Assembly (NCBI GenBank): GCA_032718475.1
Contig: JAUCBJ010006899.1
Coordinates: 1 to 64,000, forward strand
Direction: 5' to 3'
DNA length: 64,000 nt
Source: Nemertoderma westbladi
Lineage: Eukaryota > Animalia > Xenacoelomorpha
The translations under genes were made by a program, and so were the position numbers. The notes beneath the pieces were generated by a model. That model had not been told where the DNA came from. It ran no database searches and saw only the letters and a program-made list of their open reading frames with translations. Within the stretch, counting starts at the first letter, position 1. Every line of letters begins with the position of its first letter. This document shows positions 1 through 64,000 of the stretch, one piece after another.

Positions 1-979
1 AATTCATTAGATATGGAAAGTTACGAAATAAATGTCGACCTACAGTATAATACTTTGGGTTATAGCACTCATTACAGTATCATACCATCGAATATACAGG
101 ATAATGTTCTGTATCGCAAGCATTTATCATTAATATAATATACCGAACTGCGTACATCAATTTAATTAATAAAATCTAAAAATTGTTACGATAATTTTAC
201 CCCTTGAAATTTTGTCATTTATGACAAATTATAAATTACAGTTCGGCATTAGTTATACCATGGTAGGAATTTATATTTAGTGAAACTATTTTATTTTTCA
301 ATGTAATTCCAAGCACATAGTTGTTTAATTATTATTAAGATACTGTTGAAATACAATACCGGTTGGCATAAGGTAGAACTAAAGGTTATAAACAAAACCT
401 GTTGGTTATACTTGTTGCGATCATCTATCATCTGTATCTGTAACCGTATCTGTAATCGTTGTGGGCGAGAAACGAAGAGTAAGCGAGGTGCAGTCGGCTA
501 ATCGATACGAGTTACGACATACTGAATTCCTTTAACTCGTAGTACCGCGACCGCAGTATTTCTTATCAATAAATTTGATCATTAACTTATTAACCGTTGT
601 CAGCAGGTACAGTATGATTGGCCAAGTAGCCTAGTACGTACGGTAAATAATACAATAACAGCTGTTGCCGATAGCGAAACCCATTAATATATTATATCCT
701 TAATAATGTTTCATGTTAAAAACACATTTAAAATTTAAGAAACAAATCGGTTCCAACTGTTCTATGATCGCCAAAGTAAAAGATACTGTACATAACTAAT
801 GATTGTAGCAACTACCGACAGGCCGCTACCGCTAAGTGGTACCAAAAACAGACGGTAAGGAATGCTCAAATACTTTACAACAGTCTGTTAGACCACTTAT
901 ATCAGTTATACTACTATCAGGATCTGAAGGTGGTTAAGTAGCCAAACCATAAATACTTCCAGTATTAAAAATGTAACTG

Positions 980-1450
980 TTCAACTCAAATCAAATCGAA
1001 TTGGTTTTTATTATTCCTTTCCATATAGTTTACAAAATTGCACATATGGATGAAGATGATATTTAGGGAAAGGGAGAACAGGGCAGCGACTAATAGCAGA
1101 GCTAGTGGTTGTCACTACCCTAGGTTAAGGTGGTAAGAGATTACAGGATGGGAAGGGGAGTTGGGGGGGGGGGGGGGGGGGGGGGGTTTAATGAGGTTAC
1201 CAAAATCTATACGCAGTAGCTACTGTAATGTATATTTAGTGTTAGTTAAGTTTAGGAATAGTCTAGAGTTTAGATAAGCAGTGCAGCTTGAGCCTTTTAG
1301 AAAATATTTGTTTTGTTTTTTTCCACCTGGTATAGCATTCCAGGTGGAAGGGCCTAGAAAACTCATGGAACGTTGCGTGGACGACAGTCTTGAAAGAGGG
1401 GTAAATAAATTGCGATTACAAACTGCTCGGTTATTGTAGTGTCGTACTAA
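980..1450 (-). mobile_element. 3' fragment of an L2/Crack/CR1-group LINE (ORF2 C-terminus plus 3' UTR)
   Basis: Minus strand translates RNLFTPLSRLSSTQRSMSFLGPSTWNAIP...FSKRLKLHCL (typical GP..WN.LP..FK..LK end), then a GGGTAGTGAC...GTCGCTGCCC stem, AATAAA and a TTGA-type short-repeat tail near 980-1005. Boundaries approximate. Confidence 0.55.
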
Positions 1451-2224
1451 TAGTTTCGTAAAAAATATTAGTACCGACCGGTAGGCCGAACAAGACGGTA
1501 CGGTAGCTTACCAAAATTTGTGTCAGTTTAAACTGTAGAAATTTTAGCAACAGGCAACTCATCTAGACCTATTACACTGTATTAGAAATACTTTCAGTAT
1601 TCTGAAAGTAAGTACCTGCAGCTATGTAATTACATGTCAATGGTCAATAATTAATATGTACGGTACTGCAGTCTGGCAGTTCCTTTGACCACGATCTACA
1701 TACACTTTCAGTTTTAAGCCAAGACTTGTCTAATATACTTTCAGTTTGAAAATAAATATGTTCAGCTACATTTTTTAAAGTTACACTATATTTATTGTAT
1801 TCCAAAATTGTAACATTAATCAACGCCGATAGTATTAACAGCGAGTTTTTTAGCGAGTTTTTTTAGCACGGTTTAGCACAGTTTTTTTATGTCCTTTTAT
1901 TTGACTTTTTTTGTCATTTTTTTTTTACGAATTATGCATAATGACTTTTGTTGTCCTTTTAATGACTTTTATTGTCCTTTTAATGACTTTTTATGTATGT
2001 ATTTCTTCAAACTGTCAGACTGCTGATTTCTGGACTGTCAGACAGTTGATTTCACTATGCCTGTGCCAAAACATTCCATGATTCCATGATTTATAGACTA
2101 TGAGATAGATTTCCATATGCGCCTGTGGTAAAAAGACTCTATATTTAATAGTTTGTGGTTGTTGTCGATAATCGATTACCACATGACGTAGCAAAACACT
2201 CATTTTATAGCCAAAAACAATGAC

Positions 2225-2862
2225 CAATTGATGGAAAGGAGCAGGTTAAGGCCGAGTTTTCTAACCAAAACAATAAACAGTCACTTTACCAAATCAGGGA
2301 AAGGAGCAGGTTACAGAGACGGGATTTTCTAACCAAAACAATAAACGATCACTTAACTAATTGAGGGAAAGGAGCGGGTTACAGAGGCGGGATTTTCTAA
2401 CCAAAACAATAAACGATCACTTAACTTATTGAGGGAAAGGAGCAGGTTACAGAGGCGGGATTTTCTAACCAAAACAATAAACGATCATTTAACTAATTGA
2501 GGGAAAGGGACAGGTTACAGAGGCGGAATTTTCTAACCAAAACAATAAACGATCACTTAACTAATTGAGGGAAAGGAGCAGGTTACAGAGGCGGGATTTT
2601 CTAACCAAAACAATAAACGATCATTTAACTAATTGAGGGAAAGGGGCAGGTTACAGAAGCGGGCCTTTCTAACCAAAACAATAAACGGTCACTTTACCAA
2701 TTCAGGGAAAGGAGCAGGTTACAGAGGCGGGATTTTCTAACCAAAACAATAAACGATCATTTAACTAATTGAGGGAAAGGGGCAGGTTACAGAGGCGGGA
2801 TTTTCTAACCAAAACAATAAACGATCATTTAACTAATTGAGGGAAAGGAGCAGGTCACAGAG
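2225..2862. repeat. 68-bp minisatellite, about 9 copies
   Basis: CTAACCAAAACAATAAAC recurs at 2261, 2329, 2397, 2465, 2533, 2601, 2669, 2737 and 2805 (period 68), with near-identical intervening sequence. Confidence 0.95.
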
Positions 2863-4035
2863 ACGATAAAACTAATACAGTAATAGGCCTAAATTATGTG
2901 AAAGGTATATCCACATTTTCCACAATACTGCAATCCAGTTTGGCCTATCAATTATTTAAAATTTATTAGCACAACCGGTAGGCCTACCATTACCGTATTT
3001 AAATGGTAGGCTACACAGTAGGCCTATAGCAGTACCGGTGCCGGTACTAAAATACAGAAATACCTGCTTTATACCTACATCTGTACATACAATACAGCAA
3101 AATATTGCTATATATACTAATACCGGTACTGATAGCCTGAGAGAACAGCAGTATAGAAACCGGTAGCATGGAACCTAACATTAGACTTTTGGAGGACATA
3201 AAAAATTAAAAAAAAAGGACAAAAAAAGGATTTAAACGGACAATAAAAATTATTGCGCATTTATATTATCACTAATTCAATAAACTATTCGAAGGGTTAA
3301 AATTGGAGCCAAATTTAAACTACAATTATACATAACGGTAATACCAGTACTGTATTACAGACAGTTGAAATGTTTTTACAAGTTTGCAGTTTTCTTTAGG
3401 CCTACAACATTACAGTAAACTGGCTAATAGATAGTAGCCCAAGAGCTGACTGCTGTGTTTCTATTACATTATACATACCCTCTTAGCTTAATTTATTATT
3501 TAATTATTCAAATATAATAGCTTACCTGCTCACTGTTTTGTATTGATTGTATTGTTGAAACAGATATTATTGAAATAATCATTTCTATATTTCATTATAT
3601 TGTACCGGTACATAACCACATTTCTACATTCCCTACATTTCTAACTTTTGTATTGTAAGCTACAGTACTTTACGTTCAAATGCAGTATTAGTTCCTTGGT
3701 TGGTTATTTTTAAAAGGTCGTTCCTAGACAAAAAGTGTCATAAACTCTAACAAACCAAACCTAAACTACTAACCTTGCCTAATGGCAACCTTGAAAAAAT
3801 TTTCCAATTTCCAATTTCAATTTTCCAGTTTTCAAATTACACCTAGAAGGAGTGTGCTATGACAGGTAGGGTTTAAGATACGTTTTGTCTGTTGATATCT
3901 GTAGATCTGTAGATATGTCTGTATGTATGTATGTATGTCTGTAGATACGGTTTGTCGAAATTGTTAGAATAATAGTACTGTAATAGCAGTGTGTACGAAA
4001 TTGATATTCTATCAGCTTGCTTTGATAAATTGGAA

Positions 4036-5950
4036 ATGTCTACTCGAGCCAAACATACTTGCTCTATATATGGAATTGCGAAAGATTTACCATTAAACCA
4101 GTTACCCTCTATTCAAGATGTCATGTGCCAGTACATGAATATTCAATGTGAGCTCCCATCTAATGCTAATGTTTCTAAGATTTCACAAGTGGTAGCAATC
4201 TGTGTAATTAATAAATGGGTAGTGGTTGGTATTCCTACAGAATCACTGAGTGTTGTTCAGCAAAAAATTATGAGTTTACGGGATAGAATAAGGAATAACA
4301 TAAAGAAGAAGGGGAAATCGAAAGAAGATGTATTGAAATTGAGAAGGAATCTGGCAAAAAAATATTTGAAATTGCAGCATGCCATTGTTTAGATTTTGAT
4401 AAATGTGCTTGCACCAAAAACAGAAAGGTTCCCATTTTAGAGAGAGACATTTTAACAGACCAGAGGGGCATTCAAAATATGATTATTGGCCAGATTGATA
4501 GAGTGACTAGTTCAGCTTTAAAAAATAAGAGAGAGGGAGAAATTAAGCGTGAAAAGTACTACAAATCTTGCAAATCAGTGTCATAGATCATATGGAACAA
4601 GCTTCAGATGAGGAATCAGTTATGACTGACACCCAATCAGACAGTTCAGACGTTGATTATGTTCCACCAAATGAAAATGAGAGCCAGAGGAACATGTTAC
4701 AACTTCCAACTTTGGCACGAGAGTCTGAGAGATATGGAATTTCTAATACAGCCAGTGCCGCAATTGCAACAGATGTACTTACAGACAATGGAATAATTTC
4801 CGTTGATGACTCCACCTTAGTTGTCGATCGTTCTAAAATAAAACGCGAAAGGGAGCGACTCCTAACCTCTTTACAAACAGCTGCAATAACAACCATGCAA
4901 AATGTGGGACCTTTATCTTTATATTTCGATGGGCAAAAAGATGTCACTATCTGTGCTAAGTCAGTCAGTTCTAAGTGTCGTATGTCTGAAGAACATATAA
5001 CTCTTATTGAGGAACCAAAGTCTGTTTTTCTAGGACATGTATTTCCAGAAAGAGGTTCATCAAAGGAAATATATCTGTCAATTTTACATTTCTTTGAGGA
5101 TAATGAAATTTCATTCTAATCCCTCCAGGCTATTGGTGCTGATGGTACTAATGTAAATACTGGAATCCATGGAGGTGTTATTCGTTTGCTGGAATTGCAC
5201 TTAGATCAACCATTACAATGGTGTATATGTTTATTTCACTGCAATGAACTACCTTTGAGGCATCTGTTCATGCACTTCGATGGCACAACATCTGGGCTAA
5301 AAGCTTATACTGGACCCATTGGAAAATCGTTGGAAAGTTGTCACACTCTTTCCATTGTAAAATGTCATCCTATCAATGGGAATGTTCCCAAATTGGATAC
5401 AATAAAAGACCTTAGCAAGGACCAGAAGTATTTATACGAAATGTGTCTGTCTCTTCAAGATGGCATGGTTCCAATTTCGTTAGAACTAAGGTAGCCTAGT
5501 CTACTAAGTAAGTTTATTAAACCATTCAAGATGGCGAACTTCTGCAAACCGAATTTTACGTTTGTATGTTGCAACTTTAAATCCATGCTCACAGCTTGTT
5601 ATATTGGCAGAATTTGTTGTGAAGGTTTATGCACCAGTGTGATTCCATATAAAACTATAGCCTCAGTGCTATAAGGGTTCTGTGCACTTTTGGCGAATCA
5701 CTAACCTTAGCAGGTTTTTGGCACCAGATGAATATGAGGTAGTAAAATCAACGCTGAGAAGGAATTATTTTTATGGAATCATTTTTATTTTACTCAGCAT
5801 GGTAGTTGATGAACATAGCCATATTAGGGTATTAGCTGGGAGAAGAATCAAGTTTGCAAGATCAAGAGAGCAGCAACCAGACAGTAGTGCAGTAAGGAAG
5901 TTTTCATCACCGAAACTCAATTTAAAAGCAGACAATTATTTCGAATGTCG
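4036..5950 (+). pseudogene. Decayed hAT-superfamily (hATm-like) DDE transposase, 3'-truncated
   Basis: ORF pieces 3991-4392, 4568-5119, 5186-5494 and 5682-6017 carry LYFDGQKD, EEH..L.EEP, IGADGTNVNTG (between ORFs), PLQWCICLFHCNELPLRHLF (CxxH) and HSRW. Multiple stops and frameshifts; ends before the catalytic E. Subgroup call is tentative. Confidence 0.75.
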
Positions 5951-6393
5951 GCTAAAGGGTCTGTATCCAACCATATGGAGTAGCGTCACCTATCTGCAGG
6001 CAGTACAGATAACATGAGGACTTACTGTTGCTTACAGTAGGTTACCGGTAATCAGTATGCTACATTTGTTAAATTCATCGATTAACTACTTGACTAACTT
6101 GACTTGACTGACTACAATAGCCTATTGCAATAGATATGATAAGCCTACCTATTATCAGACAGAGTAATATTTTAGAATGTTGACTTGTACCAGCCACAGC
6201 TAGCCAGCATCGCATCATGTTGACACCTTGCAGGCCAGATTAGGTAGGTTAAAATGATCAAACTACAGAATTGAAAAGCCTAAACTCTTGTCAAATCGGA
6301 ATTACCTATATTTAGGGTTAGGCCTACCTTGACTGAATTTTTTTCTTTATTTATATTGTTAAAATTAACTATATATACTGGTATATATTAACT

Positions 6394-8725
6394 ATGAGTG
6401 AAATTGAGGAACCAGTGCAATCCACTTCCTCATCATATGATAAATCACCAGCCAAAAGGAAATCTACTGAGATATTTGGTCTTGGGAAAGGCATAACTCA
6501 AAGTGATGCAGAAATAAAAGGAATCAGGCTACCTACATCAGAACAAGTTCTTCTCATCAAACACTGTATAAAACTGCTAAACTCGTTCTGGTAAAGATAC
6601 TTCCATTTTATGAAAAGGGTAATATCCCAATGATAAAATCGAATAAAAAGCCTGCCAGAAAATAGTGAAACTTGCTAATGAGAATCTTAAGTTGAGAAGA
6701 TATCCAGTCGACTGCCAGTCATCAACTACTGTGCAGAATAAAGTAAAAGAAATGAAAGAAGAACTAGGTAAGACATTTGAGTTATGGCCAACAGATGTTG
6801 AGAAGTTGCTGGTAATAGATGAAGATCGGAAGTTTCTCCATTTAATGAAGACAGACAGGAAGGCAACATTTGGGGGAAATGACAAGTGCCTACAATCCAA
6901 AGTGAAACATTAATTTGTGCGCATGGCTAACGAAACAAAATGAGCTGAGAAGGTGAGAGATGAGCAGAAAGAAATTGAAGATGTTATGGAGTTTACTGAC
7001 TGTAGTTCGAATACCAGTGAATTTGATGATGACAGTGATGCTGATGTGACGTTTCAACCACGCCATAACACCAAGATGAGGTGCAAGTGGACAAATATAT
7101 ACACCAGTGCCTAAAGATATCCTTAAGAGACATAACCTGATGTCCTTAACAACTGGAGCTAAAATTAGTCCTGCTGTTCAAGCAGCATTCACTGAGGAAA
7201 TCATCAAAGAAATAGGTGGTGATGTTTCTAATGTGGCCAGGTCATATGCAACAGCTGATAGAGCAAGACGTGAAGTAGCTACTTCAATAGCAAAAAATAC
7301 AAAGGAGTCATGGAAGGCACCTAATTTTGCATCTCTACATTGGGACTCGAAATTGGTACCAACACTGACTGATGACCATAAAAAACACGAACGTCTCATA
7401 GTAGCAGTTGGAATAACAATGTGAATGTCTTGGGTGTCCCAAACTATGAGCCTGGTACAGATCAACACGCAGGTGATATCATTAGCCGATTGACCACAAA
7501 TCTGCTTCAAGATTGGAAGTGTGCTGATTCAGTTTGTAATATGGTATTTGACACCATTTCAGCCAACACTGGGTATGTCACAGCAGCATGTGTGTCGATG
7601 CAGCAGGGTCTTCAACGTCCACTACTATGGTCTGGTTGCCGCCATCACATCGGAGAAGTCATTCTTACCCAGGTTTTCAATGACCTTAAAGTTGAGGTGT
7701 CTAAATCTCCAGAAATTGGGATATTTACAAAGTTTCGAGAGAATTATAAACTTCTACCCTATAATGACAACACAATACGGAAGAAGATTCAGATGAGCGA
7801 GTTCAGTGAAGATTCACAAGCCAAGTTGAAAGGATGGATTGAAGAGGTGAAACCAGTTTTAAAGGCAAAGTTACCATTCAAACGGAAAGACTACCTGGAG
7901 TTTACACAATTATCTTTAATGTACCTGGATGAAAATATTGAGTTTGATTTTAGTAGACCTGGTGCCATTAGCAAGGCAAGATGGATGTCGAAATTGTTGT
8001 ATTCTGTTAAGACGGTGTTATTAGAGTCCCAGATTACCCAGTTGCCAAAGGGAACTATATGTTCAGATCAACAACTGGCAAAGCTGAGAAGATTTGTAAC
8101 CTTTGCAACTGACGTGGCTGACTTGTGACTCTATTGTCAATGCTACTTGGTATGATTTGCAATTATATAAGAAGCTGTTTCAGTACAGAGAAGTTGATCC
8201 ACCAGTTGCTGAGAGTGCTATAAAAGCATTATCCCGACATCAGTGGTATCTGCATCCAGAAATGGCTGCTCTATCTGTGTTTAGCTCTAAGGTTCCAGAA
8301 TGTGCTCTACAGGATGTAGCGAAGAGGCTCATTGCCATAAAACCTAATGTCCCAGTTATAGCTCCAGGAAATCGATTTGGTACAGGATATGGAAAACCAA
8401 AATTTGGAATCCCAATTACTCCAAATACCACACTGGCCGATCTTATTGATATTGACTCTTGGTTCACCTTTAACTTACTCGAAGTTACACTCAGTTTCTT
8501 ACAACAGGTGTTGAAGCTTGGAAGTCTACATTTGGTTACAATGAAGCTAAGGGAAGAGCTTCAAAACTTAATGTCATAAATGACAGTGCAGAGCTTGGAG
8601 TTAAGCTTAGTACAGACTTCCTGGAAAATTCAAAATCCGAATCCCACTACCAGGATGTCTTGCAGGTGGTTCAGGAGGATAGAAGCCGATGTCCAAATCT
8701 ACGTATAGTAAAGACGACTAATCAT
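6394..8725 (+). pseudogene. Second decayed hAT-superfamily (hATm-like, CRHH type) transposase
   Basis: LHWDSKL, MVFDTISANTG, LLWSGCRHH, PGAISKARWMSK and RHQWYL, then INDSAELGVKL...YQDVLQVVQEDR at ~8575-8690. Frameshifted. A possible 3' terminus (...GCAGCCTA) lies at ~9080. Confidence 0.75.
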
Positions 8726-9307
8726 TATATATATACTGTCATACTGTTAACTCACCCATAATAGTATCAAGTCAGTAATTTGTTTCTTTCTGGGCAATTA
8801 CAGTGTTTTGAGGTATTGTGATTAATATCTTTTGTTTAAAATGACTTAATTTCATTATTAGTTTGTAAAATTCTCACTGGCAGTGTGATAACAACTATTC
8901 CAGTGTTTACAATAATCATGATCAATAGCGGCAATATATGTCAACTTCATGGTCCTTGTTGCCCCTCTAGATATCACCCAACCTTGCTAAAATTTTGCAC
9001 AGAATGTTTTTTTGGAAGTGTAACACAAATATCATAGGTACAAGTCATATTTTGAATGTTTGTCAAAATGATGCAGCCTAATATTTAGGCTTACTAATGT
9101 GCTGCTCTATGCTGTATACTGCTGTGCTGTTATTGCAGTATTGTGATACAATAAAGAGATATGATGCTCTTAAACTTAAATATGAAATATACTGTAACAT
9201 AACTGTCAGACTAATCGTGGAAGTGCAGGCAGTACTGCTACTACAGTACTGCAGTATTACTGTATTATGTAGGCCTGAACAATCTATATGCGGTAGGTGC
9301 TAAAATG

Positions 9308-9645
9308 CACAATGAGCAACAGTGAGCAAGAATGACCAACAACGAGCAATATTGGGCAACAACGAGCAATAATAAAGTACAACAATGAGCAACAATGACC
9401 AACAACGAGCAACAATGACCAACAACGAGCAACATTGAGCAACAACGAGCAACAATGACCAATAACGAGCAACAATGAGCAACACTGAGCAACAACGAGC
9501 AACAATGAGCTACAACGAGCACCATTAAGCAACAATGAGCAACAACGAGCAACAAGGAGCAAATACTAGCAAAAATAAAGTACAACAACGAGCAACAATG
9601 ACAACAATGAGCAACAATGACCAACAACAAGCAACATTGAGCAAC
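9308..9645. repeat. 10-bp tandem repeat CAACAAYGAS, about 30 degenerate copies
   Basis: Direct reading (caacaacgag/caacaatgag/caacaatgac). It generates the spurious Cys/Leu-rich ORFs at 9265-9708. Confidence 0.9.
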
Positions 9646-12199
9646 ATATCTACCAGTTATGAAAATTAGTCCCTGTCTGTCTACTACCAAAACGATATTA
9701 ATAAACACACCGTTCTGGTGTTGGGAGGAAGTTTTATTGACAATGTTGTCCCTTTCTCCTTCTCTAATAGTAATTTCGAACCAGAAGTTATTCAGCAGCC
9801 CAGCCCACCACCCACTATAGATGGGGATGGGGTTGTTGTGGTTTATAGAACAAACACTTCCTTATACACAAACGCTACTGACTGGAGGTGGAAACTTTGT
9901 GAGAGTAGAGTTTCTACTATAGCTAACATCTCGTCCTTGAGATGGGAAGGAAATAAAGTTTAGTTGGGATAAATATTAAACTGCACCAATTCAATTGATT
10001 ATTTACTCCAAACATTCATTCGCCCCTATCCTAATCCCCTCCACCTCCCACTCTTATTATTTAGTTCGGTTATTATATTTATACTCATTTAATGTACCAG
10101 TTAATTAATTATGCGGTTTTGTATTAAATCTTTCCTATTTATTAGTTTATTTTCTATATATTTTATTTCATTGAGTAAAGCCTTACATTATATCATACGC
10201 ATAATAAGTTGATTATATGTTCTAGCGATATCAGAAGCAATGGGCTGCTAAAATATATTTGGTTTATTTGTTACTGAATAAATTTCGGTGCTTTATAAAA
10301 TATCTTAATCGTTTCTCATGGGTACTGTGTACTTTGTGTGTAAACAAGTAGTTGTGTACACATGTACTTTTTGTATAGAAATTTATTTATATGTTGGGGT
10401 TTACATCTGTATGGATATAATAGTATTGCATTGTCGGTGTTGTGTTTCTAATGCAATTATTGTTTCCTTATTTCGTATTGTTTTGACGTTTTTGCAATTA
10501 GTATATTTCAGCACAGTCTGTGTCTCAATTATATATTTACCAAACCCAACTCATGGTAAACAAACAATAATGCTGGATCAAATAATTGTACTCGAAAGAA
10601 ATAAATCTTGCATTTTATTTAACTTATCCTGACCAAACAGGGTACATTGAGATTGATTGTAAATGCACATTAACTGATTTGTTGCCGAATATTTTTATTT
10701 GAGTTTGTTGAAACGGGATAAAGTAAATCATCTGAAAACTAATAATAACAAAATTACTAACTAATAATATCATTACGTATTCATTTGTTACATAACCTTC
10801 AATTGCAATCTTTATGTTCTGCCACTCTGATTAAGTGCCGTTTCTGTATTAAGAATATTTATACTGAATAAATTCTTATTAATTCAATAGAAATCAATAT
10901 ATTTATTAAATTTAATACATTAGTTTTATAGGGATTCAATTTATGGGTGAGGCAGTTCTATATAGAACAAATCCAGTAGAAAATGTAAGAAATGTTTTAA
11001 CTGAAAGATTACAAATCTAAATTCAACCATTTAAATGTTACCATGTAGTCCGTGGTGTTTATATTTAGGGTGATGGTTAATAAACAGGCGGTCCGATTCG
11101 TGGCATTATGTTATTACGTGACGAGGTTATATTGTAGTGAGTAGGAAAAACTGTTCTAGCAGTAAAGTTTATCTGTACTTCAACCTACATGCAGACTTGA
11201 TTAAATTTTCGTATCCATATAATGCTTTATGTACATTGAGAAAGTGGGTAATATTTTGTAGTATTTCTATTGTATGTATTTTAGTTAAAATCACATGGTT
11301 GCTTGGCTCCTATAGTTATCTAGAATTATCAATATATATAATATAGATTTTACTATTTTTATACAATTTATATTTTGATAGGTTATAGTTTGCCTTATAT
11401 ATTCATTACTGTATATATACAGTATAATATATATATATTTTGTATACTTATTAGGGGAATCACTCGTTCTATAACAAATATTTGACCTTCTGATAGAAAG
11501 ATGATAGCTAGTAATTTTGATTTTCTGTAAGATAAAAACGCCTCATTCTTAGTATAATTCTGAAATGCCCTAGGCCATTATTGAAAAGGTGTCAATTTTG
11601 ATTTTTTTTTATAAAATTCATTTTTTAACTTTTTTTTCATCAAGACATGTTGCTGATGATATATAAAAGCCTCGTTTATGGTGTAAGGAATATAAAACAC
11701 CTGGAACATCTGCAACAGTGACGCTCAATATTGCTCAGATCCATGTGTTATTTTATGTGCGTAACCTTTTTTAATGCAAAAGGTTTTCTAAAGCATTTCA
11801 AATTTACCGCCTCTATTAATTGTAAATTCATACAATTTTAATGTTATTTGACTAACCATACTACATTGTAGAAATTTAAGGTATTTTGATTGGCTCATTT
11901 AGTTGGAGGGAGATTCAAACATGATTCCCTGCGTTACTGATATCTGCATGCCCGTGCATTTCCTTAAAATTAATACATTTTATTAGTTATAGATAGATAG
12001 GGGTCTTATAGTTATAGATATATAGTGAAGCCACATTATTCTGAAAACCCTTCACACGGAATTATGAAGTCGTTTTTATGTCTACCAGCTACTGTAGATA
12101 CGCCTGTGTAAGATACTTGTTTATGTTTATCCTTGCAAATTGGGAGAAGTATTATAAGGTAATGTTACTAAGTATTTAATATGTACTATATTACTATAT

Positions 12200-12469
12200 G
12201 TCACCACTAGACCAAGTAGCAGCTTGGTCTAGTGGTGACATTCCTAGTCTTCAAATTAAGGGGCCCTGGTTCGATCCCTAGATGGGGCAGCACTGTTTGT
12301 GCACAGTGCTTTAAATGCTGTAGCCTAGCCCAACCCGGCTTTCATCCTTCAGTGGTCGATAAATGGGAACCAAGGCAACTTGGGGAACAGAGTTGAAGGG
12401 TTTACTGTGGTAGATCACCCATGGTGGTGAACAGGCATTCCTTAGCTTAACGAGCCTAAAAGATTCTCC
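12200..12469 (+). mobile_element. tRNA-derived SINE with Deu/Nin-type central domain
   Basis: A box TGGTCTAGTGG (~12226), B box GGTTCGATCC (~12268), core CTTTCATCCTTCAGTGGTCGATAAATGGGAACC (~12340-12372). 11-bp TSD TATTACTATAT at 12189-12199 and 12470-12480. Confidence 0.8.
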
Positions 12470-12507
12470 TATTACTATATTTTATTGACTGCAATAGGAC
12501 CAATGCT

Positions 12508-14710
12508 ATGGCTAAGAAAACTCCAGCAGAAAAGCAGAAAGACTATAGAAACCACAAAAATGCCGAAGGCCGTGTATTCAAGGATGCCAATGCATCATGT
12601 ATGCTATAGCATTGACAAGACATGAAGAAAATTTGATCATCTATCAGGCACATTTGAAGAAGGATTGGTTTTAAGAAAGAAACAGGAAAACACCCAGTCT
12701 CATAATATCACCTAAAAGTAAATCTACTATTGTGAATAAGATGACTAAAGGATGTCCATCAAATGTAAGTAAACGCGAAAAATTGGTTGAGTTTATGATA
12801 CAACCAGACATCAGTTATTGCACTCCAGGTAAGAAGGATACAGTGTACATTGGACGATTGGACAGCATATAATGTATAACTTAAAACAGTCCTTTAGCAA
12901 GCAACAGCTCTTTATAATAATGCTGACAATTCCAACAACACTGCTACATATTATTATAATATTCAGAAAAGTATCGATGAAAGGAAAGATATTTTGTTGA
13001 ATAAACAGATGCATGCATGCATTGCGAGAACTTAGAACTGATGCTTATGTACACTAAGCTGCCTGGTGGGGGAACTGCTGAAGGTCTATTATGCTATATT
13101 CATCCTTGTCTTGATGACCCAAATACACCATTTTGCTGTGAAATTTTTCCCCTTAACTCGAAATTGGATACGATCAAGGAGGGAGATGATGTTCAATTTT
13201 ATCAGTGGAAGAGGGGTGATGAATATTGGCAGAAAAAAAATATTAAAGAAGATACCACTTGAACTTAGTGGTCTAGACTTTCTTACTCTGCTGAAATTGA
13301 AAGTTGTTAGATGTCACAAACATATTTACGCTTACAGAAAATCCACATTTGGAACTGAAGACGCTAAAACAAAACTTGGGTAGCTCAGAATTAATAATGT
13401 CCATATATTTTTCGCATAATTATGAAAATAAACAGCCCCACAAGACATAGGCTGCTTATTTTGGACATGAATCATTTACGATATTTACCACTGTCTGCTA
13501 TGCCAGAGACTTTGGTGGGGGCATTGCCACGGAATCCAGCAATGGTGAGGGAGTAGCCATGGAATCCGGCAACGGTGGAGGCATTGCCATGGCACCCTGC
13601 AATGGTGGGGGCATTGTCATGGAATCCAACAATGGTGTGGGTGTTGCCATGTAATAGTAGTAGTAATTACATTGCTATGGAATCCAGTAGAAACAGTGTT
13701 GTTGCTCTGGTATTCAGTAGTAGTGGTGGCATTGCTATGGATAAAACGCTCTATGTAAAATCATTTGTTGTGATTTCTAACTATACAGACCACAATAAGT
13801 TTATGACTGTACTTGCGAATGATAAAATTATTTCTAAATTGAATAGCAGACATTCAGTTCCTTTTTGTGAGGTACATTTCTGGAGCGATGGATGCTCGGC
13901 ACAGTTTCAATCCCAATACACACTTTTCATTTGTTCAAAATAAACTACAATATGGTTAGCCACAAGACATGGAACTATGGTGAGGTCCACCATTTTAAAG
14001 GGCCTCATGAAGGCATAAGTGACATTGTAAAGCAAACAGTTTATCACTAAGTGTTGAGTGATCAGTTTGTGATTGATAGTGCAGAGCACTTTGTTCAATA
14101 TGCTTCGAGTTTAGAAAGTCTCCATGTTGAAATGGAATATATTGACCATGAAAGTTTCTCAAGTTTCAGGAGGAATCTGACTTCTCGACTTGTTGACCGG
14201 TGAATTATACTCTAAAAGTTCACCAGATAGTTAGTACTCCAAAAACTGGAGCTCTTATGTATTTATTACCAGTACAGCCATTATAAAAAGAATGTTATAG
14301 GTAGTGCATACGAGAAACCCATTGAAAAGGAAATTGGTGACGAAACTGATGAATTAGATGGGGAGGAAACTGAAACTTCAAGGGACACTGACACTATTCC
14401 TGATATTCTCAGATCTCCATTTCTGAAAGAGATTGAACCCGGAAAGTTTGCTGTGGTCAAATTCACCAGGACTGATAGTCACATATTTGCTGTGTTGGAA
14501 ATATATCACATATTTGCTGTGTTGGAAATATAGTCTCTGATTGCACGAATCTTCTTGTTAGTACGGAACTTACTCCGCAATTCTTATGGAAAAAAGTATC
14601 ATTCCATGGTGAAATAGCCTTTTGCTGTCCAAATGTCTGTGATGAATATACTGTTAACTGTCAGGACATATTCAATTATTAAGATTTAACTGTTGGTAAC
14701 ATATGTTGTA
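12508..14710 (+). pseudogene. Decayed DDD transposase, Sola2-like (tentative)
   Basis: Fragments DISYCTPGKKD, CMHCENL, FYQWKR, AAYFGHESFTIFT, SFVVISNYTDHNK, HFWSDGCSAQFQSQY and a degenerate H.KGP; many stops and frameshifts. Element termini not resolved (flanks roughly 11450-15800). Confidence 0.6.
13512..13740 (+). repeat. Degenerate 30-bp tandem repeat inside the Sola2-like transposase
   Basis: Units like GGTGGGGGCATTGCCATGGAATCCAGCAAT, translating as VGALPWNPAM-like 10-mers. Confidence 0.8.
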
Positions 14711-15880
14711 AAAACTATAGGATTATCTCTCTGTGCATTACCTGGACTTATGCGTCTTATATTTAAAAAATGAGGATTGTTTGTTGTTTCTTTATTGTTT
14801 TCATTAATTAATTCGGCATATGGGGGTTATTCACATTACATCAGTAGTTGAATCACCACTAGGAACTCCAGCAATATATTTGTTATAACATTTTCTCTGG
14901 AAAGCTCATCTGTGCGTTACCAAAATTTTGCGTTGTTATAATAGCTGTTGATCACCAAAGATAACTCAAATCATAATGCACTTTGTGCATGAATTAACTG
15001 GCAATTGTTTCCTCTAAAAAATCCTTTGCAAAAAATATCAAAAAATTCCGTAACAGCATTTATCAATAATGACTGGAGTATATATGTCATAATTCTTATT
15101 ATATCATAATAAGAGAAGTTTACACTGAGGACATAACGAATATGAGTGTGAAGGACTCTTGAGACTGTTTGGTTAGGGGGAATGGTAAGTACATAATATT
15201 TTATGCAAGAATAGTACATGTTCATAACTTGGTATTTCAATGGAGAGATTGTCTCTAGATGGGACTATATAAGAATGTCCCTTTATATATCTTAACTCCT
15301 TGTTTCCATTAGACAGTTTTTATCAGTCTTTGTGAAATAGGCAGGTAACAGTTGCACTAGTAGGAGTGGATAGGAGGGTGTGTTGATGAGAAGAGTGGCG
15401 ATTTTATATGACTTTTTTGATATTTTGAACAGATTACCACTCACTTTTGGTGTTTTTTCACACAATTCTGTGCAATTTTATCTAAATTCTTCACACTTTT
15501 ACCATGCACTATTTCAAATCCGCGCACAACGCGTTGCAATTTTTGCATTCCATTTGCAGCTTGGTTATGGATGGGGTGGTTAATACTTAAAATGATGGTG
15601 TATAATTATTTTATGCACATTATGAATTTTAGTCAACTACTGGAACTATTTGTGTGTATATACATTTATCTTAAATGTTTTAAGCGTCAATGGGAAAAAA
15701 CAGGCAGTTAGTTTATTCAGATGTCCCTATTGCCATGGGTGAAGACTCCCAAAACTCTTATAGAACATGCCCTCTGTGCATTACGGAGGCGATTACAGCC
15801 GAGCCTTACACACAGCTCAATCAACATGAGCTGATGAGTTATATTATTTAGGTACAGTAGGCCTATATCATATCATATCC

Positions 15881-18800
15881 CACTGTAGAGGAGGTGGAAA
15901 ATTTCTACCACAATCTACAAGCAGCTACTGATGGAGTGGATCACCATGCATTCTTAACATTCCTGGGAGTCTTTAATGCAAGGCTGCATCAATCACCTAC
16001 ATCGCCCTGGGTCTATAGCAATAGTTTTGTTCCGAAATTCTGTCCATCTTCAGGATTTTATCTCTGGAAATAGATTGTTTTCGGCTGGAACCCAGTTCAA
16101 AAAGCGAACTGGAAAGCTATGGACTCATAGTGGACCCAGTGGTCACAAGTCCCAGATAGACCATATTCTGTTTCGTAGGAAATACAGTGAGCTCTATACA
16201 AGACTGTACATTTACACTTCGACCATTCTCCAATGATCACCGCCTTATTGTGGCCAAGGTAAGACTTAGTCTCTAGCAGAACAACGAAATCTGCCTTGCC
16301 ACGGCATGATGACTGGTCCTCTCTGTTGCAACAGCCAAGTGTGAGATCCAGCTTCAAACTACAGCTGAGCAACAGGTATGAGGTTCTTGCCTCTGGGGCA
16401 GCAGATGACAGCGAGGGCTATACTGCAGTCGCAGAAGCAGTTAAGTTAGCAGCTGCAGAAACAGTTCCTGTTTACCCTCGAAACAGGAAAAGGGCCCCCT
16501 GGACTGACAACAAAATTCAGAAGTGCCGGAATGACCTCTATAAGGCACAGAAAGAGTCCCGACTCAAACAGACTACAGCGGACAAGAATGCAGTTAAGGC
16601 TGCATCTAGGTCGCTGAACAGGCAGTACTCTGTTAATATACAGGAGCTAATAAATCAACAGGTTGATGCCATCAATGATGCTGATGACAGCAGGCAATCA
16701 TCCCAGGCATGGAAATCGATCAACTTGCTTACTGGGTGGAATAACCAACCAACCACCAAGGTTAAGGCTGAATCACCAGCTGATCGCTTCAATTGTTGGA
16801 AGGTCCACTTTGAAAGTGCTCCACTGTGCCAGTGGAGTAGATGGTGTTCCCCCTGAGGTCTTTAAAATACCTGAGTGTTTAAAGCTCATCTATCCCATCA
16901 TAGTAGACATGTACCAAACAACAATAGTCCCACAAGAAATGAAAACAAATACGTTGGTGCCAGTTCCCAAGAAGGTCAACCTAACACTCTGTGGTTCTTT
17001 TCAGGGAATCTCATTGATCTCGATTGCTGCTAAGCTTTACAATAGAATTCTATTAAATCATAAATGGAAATCATGGAAATACATGGAAATCAGAATGGAT
17101 TCCATAAAGGTTGTGGGACCATGGAGCCCAATTTGGCACTTAGAAGGATAATTGAAGAGTTATCAAAAAAGAAAGACAGGCATCTGGCTGTTTTCTTTGT
17201 TGACTTCTTCAAGGCCTTTGATTCTGTATCTCGCTCTCTTTCATTATATGGGACTCCTGATGAAATTATTGCAGCAATCAGAGCAGTATATGATGGTTGG
17301 ACAACATTTGTGTCTACTGTTGATGGTGACACAGTACCATTTGAAGTGTTATGGGGCATCCTCCAGGGAGACACACTTGCACCATTCTTGTTCAGAATTG
17401 TGGTTGACTATGTTCTATGCATGTCCTTAGATCATCATAATGATGATGGGGTGATGATGACTCCACCTACTGGCTCCAGAAGTCGAGGAAATCCTGCCAA
17501 GTACCTAACTGATTTTGACTTTGCTGATGACTTAGGAGCACTCTCAGAATCACTAGAGGGAGCCCAACGGCTCCTCATCATCTCATTAGAACATGCTGCT
17601 TCTAGTGTTGGTCTTTTTATTAACTCCAGAAAGACCGAAATTTTGACAGTTAACTTTGAAAGTCCTGATTGGATGAGCATAAGCTCAAAGGATGGTATGC
17701 TTGAGCATGTGGACGACTTCTGTTACCTGGGATCATGGATCCGGAAGTCAGGTGAGGACCTTTGTTAAACAGGGGCGATCAGGAGATAGTTCTTACAAAA
17801 GGTTCTTAAAATGTTTTACTATTATTTTCTATACGGCTCCTACAAATAGCTTGTTCCTTTCTCTGTTGATCGCTCAACAGAGAGCTAACTGTTCGAATCT
17901 ATGAGCCACGCCGGAATAACCAAAACAATAAACCCGAATCGGCTCCCTAAGCTACTTAAAACGAGTGCGGGTGGCCTAGCACTCGGAGTTCACTCATCGC
18001 AAAATACTGGAATTCACTGGCAGAATCATTGAATGTGAGAATGTTTTAATAATCTACGGGGACAGATCTATTTCCTAGGTGCCGAAACTTGGCCTTTGGC
18101 TGGTTTTAGACCAGCAAACTTACTACTGCTGTACTGTATACTAGACACTGCTGTCAACCTGTTGCCCCGCTATTTTCAAATAACCGCCTAGCGTGAATAG
18201 TCTACGGTATTCTAAACAATCACTTAAACTACTCTCCGCTATGCTGCGTACAAATTCTTATTTTAATGCTAAATAATTAGTCATAAATACGGAACAGCGT
18301 ACTAATTACTAAATGTTCCAGAATACGCAATTCTAATTTATTATGTACTGGGTTACACTAGCAACAGCCTAAATACTGTATTATTTTGACCTAATCAGCA
18401 ATTATTAAACGTAAACTAAGAAATAGAAATCAATCAAGGGAAAGGCGCCTATCTAAGCATTCACATTTAAGAATCAGGCACTCTTTAGCAACACAACACA
18501 AATAGCGTAGCACTAAGTTAGTAGTACGACAGATAGCGCTAACTACACCAATCAGCTAGTGCACTAAATACCCGTACGTTAGTACATCAGTATACCAGTA
18601 TTAGTCATCCAATCAGTCAGTCAGTCAGTCAGTGTAAGAACCACAGGCCACCCAAAGCCACACATAGGACTCCTAACTAAACCCAAATTCTGCCCCCCTA
18701 AAACTACAAAGTAGAGACGGAAATCTGGATCGTCAGCCCCCTAATACTGTAACAGCGGCTGGTCCCCGGTCCTCAACTGACTAGCCCCGACCGCAACAGT

Positions 18801-20289
18801 GGCCCCCCGCCAGCGTTGCCCCGCTTTGGATCCTCTGCACTCCCTTCCGTCGCTTCCCCCCGGTGCGCCCGCCGCGTCTACCTGTACCTTAGCCCTCCAT
18901 TAGAACAAATAGCTACCGTATCGGCGCATGCATTTGCAAACAGTCTGACAGTCTGAAGAAAATCACGTGGGATTATCGCATCTTAAATCACATAGAACTA
19001 TTAATCAAAGGGTAGAAATCATAGTTCGAAATTTTAATTTGCAGTAACCATTAAGATTGATTGAGAAACATAGCAAAGAATAAAGCAGAAATTACAAAAT
19101 TGCGAATTATTGCAAGAAGCAAAAATATAGGGTCCAAAACAGATTGAGACAAATTACAGATTGAGATTATAGATGACTGAGATGCACATACCGGAAATAC
19201 AGCCAAATTTATAGGTGATTCATCAAGGATGATGCAATAATCCTCTCATTGGTTCCCCAATCCGTGCTCCCATTAGACCAACCTGGAATAGCTAGGCCAA
19301 TAAGGAAGCCGGATTGTGAACCTAATGCCTCCCAGAATCACAAATTATTACCATATATGGTAATGGTTGCGTTACTTAATTTCGCGATACTAAAAACACA
19401 GTACATACAATCTAATTTAGCGCAAATATAACGGAAATTAATGCAAATACACAGTTAATCCTATTAATACCATAACAGCAAGCTTGCATCAAGATTTCTA
19501 TAGGAAACTTGCTACCGTAAATATTATTTATTTATATTTTATTACAAAATTACGTAGGTGGGGCTACATACTGTACGAAATGGATAAGATTTACGAATAT
19601 GGATATTTTATTTTCCTTATCTAAATATGATTGCGCATCATTATGGCTTATCTAAATATTTATACTGTATAATGGGCTGATAATGGTACACAGCGCCATA
19701 TATCGTAACAACCTTCGAATACGTAAGGGAAAGGCAAATGGGCTGGGCCGCCTTGAATATGCTTTCCCGGATTTGCAAGTCACCGAGAATTAATCGGAAA
19801 CTTTTAAGGTCCGATTACTTAGAGCAGCAGTAGTTCCAGTACTCCTCTATGGGAGTCCATGCTGGGCTCTAACTGCTGAGGACACCAAATCTCTGGATGG
19901 CACATTCACAAGAATGCTATGCCGGGTTGATTGTGTCAAGTATAATGCACACATCTTCAACCAGACACTATATAACATTGGAGGTGTCTCATTGGTTTCC
20001 CCAAGCTTGACACTAGAACAAAATCGCCTCCGCTTTGCAGGACATTTTTTTCGCCGGAGGACCAGCCAGTGCATAATCTTGTAATGTGAATAAGTGAATA
20101 ATAAAGTGAATAAGCATGGTGGCAGCCTATGACTTTCTGGAGATGCATCTTAAAGGACACTAGCCTTGAAGAAACGGTTGATCTAGAAAATGTCATGAGT
20201 GATAGGGAGTTGTGGCGGCGCAATTTTGTCTACAGCATTCTTAAAAACGCAGCTACAATGCAGCATGCCGATCCTAGTAGTAGTAGTAG
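15881..20289 (+). mobile_element. 5'-truncated RTE-clade LINE (APE plus RT, decayed), interrupted by a solo LTR
   Basis: WTH..P.GHKSQIDHIL (APE); VPVPKK...GISL, QNGF, DFFKAFDS, GILQGDTLAPFLF, DFADD, YLGSWI; resumes after the LTR (DL|RIRKGK, LYGSPCWALT). (TAG)n tail at ~20276-20289; ~32-bp TSD at 15849-15880 and 20290-20321. Confidence 0.9.
17763..19710 (-). mobile_element. Solo LTR (1,948 bp) of a diverged subfamily of the BEL/Pao element
   Basis: TG...CA termini (TGTTAAAC / CGTAACA); 5-bp TSD ACCTT at 17758-17762 and 19711-19715; collinear blocks shared with the 22388-24551 LTR (e.g. GAGAGCTAACTGTTCGAATCTATGAGCCACG, ATTACCATATATGGTAAT, ACAAAATTACGTAGGT). Confidence 0.93.
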
Positions 20290-20570
20290 TAGGTACAGTA
20301 GGCCTATATCATATCATATCCATCAATTAATTAGTACTATAATTAATTATTATTATTATTAATTAGCAGCAACCTTGGGCAATTTAATGCCCCCGTTGTA
20401 CAATGTAGTCAACTGCTCTGCTAAACTGCACTCTAGGTAAACATCAATAAACACTGTATAGTTGCAATATACAGTAGTTAAACACCAATAAACATTGTAT
20501 AATTGCGATATAATTCAATAAACAATGTAGGCACAATTATAATAACAATAGGCAAACAATTAAACATTAA

Positions 20571-22346
20571 CCCTATTAGTACCGGGCTATAAAATGTTGT
20601 ACAAATACCGGGGGGAGGGGGAGGGGGTCATATTGACCCCCCCCCCCCCCCCCCCCCCTCTAAAATCTACAAATTTTTACGAAAACGACTGATTGTTTGT
20701 ACATAGATATCACTAGTCTGGATCCGACCGAATAAAAAAAATTTCGAAAAAATGTACTGGGGTGGTTATATTGCAGCACCAAAATTACAAGTAGTGCACA
20801 ATTTTCACAAAATTTGAAAGCTACATTTTTCGGCTAATTGTTTTTCAATACAGGTTTTCTGGGGCGCAAAATACATTGGAAAATATTTAAAAATGATATG
20901 ATTACTATAAATGGCCGTTTAGTCCTCTCTGCGTAGGAAAAAAATGAAAAAAACAAGTAACCAGCACTTTTCAGTTAGAACACTCCCTCCCTCCCTAACC
21001 CAAAGTAAGTTGAGAGCCTCCATCCCTCCCTAACCCAATGTAAGTTGAGAGTCTCCCTCCCTCCCTAACCCAAAGTAAGTTAGGAGCCTCCCACCCTCCC
21101 AAACCCAAAGTAAGTTGAGAGCCTCCTTCCCTCCCTAACCCAAAGTAAGTTGAGAGCCTCCCTCCCTCCCTAACCCAAAGTAAGTTGAGAGACTCCCTCC
21201 CTCCCACACCCAAAGTAAGTTGAGAACCTCCCTCCCTCCCTAACCCAAAGTAAGTTGAGAGCCTCCCTCCCTCCCTCACCCAATGTAAGTTGAGAGACGC
21301 CCTCCCTCCCACACCCAAAGTAAGTTGAGAGCCTCCTTCCCTCCCTAACCCAAAGTAAGTTGAGAGCCTCCCTCCCTCCCTAACCCAAAGTAAGTTGAGA
21401 GACGCCCTCCCTCCCACACCCAAAGTAAGTTGAGAGCCTCCCTCCCTCCCTAACCCAAAGTAAGTTGAGAGCCTCCCTCCCTCCCTCACCCAATGTAAGT
21501 TAAGAGCCTCCCTTTTCCAAAATTTGGTGCTGGCACAACAATTTTCACCCACTGACGAAAAATACAAGTTTGAAAACTCTTATGAAATTTTTACTGATTC
21601 CATTGAATTCAGAACCCTAACAAACCCGTATAACGCAAAAAACAAGGTGACACAATCAATTTATATATTTGATGGTTTTTTAAAATTTTGTGCTAGCACC
21701 ACATTTTGCACCCACTTCCGAAAAATACATGTTTGATATGTCTAGTTCGATCTAAAACGCAAGAAATAAATTGTCACAAGCAATTTTATCTATTGAATGG
21801 ATTTTCAAAATTTCGTGCTAGCACCAAAATTTGCACACAGCACCGAAAAATACAAGTTTGATACGCTTGGTGCAACTCGTATATATTCCATCGAAACCAG
21901 AACCCAAAAAAACCCCAATTGCGTAAAAAACAAGTTTGAAACAATCAATTTACAAAATTGCCATATTTCAAAATTTGGTGCTGGCAGCAAAATTTGGCAC
22001 CCGCCGAAAAAAAACAGGTTTGAAATTTCTAAATCATTTTATATGAATTCCATCCAATTGCTAACACCAAAAAACCGGTGTAAATCAATAATAGAGATGT
22101 TACAATTCATATTTAATGAAATGAAATTTTCAAAAAACGTCTCAAAAAAGTGCCAAAAGTAGGGTTAAAAAATGGTGCTATAACTCGAAAACTACCCAAT
22201 ATTTTTGAAAATGGTTTTCACTACTAGGAAGAGAAAAGATTTTTAGGAAAAGTCATAAAATTTCAGATTCCCAACTGCGTTGGTTTCAGAATTATAATAA
22301 AAAAACCACGGGGGGTCATATTGACCACCCCCCGAGTTTAATAGGG
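20571..22346. mobile_element. Non-autonomous piggyBac-like MITE, copy 1
   Basis: TTAA|CCCTATTA...TAATAGGG|TTAA; subterminal GGGGGTCATATTGACC palindromes at both ends; internal repeats of AAATTTGGTGCT. Highly similar second copy at 59686-61183. Confidence 0.9.
20983..21512. repeat. 35-bp minisatellite, 15 copies, G-quadruplex motif on the minus strand
   Basis: TAAGT recurs every 35 bp from 21006 to 21496; unit CTCCCTCCCTCCCTAACCCAAAGTAAGTTGAGAGC. Confidence 0.95.
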
Positions 22347-22387
22347 TTAATGATTTAACAAGCCCAGAGAGATGCTTCTGAGTCATG

Positions 22388-24551
22388 TGATAAACAACCG
22401 CGACCTCTATACTAACAGCAGAACTGTTGAACAGACTAATACCCGTTAATATCCTTCTGCCAACCTAGTAAGTTCTCGTCTAACCAATAAGACACAAAGA
22501 CTGCTCTACTGTTAAGTAAAGGGGCTCAGGAGCGTGATATTACTAAATTGTAAGGGTTGCTAAATACAAAACCGCTACTTACCGTTAGATGGCGCTAATC
22601 TGCCGTCCGCTAATATATTTACTAATTTTACACAACTCCTGCAAAATCGCTTGTTCCTTTCTCTACCGATTGCTCAATAGAGAGCTAACTGTTCGAATCT
22701 ATGAGCCACGCAGGAATAACCAAAACAATAAACCCGAGTCGGCTCCCTAAGCTTACTTAAGACGAGTGCGAGAGGCCTTGCACTCAGAGTATTCTTACGC
22801 CTAATTTTATCACTATTAAAGCACGCTATTACCTACGTCTTTCTAATCGCGAATACTGGGGTTTCTCTAACGTAATGTGTGAATGCGAGAATATTTAAAT
22901 ATCAAAATGGTACAGTAATTGTCTCTCGTGGATAGTACCACTCTGGGTCTACAATTGCCTGCAGCTGGCTTTAGGCCAGCAAATCACTAGCGTTTCGTGC
23001 GTACCGAATAGTGCGTTCTAGCTGATTGCCCGCTAATGCAAATAACTGCTCAGCGTGAATAGTTTACAGTACACTAATTATTACCTTAGCTACTCTCCGC
23101 TATGCTGCGTACTAATTCTTAATTTTTTACTAATTAATTACAGTCACAAATATTTAACAGCGTACTAATTACTAAGAGTTCCAGAATACGTAATTCTAAT
23201 TTATCACGCAACAGGTTTCGCTAGTAATAGCCTAAATTGCCGTATTACTTTGACCTAATCAGTAACTAATTGTTGTAACTAAGAAATAGAAACCAATCAA
23301 AGAGAAAAGAGCGCCTACCTAAACATTCACAATCATAGGCACACTTCAATAACACACCAATCAGCGTTAGAAATCACAGTTTACAATTATGCAATTCACT
23401 ACTCGTACTCCACACTCAACGTTCGAAACGTTATGATACGTGCAGGCCTCTCCCGGGTACATATAGGACTCCTAACTAACCTGATTCCCGCCCCCCTAAT
23501 ACTAAATAGAGACGAAACCTGGATCATCAGCCCCCTAATTACCGTACCGGCGATTGGTCTGCGTACCACAGCGTTAACTTCCCGACCGCAACCGTGACCC
23601 CACGCCAGCGTTGCTCGCTTTGAATCCTCCGCTCTCCCTTAGTCGCCCAACCCCCCGATGTGCCCACCGCCCGCTGGCGCCTTAGCCCTCCATTACGCTA
23701 ATAGCTACCGTAGCGGCACATGCAAATCACAAAGTCTGACAGTCTCAGAAATCCCTTAGGATTATTGCGCAGAAAAGAATCACATAGAACCATTAATCAA
23801 AGGTAGAAATCATAGTTCAATTGTAATTAGCAGTAATCGAAGGAATTATTGAGAAACACAAGCAAGTAATCGCACTAGCAAATCATTTCACGAAATTAAT
23901 CAAATTAGCAAATTGCAGAAAGTACGATATCCTAATACAAAATTAGAGACAGCTCAACAGCAGTGAGAATGTGTCATGTGAGTGAGAGATTGATGATAGG
24001 CTCTACCGGCACACCGCCAATTTATAGGTGATCCGGGTGGGATGATGCAATAGGGTGACTCAATCGCTCTCCTATTGGCTCTCCAGTCCATGCTAGCATT
24101 AGACCAACCTGGAAGCAGTTAATCCAATAAGGAGGCCGGATTGTAGCCCTATTGCTCAAATTATTACCATATATGGTAATGGATCACGTCTCTGGCTGCT
24201 GAATGGCCAGGACGGCGTCCCTATGCTAGCCCTATCAAACTAATATCAGCAAGCACAAAATCCAGGGTCCGAGTAAACTCGCTACCCTGGGACTATCTAC
24301 ATATATCCTAATACAAAATTACGTAGGTAGGGCTACATACTATACAAAATGGATGGTTTCAAATATATGGGCGTTTTGATTTCCCTACCTAAATACCACT
24401 GCGTTATTATGCCTTATCTAAAATATCATGCTGCACAACGGACTAATATTACGTACAGTATAACGGACTAATATTGCATACTGCATAACGGACTAATACT
24501 GCATACAGTATAACGACTAATAATGTGGATACAGCGCCATATACCGTAACA
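22388..24551 (-). repeat. 3' LTR of the BEL/Pao element
   Basis: Direct repeat of 39208-41371 (offset 16,820). Only four mismatches seen by eye (22952, 23047, 23593, 23718). TG...CA termini. Confidence 0.97.
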
Positions 24552-25040
24552 CCGCTCCAAGGGAAATCATATAATGTTTCCCTCCAATTGTAGAAGAGTA
24601 TAAGGTGATGTATACAAAACAAAATAAATTTCTTCCAACCAATCTAAATAACATAATAATTCTACTATTTACAAATATTGCCATAGATATTGCATAATGA
24701 ATTACATACAAATTAAATTTACAAAATATTATCTCTCTCATTGTTTAACGATTATTACATACAAATTAAATTTACAAAATATTGTTTCTCGTTCATTCTT
24801 ACTACATAATGATTACTACATACAAAATCAAATATAAAAATTTTGCTAGGGCAAGTGAAAGGAGTAAGCCAAACCCGCAGGTTTGTCTCCCCAATCACTT
24901 CCTTCGCCTCTTTCATAATATAAATTCAAATAACTCAACTAGTGTATATGAGTCTAGTCGAAGATTTTCAAATGCTACAATATACATCAGAGCGACGATG
25001 ATGTATATATCTAGAGTCTGTCGCCCTGTGCCATAATGTA

Positions 25041-26426
25041 TTATCGACCCGCTCCTGGGTTCTTTGGGCTCGCTCCTCTCTTTCGCCCCCTTCCCAGATA
25101 CACTAATCGTCCTCTAGTCGACTCCGTTGACGGCGTCCGTGAGGCGTCACTCCCCGGAACCGACGACGACGTTCCCTGAGCCCCGACAGATTCTCGGCTC
25201 GAACTTCTCCCTCGGCCTCGTCCCAATTGTCGCGCTCCCGTGGTCGCTTCCGCCAACTCTTCCTTATGCAGTTGCACACGCGCTTTCTCCGACGCCCCCT
25301 GCGCCTTGCGCTGCAACCGTTGAGCTTCTATAATTGAATGATAGTGATCGTCCTTGACTTGACGCTTGTCTTGGACCCCTCCTCCTGGTTCTTTCCGCGA
25401 GCCTTGAGCTCCAGCGGTCGTCGCTGTGGTCGCTGCGATCCTTTGTTCCTGTATCCTCTCGGCGGTCAATGAACCCACTGGCACATGAGTCAACAAGAAT
25501 TCGTTGCGGTATTGTATAGCCGCCATCCTCCAATCACCTCGCGCGCGTACCACTTTTCTAGTCTCCGTAAATACACCCTTCGTGATGCGATCGCAAATAG
25601 CAACGAAGTTCCATGTGTACTTATTGTCCATGTTCAATTGTCTGAAGTATTCTCGGACTACGATAACTCCAGTGTTTTGTGGAAGGTCTTGAGCAGTTAG
25701 GATGAGCTCCTGATATTGTGGTAGCGATTGTAGATATGGCTCGTACGCAACATGCGATGGGTCTACCGCCCAAAACCCATATCCTGCTTTAAATGGTAAC
25801 CAACGCATCTGCGCTTGAATATGGTAATCCGCCACACTCTCCCACTTATCTAACATCTCCCGAAGTAGGTTAGCGCTATGGTTTTGAAAGGAATCATCTC
25901 GCAGCTGGCATCTCGCGCTACGATGTCCCTTTACCCCACAATATCCACATTGAGAAATGAAGACGGTGCACGTGTGAAACGAATGGTCGGTCTCATTACA
26001 CCAACGACAGACCTTATGCGCCGCCTCTACTACCGCGTCGCACGACTTTAGACTGTGCCTTGTGCTGCCGCACAATTTGCACCTACGCGCTTGTGGAAAC
26101 CAGGCCCTCTCGTATATGAGGTCTCCAATCGGTTTCGCACTTCCTTCCTTCCCAATGTCTAATACGATGTCGTCCTCTCCAGTCAACGGTTGTCGATCCG
26201 GAACAAAGTAAACATCCTCGCCCTTGTCCTCTATCTCCAATATTTCCTCCCGCGTTCGTTTCGGATATGTCTTCTCCACCGGAAGATCTACTCCGAACAC
26301 CTCTACTAACGTTTCCGGCCAGCCCTCCTTAACAGGTCTATCAGCCTCCGAGTGGAAGGGAGTACCAAACCCGCGGGTTTGATTCCCGAACCACTTCTCC
26401 AAAGCTTCTGGCGTCGGATATTCCAT
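25041..26426 (-). CDS. Cargo ORF, C-terminal part: three CCHC zinc knuckles plus RG/RS-rich basic tail (461 aa)
   Basis: CKLCGSTRHSLKSC, CRWCNETDHSFHTC and CGYCGVKGHRSARC (all CX2CX4HX4C); tail LGRGRGRSSSR...LGRGRKRG. In frame with the 771-aa ORF across GAC TGA CCG TCG ATG. Confidence 0.85.
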   Translation of the reverse strand: MEYPTPEALEKWFGNQTRGFGTPFHSEADRPVKEGWPETLVEVFGVDLPVEKTYPKRTREEILEIEDKGEDVYFVPDRQPLTGEDDIVLDIGKEGSAKPIGDLIYERAWFPQARRCKLCGSTRHSLKSCDAVVEAAHKVCRWCNETDHSFHTCTVFISQCGYCGVKGHRSARCQLRDDSFQNHSANLLREMLDKWESVADYHIQAQMRWLPFKAGYGFWAVDPSHVAYEPYLQSLPQYQELILTAQDLPQNTGVIVVREYFRQLNMDNKYTWNFVAICDRITKGVFTETRKVVRARGDWRMAAIQYRNEFLLTHVPVGSLTAERIQEQRIAATTATTAGAQGSRKEPGGGVQDKRQVKDDHYHSIIEAQRLQRKAQGASEKARVQLHKEELAEATTGARQLGRGRGRSSSRESVGAQGTSSSVPGSDASRTPSTESTRGRLVYLGRGRKRGASPKNPGAGR

Positions 26427-26432
26427 CGACGG

Positions 26433-28748
26433 TCAGTCTCCCAAATCTCCGATGTTCTGTCGATATACTCCTTCGAATATCGCTAATCCTCTCCTCACCA
26501 TCGACGTATTCTCTAACGATTGGTTGAAGAACGGGGTTAAGAAACGCTTCATCACGTCGGATTGGATTCCCCCTTTCGAGCGAACGTATTGATCTCCTCC
26601 GAATACCAATGGATGACGCTTCAAAACTCGCGCAACGATATCCGCTAATAAACAAGTCACCGTGTTCGACTCAAGCACCAAATAATATTGTAGCGACGCA
26701 CGGGGTGGCGCGCAAATGTTCCAATACACTAACGCTTGCCGCTTGAAGTGGGATTTGAACTCCGCTCCCGGTGGCGTGTTGTATTCGCCATACGCCTCCT
26801 CGTACTTCTTTTGCGTCTTTAACTTAAAGTCCCAATTATACAACAAGTGTGCTATAAAGCCCATACCAGTCTTGGCAGAGTTGGGATACTCCCTATAAAT
26901 TCCAATATCCTGTGCCCATAGCAACAATAGCTTGGTGTCGACAAACGGTCTCGGCAATCTATCTTCCAGATCAGTCATGGCGTTGAAGTCACTCTCCAAA
27001 TCGCTCTGGACTCCCGATCCCACCTTGACGTAATCTTGGTTGAGAATAGCCTCTCTAACTTTCTTGGGTAACATCCTGGCGTCGATACGCTCCGCTCCGT
27101 GCATACCTCCTCGCCTGCATACCTCCAAAATCTGTTCCCTAGGATCCTTCCCCTTCCGATATTGTGTCGTTATGATGGGCTCCGGTCTCTCTCGATCCGC
27201 CCTCACACGCATAAACACATGAGTCACACCATCGGCCGCACGAATTTGAATACACTTGCTAGTCAAGCATTCCTGATGGGACCCTCCTTCATTGTCGTAG
27301 AACATCACCCTCCAATCCTGCAGTGATTCCTCCGTCTTCCTCCACCGACGCTGAATCTCGTCTGATGGGGTCCACATGCGCTCGATCGCCTTGTGGTCAT
27401 CATATCGGGTATAAGAACCCTTCCTCCTCAGCCACGTCTGGTCTACCTCCTCGTCGTCTGGGAATGTAGCCACCGCGACCCATACCTTGATGTACTTATC
27501 CAACCATCCGAATAGCTTACTCTCCTTCCCCGGAGCTCCAATCTTATCCAACGTGTCATAATCTATGATCTGCATTGGGACATCACGCAAGAACTTCGCG
27601 CATAAAACTTCCCGTAGACAGTCAACGTTCCAATGGTCCGCCATTCTTACCATCGGCAAGAATCGTATCGCTTCTCGCGACTCCGGATGATCTACTAATA
27701 TCGCAGGTTCGGTGCCGTCGGAATAATACACCGGTCCGGGTTGAGATACGACCTGTGGAACAAATCCGGTCACTCTCCTCGTCTCCTCTTGATGTCTATC
27801 CGCGGTCTTATTATACTCCGCTATCCTGTTCTCAAATAACTCTTTCGCCTTCGCCGCTCGCTCCTCCTGCCGCAACGCGTCTATGTCGTCCTGATGCTCA
27901 GGCGTGAGGCTTCTCACTCGGTGAGGTGAAGTAAACGCAGTCCAGGGACTCGAGAGCTCCAAACCCGCGGGTTTGGTACCCGAGTCCCGCGCCGCTTCGC
28001 GCCGCGCCTCTAGATCCTTATAGGCTCGGTACAGCGAAATGGCCGCTGCCGTCTCTATCAAACTGGGTGTCGAACAGGGTTTAATCTCCGTATACGGATC
28101 TAATGTCGTAACGGTCGGCGTAATGGGTCTCGGAAGTCGCTTTCCACTGAAGTCGATACTGATCATCGGGTTGCTCATCGGGTAACCTCCCTCGTTGTAT
28201 CTAAGGAATTGGTGAGCTGGACATCGCGTTAATATCGGTTCCGGATGTTGCTCGTCTAGTCGGTCGGGAATCGCCACGTCCTGTTTATTCATGCATTCAC
28301 CACACTTGTAGAAGAGCTTGTATACGCTGAAGACCTTCGGCGTCTCCTGATCCTCGCCTCGAGTCCTCCGATACAGGTGCATTCCGTCGAACTGGTCTCG
28401 GACTGCAGGTAGAGGCTCCTCATGTCGTAAATACATATTCATATGGTATAGTCGTGCGATTTCCTCGTCCGGATCTGCGCTAATGTCGCACACGACCAAA
28501 GCAAAGTCGTAGGGATACCGCGTGCGATACTCTTTCCGCAAAACTTCCATCCGGTCCCCCAACGCTCTCATTCTTTCTCTCCGTAATTCTTTATCATAAC
28601 TTGGTTTATACTTCCCGTTCAGCTCCATCACGGACCGCCCATGGTAGTAAACGTTAGAGTCTTTACATCCTGGTCGCGCGAATGGTAGCTCCGCCTCCTC
28701 TCTGGCAGTAAATCCTCTGCGCGGTTGCGCTCTAATATCCCTCTCCAT
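26433..28748 (-). CDS. Cargo ORF, N-terminal part: DEDDy (RNase D/WRN/EXD2/Mut-7-like) 3'-5' exonuclease domain after an unknown N-terminal region (771 aa)
   Basis: ExoI VMFYDNEG (27288-27296), CIQIRA, LPKKVREAIL.Q.YVKVGSGVQSD (ExoII, 27000-27026), FVDT, GMGFIAHLL...K, YW...LQYYLVLE (ExoIII YxxxD/E, 26670-26690). Order and spacing match DNA_pol_A_exo1. Confidence 0.8.
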   Translation of the reverse strand: MERDIRAQPRRGFTAREEAELPFARPGCKDSNVYYHGRSVMELNGKYKPSYDKELRRERMRALGDRMEVLRKEYRTRYPYDFALVVCDISADPDEEIARLYHMNMYLRHEEPLPAVRDQFDGMHLYRRTRGEDQETPKVFSVYKLFYKCGECMNKQDVAIPDRLDEQHPEPILTRCPAHQFLRYNEGGYPMSNPMISIDFSGKRLPRPITPTVTTLDPYTEIKPCSTPSLIETAAAISLYRAYKDLEARREAARDSGTKPAGLELSSPWTAFTSPHRVRSLTPEHQDDIDALRQEERAAKAKELFENRIAEYNKTADRHQEETRRVTGFVPQVVSQPGPVYYSDGTEPAILVDHPESREAIRFLPMVRMADHWNVDCLREVLCAKFLRDVPMQIIDYDTLDKIGAPGKESKLFGWLDKYIKVWVAVATFPDDEEVDQTWLRRKGSYTRYDDHKAIERMWTPSDEIQRRWRKTEESLQDWRVMFYDNEGGSHQECLTSKCIQIRAADGVTHVFMRVRADRERPEPIITTQYRKGKDPREQILEVCRRGGMHGAERIDARMLPKKVREAILNQDYVKVGSGVQSDLESDFNAMTDLEDRLPRPFVDTKLLLLWAQDIGIYREYPNSAKTGMGFIAHLLYNWDFKLKTQKKYEEAYGEYNTPPGAEFKSHFKRQALVYWNICAPPRASLQYYLVLESNTVTCLLADIVARVLKRHPLVFGGDQYVRSKGGIQSDVMKRFLTPFFNQSLENTSMVRRGLAIFEGVYRQNIGDLGD

Positions 28749-29509
28749 TATGCCTCGCGTATATACATATATATATATCCCAATAAGTGCCGTTACGTAA
28801 CCAACTACACTGTGGGTAAATCAGTTAGATGCCGCCGAAGGACAGACCTCCCGAACCCCCCCCCGCCTTCCAGCAGTTCAGGTTCGACTCTCTAGATCCC
28901 GTCTCTTCCTAACTAACTATCCTCTAACCTATTCCCATGCATAGCGCAAAAACTTTGGAGATAAACTGGCCGTGACCAACTCACTTTTTGATGCCCAAAC
29001 TACTCCCATTACTCCTACTAAACTACAGTAGTTAGAAAGGACCATAGCCACAATACTCGACTATACCAAACCCACAGGTTTGATAATCGAACATCACACA
29101 TCCTGCAAACTACTGAGTGGGGTCCGTGCACGCCTCTGGTGCTACTAACCTTTAGCACCCTAGTTGCACTGTTGGCACCAATCTGTGGAAGTTGCTAAAC
29201 TCAATTTACACTCCTACGTAATATAGCCGTCACCATGGTTTCTAAATGCTATTTTCCAGGCTTCACGACTTTCAAATTACTGTTTATCTATAGACGAATT
29301 CTAAAACGCGTCTATACACAGCGTCTGGAATTGTCTTGGGTTCACTTCTAATTTTTTAAAATTTTAAATTTTCCAAAAAATTTTTGAAAATAAAATTTTG
29401 TTTTGATACCCACCAGACAAAACTCAACGCAAATCACCACAACCCCGCTCCTATGCATTTCCGTGTATTTGCATACGAGGAATGCATACGAAGTGAGTTG
29501 CCTCTAACA

Positions 29510-30560
29510 CTAACTCTGTTTGGAGGCAGGAGACAAATTATAATCTCCCGTCTCGATACGTGTCTCCTCTAATAACACAATATCTTGGACCGGTCGGTCC
29601 AAGGTGTGTAAACCATTAGTTTTACACTTTTTTGGGTGCGGACACTTGCACCTAATTTTCACAGTGACTGTGCGCACTATGTTTTGCACGTCTGGGTGTG
29701 TGTGCGAGATCACTCCTGTCTCCCAATACTTTCTCTTGACAATGGGTTCGGTTATCAACACGTAATCTCCCCTTTGGAGACTCCGAACCGTTTTGTACCA
29801 CTTTGTTCTGGTAGATATGGTGGGAAGATAGTATTCCCGCCAATATTCCCAGAATGTGTACGCCACAAACTGTGTTACTTTCCAGCTTTTACGACTATAT
29901 AGGTCGGCACTAATGGGTTCTGATGCCGGCACAAGAAATGCTGGACTCTGCATTAGCAAATGATTCGGCGTTAATGCAACACCGTCTGGCAACATAGCTA
30001 TCGGACTCGAGTTTAGGGTATGCTCGATTTCAATGAAAGCTGTGACCAGTTCGTCGTCGGTAAGTTGTTTGTTCACAGGCAACGTCTTAGCAATGGCCTG
30101 CTTTACAGAGCGAACTAAACGCTCCCAACTTCCTCCTCTCCAAGGACTCTCTGGAGTATTGAATCTCCATTCTACTCGTTGCGGCAAAAGTGCTGCAGAA
30201 ATTTCCTTATTCTGTGCTACTTTATGAGCCGCATTCAACTCGCTATTCCCTCCGACAAAGTTTGTACCCTTGTCAGAGTAGAACGCCTTTACTAGTCCTC
30301 TCCTGGCCATAAATCTCTTCAAGGCCAGGAGCAGAGATTTGGTCGACATGTCTGCCACACGCTCGATATGTATGGCTCTACTAGCCATACATGTCAGTAG
30401 CAGACCCCATCGCTTGTGGGTCAGCCGTCCACTCTGCTTCAATCGGACCAAAACAATCCACCCCTGTGTTCGTAAAGGGTGGGTCATATGCCTGCACTCT
30501 CGCTTCCGGGAGTTCAGCCATCTCCTGTTCCAATACTCTGGTGTTCACCCTCTTGCAAAC
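29510..30560 (-). CDS. BEL/Pao integrase core and C-terminal (DUF5641-like) region, frameshifted from pol
   Basis: CLVCK..EMAELPEARV..PFTNTGVDCFGP (frame between the listed ORFs), TCMASRAIHIE, YSDKGTNFVG, PWRGGSWERLV, LTPNHLL, FW..W..YYL....RTKW. Two frameshifts near 30565 and 30440. Confidence 0.92.
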
Positions 30561-33500
30561 CAGACAGGCGTCGTACTGCCCTGCTTGGCTGCAATAGAAT
30601 GAATCGCTGTCTCGCTGCCGACAGACAGTGTAACTTTCCCGCGTGATGCAACCTCTTGTGTATATCCCATAGAATCGCTCTTTGCAATTCCATCGGGTAA
30701 CTAGGGATTATCACTGGGAATCGAAACTGTGAGTTTATGTCGACAGTCTGGATTCTCGATCTATGACAAATCAAACCCTTATGGATTAATGGACTCCATT
30801 TTCTAAGGGGTTTATAGAGAACTGGTCGTTGAGCCGATAATAGATGGAATTCTTTAGGGAAGGCACACATTTGATAATGTTTCAAATGCTTTAATTCCGC
30901 TTGATCAATCTCATCCTCCGTCAGAGGTTGTTTCAATTTCCGAATTCGCTCACTATTGGTGCTCAATGGTTCTCTCAAATGTTTCGAATATTTTATACAA
31001 AGGTACGAAACGTATCGGCTTAACCACGCAGTTCTTTTACAAATTGTCAGCCAAGAGGCAGACGAATTTAGTAATTTGTCATAAACACTGCATGACTCTA
31101 ATGCCAGCGACGGTTGTCCGCTAACCAATGGAAGTTTCGAATCCAAACCCGCAGGTTTGGAAACCAAAGACTCCATTTTGTCGGTCATTTTCTGTCCGTC
31201 ACTTACCAACTGTGACTCCGGTTTAGTCTGTAAGGGTGGTTTTACGTCATAACTTACCCTTCCAGACCTAGTAGTCACGTAAGTCTGTTGGTCTGACAGG
31301 TCTCCGGGCCGCTCCAATAACTCTTCAGGCCGCTCTAATGACTCTTCAGGCCGCTCCAATGACTTAAGTTTGGCTTTAGACTTCGACTTAGAGACTTTCT
31401 CCACTTTGACTTCTGCATCTTCAGGCATCGGATTGGTCACTATCTTTAGTCGCTCTGGCCAATGTTCCTGTGTCCTCGTTAGAAAATCAGGTCCATGCAA
31501 CCAAAACTCCTGCGACTCTTCCTGACAGAATTCCGCCGGCATTGCACCTCTCGAAGTTATGTCGGCCGGGTTCAACACTCCCGGACAATGTCTCCATTGT
31601 TCCTTCGTCGAAAAGTCGACGATCTGAGCGCGTCTATTGGCCACAAATGTCTTTAGTGCAATATTGTCGGCCGCAATGTATACTAACACCAAGGATGCGT
31701 CCGTCCAATAGAATAAGGTCAATGTCGTGTCTAACTCCTCAGTTATTTGCTTACTTACCTCGACCGAAACTACAGCCGCCTGTAACTCTGCACGAGGGAC
31801 AGTCATGTATTTGACCGGCATTGTCTTTGATCTAGAAGTCACAAAGGCCGTCTCAAATTTGTCCTGACTTACCTCTCGGCGAAGGTAGGCTACCATACCA
31901 AAGCCGGTGTCACTTGCGTCACTGAACAGATGCCGCTCTAAATCAGTTGGAAATACCAGCTGATTCGGAAAGTAGGAACGGGGTACATCTATATTTTTCA
32001 ACAGATGCAACTCGGCTTCCCACTCCCTCCACTGCTTTGCATGTATAGGAGATATTGGTTCGTCCCACTCTAAGTCGGACAACCAAATTTTCCTCATGCA
32101 CGCTCGTGCCTGTAATATAACCGGACTGATAAAGTTCATCGGGTCAAATAGTCTACTTAATGTCGATAAGCAAATCCTCTTTGTCAAAACTTTGTCTGGG
32201 CTACTGGGCTCAAATCTAACTCTTACCTGGAACTTATCCGAATTCGGATTCCAAGCGAGTCCCAGTACTCGCGCCATGGGGATTGGTTCTACCCCCAATT
32301 CTATGTCTCCGCTCCCGCGATCCTTTACCGGGAACGATTCTAATAGGGCCTCCGAGTTAGTAGTGAACTTGGTCAGAGGAAATCCCCCTGTAGCCAAGCA
32401 CTCTTGCAGGCCGTGAGCCACTTCTATGGCTTGTTCCGCCGTGTCCTTGGACACCAAGCCGTCGTCCATATAGAAGTTTCTCAAGATAGACTCGATTACT
32501 TCTACTGGATACTTACCAATCTGGGCTGTTGCCGTTTTCTTTAGAACGAACAGCGTGCCATTCGGACTATCGCGGGCGCCAAATATCCTAACGTACATTT
32601 GGTATGTAACCACTGGGCCGGATAAGTCTTCATTCTCAAACCAGAGAAAGCGAAGGCTATCCTGGTCTGCCTTACAGGCTCTTACCTGGTGGAACATCGC
32701 CTCGATGTCACAAGTAAATGCGAATCGCCGCTGTCTAAAACGCAACAGTATTCCAATCAAATAGTTATTCAGGTTGGGACCATCCATCAACTCTGAATTC
32801 AGGGACATACCTCTATAGACTGCTGCGCAGTCGTTGACTACTCGGACTTTGTCTGGCTTGTCGGGGTGAGTCACATAGTGGTGTGGAAGGTAATAAGTCT
32901 GGTCTGTCACTAAGTCAGGGTCCTCTACCTTCCCAGCAAATCCCTTGGCGAAATAGTTGTTGATCTGGGCGCAATACTTCTCCCTAATGTCCGGATTCTT
33001 CAACAACCGAGCCCTTACTCCGTTTAATCTTTTCAAGGCTAAGCTGTAGTTGTTCTCCAACTTAGGTGGTTGTCGACGCCACAACATTCCAACTTCAAAA
33101 TGTCCAGTCGGTAGCAGACGTATGGTGTCTTCCATCATCTCCAACGACCGTTTCTCATCAGTAGACATGGCTAGGTCATATCCACCGGGTTCCATTGCGT
33201 CCCTATCCAGCCATTCGACAGTTCTGGCTCCTGTCTCGAGGTCCTGGCGTATCAATTCCTTCTGTAATTCCTCCTCACTGTATTGGAAAATGTCTAGGTC
33301 TCGATATTTAGCCGCTTGACCCTCCACTATGTCTGTATAAGTCAAAACGTTAGTCAGATAAGTAGCGTGGGCCGCTGAACCAGACCCACGGGTCTGATAA
33401 CAGTAGTCCTCGGGTTCACTATCTGTCCGGTCGTTATGAAGTGGTTCCGACAACCTAACATTATCGGGAATCAACTCCTCGTCCGACTCGCTAAAGTCAC

Positions 33501-36459
33501 TATAGTGGTCAATACAGGTTCTCCTAAACTCGTCTATGTCTGGTGGTTCTACTAACGGTGGTTGAGTTATAGGCTGTAATTCGTCGTATCTGTCCATTGG
33601 CTTGTCGCCACCTGTAAACTCATAAGACATGGGTACTCTTGTATACCAACCTAGTATGGTCCTATGGGCATGTGGTCCATTGACATGCGGCTCAGCCGGT
33701 CTCGTTTCCCATATCTGGTGTGCGATCAGCTGTTCTGCACCAATCAACATAGAAACATTCCTATAACCTACCTGGTGTCTCGGTATCCTGAGCTTGTCAA
33801 AATACTCCTGTGCTATGGGACTCATCGGCGGCACCTTACCTAACTGCCTGCCGAATCCCTTCATAGCTAGACACTTAAATCCGTCCAATGGCAAAGCTTT
33901 CCGTTCTTGTCGAGTGTGTTGGTCTCTCGGAAGTAGGGAATCTAGTTCTACCGAAATTCTGTGTCCCTTGAGGTCTCCTACCCCATGCATAGACTTCAAC
34001 TCTATTTGGATCTCCTCGGCGTCCTGGAAGCTAGAAACAGCTCTCGCCACTTCCTCGTCGATATAGGATAATGTGGACGCAGTGTCCAACATCACATATA
34101 TTCGCTTCGATCCCTTATCGCCAGTGAGTTTCACCGGAATCACGCTAAATATTTCCGACGTGGCCGATGATAAATACGTCCGCGCGCTGGTCGATGAACT
34201 ATCCGCGGTGAAACCTTGGCAGGTCACTTCTCTCGCGCTCGACTCGCCATCCTCGTCCGACGAACCTGGTTGGTAACCATCGTCCTGAATGCCGGTGTAC
34301 ATATTCCTTCTTATCGATACGGGTTCTTTGCTCCCCTTCCTGTGAGGATTTCGCTGTAAGTAACGGTCCGTTGGGGTATGGAAATCCGCATGTAGCAACT
34401 TGTGATGTAGTCTGCCGCATTCCATGCATCCGTCCTTGCTGTTCGGGCACTGCCGCCGTACATGTCCTGGCGCAAGACATGCCCAACAGGTGTCCAACGT
34501 CCGCACTTGAACTCTTCTCTGTTCCGAATTTAATTCCTTGAACCGTCTGCAACTATCCAACTTATGGTCGTCAGATCTTACCTCCTTTAGTAAACAGTAT
34601 TGGCAACCTACAAATCCATCCGGCAACTCCTGTTGCTTTAACCTAGGTCTATCTAACCGCTCACCTGACCATACTCGCGAGTCTGATCTAAAGGCTGGGG
34701 TATTCGAATTATATCTGTCTACTGAGTTATAAGTCACAGTGGTCCTGTCATCGTCAAAACTTACCATAGACTTACCGGTAACAGGTTTAGACTCCCTCAT
34801 ATTCTCCTCTGAGAAGTTTGATTTCATCTCTGCTACTGCGTCTGTGGCTATCATGTCATGAATATGCTGAAGTGTCAATACCTTACCTTGGCCCTCCAAC
34901 TTATTCTCTAATTTGCGCCATTTCTGTCGATAACGCATGTTTAAACGTCTTATTACGCTCTTTAAAACTTCGGCGTGATCACCATGATGAGGTAGATTCA
35001 CCGTCTTCAAGATGTCCAATGCGTTCGAAATAGCGTTCGCTAAGTTCAACAGCTCTAACGGAGTTGTAATCCTTCCGCCCTTACCCAAGTCTTCTACTAT
35101 CGACTGCGCCATTTTCGTTTTATTCCCGTAGATGTCGCTAAGCGTCTTCATCGCTAATTCGAATGCCCGTTCATTGCCGACGAAGTTATCAGCAATGGCT
35201 CTAGGTTCTCGATGGAGCATCTGAAGCAAATAGTTGAACTTCTCGTTGGGAGTAAAGGTGCTGTTGGTTAGCTGCTCGTCGACATAGGTTTTGAAGGTCC
35301 TCCAATGCTTATGGTTACCCATAAACTTCTGGGGTTGTTGCGTCGGCAGTCCTTGCCTAGCAGCAAACTTACCTATGTCCCTAAGGGTTGCGTCGTTCCG
35401 GGTTAACAAATGGTTTAGTTCCGCAGGGTTGTTAAGTCTGGTCCTTTCCCGGTGGTTCCAACTTACCTGCTCCGCGTCCGTCCTTCTTTCCTTATAGTTT
35501 CGGGACTTCTGACGTCTCATTTCTTCCTCTTCATCGCTTGACTCGGTGTCAGTCCTTAGCGCTCGCGATGGTTTGCGCGCCGAGGCCCTGACCCAAGCTT
35601 CCTCAATAAATCTTTCCGCCGAATTTTCGAAATTGGGATTATGGATATTCGGGACAGGCGTCCTTACCTGAGGTCTATGTGGTATAGTCTCCTCCGATAT
35701 ACGTACTCGTTGACTAGGCTGGACTTTATCTAATTCAGGCCTGCTGGGATTTGAATTACTTCTTACCTGGGCTGCTTCCTTTAACCGTAGGTTGCTAAGC
35801 ATGTCCGTTATAGGTTGGATGTGCGGCGATATAGCTTGCGCTAAACTAGCACTTAACTCATCTCTCGTAATAAATTCCTGGCTAGGGTTCTGTTGTATAG
35901 TCGGCTCTATCTGAGTAATCCGCTGTCTCTCATATGATCCCTCTTCCGGTTTAACCCGGAAGTTCTCCGTCGAACTGGGTCGGCGCTCCGTCCGCGTATT
36001 CCAAACCCGCGGGTTCGGTTCGCCAAGTACTCGTCCTGTCGGAGTTTCTCTAAACTCTCCGTTGTCGCGTTCGGTGTATAGTGGTGCGGTGTTCCGATGA
36101 CGTAGATCCTGGGCGATGGGTGAAGCACTAATACCAACTGGCGTGCGATATGTAGAGAACGGTTTAGCGATCCGTGTACTCGTAATAGCTGGACCGGGTA
36201 TAGGAATTCTGGTCGTCGTCGACTCGCGTATAGTCGGAGTTCTCGCTTCCTGTTCGGCCTTCTGCAGTGCGAACAGTTCTCGCAACTCAGTCCCTACACT
36301 CGCCCCACATTCTTCGATCATTCGCATCCCCTTCTCGGCGATTTCGTTCGCCTTCCTAGTCCGTTCTTCGCTCTCTAAACTTAATCTCGCACTTTCCAAC
36401 TGCGCCAGTTTACGTTCTTCTTCTTCCCTCGCTCGTCTCGCTGCGCCCTCTTCTTCCAC
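30514..36459 (-). CDS. BEL/Pao gag-pol: DUF1759 gag, three Zn knuckles, protease, RT, RNase H, integrase N-terminus
   Basis: QKFMGNHKHWRTF..EKFNYL; CQYC..HKLDSC, CWACLAPGHVRRQC, CMECGRLHHKLLH; MLDTAST; YYLPHH, KVRVVND, GPNL, DIEAMFHQV, LRFLW, FYMDD; FSDAS, PRAELQA, WTD, NPAD.SRG; IHKRLHHAG. Confidence 0.97.
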   Translation of the reverse strand: MEEEGAARRAREEEERKLAQLESARLSLESEERTRKANEIAEKGMRMIEECGASVGTELRELFALQKAEQEARTPTIRESTTTRIPIPGPAITSTRIAKPFSTYRTPVGISASPIAQDLRHRNTAPLYTERDNGEFRETPTGRVLGEPNPRVWNTRTERRPSSTENFRVKPEEGSYERQRITQIEPTIQQNPSQEFITRDELSASLAQAISPHIQPITDMLSNLRLKEAAQVRSNSNPSRPELDKVQPSQRVRISEETIPHRPQVRTPVPNIHNPNFENSAERFIEEAWVRASARKPSRALRTDTESSDEEEEMRRQKSRNYKERRTDAEQVSWNHRERTRLNNPAELNHLLTRNDATLRDIGKFAARQGLPTQQPQKFMGNHKHWRTFKTYVDEQLTNSTFTPNEKFNYLLQMLHREPRAIADNFVGNERAFELAMKTLSDIYGNKTKMAQSIVEDLGKGGRITTPLELLNLANAISNALDILKTVNLPHHGDHAEVLKSVIRRLNMRYRQKWRKLENKLEGQGKVLTLQHIHDMIATDAVAEMKSNFSEENMRESKPVTGKSMVSFDDDRTTVTYNSVDRYNSNTPAFRSDSRVWSGERLDRPRLKQQELPDGFVGCQYCLLKEVRSDDHKLDSCRRFKELNSEQRRVQVRTLDTCWACLAPGHVRRQCPNSKDGCMECGRLHHKLLHADFHTPTDRYLQRNPHRKGSKEPVSIRRNMYTGIQDDGYQPGSSDEDGESSAREVTCQGFTADSSSTSARTYLSSATSEIFSVIPVKLTGDKGSKRIYVMLDTASTLSYIDEEVARAVSSFQDAEEIQIELKSMHGVGDLKGHRISVELDSLLPRDQHTRQERKALPLDGFKCLAMKGFGRQLGKVPPMSPIAQEYFDKLRIPRHQVGYRNVSMLIGAEQLIAHQIWETRPAEPHVNGPHAHRTILGWYTRVPMSYEFTGGDKPMDRYDELQPITQPPLVEPPDIDEFRRTCIDHYSDFSESDEELIPDNVRLSEPLHNDRTDSEPEDYCYQTRGSGSAAHATYLTNVLTYTDIVEGQAAKYRDLDIFQYSEEELQKELIRQDLETGARTVEWLDRDAMEPGGYDLAMSTDEKRSLEMMEDTIRLLPTGHFEVGMLWRRQPPKLENNYSLALKRLNGVRARLLKNPDIREKYCAQINNYFAKGFAGKVEDPDLVTDQTYYLPHHYVTHPDKPDKVRVVNDCAAVYRGMSLNSELMDGPNLNNYLIGILLRFRQRRFAFTCDIEAMFHQVRACKADQDSLRFLWFENEDLSGPVVTYQMYVRIFGARDSPNGTLFVLKKTATAQIGKYPVEVIESILRNFYMDDGLVSKDTAEQAIEVAHGLQECLATGGFPLTKFTTNSEALLESFPVKDRGSGDIELGVEPIPMARVLGLAWNPNSDKFQVRVRFEPSSPDKVLTKRICLSTLSRLFDPMNFISPVILQARACMRKIWLSDLEWDEPISPIHAKQWREWEAELHLLKNIDVPRSYFPNQLVFPTDLERHLFSDASDTGFGMVAYLRREVSQDKFETAFVTSRSKTMPVKYMTVPRAELQAAVVSVEVSKQITEELDTTLTLFYWTDASLVLVYIAADNIALKTFVANRRAQIVDFSTKEQWRHCPGVLNPADITSRGAMPAEFCQEESQEFWLHGPDFLTRTQEHWPERLKIVTNPMPEDAEVKVEKVSKSKSKAKLKSLERPEESLERPEELLERPGDLSDQQTYVTTRSGRVSYDVKPPLQTKPESQLVSDGQKMTDKMESLVSKPAGLDSKLPLVSGQPSLALESCSVYDKLLNSSASWLTICKRTAWLSRYVSYLCIKYSKHLREPLSTNSERIRKLKQPLTEDEIDQAELKHLKHYQMCAFPKEFHLLSAQRPVLYKPLRKWSPLIHKGLICHRSRIQTVDINSQFRFPVIIPSYPMELQRAILWDIHKRLHHAGKLHCLSAARQRFILLQPSRAVRRLSGLQEGEHQSIGTGDG

Positions 36460-37911
36460 TCACGACCTTTCTTCATACAATGCGCGTCTTCTTTTCTCGA
36501 TCTCGAGTTCGCGTTCCTTGCGTCCGCGTTCAAGTTGAAGCTCGCGCTCCTTCTGTTCACGATCGAGTTTCTTGCGCTCGCGTTCGGCTTGGAGTTCGCG
36601 TTTCTTCGCTTCCTGTTCGCGTTCGAGTTGGAGTTCGCGTTTCTTCGCTTCCCGCTCGCATTCAAGTTGGAGTTCGCGTTCTCTCTGTTCGCGTTCGAGT
36701 TCCTCGCGCTCGCGCTCGGCTTGGAGTTCGCGTTCCCTTTGCTCGCGTTCCGCTCGCTCGCGCTTACTTATCTCTTCCAACTCTCGTAACTCTGCGTCAA
36801 ACTTACGTGTGCGCTCCCGTTCCCGCTCGGCTTCCTTCCGTGCTTCCTGTGCACGCAAAACTTCCGCCTGCTGTTCGTCTAGTCGGCGTCTTCTCTCCTC
36901 CGCCGAGTTGTGAGAAACAAGGGATCTAGCACATATTACCTTACCTCGCGTGTGACTAACCTGGGAATCGCCGCTGTCTCTAGATGCATCGTCGGGTGGA
37001 GTTAACGTCCTCTGTTGGATGTTCTCCGTCGTCGGTAGCACCTGGCCTGGTACCACCACTCCATTCTGCATCAGCCAGCTAGTAACTTCCCTCTGATAAC
37101 GGCGCTCTTCCTTATCTTGGATCTCTTCCCGCTCCACTAAGTCTCTTAACTCTGCGTCACTCACCTGAGTCGCCTGCGCTTGTGATGCCCATAGCAGCCA
37201 GTTCTCCGTCCTAACTCGTCGGAATCGCTCCGATAACTCGCGGTGCTCTAACAAGGCTGCTAAAACCCTGTCGTAAATCCTCGTCGCCACGTCGCTTGAC
37301 TGAGACTCCACTGCCTTCTTCGCTAGGACTGCAAGCTCCTCCGTCTGCTTGAATAACGCTGAGTTATATCCTCTTCTAATCTCTGCTAACTCTACCCTCC
37401 CGATGTTCGCTGGGTCAGCTAACATCTTCCTTACCTTGTCCGCCGTCCGAGTTATATGTCCGGCATGCGCGCGAAGTTTCTTCTTTATCGCGATATCGAA
37501 CTCTCTATCACTCACCTGACTTACGCTCGGTGGACTTGAAGGATTATTTCGGGAACTACGGGTACTCCTTACAGCCGTCGGGACCACGGCACTTACCATA
37601 CCCACAGGTCTGGAAACCGGGCTCCGGGCTCTCGCTTCTGCTACACTACCCTCCCTATCACTCACCTCTGTCCGGGCTGCTGTGCAGTCCTTCCTTACAG
37701 TAGCGGTAGGGGATCCTAATACTATTACTTGAGGTTGTTGTTCTTCCTCACTAGTCACTGTCTCGTCCTCCTGTTCACTTACGTCAGCGTCGCTCGCTGC
37801 GTCGTCATAGTCGGCATTGTCATCAACAGTAATGTTTACGCTATCGTCAGTCGGCGGTCCAGCCGCCGTCTCGTAGCTGTCCTCTAGTGCCTCTTTGTCT
37901 GAGACACTCAT
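36460..37911 (-). CDS. N-terminal gag extension (acidic, helical, E/R coiled-coil repeats), in frame with gag-pol across one TGA
   Basis: First ATG at 37911 (MSVSDKEALE). The stop TGA at 36460-36462 is followed directly by GTG GAA in the same frame (EERS*VEEE). Confidence 0.8.
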   Translation of the reverse strand: MSVSDKEALEDSYETAAGPPTDDSVNITVDDNADYDDAASDADVSEQEDETVTSEEEQQPQVIVLGSPTATVRKDCTAARTEVSDREGSVAEARARSPVSRPVGMVSAVVPTAVRSTRSSRNNPSSPPSVSQVSDREFDIAIKKKLRAHAGHITRTADKVRKMLADPANIGRVELAEIRRGYNSALFKQTEELAVLAKKAVESQSSDVATRIYDRVLAALLEHRELSERFRRVRTENWLLWASQAQATQVSDAELRDLVEREEIQDKEERRYQREVTSWLMQNGVVVPGQVLPTTENIQQRTLTPPDDASRDSGDSQVSHTRGKVICARSLVSHNSAEERRRRLDEQQAEVLRAQEARKEAERERERTRKFDAELRELEEISKRERAEREQRERELQAEREREELEREQRERELQLECEREAKKRELQLEREQEAKKRELQAERERKKLDREQKERELQLERGRKERELEIEKRRRALYEERS

Positions 37912-39207
37912 AGTCCAAATAATATTTGCCTTCCGGCAAAAATCTCTCGCAAAGTTCGAGATATAATTATAATTTAACCGAAATACGGTCAAATTATTTG
38001 TCAAATAATCAGTTGGTCCAAAATGTCAAAATAAATTCGCAATGCAATATTGCGAATTTAATGGGGTATATAGTTATAGCAAATACTAGCACAATATTTA
38101 AACAAAATATTATTATATAGCTACTATATAATATTAAATACCGGTATAGCACAAAATAACTCTGAATCTAATACAAAATATTCAAAATAAACTTGCCGCC
38201 CGAATATTTCTAATTTTATATATAGCTCTAATCAACGTAATTTTAGTTTCAAATATTATATGTATCCACTAGCGCGTGGCTACATCTTCGGGTTGCGACT
38301 CTCTCTAACTCTCTCTCTAACTTGAGCGATTCAAAACCATGGCCGGCTAAACCTAAATATCCTAACTAATAAATTGAGTTCAGCTTCGCAGTTAAACAAC
38401 CGATAATTTTTTACTGCTTCCACAAACACACCGGCGCCAACAGAACAACTAACCTTGTTTGCTGTGAGATTCCACGTCCGCGTCCAAAGATTCAGGCCCT
38501 TCGCTGATTGCAAACCGAACCCGCAGACCCACACGAACCCCAAACTCAGAAGTCCCGTCTTGCCATGTATCTCCAGATGGTATAAAATAACTAAGCGGTT
38601 ACCTAACATACCGTTACAAAACTCTAGAATTTTACAAATAATTTTGACCGAAACTGAATTCTCGCAAACCTAGCTAATAATTTTCAAAAAACTTACTAAT
38701 TACAGTTTGCCCTAAGGCCTAAGGAACTGCTGTATTCGCAATTAGCAAAACGCACTACCGTACATCCACTGTATGCAGTACAGTAAGTAAAACAGTACAC
38801 CAACCTAACAGCCTAATGATACTGTGTGTGGTACGGCAAACAAATGTCCTTCTACCGTACGCAGTAACAGCAATCAGCCTAATGTACTACTGTACTAGTG
38901 TACGCAGCCAGTGAATACAGTAATATAAACTAACAGCCTAAAGGAATATACTCAATGTTCTACCGTACGCTAGCCTATAGCCTACAGCAGACGATCACGT
39001 GCTCCAATTTATTGCCTAATACTATGATACTACTATCAGCCTAAGAATACTCTATCTGCCTTACTGTACGCAGTACAGCAAAGCAATACAGCACGTATCA
39101 CTGATACAAAGTATCAGTGATCTAAACTAACAGTAGTCTAAACTAACAGCCTAAGAATACTCTATTTACTGTACGCTACAGCCTACAGCAAACAAAACAC
39201 GTATCAC

Positions 39208-41371
39208 TGATAAACAACCGCGACCTCTATACTAACAGCAGAACTGTTGAACAGACTAATACCCGTTAATATCCTTCTGCCAACCTAGTAAGTTCTCGTC
39301 TAACCAATAAGACACAAAGACTGCTCTACTGTTAAGTAAAGGGGCTCAGGAGCGTGATATTACTAAATTGTAAGGGTTGCTAAATACAAAACCGCTACTT
39401 ACCGTTAGATGGCGCTAATCTGCCGTCCGCTAATATATTTACTAATTTTACACAACTCCTGCAAAATCGCTTGTTCCTTTCTCTACCGATTGCTCAATAG
39501 AGAGCTAACTGTTCGAATCTATGAGCCACGCAGGAATAACCAAAACAATAAACCCGAGTCGGCTCCCTAAGCTTACTTAAGACGAGTGCGAGAGGCCTTG
39601 CACTCAGAGTATTCTTACGCCTAATTTTATCACTATTAAAGCACGCTATTACCTACGTCTTTCTAATCGCGAATACTGGGGTTTCTCTAACGTAATGTGT
39701 GAATGCGAGAATATTTAAATATCAAAATGGTACAGTAATTGTCTCTCGTGGATAGTACCACTCTGGGTCTAAAATTGCCTGCAGCTGGCTTTAGGCCAGC
39801 AAATCACTAGCGTTTCGTGCGTACCGAATAGTGCGTTCTAGCTGATTGCCCGCTAATGCAAATAACCGCTCAGCGTGAATAGTTTACAGTACACTAATTA
39901 TTACCTTAGCTACTCTCCGCTATGCTGCGTACTAATTCTTAATTTTTTACTAATTAATTACAGTCACAAATATTTAACAGCGTACTAATTACTAAGAGTT
40001 CCAGAATACGTAATTCTAATTTATCACGCAACAGGTTTCGCTAGTAATAGCCTAAATTGCCGTATTACTTTGACCTAATCAGTAACTAATTGTTGTAACT
40101 AAGAAATAGAAACCAATCAAAGAGAAAAGAGCGCCTACCTAAACATTCACAATCATAGGCACACTTCAATAACACACCAATCAGCGTTAGAAATCACAGT
40201 TTACAATTATGCAATTCACTACTCGTACTCCACACTCAACGTTCGAAACGTTATGATACGTGCAGGCCTCTCCCGGGTACATATAGGACTCCTAACTAAC
40301 CTGATTCCCGCCCCCCTAATACTAAATAGAGACGAAACCTGGATCATCAGCCCCCTAATTACCGTACCGGCGATTGGTCTGCGTACCACAGCGTTAACTT
40401 CCCGACCGCAACGGTGACCCCACGCCAGCGTTGCTCGCTTTGAATCCTCCGCTCTCCCTTAGTCGCCCAACCCCCCGATGTGCCCACCGCCCGCTGGCGC
40501 CTTAGCCCTCCATTACGCTAATAGCTACCGTAGCGGCGCATGCAAATCACAAAGTCTGACAGTCTCAGAAATCCCTTAGGATTATTGCGCAGAAAAGAAT
40601 CACATAGAACCATTAATCAAAGGTAGAAATCATAGTTCAATTGTAATTAGCAGTAATCGAAGGAATTATTGAGAAACACAAGCAAGTAATCGCACTAGCA
40701 AATCATTTCACGAAATTAATCAAATTAGCAAATTGCAGAAAGTACGATATCCTAATACAAAATTAGAGACAGCTCAACAGCAGTGAGAATGTGTCATGTG
40801 AGTGAGAGATTGATGATAGGCTCTACCGGCACACCGCCAATTTATAGGTGATCCGGGTGGGATGATGCAATAGGGTGACTCAATCGCTCTCCTATTGGCT
40901 CTCCAGTCCATGCTAGCATTAGACCAACCTGGAAGCAGTTAATCCAATAAGGAGGCCGGATTGTAGCCCTATTGCTCAAATTATTACCATATATGGTAAT
41001 GGATCACGTCTCTGGCTGCTGAATGGCCAGGACGGCGTCCCTATGCTAGCCCTATCAAACTAATATCAGCAAGCACAAAATCCAGGGTCCGAGTAAACTC
41101 GCTACCCTGGGACTATCTACATATATCCTAATACAAAATTACGTAGGTAGGGCTACATACTATACAAAATGGATGGTTTCAAATATATGGGCGTTTTGAT
41201 TTCCCTACCTAAATACCACTGCGTTATTATGCCTTATCTAAAATATCATGCTGCACAACGGACTAATATTACGTACAGTATAACGGACTAATATTGCATA
41301 CTGCATAACGGACTAATACTGCATACAGTATAACGACTAATAATGTGGATACAGCGCCATATACCGTAACA
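39208..41371 (-). repeat. 5' LTR of the BEL/Pao element
   Basis: Direct repeat of 22388-24551, followed by TSD TCATG. Carries three to four ~25-bp tandem units (AACGGACTAATA) near its U3 start. Confidence 0.97.
40836..41000 (-). promoter_or_regulatory. Putative LTR promoter: CArG box in an 18-bp palindrome, CCAAT boxes, TATAAA
   Basis: ATTACCATATATGGTAAT at 40983-41000 (CCATATATGG fits CC(A/T)6GG); minus-strand TATAAA at 40841-40846. Both are conserved in the diverged solo LTR (19347-19364 and ~19208-19213). Confidence 0.55.
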
Positions 41372-41599
41372 TCATGCTTGACCTGGGGTAGGTTTTTAGC
41401 AGTTTTAATTTAGAAAATGACCGTTCTGCTGTAATTTTCAATTCAATTTCAATTTCAATCCGGGATAGGCCCGGGCCTTTAATTTCGGAAGTTCACCTTT
41501 CGACATCTTATATATTGCAAAAAACCCAACACCAAAGGTCACCATAAAATGTTTAAGGTTGATCAGTATTTATTCATGAATGTGGGTGATATGATAGGC

Positions 41600-43260
41600 C
41601 TAATGATAATATGTCGTAGCCGTAGTCATCTAATGCGATCCATGTAGAAATAGACAGACGTATACTGCTTCATTTCATCACTAAGACGACTGCAGCTGCG
41701 CATCCATGTATACACCTCTGTGGAATCTACCGACTTTGGTGGATCTAGATCACCTGCTCATCTGCAGCATCCAATCCAAAACTATTTTCCGTCCTAAATG
41801 AGTTCTAATGAATAAGTTCTTGTCAATGTATTGCTGAACTGTCTTTTCAACTCACTCAAGATGTGATTGATAAATGGCAAAAATACAGTAACTGTATTCT
41901 ATGCCCTGGCAGGATTAGCACGATTGCATAGCACCCAACTATTCTCGGAATCGTGATGTCCTGATTTATTTCTGTAGCAATATTTTTAGCTTCTGTAAAT
42001 ATTTTACTAGAGACGGGCCTAGCGGCCCGTGAAGCAAGTCGTAGGAGACAGTACGAGTCAAGTAAAAGCTTTTTGTTCTGTCTGATAATAAATTAGTGTG
42101 AGCGTAGTCCCGGTGGTGTGCGATAAATTTTCTAGACAACTTCAAACTATAATTATTATGTTGTAATCATCTAATGAATTATAAAAGCTGTTGTGATTAT
42201 AGAAGATAGAGAGCAGTTAGCGAAATGATTATTTTGTTCTATCGGATAGAGTAGTCAGAGAGGAGTCGAGGTGTCAATTGATTAATAATAATAACAGCAG
42301 TTGTCATGAATTCAAAACCATCGCGCACAAGAAGTGATTAGACAAATTCTTTCTTATTTTTGTAATAAATAAAACAAGTTGAGATGTTTCAATGTAAAAC
42401 GCGATTAACAATTTACACTGTTCAATGTAAACCACGATATTAATTAAATACAACAATTATATTATTATTATAACAGATTTTTATATTTCAAACTATAATG
42501 TTAGCCTTATGGAGAATCATTATGAGGATGAGTAAGCATGCAGCCTCCACAGTATTAATGTTGGCACAAAGATTTCAAAATAAAACAATAATTAGATGAG
42601 AGCAATCAATAATAGCCACCACACTGTGTAACTAACAGTTATTTAGCTTGCACGCCAATTAATTAACATTGGGAAGAGTTATTCAGCTGAGACTGTAATA
42701 GCCAGCTAAACCAGTTAATGTTTGCTTACTGTCTGGGTTGTAGAGTAGAGTGATAATACTTGCACAGAAAGTACTGCTTTGTTAGTTGGTATTGAATGCA
42801 TTACCAGGCCATCTCTATACATTTTTCATGAGTGCCAGCTTGTGTTTTTATCATTGCGTCTATGGCAATTTTCGTGTTTTGGGGCTATTTTTCGAAATAA
42901 AACAAGTTGAGATGTTTCAATTTAAACCGCAAATTCACTTAGAAATCTATTTTCATGGTTCATGCAAATTTTCATCAAAATCGTTAGCGCCGTTTTTGCT
43001 CAAGGTCAGTAGCCAGTAGTCCGTAGCTTTTTGTTCTTAAAGTAATAAAATAAAAAATAAAATAATCAAGTCTAACTAACGACTTGCTAACTAAATGATA
43101 CCTCATACTGTAGTTTTCCCTTATTGACTTGAACGACTTTATCTCTTCATGAAATGTGCATATGCCTGTCCAATATTGTTTCTGCAATTCTGTAGGGCCT
43201 CGTTCAAAACTCTTTGCTGAAATGAACTAACAGCAGTCTTTAGTGAAATGATTACATTGA
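41600..43260 (-). pseudogene. hAT transposase relic interrupted by a HINE
   Basis: Minus strand ALQ...IGQAY..EEIKSFKSIRENYSMRYH joins across the insertion to KIFTEAKNIATEINQDITIPRIVG..., then a frameshifted FLPFINHILSELKRQFS, a typical hAT C-terminal region. Confidence 0.6.
42006..43094 (-). mobile_element. Helentron-associated non-autonomous element (HINE/DINE-1-like)
   Basis: 10-bp subterminal IR AGCAAGTCGT (42033-42042) / ACGACTTGCT (43079-43088); extra short IR beside the 5' subTIR; 3' hairpin ACGGGCC-TAGC-GGCCCGT (42013-42030); CTAGT terminus; no TSD; AAATTTTCATCAAAATCG core. Confidence 0.75.
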
Positions 43261-44770
43261 AATATTATTATTTATATTTATTTATTCAATATTTATAATA
43301 AGTATTGCGCTTGGATTGACTAGGATTGCGCTTGATTTTGCTTTTTTACCTTGCGAAAAATAAGAAAAATTAGAAAATGTGAAAATATTTTTGTATTGAA
43401 ATAGCATCGAATTAGAAAAGATTTGCATGTAATTTGAGCAAAATCCATACACACACTCAAAAGTTATTACAACTTTAGTGGCTGCATGGCATATACCAAA
43501 TCAGAACTCAATATCCAATATTGGTTTATGTAGTAATGAGGCTGTCTACAGTATTTACATAATGGCCCGTATGCATAAAACACTTACGACGATCGTACTG
43601 TAACTTTACGATGATCGTAAATATAATTGGTATGCATAAACATTTCCGATAATTGTGACTTTGTGATGATCGTAACTTTACGATTGCTAATACCTGCCCG
43701 TAAAAGTTACGATAGGGATTGCTATCAGCTGAGATTAACAGGTTGCCAGGCAACTTGCCAAAACAATACTGTTTAATGTGGGTATACTGTAGCTGCTTTG
43801 TTATGTTTACGTTACCGGTATGGACACACAATTCTGCATCAGCTACAGTATATTGGCGAGCGACTTAGTGAGTACTGCCATAATGGTTTTACTTATAAGT
43901 ATTCGCACATGCTAAAATGTGGAAACAGCTGGAAATACCTAGGAACACCTGTTTACCTGTACCTGTAACGTGCATTTTTTTAAAACATGTTTGACAACAA
44001 AGGGTAAATTACTAGGTAGGCCCTACAATGATAATTTGTTAACAAACTGCACAACTCCCCCCCCCCCCCCCCCACCCACATTTTTCTAGAAATCGTAATG
44101 AAACTGTATGAAATTTGAAACAGAGATAGTAGTTGAGTTTGAATTTTTATCTTCGCTACAAGCGTTAGAAAAACGTACTGTATCTCCTTCGATATTGCAC
44201 CAGTTACAGCACAGTTATTCTTCGACCTTCTAGTAATTACTGTAGTTAGTAGGCCATACGACAGCTGACCTTGCAAGGATTCCAAATATGTATAATCATT
44301 TGAATTTGGTTGGAAAATGGCTGAGCCATGGGTATTCGAATGTTGTATGGAACATATGTACTGTCTGGCCATAATGTCTGACCACAGAAAATGAAAGCAT
44401 TGCAAATCCGACTAGCCCGTTTCCGACTCGTTTCCCCTATAATACAAGTGTGCATGGCGTTAAAATACTTTGCATCTTTTTGAATATTTCGCAACTTCAA
44501 AATTGTAATACAAATGCAGAAGTTCCAATCAGAGGTTGGATGGAAGAGTGAGCGGTGAATTGTAGCGAATCATGATGGTCCCATGTTCGAAACCGGTTGA
44601 ATATTTGACTTTATACACAAGTATGAAAATCGAGGAAACCGTGAAAGTGTGTGGTTCAACAGTCAGATAGTAACACAGTAACAGTCTGTCGTGCTGATTT
44701 ACCGGTTGTATTGGTTTTTTCAAACTATTTTGGATTTGTTGTTTCTACCTACATCCAACATATTTTGCAC

Positions 44771-45547
44771 ATGGAACCTACCAAAAGGAAAAAGAACTTT
44801 CCACCACTTCACTCATCATCACCGCTTCCCGGAGCAAGTATGGTTAGCCTTAGCGGTAGGCCTGCCGGTACCGGTACAACCGCTAAACGCACCAGTCTTC
44901 CATTAGGCCTAAAGCGAACCACTTCAGGCCCAGGATCAGGCTCTAAACAACAACAACGTGAAGCTAAGTCTACCAACTTCTCAATGTTCCTACCATGCGA
45001 TGACTGCCCTGCTTTGTTCTCAAACCCAGTCGAGTTGGAACAACACCGGAACGTATCCCATGCAAAGGACGATGATGACAGCGAAATTGAACTGGTTTCA
45101 GTGGATTCAGAAACCTCTTGCAGCCAATGCCGCCTATGCCACCGCAATGGTTCGGAATTTAAGGACCAATGGGTTGGCTGCTGGGGTGGATATGATTTTT
45201 GGATCTGTTGCGACTGTGCATACAAAGAACTTCCCTTTCACTTCACTTTCCTATCGAAATTCTCTGAGGTTCAGCGATGGGATGGTTCCGCTATCGGTGC
45301 GGATATACGTATACGGCCGGGTCAGTCCCCAGAAACCTGTAAACTGCGACAAGAGCGAGCTCGCGAGGTCTACCAACTCAACAAGGATATAAAAGACTCT
45401 GACGGTGACAAAGCGGTAATCAGTTACAGCACTCGTCTGGATGGGTCCATATGGAAATTCACAAAGCATGAGGACGGTAAATGGAAACAAGACCAAGCTT
45501 GGGAATACAAGGGCCACTCTGGCAAACCCCTTTCTCAGGGAAACTGA
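44771..45547 (+). CDS. CR1 ORF1-like protein with C2H2 finger and PHD-like finger
   Basis: ATG at 44771; CDDCPALFSNPVELEQHRNVSH (C2H2); CRLC...WVGCWGG.D.WICCDC (PHD-like); IRIRPGQS..CKLRQE resembles a CR1 ORF1 C-terminus. Confidence 0.65.
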   Translation: MEPTKRKKNFPPLHSSSPLPGASMVSLSGRPAGTGTTAKRTSLPLGLKRTTSGPGSGSKQQQREAKSTNFSMFLPCDDCPALFSNPVELEQHRNVSHAKDDDDSEIELVSVDSETSCSQCRLCHRNGSEFKDQWVGCWGGYDFWICCDCAYKELPFHFTFLSKFSEVQRWDGSAIGADIRIRPGQSPETCKLRQERAREVYQLNKDIKDSDGDKAVISYSTRLDGSIWKFTKHEDGKWKQDQAWEYKGHSGKPLSQGN

Positions 45548-45619
45548 TAGGAGGAGAGGACCGCAATTCATCCGATCGCGACTGCAGATCGAATCAGCCA
45601 CCTGAAATACCGAAACCTT

Positions 45620-48353
45620 TGCTCAATTGTTGTAGCTTCAATGCCCAATCGATTTGTAATAAACTTCCTGATCTTAATGCGCTACTTTCCATCTGTGACT
45701 TAGACGTTACAGCAAAACGTGGCTCACTGACTCTGTACCCGATGCATTGATTAATGGGGATAACAAATATAGAGTTTTCCGTAAGGATCGTAAGTCACGG
45801 GGTGGGGGATGTGCATTATTGATCAAAAACACTATTAAATGTGTTCCAGTTTCTACATCTAATTATGTAGGTGAATCTGAGATTGTTGCGGTAGACCTTG
45901 TGGGTAACACACCTGTGCGCATGGTCTGTGTTTACCGAGCTCCCAGCTCGACATCAGTTAATGACGAGCTGTTGATTACTGCCCTTTCCGATTTGTGCGA
46001 TGTAAATTTTCCATGTATTTTTGTAGGGGATTTTAATCTTCCTGATTTTGACTGGAAAGAGTTTTTGTACCCAGATCAAATGTTGTACAATAGGTTTGCG
46101 CTTTTTACATTAGAGAATGGTTTATCGCAGCTGCAATTTGAACCCACTAGGGAGTCTAATGTTTTGGATCTTGTTTTCTCATCCGATGACATGGTTGTTT
46201 CCAGTGTAGCCACATTAACTGGTTTTTCCACTAGCGATCATGATTCTGTTACTTTTAATGTTTTAGCACCAGATCAGTACGTAGATGAGTTTAAACATGG
46301 TTACTATGATTTTAAACATGCGAATTATCCTGATTTTACTTATTTTATTGACGGTTTTAATTGGTGCGAACAATTTCAAACGTGCGATACAGTAGACGAC
46401 TTTTGGTGCACTTTAGTTCCTTATTCCCTTTAAGAAATTTAAACCAAATGTGAAAATGCATCCAGCTTTTGTAAACAACCTTCAAAGGAAGAAAAAAAAT
46501 AATTTGGCGCCGTAGACACACACCGAGCAGTATGTTAGAATACAAAAAAGTCGCACTTGCAGCATCACGAGCAGCGTTTAGAGCTGCATGTGTTAAAGAA
46601 AACAAAATTTTATCGTTGGGAAAGCCGGATGCAATTTTTAAGTACGTAAATTCGAAAAGGGTAAACAAGTCTGGTATATCACCGCTAAAATTTGGTGGTA
46701 GTACTGGTGTCGATGATGCTACCAAAGCTCACATATTTTTAACTGTGTTGTCCGAAAATTTTACTGTAGATAATAATGTTGTGCCTGATTTTTCCCGCAG
46801 AGTGCCTCAAGGTGTTAATATTTCTAAGATTGACTTTTCACCTGTTAATGTATATACAATGCTACGTAAGATTTCAGCTAAAGTTAGCAGGACGCCTGAT
46901 GGATTGCCAAGCTTTCTTTTTTCGAAACTTTCATATCTGCGCCCCTGTCTGCTATATTTACCGTTTAGTTCGAAACAAATATGCTTCCATCGATTTGGCT
47001 CACCGCTGACGTCATTCCACTGTTTAAAAAGGGCAATCCATCTGACCCCTACAACTATCGTCCCATTTCATTAACCTGTATAGCTTGCAAGCTAATGGAA
47101 ATGTGTATTAAATATGAATTATCAGCATATTTACTTAGACTTAAACTAATTACAAAAGCACAGCATGGTTTTTTAAAGCGCAAATCCACATGTACTCAAT
47201 TACTTTAATCTGTGAACGAATGGTTTAAATAAATTGACTGCCGTGATGCATTTGATGTAATTTATATTGATTTTGCTAAAGCCTTCGATTCCGTTGTTCA
47301 TACTAAACTTATAGCCAAATTATGTAGTTATGGTATTAGCGGTAATCTTATTGGTTGGTTGAAAGCCTTTCTTTCAAATCGTACTCAACGCGTACTTGTT
47401 GCAAATAATTATTCAAATTATTGTAAAGTGATTTCTGGAACTCCTCAGGGGACGGTTCTGGGGACGTTATTATTTGTGTTGTACATAAATGATTTACCGG
47501 ATACTATACACCAAGTAGAGTGCAAATTATTCGCAGATGACGCTAAACTGTTTGCACCATCTGCTAATCGGACATTTTGAGTTCTGCTTTATCTGGTCTA
47601 GAATGCTGGGCTACAGAATGGCAACTTACTATAGCTGCTCACAAATTTCACGTGCTATATCTTGTTGGTAACAACAACCGTACCCAGTATTGCCTTTACA
47701 ATAAGATTTTTAAAGAAGAAACTTATTGCAAAGACTTAGGTGTCACAATATCAAACAATTTAAAATTTGACAAGTACTGTCGTGAGAAAGTTGCTAAGGC
47801 CTACAAAATTGTGAATATGATTTTCCGCTGTTTTTACACAAAGAATCGACAAGCCATCATGCTTGCTTATAAATCGTACGCATGTCCCTTATTAGAATAT
47901 TGTACTCCTGTATGGTCCCCATTCCTGCTCACGTCTATTGACCTAGTGGAGAGTGTACAGCGGTACTTTACACGTAGACTTTACTTACGGTGCAGATTGT
48001 CACGTAATAATTACATCGACCATCTCAACTTTCTTTCTTTGCAACCTTTAGAATTGAGACGTATTATTTTCGACCTCAAAATGGTATTTTCCATTGAGCA
48101 CAATTTAGTCGATCTTAACTTCGATGATTTCTTCCACCGGCCAACCAGACCCGGGCTCAGAGGTCACAATCATAAATTGTTTGTAAATAGAACCAGACTC
48201 AATCAATGTAAACACTATTTTGCTAACCGTGTTGTGCCTATTTGGAACTCGTTGCCTGCTGGTATTGTTGAATCAAACAGTAATACAACTTTTTCGCATC
48301 TCATCACTGATCACAATTTATTGGAGTTTTGTCACTTTGATCGCCATATGTAA
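45620..48353 (+). pseudogene. CR1 ORF2 (APE endonuclease plus reverse transcriptase), disrupted
   Basis: NAQSICNKL, GGGCA, CVYRAP, GDFNLP, LDL, SDH; PLFKKG..NYRPISLT, QHGF, DFAKAFD, GTPQG, LFADD, KDLGV, LEYCTPVWSP, WNSLP. Several stops and frameshifts. Confidence 0.93.
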
Positions 48354-50479
48354 TATTTTAAGTGGTGTGTATTGTTAATATCAATAAATTAGGACTCTGC
48401 GGGGAGTATATGAAGGACTATTATTTTCTAATTTTATTTTTTGTATTTTTACTGTATTTTTTGGTAATTTATAAGATTGTACTATAATGAAACTAATATG
48501 CATAATATTGTATTTAACTGTTTAAAAATCAGTTCAACCTACTGTATGACGTATTCTCCGTATTCTCATACATTTAAATATGATTTACAGTACATAGAAC
48601 ATATATATTATGTAATAACTGTGTAATTTTAATAGATCGTCCCTAAATAGACAGCCTGGGCGGTCTCTCTCCTCAAATCATACTGTGTAGGCCTATTGTT
48701 TTTATTCACTGTTTGTATTTAATTAAAGATGAGTGTGTATTAATTAAAAAATTTAAATTAGGGACTTTCCAAGTAAATGTAGGGGATATATGTTGGTCAG
48801 AGCGCATCAGTCCTCTGTATCTCGAACTGTCCACTGCGTCTCTACAGCTTTAGCATCGAAATCAAACCAGTTCATATTTTTCCATGAGGACAATGACGCT
48901 GTTCTTAATAAGGCTGCTTTTCAATTAAAATCCGGAATTCCTAATATCCTTGATGCGGTTGATTGCACCCATGTCCGTATCCAGCGGCCAACAATAGAAC
49001 CCATATCCTACTACAACAGGAAGGGGTTTCACTCTGTAAATGTCCAAGCAGTGTGTAATGCTAATTACATATTTAGCCATGTCACTGCGAAGTGGCCTGG
49101 TTCAGTACATGATGCAAGGATATTCGCGGAAAGTTCCTTGCCATCAAGTTTGGAGGAATGGCGTCTGTTGGGTATTTTATTAGTTTACAGTGCATTTACC
49201 CTAACGCATTATCTTTTAACGCCATGCAAATCGGCGCTAAATTGCGCACAATGTGCCTTTAATAAAAGGCAGGCACAGACACGGATCGTTATAGAATGTG
49301 CCTTTGGTAAATTGAAAAGACGGTTCCCGTGTTTATCAGCTACAGCCAACACATTCCGACTGAAACTGGACAGGGTGTGCAATATGATTGTGGCTGTATT
49401 CGTCTTGCACAATATAGCCACTCATCGTCAGATACCGTTGCCACTTGGTGAAGATGAAATCCCTGGTGATAACTGTGGTGATGATAATATGTGCGATGGC
49501 GAAGATCAACATCATGACCCCGATACTGCTCCTGGGGTAGACTTGCGGAACCACTTGACCTGATCTAATTATACATATACAATATTTAGAACATTGCTAC
49601 AATTTAATTAAATTTAAAATTAAAATTTTCATTTAATTTCATTTAAGTTTTAGACACATACTGTATATAAAGGCCTAATAGTTAACAGGACCGTACATTA
49701 TGTGCTTGTCAATAAGGTTTTATTTTCATTAGAATAAATTGGTATAAGTAAAGGAAACATTAGATTTATTTAAAAGCTTATCACAATAGACTTCCGACTT
49801 TCTTTCGAACTAATTCCCTCCCTATTAACCAGCCAGTATCTTCTTCCTAGAAATATACCCAGGACAGGCGGGGACAATCGTATACAAACTATTTTCTTCT
49901 ATATTTTTATACAACCATGACCTCTACTACATTATAGTATCTAGGTCATGATACAGGACAACCATCATTTCTACATCTTGTATAATTTATCTAGCATTTG
50001 GAAGGCCTAGTATTTAAAGCCAACTCCTGCAAACAAAATGAAAATAATAAAGTGTTACTAATTCGATTAGTAAATAAGATTATATTTAAGATATCAGATT
50101 ATACAGTATTTATGATTAGTATATATTATATATACTGTATATATCTACAGTATGTCGCGAATGCAATGACTGGGATCTAAGTGCAATATATGGGCAATTG
50201 TGTACAGACATAGTATCTAGATATGTACCTACCGTACTGCCTAATATAATAATGTAGCATACTGACTGACTGATTGAATTACCGTATGTGCTGATAATAC
50301 TGCTGTACTTCAGATTGATGATATTGATAAATATATATATTAAACTGTTTAGCGATAAATGATACTTTATTCTATTCCACTTATATTCGCTACACAGTAT
50401 ATATTTACTACAAATTCCTATTATAGCACATAGTAGGAAAAATAATAATAATTTTTCTAAATAAATAGGAAAGTAATAA

Positions 50480-50720
50480 AAATCGCCACACGTCCAGGTC
50501 TCACAACCATATAAAATTGAAGAGACTGCGAAAGCACGAAAAACATGCAGGTTAAGCCACAATGGATAGAGTCTGTGATTAACTAAAAAGCTAAGAATAT
50601 AGAGACATGTTTGGTCTTCTCACTTGCATGAGATTTAATTGCACCCTTTAGACATCAATTGCACAATCGGGGATCCAAAATATATATTGACCATGACAAA
50701 AAACCGTCAGGAGTAAAATA
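50480..50720 (-). mobile_element. Small RTE-like LINE RT fragment
   Basis: Minus strand shows YFGSPI and VFRAFAVSSILYGCETWT. Confidence 0.45.
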
Positions 50721-51129
50721 TTTCAATAACCCAATTATACACCTATATAACATATACGACTACACAGTATTACACATGAATGTATTACATACAGTATGTA
50801 CAAAATACTGTACTGTAGCACAAAAATACGGAATCCAAATAACGTAAATTAAATATATAAATTTGATCGATTAGAAACGAAGTAAATTAATTATAAATTA
50901 AATTAAAATGCATAAATTTGTATCTACTCAAATAATAGTACAGTATCATGTCTGACGATGTTTACAATAAAGGTCGCCTAAGGCCTACTACTGCACTGTA
51001 TACTCTCATGGACGAACATACTCTATGTACCTTTAACTTACAACACAAATACAACAAACTGTGTTGTACAGTAAAAAATACTGCTGTAAAAGTACTGGTT
51101 GGTTATACTGTACTGCGTAGGCCTACTGA

Positions 51130-51861
51130 GTGACTGCAATACAGAGTTGCGAATTTCTGAGTTTTTTTACTTCTTAGAATCTCAAGTTTCTCCCTGGCAA
51201 TTGCCGTCTTAACTTTAATAAGTTCAGTCTCTGCGAGATGTTTATCCCTCTCCGCCAATAAGGCGATCAATATCAGCTTTCGTCACAGCCTTACAGGTAG
51301 CGGCACTAATGGCCTTTGAAGGTCGAGTTGGGACGATTGAGATTGATGGCTGAATAATTTTAGGAGCACTATCGCTATCATTAACTATTATAGACGTCTA
51401 GGTCTGCGATGTTTCTCCTGACTCCTTCTCAACTATTTATATTAATTCATCAATGTCGTCGGTGCTGCGTGACTGACGTTGTCGTTGATCATAGGTTGAA
51501 CAAGCACCCGGTATACCTTCTACCACAACCGTCGGCAAGATGTCGTGTATAATCAATCTTACCCAACACGGAAGATCGGCGACCGTACCCCCGCCGCTCT
51601 AGTTTTTTAGTTTATCATGATCTTGTTTGATAGCCTTCGCACTATAAACAAGGTCATTGTATCGGGTACGAGTTGATTTATAATTAGTGAATGTACTGGC
51701 GGAGATGGCGTTTACTGTAATCGTTATATCCTCCCTGATTTTCTTGTGAATTAAAGACTTTTTGGGGTCTTGGAGGTCGGACTTTTTCTCCTTTATTAGA
51801 TTGAGAAAAAATATACTAGTTTTTGCATCTAAATTTCGTTTTCATTTTTTCTTGTCGCCAT
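51130..51861 (-). pseudogene. Harbinger Myb/SANT-like DNA-binding partner ORF, decayed
   Basis: ATG at 51861; FFLNLIKEKK..KKIREDITITVNAIS..RTRYNDLVYSAK...SGGG, followed by a low-complexity region and a coiled-coil end (ETELIKVKTAIAREKLEIL). Convergent with the transposase. Confidence 0.7.
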
Positions 51862-52460
51862 CTTTATAAGGATGTGAAAAAGCCATGCTGTACAGTGTAC
51901 TGTAGTCTACTCAATACTGTTAATGTTTGCAAAATGTTCGTACTTTAGTTGTTTTAGGCTACATACAGTACATAGAGCATGAGCGGATCCAGAATTTCGG
52001 GAATGAATGTTTTTATAAAACTTGTGACAAATATATGATAAAACAAATTGCGATATAAAATGTGAAATTTGTATTTCGTCGGGATCCTGAAGATAATTTA
52101 ATTGAAAAATTTCACCAATACTCAATATCAATAAATACATTATTTTGTACTAGTTTGTCCTCCATGACTCGTGATTTTATACTGTACACCTACGATAGGC
52201 CTACTTATAATTCAGCCATTTAATTAACATTAATTAACCTACCTGTCCAACGGCTATTTTGATATGCAAAGGCCTCTTAACTTGAATTATTCCAAAGTAT
52301 TAATTGAAACCAGGGGCTTTCAGTGTTCTGTATACTACAGTAGTTCGCCATATCGACACCCCTGATCATTTTGTTTTACTGTACTATGCATCTTATCTAT
52401 CTCCTACTTTGAAGTGGAAATACTGCCGATATTGATCTTAGTTAGGCTTAAATATGATAA

Positions 52461-52948
52461 ATTTTAGGTAGCTAGTATTTTTTCTAGCTAGTAAATTTTT
52501 ACTAGCTAATTAAAAAAAACGTTAGTTTTTATTCAAAATTTTATTTAGCTTGGTTTACATTAGTACAGTACTTCTTAGCAATCTGTCCTATTATATTTTT
52601 GAATACTAACTTTGCCTTAGTATAGCCCCCGGAACCGAAATTCCGCAGCTAGTAGGTCCGGCCGCGTTCCGTTCTACTTCCTAATATTTTTTACTTCAGA
52701 TATTTCCATTGTCTTTCAATGTGTGTGATATCCTTCCGCATTAACTAAATATCTGCAATGGTTAACTCTTTGATGGTGGTACCCATCCCCTGATCCATTG
52801 GCAGACCATTTTCCTAAAATTATTTCACAATGTGATGCTCATTATATATGCCTTCCACTCATAAAAACTACTAAAATTTTTGTATAAATTTTTTTTATAG
52901 CTAGTAAAATTTTACTAAATGCTAGCAAAAACAATAGCTACCTAAAAT
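52461..52948. mobile_element. MITE-like element with ~60-bp imperfect terminal inverted repeats
   Basis: ATTTTAGGTAGCTAGTATTTTTTCTAGCTAGTAAATTTTTACTAGCTA is mirrored by TAGCTAGTAAAATTTTACTA...TAGCTACCTAAAAT. TSD not resolved. Confidence 0.5.
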
Positions 52949-54759
52949 CACAGTACTCCGATTGAATTAGGCCTACAGTAAGATAACTAGGCCTACTGGC
53001 TAGTATTGCCACTTTAAAAATTATTTAAAAAACCTTAGTAAAAAAAATTGGTCGACACTCGACATGACGAGCTACTGTAGTACCCCGTATAATTTAAAAC
53101 AGGACAAATGAACACCAGTTACAACTGGAATTCCGGAATACCTACGGTACCGGTACTTCATACTATTAAAATTAATGTATTTTGTATGTTTTTAATTGTT
53201 TTAATAATTTAGCTAGTATTTGCATTGCACCTATTGTAGCTAATACTGTTGTTTTGTTTTAGCCTAACATTTCTAGTGGTATTGAACTTAAACTTATAGC
53301 TAAATTGACATTAAAATATCTTGACAAAACAATAAAAGTTACAATAAAATAAAATTTTTTTTTTCTTATTTTATTAAATACCGGTAGCTATTAATTTGAA
53401 AATTACATAGCTACCACTTTTTTTTGCTACCACTTAAATCGTTATTTTCCTCTGCCGCCACCACCACCACCACCCCCCCCCCCCCGCCTTCCACCACCAC
53501 CTTTACGCTTTATATACTGTACAGAACATTTGTTGCTATTGTTGCTTGTGCAAGATAAAACTCTTACTCCGACTCGAGCGCAAGATCTTTCCGAAACCAC
53601 AGTCATGATCTGAAGCCTATGGGGTCGTTGCCTGGTCAGAGTATGTTATATTTATATTATATAACATTTATTATTTATATTTATATATTATTTATATATT
53701 TATTTAATATATATTTCCTTTCGTTGCAGTCAAATCTGGAATATCATATCAGACTATTTATTTCGTAACGTACAACGTAACAATATATGCCGATGTTCCG
53801 AAGCCGATGTTCTTTAGGCCGATGTTTACAATAAGAGGTAAGTAACATTATCTCTATAGAATACTTCATCATCTACTATAGTACATCCCTACACCACGTA
53901 CTGTATAGTAGATACCACAAACAAACAGTTCTAACACATATATCTAAGCTATGCAACATGTACGTTATTAATCTATGTAGCTATTTATCTATCGTCTGTG
54001 CAATAGGCAATTAATATAGTTTATCTTCACATTTTTACTACTACTGACTACTATACTACTATTCCCTACTGCAGGTCGAGGGAACTCGGACACTTATTTC
54101 GGGACATACAGTAGCAGGTAGTGGATCCATCACTAGGAAGGGAATAAATTTAATTGTTAAGATTTAAATGTTATTTGCTGGATCCGTCCATACAGTACAA
54201 AGTAGCAAACAACCGGAGTGCGAGCTAAGTGCAGATAGAGGATTCATTAAACTGATAGCAATCACGATATATAGCTACTGATACCTGTAACGACACGTCA
54301 CTGTATAAGCCTGTACCTGTATGCCTAGTATGAATTATGTACAGTAAATAAGATGAATGTTTACTTGTTGCCTGGCAACATTTACGATGGTCGTAACTTA
54401 TTGTATCGTATCTGCGATTAATCGTAAGTTACTTTATGCATACCAAAATACGATCGTCGTTCTTATGATCATCGTAACTCAAGTTACGATCGGAAAAAAG
54501 ATACGATCATCGTAAAGTTACGATCGCTTTATGCATACGGGCCAATATATATTTTAAGTTCATGTGCACATATATTGATACACTTAAAAACAAAAAGATA
54601 TAGGATAACTGTGCCGATTGCCAGTTCACAATGTCGCGCCATTCCTTAATTAAGTTAGGTCCATGTAAGCAGTTTTACCAGCAGAAGTATATTATGCCAA
54701 TACTTTCGGAAAGCGACTAGAAGTGCCGATTGTCAGGAATCCATTTTGGAATCCCCAGT

Positions 54760-55850
54760 TATTCAAAGGACAACATATAAAACAAATAGTCAGCAAGATC
54801 GGCAACATATAGTGGAGTGTGCTTTCATGGTGACGACTGGGTGTGGGCATCCCTCGCTCACACCTTAGATGTTACTTATATAACAGCATACACATGGGTC
54901 CGCACTGGGGAGGCCGAGATGAAAACACCTGGCAGTATGAAGCCAAAAAAGGTCACAGAAAGGAAGATTGATATCATCATTGCATGATTGGATGATTCCT
55001 CCATAACAATGGAGAGATTCAATGAAGGCTGATGCAACAATTCAATGTAGGTGTCAGCCTCACAACCATTGTCAACTATTTGGAAGGTTGGGTTTACTCT
55101 CTCAAAAATACATATCATAGGCCTGTCACAATGGACACTGATATAAACTTTAAACTTTATCAGAAACAGCACGAAGGTTGCATGGATTGACGAAACAAAT
55201 TTTAACTTATTTTGCTGTCGCTCTCAGCAAGGACGGTCCATAGTTGGGTCGAGCGCAGTCCAGACACTTCCAGCATTGTGTGGTAAAAATCGACACCAGT
55301 TGGCTTCACCAGATGGATTGACCAGATGATTTCAGCCACAGGTGGAGTACTAAAGTTCACCAGGAGTAATGGAAGTTTTTCTAATTAATTGCAACCATAT
55401 TACCATATCCATAGAACATGCTGTTGCAACAACATTGACAACAATCCTATAGTGCCAACCTTCTCCTAAAGAAACGGCAAACAAATGGGTGCTAGAATTA
55501 TTTCAAGAATGGGAAATCAGCTGGTAGATTTACTGGTTGTGTCTGATAACACCCTTTGTCAGGCAGGTTTAGAGGCATTATTAGAAAGTAGCCAGCCAGG
55601 CAGAGTTCCGAAGTCCTTCCTTTGGTCCAAAGTAAAGAGTTACTTGAAAGTCAACATTGTTATTCCACCGACTTCTGCCTCCAGCACTTTAGTCGAACAG
55701 AGACTCAAATATTTGGAGGGAGTAGTGGGTGCTGCATAAGTGCATAATCGACTATTGTTGGCGGTGATTGCACAAACACGGGCTACGCAGCAAAGGACAA
55801 CTTTTCATGTCAACATTATGAACTTAGAGGACGTCCACGTCAGTCATTAA
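54760..55850 (+). pseudogene. Tc1/IS630-like (DDE_3) transposase relic
   Basis: GVSLTTIVNYLEGWVYSLK; WIDETNFNLFCCRS..GRS..G...P...GKN; LLVVSDN; WSKVKSYLK. Heavily disrupted. Confidence 0.65.
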
Positions 55851-57624
55851 ATGCACTATGAAAGGATTATAATAATCCTGTGTAATCTATTGATAGTCCA
55901 CGCTTTGAGGCCACCTTGATTGTCTTTCCCCGAAGTTAAAATAAGCAGCAGCTGTGATACCGTACTGAATTGTAGTATATCGTAATCATCAAACACTAGG
56001 CCTAGCCCATAACTAATTATATTAGCATTGTGTGATTTGGTTTGTGCATAAGAAGACATATAAAGCTGTAGTGAATAGTGACATATCCCGACTGCTTTTT
56101 TGTAGGTCAGTAACCAATACCTTGCCAAAGTAGATAACACATAATATAGTAGATAATATGATATCTTTAGTTTTTGTTTTTGTAATACAGTAGTATTAGT
56201 TTTTAGTATTAGTTTTTGTTGTATATAAATTTATGTGATGTGATTCATTTATAGCACAATAGTACAGTAAGGTACAGTAAAGTACAGTACAGTATACTGA
56301 ACTTTCATTGTGGTTCTTCCACACTGTTCGTTCAGTGTGATATCGGTGTATTATAACGAAATGGTTTTTCTTCTCGGATAATAATAATATCCGTTACCAG
56401 TGTTCACTGTAATTAGTGTCTCTGTGTTTGTACCCCAGTAAATTTAGGATGGGGGGGGGTGTGTTCTACAATATCGTACCTTGACAGCGAGGGAGAGGGG
56501 GTTATAAAATAGTGTGGTCAATACTATACATTGTACTGGGTTTAAATATTATCTTTCCAGGGTAGGGTACACATGGTATCGTTGGATTGATAATTAAATA
56601 ATCCACATGAACCAGTTCATATGGGTTATAAATTCTACTAAGAAAACACAAATATCGTGTTTACAGTATGTCCTGGAATAAAAAGCTGACCAAGCATGGA
56701 TATCAACTATATGTCACCTGAATTTTGTTGAAAAATAATTATTATTGTTATGTAAATACTTAAATTGTTATGTTTTCACATAATTTATTTATATATTTAA
56801 TTACTTATTTATTTTATTATTAATTCCTATAATTTGGGCTATGTTTATATTTTTCAATTTATCTATCATGCAAAGACAGCAATAAAACAATTGCATGGCC
56901 TTTTCCCATATGGTGATGTAGGGATTATTTTTATTGTTACCCAATGTGCACTGACAGTTGGTATTGATTACTTTTATAGAGTGCATTTTGATGTATCTGT
57001 TAAGTGCTTCAGTGAATAACATAAATACATAGCTTTGAATAGAGCGAATAAATATTAAAATAATTCAATGAAACAGTGAATAACATAAATAAATGCATTG
57101 TCAAGCCTAGTCTTTTAGCCTTTCCCTCCATTTTTAAAAACTATCTGGCTAACAAAGAATAATTTCATAGAATATTATCACTGAGACATCCCATTTGAAA
57201 TTAATTAAATGAAATAATTTTTAATTATGAAATATCAAATAATTTTTAATTTGAAATAATTAATTTCAATAAATAAATTTATTTATTTAGATGAAATAGA
57301 AAACATAAATATAGCATATATTAATTAACCCATGAGGAAACAAATGTTTGACACTTCGTGCAATCAAAATTAACCTTATTTTTTACATACTCTTGTTTTT
57401 AAGATCGATCAACCTGTCACTACATGCATCCTGTTCCTTTCCTTCAATTTATTATGAACATTGTTAGTTAACCGAAATGGGATGTTATTTAGCTGTGAGT
57501 GTAATCCCACCTGTGAATTTTGTTGTCCCACATAGTGGATCAAATAATTATTTGTTATAATTAAGTTATAAACGATAACATACAATTATTATTTATTTAT
57601 TATTTATATATATTATATATCAAT

Positions 57625-58641
57625 ATGAATAAGCAAACGAAAAGCAAGGCTTTACGGGCAAATAATCTGAAAGCCAATATTCTTCAAATCATAAGAATTG
57701 GTTTTCTGCTAAGTAGTAAGATTACAATATGGACAGGTCTAATATGTGATTACAAGCTTGGCATTCTCTACAAAGTTGCATTTAATGGATTGTTCAATGG
57801 CTCTCTTTTGCTATTCCAGTTCGGTTGGTTTACATCACTAATATTTACTATTGCTGCAACTGGTGGTTTATTTGGCAAGCATTCAATCTTAATGGCAATT
57901 TTTCTACCTTTGACATGGTTTTTACTTGTAATTCAGATAGCAGCAAGTGCTATATCAGTCACATATGATGTTGACCAAGCTTATAAAGTATTGCACCATG
58001 AGATGCTTTCTAAGTTTGCAGCATATGAAATAATATCTGATTTCAATGTGACTTCAAAAAAAAATGAATTACTAAGAAAGGATGTTTATATAGTTGATCA
58101 GATTCAGGAGTACTTTAACTGTTGTGGATTACATGAGAGTATTACTGCTTCTGTCACATATGGTGCCGTTACCACAACAAATTCATCATTGTCATCAGCT
58201 TCACTATCATTAGATATCCATAAAACAGGTTTTTCATATTGGGAATCCAGGCTAAGTGCTGCCACTTTGGAGCGCTTTGAAGGAGCTAACTTCCCGGCAT
58301 CATGCTGTAACACTACAATTCTTTACAACTACTGCAAGGATCATGGGATAGGTCAGAATTCTCTATTGATTCAGTTGGATCAAAGTGATGCCAATATATT
58401 AAAGATTACTAAAGATCAGCTCTACCAGGATGGATGTGATATTGTGATCAAGAGTCATATCAGGCATATTATTACGATAATCACTATAGCTATGGTTGTT
58501 GGAATATCTATGCAAGTTATATCCCATATCATTGTTTGGGTATTATTTTTCATGAATACTGATATCTTGATTGCATATGAAGGAAGCTTTATGAAAGCAC
58601 TGGGTTTTGGGTCATTAGGAAATAATAACTCAATATTATGA
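57625..58641 (+). CDS. Tetraspanin-family membrane protein, single exon (338 aa)
   Basis: Hydrophobic N-terminal segments; EC2 with DQIQEYFNCCG (CCG), FPASCC (PxSCC) and YQDGC; C-terminal TM helix. Open from ATG to TGA in very AT-rich flanks. Confidence 0.88.
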   Translation: MNKQTKSKALRANNLKANILQIIRIGFLLSSKITIWTGLICDYKLGILYKVAFNGLFNGSLLLFQFGWFTSLIFTIAATGGLFGKHSILMAIFLPLTWFLLVIQIAASAISVTYDVDQAYKVLHHEMLSKFAAYEIISDFNVTSKKNELLRKDVYIVDQIQEYFNCCGLHESITASVTYGAVTTTNSSLSSASLSLDIHKTGFSYWESRLSAATLERFEGANFPASCCNTTILYNYCKDHGIGQNSLLIQLDQSDANILKITKDQLYQDGCDIVIKSHIRHIITIITIAMVVGISMQVISHIIVWVLFFMNTDILIAYEGSFMKALGFGSLGNNNSIL

Positions 58642-58789
58642 ATTTCAGGGTGACGAATTTTTTAAAATACCAATTATATTTTAAAATAAGACATTAACAA
58701 ATGTGGTAATTAGCATACAAGTACATAGTCATTCATTATTTATTCATTGTATGTGGTTGGTTATTATTATCAAATGTTATTGTGATATA

Positions 58790-61670
58790 TACATATATAT
58801 TTCTTTATATTATATTTTTAAATAATTATATACGACTCAGTCACTTAAAAAATAGCTACTATTCTGAAAATTTTCGGGTTTAACATAATTTAATTAATTA
58901 TAGTTTGTATTTTTTGCACTAATATTCTATTTAAATGATATTGTAGTTTCTTGCAACTTAGCCACCTGTATTATAAATATGTTCAGTTTTAAATATTCTC
59001 AGTCATTCACCGTTACAGTATTGCTTCATTTATGGAGTTGATTCCCCATGGAGCCATTGTTTCTAATGTACATTGCCAAGATACCCCCCTATGTCTAAGA
59101 CGTTTTTCCAGGTTGGGTCCCTTCGATATATGTTCTATTGAGGTTATTCGAAAATCATTCCACATGTCCAAGATGTGTATTCACGCAACAGCTTGGGTTC
59201 TTCCCATTAGTTATTTGTGATTTGTAGTTCCTTATTCTCTGTTTAAAGTCCCTTAGCCGATCCACAAGCTTGCTGCTTGCTACTTACATACTTTGCAGTT
59301 CAGTAAATATACAACGTTCTTGCTTTCACATGTCAGTTAACTTATCCTGTGATTCCTATTAAATTCCCTAGTACTTAAACTAAAAGTGCTCATGTGGTTT
59401 ACATGTTGTCCGTTTATGGTGAATTTCCCCCATTGATGCAATAGTAGAGACTAAAGTTACATTTTCTTTACTTGCATCTTCAAACCGTGAAGGTGCTAAG
59501 ATATTTTTTAGTGTCTCACCTCGCCTTACTACAATATTTATATTCACACGAGCCATAAAATCTCCCTAACTTCCTGTAATATGCTTCTTTATTATTTTAT
59601 TAATGTCGGGTTTCGCAGGCTCATTGTTAGTCACAAAGAAAATCTGTTGTTTTTCCGACTGCTTCTTCCTTTCCCTCGTCTTTAACCCTATTAGTACCGG
59701 GCTATAAAATGTACAAATACCGGGGGGGGGGGGGGGGTCATATTGACCCCTCCCTCTAAAATCTACAAATATTAACGAAAACGTCTGATTTTTTGTTTGT
59801 ACGTAGGTATCACTAGTCTGGATCCGACCGAAAAAAAAATTATCGAAAAAATGTACTGGGGTGGTAATATTGCATCACCAAAATTACAAGTAGTGCACAA
59901 TTTTCACAAATTTTGAAAGTTACATTTTTCGGCTAATTGTTTTTCAATACAGGTTTTCTGGGGCGCAAAATACATTGGAAAATATTTAATAATTATATGA
60001 TTACCATAAATGGCTGTTTAGTCCTCTCTGCGTAGGAAAAAAATGAAAAAAACAAGTAACCAGCACTTTTCAGTTAGCACACAAAATTTTTAATTCACTT
60101 ATACGATGCTATAAATTCACATTTTCAGGTTTTCTAGGGCGCTGATTCTAATGGAATACATTTAAAATATGCCAGATCATTGAAACTTATATTTTTCGGT
60201 GTAATTTGGCAATTTTGGTGCTAGCACCAAATTTCGTACCCATCACCAAAAAGTACAAGTTTGCGATCTCCAGTGCTGTTTTTATTGATTCCATTGGATT
60301 CAGGACCCTCATAAACCCGTATAACGCAAGAAACAAAATGATACCCTCTACTGATCAATTTACTCATTTTCCAAAATTTGGTGCTGGCACAACAATTTTC
60401 ACCCACCGATGAAAAATACAAGTTTGAAAACTCTTATGAAATTTTTACTGATTCCATTGAATTCAGAACCCTAACAAACCCGTAAAACGCAAGAAACAAG
60501 GTGATACAATCAATTTATATATTTGATGGTTTTCAAAATTTGGTGTTAGCACCACATTTTGCACCCACTTCCGAAAAATAGAAGTTTGAGATGTCTAGTT
60601 CGATAATTATATATTCCATTGAATTCAGAACAGCCATAAACCTCTAAAATGCAAGAAATAAATTGTCACAAGCAATTTTTTCTATTGAATGGATTTTCAA
60701 AATTTCGTGCTAGCACCAAAATTTGCACACAGCACCGAAAAATACAAGTTTGATACACTTGGTGCAACTCGTATATATTTCATCGAAACCAGAACCCCAA
60801 AAAACCCCAATTGCGTAAAAAACAAGTTTCAAACAATCAATTTACAAAATTGACATATTTCAAAATTTGGTGCTGGTACCAAAATTTGGCACCCGCCGAA
60901 AAAATTTGAAATTTCTAAATCAATTTATATGAATTCCATCCAATTGCGAACACCAAAAAACCGGTGTAAATCAAAAATAGAGATGTTACAATTAATATTT
61001 AATGAAATGTAATACTACCCAATAGTTTTGAAAACGGTTTTCACTACTAGGAAGATAATAGATTTTTAGGAAAAGTCATAAAATTTCAGATTCCCAACTA
61101 CGTTTGTTTCAGAATTATAATAAAAAAACTACGGGGGGGGGGAGGTCATATTGACCTCCCCCCCCCCCCCGGGTTTAATAGGGTTAATGAATCATTTTGT
61201 CTTATTTTTTTTACATTTGTTGCAAATTATTGACATACCATGTCTACGTTCCAACCAAAACAATGTAAATCCCTTTCTAGGTCCTCCCTTCTCAATCTTA
61301 ATGCAACACTGTATGGTATGTACTTTGTCTGGCTCCTTACATGACTTAGCATGCAAATATTGATGTACATCCAAGTCCTTAAAGTAATTATCCCCTTGAA
61401 TTTTACCAGTTTCATCTATAAAAATCCTAAGTCCAGGAAATTTACTTCCCGTCTGACTGCTCTATATTAAACTTAATTTTTCCTGGATTTACACTTCCAT
61501 TTAACATGTGACACGAAATTACTCATATCAGGATTTTTCATGTTTGAATAAAAAGTTATTATATCATCCCTGTACTCCTCCCATACTCATCCGGTTTTAC
61601 AGGGACCCTGTAAACTTGCTCATCTAATTTTCTCGCACCATAAATATCTGTATAATGACACTAAAGATTT
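58790..61670 (-). mobile_element. 5'-truncated Penelope-like element (RT C-terminus plus GIY-YIG endonuclease), interrupted by MITE copy 2
   Basis: WEEYRDDII (~61570), KIKFNIE..NFLDL, YFKDLDVHQYLHAKSC; LTCESKNVVYLLNCKVCK (~59285-59337); WQCTLETMAPWGIN (~59037-59078). Confidence 0.82.
59686..61183. mobile_element. Non-autonomous piggyBac-like MITE, copy 2
   Basis: TTAA|CCCTATTA...TAATAGGG|TTAA; highly similar to 20571-22346 but without the minisatellite. Confidence 0.9.
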
Positions 61671-61680
61671 CATTAATCAA

Positions 61681-61930
61681 GTGAATATAAATATTGTAGT
61701 AAGGCTACATACATGAGACACTAAAAAATATCTTAGCACCTTCATGGTTTGAGGATTGAACATATTTATAATACAGGTGGCTAGGTTGCTAAAAACTACA
61801 GTATTTAAATAGTATATTAGTACAGAAAATATAAACTATAATTAATTAAATTACAGAATGCATGAATAAGGGTTGCATTAAAACCGAATATTAGCAGAAA
61901 AGTAGCTAGCTCTATTTTAAGTGACTGAGT
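61681..61930 (+). repeat. Inverted, internally deleted copy of the Penelope-like 3' end (inverted pLTR)
   Basis: 61681-61756 is the reverse complement of ~59477-59547, and 61757-61930 is the reverse complement of ~58835-58985. Confidence 0.8.
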
Positions 61931-63559
61931 GGATTGGTATACACATTTATTGAAAAATATAATATAAATAAATATTAATTTGTAAACCACCTGACACACA
62001 CACATGGTTGGTGTTGAGAGAGATTTAAAAGCTGGCTTCGGTTGACTGTTTGCTTTTTAATGAATACACATCACATGCTGTCATACAAAAAATATCATTT
62101 AAAACTCAAAATGACATGCAAATTTCATATTAAATGTACAAAATCAAATCAGCAGAAAATATTCACGACTATAGAATCTGAAGCATGAGTTTAAACATAT
62201 ACTGTCCCATACTTAGGTAAGGACCCATAGACAATATGGTATGACTTATTTGGCTCATTCGTTGCCCCTATTGGAAGACCGCAAAACAGAAAATAAATGT
62301 GACTTGATGTGATGTGACTTGATTAACGACGTAGCTGAGAGCAATTACAACCTCATCATGAGGAAGTTTAAGACAGCTGATTACCCTGAACCTTGTGATA
62401 AGTTTGTCACAAGAGAACTCGATCTGTATGGCAATACTACGCCCGCAATAATACTTATTCGCCAGGCCCTAGTTACCAAACTCTACAACATATGTTAAAT
62501 AAGAACCAACTCGGATCTACTATTAGGCCTTGCTAGGGTTTACATTAATCTCTACCCGAGGCATAATGCAACAATCTTGCTGTTGATGTTTTGAAAGTCA
62601 AGTGAATGTGGCAATCGCCACCTGCAAGCTCCGTAACTGTAACCGCTGGTTAGAACAACTGGGAACCTTGTCAGCGCCACCCACCTATGATAACCCACCA
62701 AACCCGATGCCGCTGGCATATGGCACAGTAGGATGGGCCTCTAGGCTTTTACTTTTTTTCGTATTTCTTTTTTTCGTATTTCAAATAGTGAAAAAATATT
62801 TTCTATTAAGAAAAAATCTTTAAGATACCCCAGCACCATCAAATTAAAAAAATTAAAAATTTTTACTTCTAATAGCGAACAAAAGTTGTAGATATAGAAG
62901 ATAATACTTTTCTATTATAAAAAAATTCAAAAAATTACTTCTTTTAGGTCCCCTCAGTCCCCAGTACCTCCAAATTTCCAAAAAAAAATAATTTGAGTCT
63001 AAGACTAATAATTTATTTTCATATAGACTTTTAATGTCAGATTCTTTTTGAATTCTTTCAATGTGAATCTAGCATTGTTTCTGGACCTGTTACATCGATC
63101 CCTCTCTTTAAGAGCACAAACAGATTACGTAAAGTTATGCTTCAGTTAAGCTTCAGTTATGTTCTTGACACAAGCGTTCAACAACTTGTGTATGATTTGG
63201 TATTGAAAAGAACATCTCTTTAGTCATATTTCTCTGTTTGGTTTCAGGTATTTCTTTGGTAAGAGGTGGCTCTCCCTGAAGATTATAGCTTAAAGTTGTC
63301 CAAATAACGATTTATGTGTTATAGCTGCAAAGTTCACTGGTAGAACGAGAAACTCACGAACTCGGGATTTACCAGAGGCTTTGTACACCGCGAGCTTTAA
63401 GAATATGCTGTACAGCTAGTTCCTTAATGTGATTGCGTTTATCGAGCAACACTGCAATTAATGCATTTTGGCATTGTGTTGTACAGCTGTGTGAATTACG
63501 TTCTTATTATAATATAAGCTAAGCGTCGTATGACGTTAAATATTTGACTCACTTAGTTA

Positions 63560-63725
63560 CCACTTTAGGATGCAATGCAGGGGTGAGCCCTGGATAGTCC
63601 CTTTAAAGCATTCATACCGAAGCGAAAACTGCTCTGGCACATGCGGGAATTGAACTCATGACCTCAAAGAGAATAATCGGAACCATGATTTGACGAATCA
63701 TCACTATAATTTATTGGCAACGCAT
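63560..63725 (-). mobile_element. Decayed tRNA-derived SINE
   Basis: Minus-strand B-box-like GAGTTCAATTCCC (~63645-63657) preceded by GAGGTCAT; A box degenerate. Confidence 0.4.
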
Positions 63726-63736
63726 TTTACCTTAGA

Positions 63737-63837
63737 CCCCCCTCACATGGAGCAACTTGTTTCTGAAACTTGTTGCTGGCCCCCCTCACACACAGAAACT
63801 TGTTGCTGGCCCCCCTCACACACAGCAACTTGTTGCT
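63737..63837. repeat. Three ~30-bp direct repeats CCCCCTCACACACAGCAACTTGTTGC
   Basis: Direct reading; may be a reiterated transposon end. Confidence 0.6.
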
Positions 63838-64000
63838 CAAGAAAATAACAATTATTCCAAAATAAATGGCTAACATGTCCAGTCATTTATATATAATAAT
63901 ATCAAATATCTCAAATTATCGAATATTAGCTAGTATAAAAATGGAATAAAAGTTTTAAAAAAAGTTGCTGGGAATGTTGCTGGACTCCTTACAAACAGAA

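Follow-up and report, generated by a model that had tools for sequence, protein, structure and literature searches.

A predicted RNA hairpin repeated nine times along a very long Bel/Pao retrotransposon of Nemertoderma westbladi, and its possible part in RNA packaging and pairing

Why should one short palindrome recur at near-regular intervals through the interior of a retrotransposon, in coding and non-coding DNA alike? The question is raised by a stretch of 64,000 nt from Nemertoderma westbladi (contig JAUCBJ010006899.1), hereafter the window, whose minus strand carries a Bel/Pao LTR retrotransposon of 18,984 bp (22388-41371). This assignment is based on paired LTRs with TG...CA ends, a 5-bp target-site duplication (TCATG at 22383-22387 and 41372-41376), Pfam matches to DUF1759, Peptidase_A17 and DUF5641 (E 1.5e-9, 4e-38 and 1.8e-17), the domain order PR-RT-RH-IN and a three-knuckle Gag. 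The element is young and high-copy, and its two LTRs of 2164 bp (5' LTR, 39208-41371; 3' LTR, 22388-24551) differ by 4 mismatches. The only TATAAA of the 5' LTR is found at about 40841-40846; directly after this LTR no TGG-type start of a tRNA primer-binding site was seen. The best homologues share 37-43% identity across RT-RH, integrase and cargo trees place the window element on a long branch without close kin, and no relatives were found among viral contigs.

The gag-pol gene (29510-37911) encodes a DUF1759 Gag with three CCHC knuckles, a protease, RT, a Pao RNase H region and an integrase with DUF5641. In the window copy a stop at 36460-36462 cuts into the gene, and the integrase region has frame breaks near 30.4-30.6 kb. 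A Pfam match to SLBP in Gag (E 0.0095, far below cut-off) was treated as chance. On its 3' side lies a second gene (25041-28748), hereafter the cargo gene, for a protein with a long N-terminal region, a 3'-5' exonuclease domain of the DEDDy class (EXD2/Nibbler/WRN-like), a set of three CCHC knuckles and a helical domain that is conserved. The window copy is broken by an in-frame TGA at 26433-26435, and the gene is a single ORF in all eight homologues.

The original prediction had listed eight copies of an 18-nt palindrome, and all eight are present at their coordinates, letter for letter. A ninth copy, at 34669, more degenerate and with a compensatory inner pair, was absent from it. Starting from the gag end, the minus-strand hairpins that these copies are predicted to form are hairpin 1 in the gag N-terminal region (37582-37625, core 37596-37613, loop UGUG), hairpin 2 in gag (35987-36030, core 36001-36018, loop CGCG, with a G.U in the stem), the added hairpin 3 (34655-34698, core 34669-34686, loop CGCG, compensatory closing pair), hairpin 4 in the protease-RT linker (33366-33409, core 33380-33397, loop CGUG, compensatory G-C), hairpin 5 in the RNase H-integrase linker (31129-31172, core 31143-31160, loop UGCG), hairpin 6 in non-coding DNA (29049-29098, core 29066-29083, loop UGUG), hairpin 7 in the cargo N-terminal region (27945-27988, core 27959-27976, a perfect palindrome), hairpin 8 in the cargo linker from exonuclease to knuckles (26351-26394, core 26365-26382, loop CGCG) and hairpin 9 in non-coding DNA before the 3' LTR (24855-24898, core 24869-24886, loop UGCG).

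With up to 4 mismatches to the perfect palindrome allowed, the 14,656-nt interior has eight sites, whereas 300 dinucleotide shuffles average 0.037 and never exceed 2. No such site occurs in the remaining 49,344 nt of the window, LTRs included, in agreement with the original prediction. In a post-hoc control, the largest dispersed 18-mer family had 9 members in the real interior versus 3-4 in each of five shuffles. A covariance model built from the nine copies found no tenth one, none of the tandem arrays checked contains the motif, and a scan of 19.5 kb with Rfam models gave a single chance-level match (E 4), away from the hairpin sites. The quasi-regular spacing that had been proposed was borne out: the nine sites span 12.7 kb, with gaps of 1107-2237 nt, a mean interval of about 1.6 kb and a CV of 0.24 (p 1.7e-4 versus random placement).

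Seven of the nine copies are in coding DNA, where all three phases are used, and two are in non-coding DNA. The earlier view that the constraint acts on nucleic acid rather than on protein is upheld. Of the Gag-Pol sites, all five lie where conservation is low (local identity 0.4-10% among 40 homologues), at positions that for four of them are mostly unoccupied in homologues, and none is in the RT/RNase H core.

For the repeat unit, an RNA hairpin of the sense strand is a better reading than a palindrome in DNA. Its core would fold into a 7-bp stem with a YGYG loop, and the flanks of each copy would pair into a second stem, with two extra bases on the 3' side and a sequence that differs from site to site. 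The copies are oriented one way. Read on the sense strand, the departures among the 63 core cells are 5 U.G or G.U, 2 compensatory and 3 unpaired, and the loop changes comprise 7 C>T and 0 G>A; decay of CpG was rejected as their cause, since it would affect both strands. Loop self-complementarity, with G.U allowed, holds for 9/9 copies on the sense strand and 4/9 on the other.

At the +2 register, 40 of the 90 flank cells of the lower stem are Watson-Crick, 14 are G.U and 1 is A.C, on a G/U-skewed sense strand that gives 12-22 G.U cells at other flank offsets. Pairing is specific to each site (swapped-flank permutation, p 0.00085; energy, p 0.0008), two-sided changes occur in 11 of 17 pairs versus 6.7 after shuffling, and the covariation score was matched by 0 of 500 shuffles. 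The energy test is equally significant on the antisense strand (p 0.00025), so that the strand assignment rests on the asymmetry of the wobbles. Compared with shuffled flanks, single sites reach p<0.05 on the sense strand in two cases out of nine. The lower helix has 8-10 of its 10 cells paired at three sites only and is short at several, and folding within 418 nt of context predicts that hairpins 2 and 9 are mostly unformed (0.11 and 0.02).

Hairpin 6 is a conserved island among family copies. Outside its core it has 15 contiguous sense-strand pairs, 7 of them G.U. Family copies have 11 listed variant places, linked and unphased, all of them outside 29057-29093, and diverged contigs match 29056-29093 only, that is, the hairpin is kept and its flanks are lost. 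Five of seven in-stem variants preserve sense pairing, versus 2.0 expected; these observations concern this one site.

What might such hairpins do? Our best explanation, put forward tentatively and with somewhat less than even confidence, is that the nine copies fold in the sense-strand genomic RNA into bulged stem-loops acting as dispersed self-recognition signals, bound by the Gag zinc knuckles. Gag would thereby choose, pair and package two copies of a very long RNA. Its CCHC knuckles could hold G2 and G4, which are invariant in the YGYG loop, much as HIV NC, which contacts the tetraloop of HIV-1 SL3 (PMC7599994), holds G7 and G9. Chaperoned by Gag, each hairpin might then become a duplex of at least 18 bp between two genomes, zipping them in register. 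This conversion is conceivable because YGYG remains self-complementary when G.U is allowed, and Ty1 palindromes are described as shifting from stem-loop to intermolecular duplex (PMC9503155). The predicted homodimer gain is -7 to -20 kcal/mol, and a site is its own best predicted partner in 5/9 cases. Pairing in register could help reverse transcriptase to get past breaks in an RNA as long as about 18 kb. The leader contains the half-site cluster that had been noted at 38511-38545, here delimited as loop-plus-3'-arm half-sites at 38506-38545 on the minus strand. Its best predicted partner among 1765 windows is hairpin 2, with 22 contiguous pairs, and these half-sites could open that hairpin as a switch.

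RNA packaging, dimerisation or protection had been one option of the original prediction; packaging and dimerisation now appear favoured by the sense-strand orientation and the covarying stem. Signals for packaging are dispersed through ssRNA virus genomes (PMC6281560), and as in the MS2 and HBV pregenome cases described there, several stem-loops of shared motif are predicted on the genomic strand, coding regions included. Here they belong to a chromosomal LTR retrotransposon, with just nine sites at intervals of 1.1-2.2 kb, a 16-nt core that is strongly kept and a reader that is only a candidate. Ty1 PAL1/PAL2 (PMC9503155) and HIV-1 SL3 (Psi) (PMC7599994) offer palindromes that are stem-loops as monomers and duplexes as dimers, and a tetraloop with G at 2 and 4. 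Those signals, as described, cluster at the 5' end, whereas the nine hairpins extend from gag to the 3' untranslated region. Of the features of a dimer linkage, the self-complementary sequence is thus present and the location in the 5' packaging region is not, neither leader nor LTR containing a hairpin. It also counts against the packaging reading that in HIV, replacing the GGAG loop is reported to have little effect on packaging (PMC7599994). No hairpin family was seen in most related elements, which indicates that Bel/Pao packaging does not generally need such a set.

A literature search for such dispersed hairpin sets found no description, and one for Bel/Pao cis-signals found no paper. 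What stands out at this locus is a single structured signal written nine times, evenly, into linkers and spacers, with all three reading phases used; unrelated families did likewise with other sequences. If functional, the hairpins would take the concept of dispersed signals beyond RNA viruses and into an LTR retrotransposon of great length. They also offer a compact, testable means of asking how a Bel/Pao element picks out its own RNA and what role the DEDDy cargo proteins of retrotransposons play.

The reader might be the cargo protein instead of Gag. The hairpins would then be RNA tags of a family-specific anti-silencing or self/non-self system acting at the RNA level, in which the three cargo knuckles bind RNA of their own family, leading to its protection or to trimming of nearby small or competing RNAs; we consider this rather unlikely. 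The cargo domain probably has a DnaQ-like fold of DEDDy type, as judged from profile and structural comparison. The family profile matches EXD2 (E 9.5e-5) and the knuckles of Lin28 and NC, and the predicted fold is similar to those of Nibbler, EXD1 and RNase D (Z 5.7-7.5). Nearly all of the best 50 rows of the structure search are DEDD-type domains (top Z 7.5, rmsd 4.7, 170 aligned), in a fold model that is weak (pLDDT 48.6; 34.5 with single-sequence folding) and speaks to that extent against a cargo reader. The window copy retains the ExoI D-x-E and the ExoII D, with E in place of D at ExoIII; word-index protein searches with the cargo gave no matches. An extra ORF that lies 3' of pol and encodes an RNase D-like DEDDy domain is also present, as ORF3, in the bdelloid LTR retrotransposons Juno and Vesta (PMC5408684), a paper in whose main text the words "hairpin" and "zinc" do not occur. 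Here the element is Bel/Pao, and its DEDDy domain is joined in one protein with the three CCHC knuckles and the conserved helical domain.

The motif of the window was absent from 49 related loci searched with a covariance model, and the peptides that it could encode occur in 1/120 Pol homologues; it is therefore family-specific. Two unrelated families with the same exonuclease-knuckle cargo, the L051 clade and L009, have hairpins of their own, of sequences different from that of the window. In L051 all 7 copies are on the sense strand and 0 on the antisense strand (0/300 shuffles reached its score), and L009 has 3 copies (0/400 shuffles). All three families with a clear hairpin set thus carry the cargo, and the hairpin differs between them. 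Dispersed hairpins in other families are also a point for packaging by Gag; against it, neither the L051 nor the L009 loops have the G2/G4 pattern, and the lower stem of L051 falls short of significance (p 0.19; covariation reached in 91/500 shuffles).

The wider survey was less favourable to a cargo reader, most cargo-bearing loci showing no hairpin family: 16 of 64 scored at p<0.05, versus 11 for a mirror-repeat control. On retesting 11 loci, L051, L009, L062 and L053 exceeded all shuffles, L005, L043, L047 and L018 were marginal, and L007, L079 and L080 were not significant. L062 and L053 (margin 25.2 versus 25.0) were set aside by inspection as codon-like repeats. Among control Bel/Pao loci, of which 31 of 42 were used, short ones being left out, none had a hairpin set in its coding interior, as a cargo reader would have it; five reached p<0.05 with what inspection identified as LTR-linked, flank or microsatellite repeats. 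No further shared hairpin emerged when related loci were pooled by clade, and generic k-mer and dyad scans of them were swamped by GC-rich codon repeats. The three hairpin-bearing families are scattered on the cargo tree and do not group. For the cargo-hairpin system of the original prediction, the exonuclease-knuckle cargo is thus real, and co-occurrence is not significant (about 3/45 cargo-bearing versus 0/31 control loci, p 0.27), which leaves the tie between hairpins and cargo unproven. A rather unlikely idea is that a Bel/Pao clade has an accessory exonuclease-zinc-knuckle protein with which single families, each stamping a private hairpin barcode at regular intervals along its genome, tell self from other RNA, as an RNA-level counterpart of VANC/VANDAL evolving by family.

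With lower probability, a host RNA-binding protein may bind the hairpins for nuclear export, germline or oocyte transport or stabilisation against decay; the model would be Egalitarian-BicD, which reads the I-factor signal. In Egl signals an upper and a lower helix are split by 3' bulges, with a 4-nt loop in the K10 signal, and the set described (TLS, I-factor ILS) includes one inside the coding sequence of a retrotransposon (PMC13186709). The window hairpins likewise have a tetraloop, two helices and a +2 excess on the 3' side. Egl-type signals call for two helices, each of 6 bp or more, 3' bulges and spaced U-A pairs. Here the upper helix measures 7 bp, and the lower one approaches full pairing at only the three sites mentioned above, its shortness at several sites being a point against a host reader. 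Egl itself has an exonuclease-fold domain (PMC13186709), as the cargo has, and no Egl domains were demonstrated in the latter. Egl signals, as described in the same source, are read by a common shape and a few base-pair identities rather than a 16-nt sequence, one or two being enough. Here upper stem and loop are tightly kept in sequence and differ between families, which suits a family-specific reader.

The palindromes could also be double-stranded DNA sites for a dimeric factor, which would leave the element unmethylated or open from end to end in a manner comparable to VANC on VANDAL. We regard this reading, prominent in the original prediction, as quite improbable. It fits the near-perfect 18-bp dyad, the even coverage of the interior and a CpG observed/expected ratio of 1.11 in the element, with no depletion, versus 0.44-0.49 in adjoining host DNA and 0.29 in an old RT fragment; this contrast with depleted neighbours may keep anti-silencing alive. 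However, a young element would have no CpG decay in any case, and the ratio is not raised near the sites (1.05 within 100 nt, 1.2 at 250-500 and 0.9 beyond 800). DNA binding does not predict the one-way orientation, the G.U-type departures or the offset, sequence-variable second stem. Furthermore, the sites avoid the LTRs, home of the promoter, and no recognised dsDNA-binding domain was found in the cargo. The VANC/VANDAL system of Arabidopsis (PMC5735166) shares a short family-specific motif, many copies per element and an element-encoded accessory protein. Its motifs are described as 9-nt non-palindromic dsDNA sites, in dense tandem arrays mainly in non-coding DNA of DNA transposons, whereas the copies of the window are single and mostly coding. 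The analogy is thus not favoured, the copies being directional and having a site-specific second stem.

A role of the hairpins during reverse transcription, in single-stranded plus-sense DNA or in the RNA template, where pausing, strand transfer or priming would segment the long template, appears very unlikely. G.T wobbles are valid in DNA as well, even spacing suits segmented synthesis, and the predicted cargo fold is also like DNA proofreading domains. Nevertheless, pausing requires stability and not a constant loop and stem sequence, and no recurrence at the sites was seen for the 15 of 105 joints listed among family contigs.

Least probable, and already largely refuted, is the reading of the copies as neutral relics of a small palindromic unit spread around the element by template switching or insertion: the faint common consensus of the flanks and the insertion-tolerant linkers of the Gag-Pol sites agree with it, and such copying may well be how the copies arose, but regular spacing, covarying flanks and conservation against diverged neighbours all contradict neutrality, as does the retention of the L051 hairpins at orthologous places in the sisters L005 and L052, at 67% identity.

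The interior of the Bel/Pao LTR retrotransposon (22388-41371, minus strand; 18,984 bp), which contains all the sites, carries a palindrome that is a real, selected and structured repeat. The eight 18-mers of the original prediction were all found exactly where it had placed them, and a ninth copy was detected at 34669. With at most 4 mismatches to the perfect palindrome, the 14,656-nt interior held 8 occurrences versus 0.037 expected, and the remaining 49,344 nt of the window held none, as had been claimed. In a seed-free control, the biggest dispersed family had 9 members in the real sequence, versus 3-4 in five shuffles. A covariance model built from the nine copies retrieved no additional copy from the window, and Rfam gave no match. 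Gaps between sites range from 1107 to 2237 nt (CV 0.24, p 1.7e-4), the two widest covering RT-RNase H and integrase. That the constraint does not bear on protein was also correctly anticipated: the seven coding sites occupy all three phases, and the five Gag-Pol sites, all outside the RT/RNase H core, fall in stretches of 0.4-10% local identity (40 homologues).

Overall, the sites probably form an RNA stem-loop on the sense strand, i.e. the element's strand, as judged from pairing patterns and predicted folds. On this strand the core reads YCARACC-YGYG-GGTHTGG, and departures among its 63 stem cells amount to five U.G or G.U, two compensatory and three unpaired. The loop varies at positions 1 and 3 only, with 7 C>T and 0 G>A changes, which is incompatible with symmetric CpG decay as their source. 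The flanks of each site pair with each other in a register offset by two additional 3' bases (90 cells: 40 Watson-Crick, 14 G.U, 1 A.C); swapping flanks between sites gave p 0.00085, nine offsets being allowed for, and p 0.0008 by energy. Since flank sequences vary from site to site, this pairing represents covariation between paralogues within the element; of 17 pairs, 11 were changed on both sides, versus 6.7 in shuffles. RNAalifold recovered the identical two-helix shape unaided. Counting against this reading, the flank energy test performed equally well for the antisense strand, significance on the sense strand was reached individually by only 2 of 9 sites, and hairpins 2 and 9 (cores at 36001 and 24869) are predicted to be mostly unformed in their local context.

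Family copies were compared at one site, the non-coding hairpin 6 (core at 29066), in contigs of three runs. Outside its core, this hairpin has 15 contiguous sense-strand pairs, including seven G.U (A.C on the opposite strand). The contigs gave 12 variant rows at 11 places, 29057-29093 being free of variants, and in diverged contigs from two runs the likeness to the window is lost on either side of 29056-29093. Taken singly, in-stem variants kept sense pairing in 5 of 7 cases, versus 2.0 expected, and opposite-strand pairing in 4 of 7; two of them combined would make a compensatory G-C pair. Because the variants are linked and unphased, the case is weaker than its nominal p of 0.002 implies (0.075 if only the core is counted).

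Downstream of integrase, the element carries a cargo gene encoding three CCHC knuckles and a predicted DEDDy exonuclease domain, whose motifs are labelled ExoI-III. The window copy is divided by a single in-frame TGA (26433-26435) between the exonuclease and knuckle parts, which share one ORF in 8 distant homologues; the TGA may be a copy-specific change or a readthrough site. The homologue profile matches EXD2 (E 9.5e-5) and Lin28/NC knuckles, and a weak structure model aligns with Nibbler, EXD1, RNase D and Egalitarian domains (Z 5.7-7.5). When the knuckle motif was searched for as a DNA pattern, at least 120 metagenome loci matched; in many of those listed, pol and integrase of Bel/Pao elements (about 30% identity) lie upstream, and the cargo therefore marks a broader set of Bel/Pao elements. 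Widespread in Bel/Pao elements, this exonuclease and triple-CCHC family is without Pfam annotation. DEDDy cargo is already known in rotifer LTR elements (PMC5408684). Among prokaryotic genome records, 42 loci also encode Bel/Pao polyproteins; these are most likely stretches of host DNA that ended up in metagenome-assembled genomes through binning.

The window element's motif was not found in 49 related loci, and related loci were scanned for any dispersed hairpin family. Most had none (p<0.05 in 16 of 64, versus 11 of 64 for mirror repeats). A clear family with an unrelated motif was present in L051, a cargo-bearing Bel/Pao contig: seven sense and zero antisense copies, whose score none of 300 shuffles attained, extend from the RNase H-integrase linker through cargo into gag. 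Its sisters L005 and L052 (67% identical) retain hairpins at orthologous places, with no significant covariation there. In L051, integrase is followed head to tail by an additional ORF of 711 aa, cargo and then a new gag, all separated by little spacer, an order that points to tandem copies or to very short LTRs. A third hairpin occurs in three copies in L009, a 4.9-kb contig with cargo and without pol; it includes U.G and compensatory pairs, and its score was reached by 0 of 400 shuffles. The three hairpin-bearing families do not group together, and the dispersed-hairpin design recurs across families.

As to function, we give nearly even chances to packaging and dimer signals read by Gag, to which two features point. 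The invariant loop G2 and G4 match the positions gripped by HIV NC knuckles in the SL3 tetraloop; the review describing this grip also reports that the SL3 loop is dispensable for HIV packaging (PMC7599994). Each hairpin could also switch to an intermolecular duplex, because all nine loops are self-complementary on the sense strand with G.U allowed (4 of 9 on the opposite strand); the predicted gain is 7-20 kcal/mol. Ty1 palindromes likewise turn into intermolecular duplexes (PMC9503155). Of 1765 windows, the one predicted to pair best with hairpin 2 is the leader half-site cluster (38506-38545), through 22 contiguous pairs at -36 kcal/mol, one hint of a possible long-range switch; the other eight hairpins have their best partners elsewhere.

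It is unlikely that the hairpins are tags read by the cargo protein: hairpin/cargo co-occurrence, a check proposed in the original prediction, did not reach significance (about 3 of 45 loci, versus 0 of 31 control Bel/Pao loci with a hairpin set in the coding interior, 29 of these 31 being without cargo match; p 0.27). Host transport signals, suggested by the outline resemblance of Egl signals (PMC13186709), seem a poor candidate. The binding sites on DNA first proposed, by analogy with VANC, the anti-silencing protein of Arabidopsis VANDAL transposons, would fit an element without CpG depletion (1.11 versus 0.44-0.49 in neighbouring host DNA) but are highly doubtful, as there is no CpG gradient around the sites and VANC motifs differ from them in form and placement (PMC5735166). 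Regarding packaging and dimer signals, palindromic dimer signals at the 5' ends of retroelements are already established, as are dispersed stem-loop signals in ssRNA viruses (PMC6281560). Searches of openly accessible main texts turned up no paper describing hairpins repeated evenly along an LTR retrotransposon, and none on cis-signals of Bel/Pao elements.

Bel/Pao elements are classed as Belpaoviridae (PMC9503155). The LTRs of the present one (2164 bp each) differ at 4 positions, its target-site duplication is TCATG, and its Gag-Pol shows Bel/Pao Pfam markers; in the window copy of Gag-Pol, a stop interrupts gag and the integrase region has frame breaks. Contigs from three organism A runs and one organism B run match the interior, with 24,347 and 10,739 records and numerous variants in two of the runs, and the family is therefore large. 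Short tandem duplications, among them one that repeats the LTR end, follow the 5' LTR directly (38800-39215). In this region no canonical primer-binding site was seen, family contigs differ greatly, and the LTR boundary is bridged by a short palindrome. Within Gag there is an R/E-rich coiled-coil repeat made of 18-39-nt tandem units (36496-36790). A probable solo LTR at 17815-19682, 2.7 kb from the full element, is related to the element's LTR but older and diverged, with 72-87% identity in pieces. Another repeat is present in two copies, 94-97% alike in pieces (20600-22320 and 59700-61180). Its ends are G/C runs around GTCATATTGAC, tandem units of 35 and 163 nt lie inside it, and the retrotransposon adjoins its first copy at the right end. 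The stretches 44600-49600 and 57565-58641 contain pieces of a LINE-type endonuclease, a Harbinger-like DDE transposase and a tetraspanin-like ORF.

Follow-up and report, generated by a model that had tools for sequence, protein, structure and literature searches.

Whether animal retrotransposons carry enzymes directed against small-RNA silencing, or use them for processing of their own RNA, is the question raised by a BEL/Pao element of Nemertoderma westbladi that encodes a putative exonuclease where an envelope gene would be expected. Accessory nucleases of retrotransposons were proposed in 2017 from rotifer elements, for which activity was undemonstrated (available text of PMC5408684). We analyzed a stretch of 64,000 nucleotides (GCA_032718475.1, contig JAUCBJ010006899.1; hereafter the window) and favor, with a probability of about 0.42, the reading that the open reading frame in the env position (ORF3) serves a multi-copy BEL/Pao family as an accessory gene and encodes a knuckle-guided 3′-5′ ribonuclease acting on the element's own RNA.

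The element measures 18,984 bp on the minus strand, and its two LTRs, which have TG...CA ends and are flanked by a 5-bp target duplication, differ at 4 positions (Table 1). It is young and unusually large: described Belpaoviridae span 4.2–10 kb with LTRs of 0.2–1.2 kb (PMC8742986), compared with 19 kb and 2.16 kb here. The gag-pol region contains DTAS, YMDD and integrase motifs in the order PR-RT-RH-IN together with BEL/Pao-type Pfam domains (DUF1759, 1.5e-9; Peptidase_A17, 4e-38; DUF5641, 1.8e-17), while Pfam RVT_1 gave no match there. These domains and the LTR layout support the assignment to BEL/Pao (Belpaoviridae) that had been made in the original prediction. Members of this family with an env-like ORF3 have the same LTR-gag-pol-ORF3-LTR order and the same Pfam domains (PMC8742986; available part of PMC3118150). 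Unlike in those, ORF3 is not envelope-like here, and a standard primer site appears to be missing: the BEL/Pao norm is an 18-nt tRNA-Arg or tRNA-Gly site, but in this single, defective copy no TGG-starting site was found within 200 nt of the 5′ LTR. The start of the leader (39240–39080) is strongly folded (z -3.78), and no Rfam families or tRNAs were found within the element. The family is abundant, with 22,718 and 9,883 contigs placed on the element in two sequencing runs; summed contig depth is not taken as a copy number, nor for ranking ORF3 against pol.

Table 1. Positions of the element and its parts in the window.
Feature	Position	Strand	Remarks
5′ LTR	39208..41371	-	2,164 bp, TG...CA; 4 mismatches to 3′ LTR
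3′ LTR	22388..24551	-	2,164 bp
Target-site duplication, 5′ side	41372..41376	-	5 bp
Target-site duplication, 3′ side	22383..22387	-	5 bp
Leader, 1.3 kb	37912..39207	-	Start rich in hairpins; no TGG-starting tRNA primer site adjoining LTR
gag-pol	29510..37911	-	Gag with knuckles, protease DTAS, RT YMDD, RNase H region, integrase; broken here
gag in-frame stop	36460..36462	-	Absent from other copies: all depth at 36462 differs in runs X1, X3, X5
Integrase N-terminal region, two frameshifts	30381..30707	-	Zinc-binding CxxC in third frame
ORF3, env position	25041..28748	-	ATG 28748 to TAA 25041; 1,235 codons with one internal stop
ORF3 N-terminal region, aa 1–459	27372..28748	-	CxxC...CxxH; no relatives found
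ORF3 nuclease region, aa 460–735	26544..27371	-	Predicted DnaQ-like exonuclease
ORF3 in-frame TGA, codon 772	26433..26435	-	Within linker joining nuclease to knuckles
Three CX2CX4HX4C zinc knuckles, aa 890–947	25908..26081	-	Knuckles at residues 890, 914, 934
Unnamed conserved post-knuckle domain, about aa 960–1022 (about 65 residues)	25683..25871	-	Aligned in 8/8 relatives, also in L001
Low-complexity RG/RS tail	25044..25328	-	5 RG, 3 RS/SR past residue 1140

ORF3 begins 761 bp past the pol stop and ends 489 bp short of the 3′ LTR. It had been described as a frame of about 1,235 codons between integrase and 3′ LTR; this holds for its position and its orientation in the element's sense, but not for a single open frame, as a TGA at 26435–26433 divides it into 771 and 463 codons. 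The gag stop at 36462–36460 and the two integrase frameshifts had been overlooked; in all, this copy has four lesions. With ORF3 interrupted and both gag and integrase broken, the present copy is defective, and no fusion protein can be made from it unless the stop at codon 772 is read through. The nuclease domain itself is unbroken, as is the piece with the knuckles and the post-knuckle domain. Programmed readthrough would make the TGA a family feature that yields mainly a short nuclease and, less often, the nuclease-knuckle product, an arrangement compatible with every function considered below. UGA followed by C is a leaky stop context, which is what is found here, within an inter-domain linker and with 463 open codons downstream. 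All eight distant relatives (see below) are nevertheless continuous across this linker, the copy has three other lesions of which one is absent from other copies, and no readthrough stem-loop beyond chance lies 3′ of the TGA (z -0.87). Programmed readthrough thus appears improbable. Because the gag stop is not shared, the integrase is frameshifted twice and a readthrough stem is missing, we read the stop as a lesion, and intact sister copies would make one continuous protein.

What this protein might do depends first on the nuclease domain. Against Pfam, NCBIfam and PHROGs, ORF3 gave no meaningful match. An exonuclease-only profile, however, matched EXD2 (4.8e-5), WRN (0.014) and Egalitarian (0.17), a profile built from the relatives alone still matched EXD2 (0.0055), and ESM Atlas gave a feature match for exonuclease right at the threshold (0.90). 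Prediction by AF2 from the single sequence was uninformative (pLDDT 33); the AF2 model of the nuclease domain (pLDDT 67, pTM 0.67) had EXD2 as its best Foldseek match (7.9e-4), and each of the 50 matches listed by VIA was either a DEDD nuclease or a polymerase containing a DnaQ-like domain (Z up to 11.7). Among them were Nibbler (Z 11.0, RMSD 3.7 Å over 169 aa), WRN (10.9, 3.1 Å, 153 aa), RNase D (10.5, 4.2 Å, 159 aa), TbRND (9.9, 4.1 Å, 172 aa), Exd1 (10.5), Egalitarian (9.2) and family-A polymerase exonucleases (11.0–11.1); Z-scores within 1 of each other count as tied, and the tie takes in DNA polymerase exonucleases and diDNases. EXD2, WRN exonuclease, Egalitarian and Nibbler are the best matches in sequence and structure taken together, with only 10–15% identity in the structural alignments. 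They are host genes without a knuckle module, and EXD2, WRN and Egalitarian keep the canonical ExoIII Asp. EXD2 and WRN, the nearest in sequence, also act on DNA, a point against the ribonuclease reading. Between the profile search, ESM Atlas and two structure aligners, the exonuclease call exceeds chance, and residues 460–735 are predicted to adopt a DnaQ-like exonuclease fold, in line with the DEDD fold of WRN/EXD2/Nibbler kind that had been proposed; we regard the identity of the ORF3 domains as highly probable. A match to rotavirus VP4 in the PDB (0.01, single-sequence search) was dismissed as chance given the fold results.

The motifs assigned in the original prediction are present as D485-N-E487 (ExoI), K575-VGSGVQS-D583 (ExoII) and Y689-LVL-E693 (ExoIII). 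In the model, a strand at residues 22–28 carries D485 and E487 at its end. The ExoI register was picked by the analyst, and since the AF2 model was built on the same register it is not independent at this point. Local MAFFT favored this register in 10 of 12 settings (block score 9.7 versus 4.7), whereas the remaining two settings and two other alignments slide ExoI onto non-acidic residues, a register that we disfavor. The ExoII D583 after VGS is invariant in 7 alignment rows. ExoIII reads Y-x3-E in place of Y-x3-D, which makes the enzyme, judged by its sequence, a DEDE-y variant and not a canonical DEDDy member. The change from Asp to Glu had been noted, with the suggestion that it could alter activity; Glu is also found in two of the seven aligned relatives (P0004 and P0010, with Asp in the remaining five), and the change is thus a sub-family trait and no isolated case.

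The window protein and all six aligned relatives that cover the region retain ExoI D-x-E, and 8 of 8 rows have an acid at ExoIII, at 16–24% identity. Catalysis would explain this more easily than an alternative in which ORF3 is a non-catalytic RNA adaptor, its fold, knuckles and tail binding the element RNA and routing or shielding it, with the 459-residue N-terminus as effector. Egalitarian, which was matched by sequence as well as by structure, and EXD1 are the models for such an adaptor. Egalitarian has all five DEDDy residues, yet its mutants retain RNA binding and function, and it binds a localization signal of the I-factor retrotransposon with its catalytic residues dispensable (bioRxiv 10.1101/2025.08.03.668247, available text), so intact motifs are no proof of catalysis. 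The ExoIII Glu fits an adaptor too, as does relative P0003, whose nuclease is degenerate with motifs lost and whose knuckle module is duplicated. On balance we consider the adaptor unlikely, and the nuclease domain rather probably active.

The three CX2CX4HX4C knuckles and the RG/RS tail are present as described. The knuckle profile matched Lin28, TbRND (1.7e-4) and nucleocapsid knuckles. ORF3 lacks the signal peptide and transmembrane segment of an envelope glycoprotein; as predicted, no transmembrane segment was found over the whole of ORF3 (highest 19-residue Kyte-Doolittle mean 1.34). For residues 1–450, ESM Atlas yielded no usable match. A close parallel to the layout is TbRND (PDB 7C42), in which CCHC zinc fingers likewise come after a DEDD-type nuclease, gripping the RNA and enhancing its trimming, and where deletion of the fingers sharply reduces RNA binding and cleavage (PMC7797062, available text). 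TbRND differs in being a cellular enzyme, about 350 aa long, whose four fingers lie near the nuclease, whereas ORF3 has three knuckles about 150 aa away and extra domains. Because the sequence match spans the knuckles alone, the similarity in layout may be convergent.

In a profile search of 1,835,955,588 protein representatives, 8 reached E<=0.001, and each of the eight has the nuclease-like part, the knuckles and the post-knuckle domain together in one frame, which suggests that the nuclease-knuckle fusion is old. Their own Pfam matches are weak, sub-threshold and mostly to the knuckles, and they thus define a protein family invisible to Pfam with a new small domain. None of the representatives searched exceeded 32% identity to ORF3, and word-index searches of 5.8 billion proteins yielded no new relative among the matches listed, where P0009, already known, was the one family member; with candidates limited to about 8,000, this negative is weak.

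We also considered that ORF3 could be a host gene captured on a single occasion and carried along since as a neutral passenger. The eight relatives might themselves be host genes, and L001, whose 2.4-kb contig includes the knuckle module and is truncated at its 5′ end, shows no pol there. A recent capture would, however, likely leave a relative above 32% identity, and the sister copies speak against it as well: coverage in runs X1 and X3 extends over all bins of ORF3, and 12 of the 16 segregating sites listed are synonymous. Outside the tail the figure is 10 of 11, compared with an expected synonymous fraction of about 0.30 (p 5e-5), a count drawn from the best-supported 20 of 673 variant rows with the boundary between core and tail set after viewing. 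In the N-terminal region 4 of 5 listed sites are synonymous, while 3 of 5 in the RG/RS tail are non-synonymous. The predominance of synonymous variants points to purifying selection on ORF3 among sister copies, where absence or neutral evolution would have spoken for a one-off capture. The passenger reading is largely refuted and most improbable. This is a first hint of purifying selection on such an ORF, and it comes from a young, abundant family.

If ORF3 is an RNase, its substrate has to be considered. We suggest that the protein likely binds the element's RNA and, in the course of replication, likely trims the 3′ end of an RNA. The knuckles and the post-knuckle domain would grip single-stranded RNA and present its 3′ end to the nuclease; we propose this gripping role because TbRND needs its zinc fingers for both binding and cleavage. 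The substrate could lie inside the element's own RNA-protein complex, for instance a non-standard primer or the end of the genomic RNA. We favor such a substrate because selection among copies should favor genes that aid their own RNA and because a standard tRNA primer site appears to be missing after the 5′ LTR of this copy, but this choice of substrate class is tentative.

The enzyme could instead counter silencing by degrading or mis-trimming host piRNAs or siRNAs, or precursors of these, that target the element. The small-RNA trimmer Nibbler and TbRND are among the structural neighbors, and overexpression of TbRND, with its nuclease-plus-CCHC layout, depletes guide RNAs (PMC7797062, available text); the abundance of the family in both runs would also fit. 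These neighbors are tied in Z-score with DNA polymerase exonucleases and diDNases, however, and a suppressor acting in trans would aid defective copies too, so that weaker selection would be expected. Mature piRNAs have 2′-O-methyl ends that block many such enzymes, which also counts against this reading, and we find it somewhat unlikely.

Family-A polymerase exonucleases are equally close in structure, and the element is roughly 19 kb where 10 kb is the upper end of the family norm (PMC8742986). Both would fit an enzyme that clears cDNA of 3′ bases that are mismatched or non-templated, in support of an oversized genome, like nidovirus ExoN, as had also been proposed. We found no specific support for such proofreading. 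ORF3 is a separate frame outside Pol and joined to knuckles of RNA-binding type, and the available text on Ogre and Burro elements, which reach 16–30 kb, mentions no exonuclease when it gives their additional domains (PMC6431247). The variant spectrum among relatives is strongly transition-rich and does not obviously point to enhanced fidelity, a weak indication. We regard proofreading as very improbable.

The precedent that had been invoked from rotifers stands: the bdelloid Juno and Vesta LTR retrotransposons and the Athena/Terminon elements likewise have a DnaQ-like 3′-5′ exonuclease ORF3 past pol, without transmembrane or envelope features and with one Asp/Glu swap in the tetrad, DEED as opposed to DEDE here (PMC5408684, available text). 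In that text Juno, Vesta and Athena are not described as BEL/Pao, "pao" occurring once, as an author name, and, comparing by description, no knuckle array, post-knuckle domain or long N-terminus is reported for their ORF3. A second supposed precedent, nematode Cer1, was not found in the literature searched, and "cer1" occurs 0 times in the available text of the same paper. The available part of PMC3118150 contains "exonuclease" 0 times, and no exonuclease ORF of a BEL/Pao element was found in the openly accessible literature searched, main texts and abstracts. Within that literature, comparable accessory genes are in print for the unrelated rotifer elements only, and ORF3 would extend the theme to BEL/Pao with a different nuclease variant and a predicted RNA-gripping module.

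We further speculate, though we think it rather doubtful, that an old and undescribed ribonuclease module, made up of the nuclease, the triple knuckle and the post-knuckle domain, passes between animal retroelements, and that BEL/Pao elements use it either to destroy the host's silencing small RNAs or to make a non-tRNA primer of their own. If true, this would be an enzymatic accessory function new to BEL/Pao in the literature searched. Since this copy has an uninterrupted nuclease domain that can be assayed as is, the standing question of retrotransposon accessory nucleases becomes testable.

The element is one LTR retrotransposon (see table). Its two LTRs differ at only 4 positions and run from TG to CA, and a 5-bp target duplication borders them on the outside; these features mark the insertion as recent. 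The proposed BEL/Pao identity agrees with the DUF1759, Peptidase_A17 and DUF5641 matches in Gag-Pol and with the BEL/Pao order of its protease, RT and integrase motifs. The ICTV profile of Belpaoviridae puts element length at 4.2-10 kb and LTR length at 0.2-1.2 kb (PMC8742986); the N. westbladi element is about double the upper limit of the former, and its LTRs are also longer. The copy is defective, since gag is interrupted by a stop and the integrase N-terminus is split among three frames. Despite so few LTR mismatches it carries four lesions (two stops, two frameshifts); it may have been defective already at the time of its mobilisation in trans, or some lesions may be assembly errors. CpG is not depleted in the element (observed/expected 1.0-1.2), and is in its flanks (0.54 and 0.77).

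Features of the element and its surroundings (forward-strand coordinates; active-site entries are ORF3 residues)
Feature	Position	Strand	Details
LTR retrotransposon	41371-22388	minus	18,984 bp
Two LTRs		minus	2,164 bp each; TG start, CA end; mismatched at 4 positions
Leader hairpins	39207-39080	minus	fold z -3.78
Gag-Pol	37911-29510	minus	Pfam: DUF1759 1.5e-9, Peptidase_A17 4e-38, DUF5641 1.8e-17
Arg/Glu-rich long repeat in Gag	36800-36460	minus	upstream of capsid region; likely coiled coil
gag in-frame stop	36462-36460	minus	frame reading
ORF3	28748-25041	minus	ATG to TAA; 761 bp past pol stop; 489 bp short of 3' LTR
ORF3 in-frame TGA, codon 772	26435-26433	minus	771 + 463 codons
ORF3 active site	ExoI D485-N-E487; ExoII D583; ExoIII Y689-x3-E693		motif reading
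Unnamed conserved domain	25871-25683	minus	after third knuckle
Second repeat family	20567-22353; 59682-61190		internal repeats of 35-bp and ~163-bp
Older LTR, sister family	19710-17815	minus	72-87% identical in four blocks
LINE RT fragment	17064-17768
C2H2 frame	44645-45547	plus	weak zinc-finger match
LINE endonuclease piece	45699-46433	plus
Harbinger-type DDE transposase piece	48757-49563	plus
Intronless frame	57565-58641	plus	358 codons; Tetraspanin Pfam match 1.1e-12
Nested inverted repeats	58782-61990

ORF3 had been described as a single open frame of ~1,235 codons without a TM segment. The latter holds (maximum hydropathy 1.34), and the former does not, as the TGA at codon 772 separates the nuclease upstream from the knuckles downstream. 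A Pfam search of both pieces gave zero matches. When ORF3 residues 1-1050, with X at the break, were searched against 1,835,955,588 cluster representatives, eight proteins (514-727 aa, 25-32% identity) passed E<=0.001, with best-matching stretches in residues 557-722 or 833-1038 and in no case within the first 459. They sit on 2.5-13 kb contigs and only one is named, as 'hypothetical protein'; a ninth, partial relative (L001) comes from a metagenome contig. In all eight, a nuclease-like part aligned in one frame with a module of three knuckles and a conserved ~65-residue domain, and these alignments thus show the fusion to be old. The codon-772 stop is therefore most likely a lesion; RNA folding after it was no better than shuffles (z -0.87). 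Every relative has the unnamed domain after its third knuckle (487-852 in L001). One relative (P0003) has a degenerate nuclease and the knuckle-plus-domain module in two copies, and another (P0008) is without the ExoI region.

The stretch or parts of it are present in six public runs from four studies. Contigs of four runs were placed on 24552-38500 in 30 bins, and those of runs X1 (22,718) and X3 (9,883) filled all 30, including the whole of ORF3, so that the element belongs to a multi-copy family whose members regularly carry ORF3; some sister contigs lack parts of it. Where the copy in the window has its gag stop, the whole depth of X1, X3 and X5 differs from it. Among the best 40 of 673 variant sites (20 in ORF3, codon 772 not among them), 16 segregate in ORF3, of which 12 are synonymous and 4 non-synonymous. 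With the low-complexity tail left out, 10 are synonymous and 1 is not, where a synonymous share of ~0.30 would be expected from the observed transition bias (p 5e-5). At four further ORF3 sites in this best-40 set the window copy departs from nearly all others (1 synonymous, 3 not). We take this as a hint, not a dN/dS, of purifying selection on the family and decay in the window copy, because the rows were tool-chosen, the sites are non-independent and the tail boundary was set after the data were seen. The mostly synonymous variants speak against ORF3 being carried neutrally, which has little support and which we consider very improbable. We judge ORF3 to be a genuine accessory gene of putative function that is disrupted in the window copy.

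The predicted DEDD exonuclease fold was recovered by profile and by structural model. A profile of five relatives, the window protein left out, matched EXD2 (0.0055), and an exonuclease-only profile of eight rows matched EXD2 (4.8e-5), WRN (0.014) and Egalitarian (0.17); ESM Atlas placed residues 430-771 near the DNA_pol_A_exo1 cluster (0.90, 154 shared features), a borderline lead. With an AlphaFold2 model from the eight-row alignment (pLDDT 67, pTM 0.67), the top Foldseek match and the sole one at E<=0.001 was EXD2 (7.9e-4), followed by NrnC, polymerase I exonucleases, RICE1, Egalitarian, Rrp6, Nibbler and Trypanosoma brucei RNase D (TbRND). Against 48,161 chains, the structure aligner VIA listed 50 matches, every one a DEDD nuclease or a polymerase with a DnaQ-like domain; those at the head of the list are tied (Z 10.5-11.7, rmsd 3.1-4.5 A, 152-174 residues). 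Because all listed matches are of this kind and the leaders are tied, we regard the modelled DnaQ-like fold as secure, and the nearest subfamily and substrate type (RNA or DNA) as not secure.

The original motif assignment also stands. Some alignments slide ExoI by ~30 residues, a register that would mean a dead site; it is disfavoured by 10 of 12 local MAFFT settings, which select D485/E487, and by an ungapped block score of 9.7 for D485/E487 vs 4.7 at the next offset. The favoured register places a ~40-residue insertion after strand 3, where P0009, another relative, also has one. If the alignment is gap-free from the first aligned VIA residues, D485 would lie over the ExoI Asp of DnaQ, ISG20, phi29, T7 and RB69; this is consistency, not proof, because the model was built on the favoured register. 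Judged from the aligned sequences, the ExoIII Glu, common to the window protein, P0004 and P0010, is a sub-family variant, with Asp in five relatives.

The closest studied layout is that of TbRND, in which CCHC fingers grip the RNA and raise trimming many-fold (PMC7797062). By analogy, we infer that the ORF3 protein is a 3'-5' ribonuclease that its knuckles would guide to RNA. Its substrate would be the element's own RNA complex (probability about 0.4), which we favour because copy-level selection most easily favours functions helping the encoding RNA, because the protein has knuckles of the nucleocapsid type, and because, in this one defective copy, no standard tRNA primer site was found after the 5' LTR (first TGG at +202) and the leader opens with strong hairpins. 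The LTR/leader junction motif recurs as a hairpin ~100 nt into the leader, and the 9 nt directly past the LTR are complementary to LTR position 1110, possibly by chance; self-priming from this complementarity may occur.

Counter-silencing by the enzyme ranks next, as a distinctly more doubtful reading. A study of rotifer Juno, Vesta and Athena elements describes DEDDy ORF3s of undemonstrated activity and offers the two hypotheses considered here as well, that they process RNA 3' ends or act in silencing; their motif is DEED, whereas ours is DEDE (PMC5408684). A non-catalytic adaptor is rather unlikely, to be taken seriously because Egalitarian retains all five catalytic residues yet needs none (bioRxiv 10.1101/2025.08.03.668247). 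Proofreading by the exonuclease has little support and seems improbable.

The rotifer account, which bears out the precedent originally cited, is repeated in three reviews (PMC6431247, PMC5718144, PMC6338049). The nematode Cer1 precedent was not found in the literature searched, including the available text of PMC5408684 and PMC13269885. A BEL/Pao exonuclease ORF was likewise not found, either in the portion available of a BEL/Pao survey (PMC3118150) or in the remaining literature searched, Repbase and subscription journals being outside its scope. New here are BEL/Pao as superfamily, the WRN/EXD2-like DEDE variant, the knuckle module fused with an unnamed domain and the hint of selection.

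Around the element, the older sister-family LTR lies in the same orientation 2.7 kb past the 3' LTR and fades out beside the LINE RT fragment. One copy of the second repeat family adjoins the element's end, and the other sits inside the nested inverted repeats.
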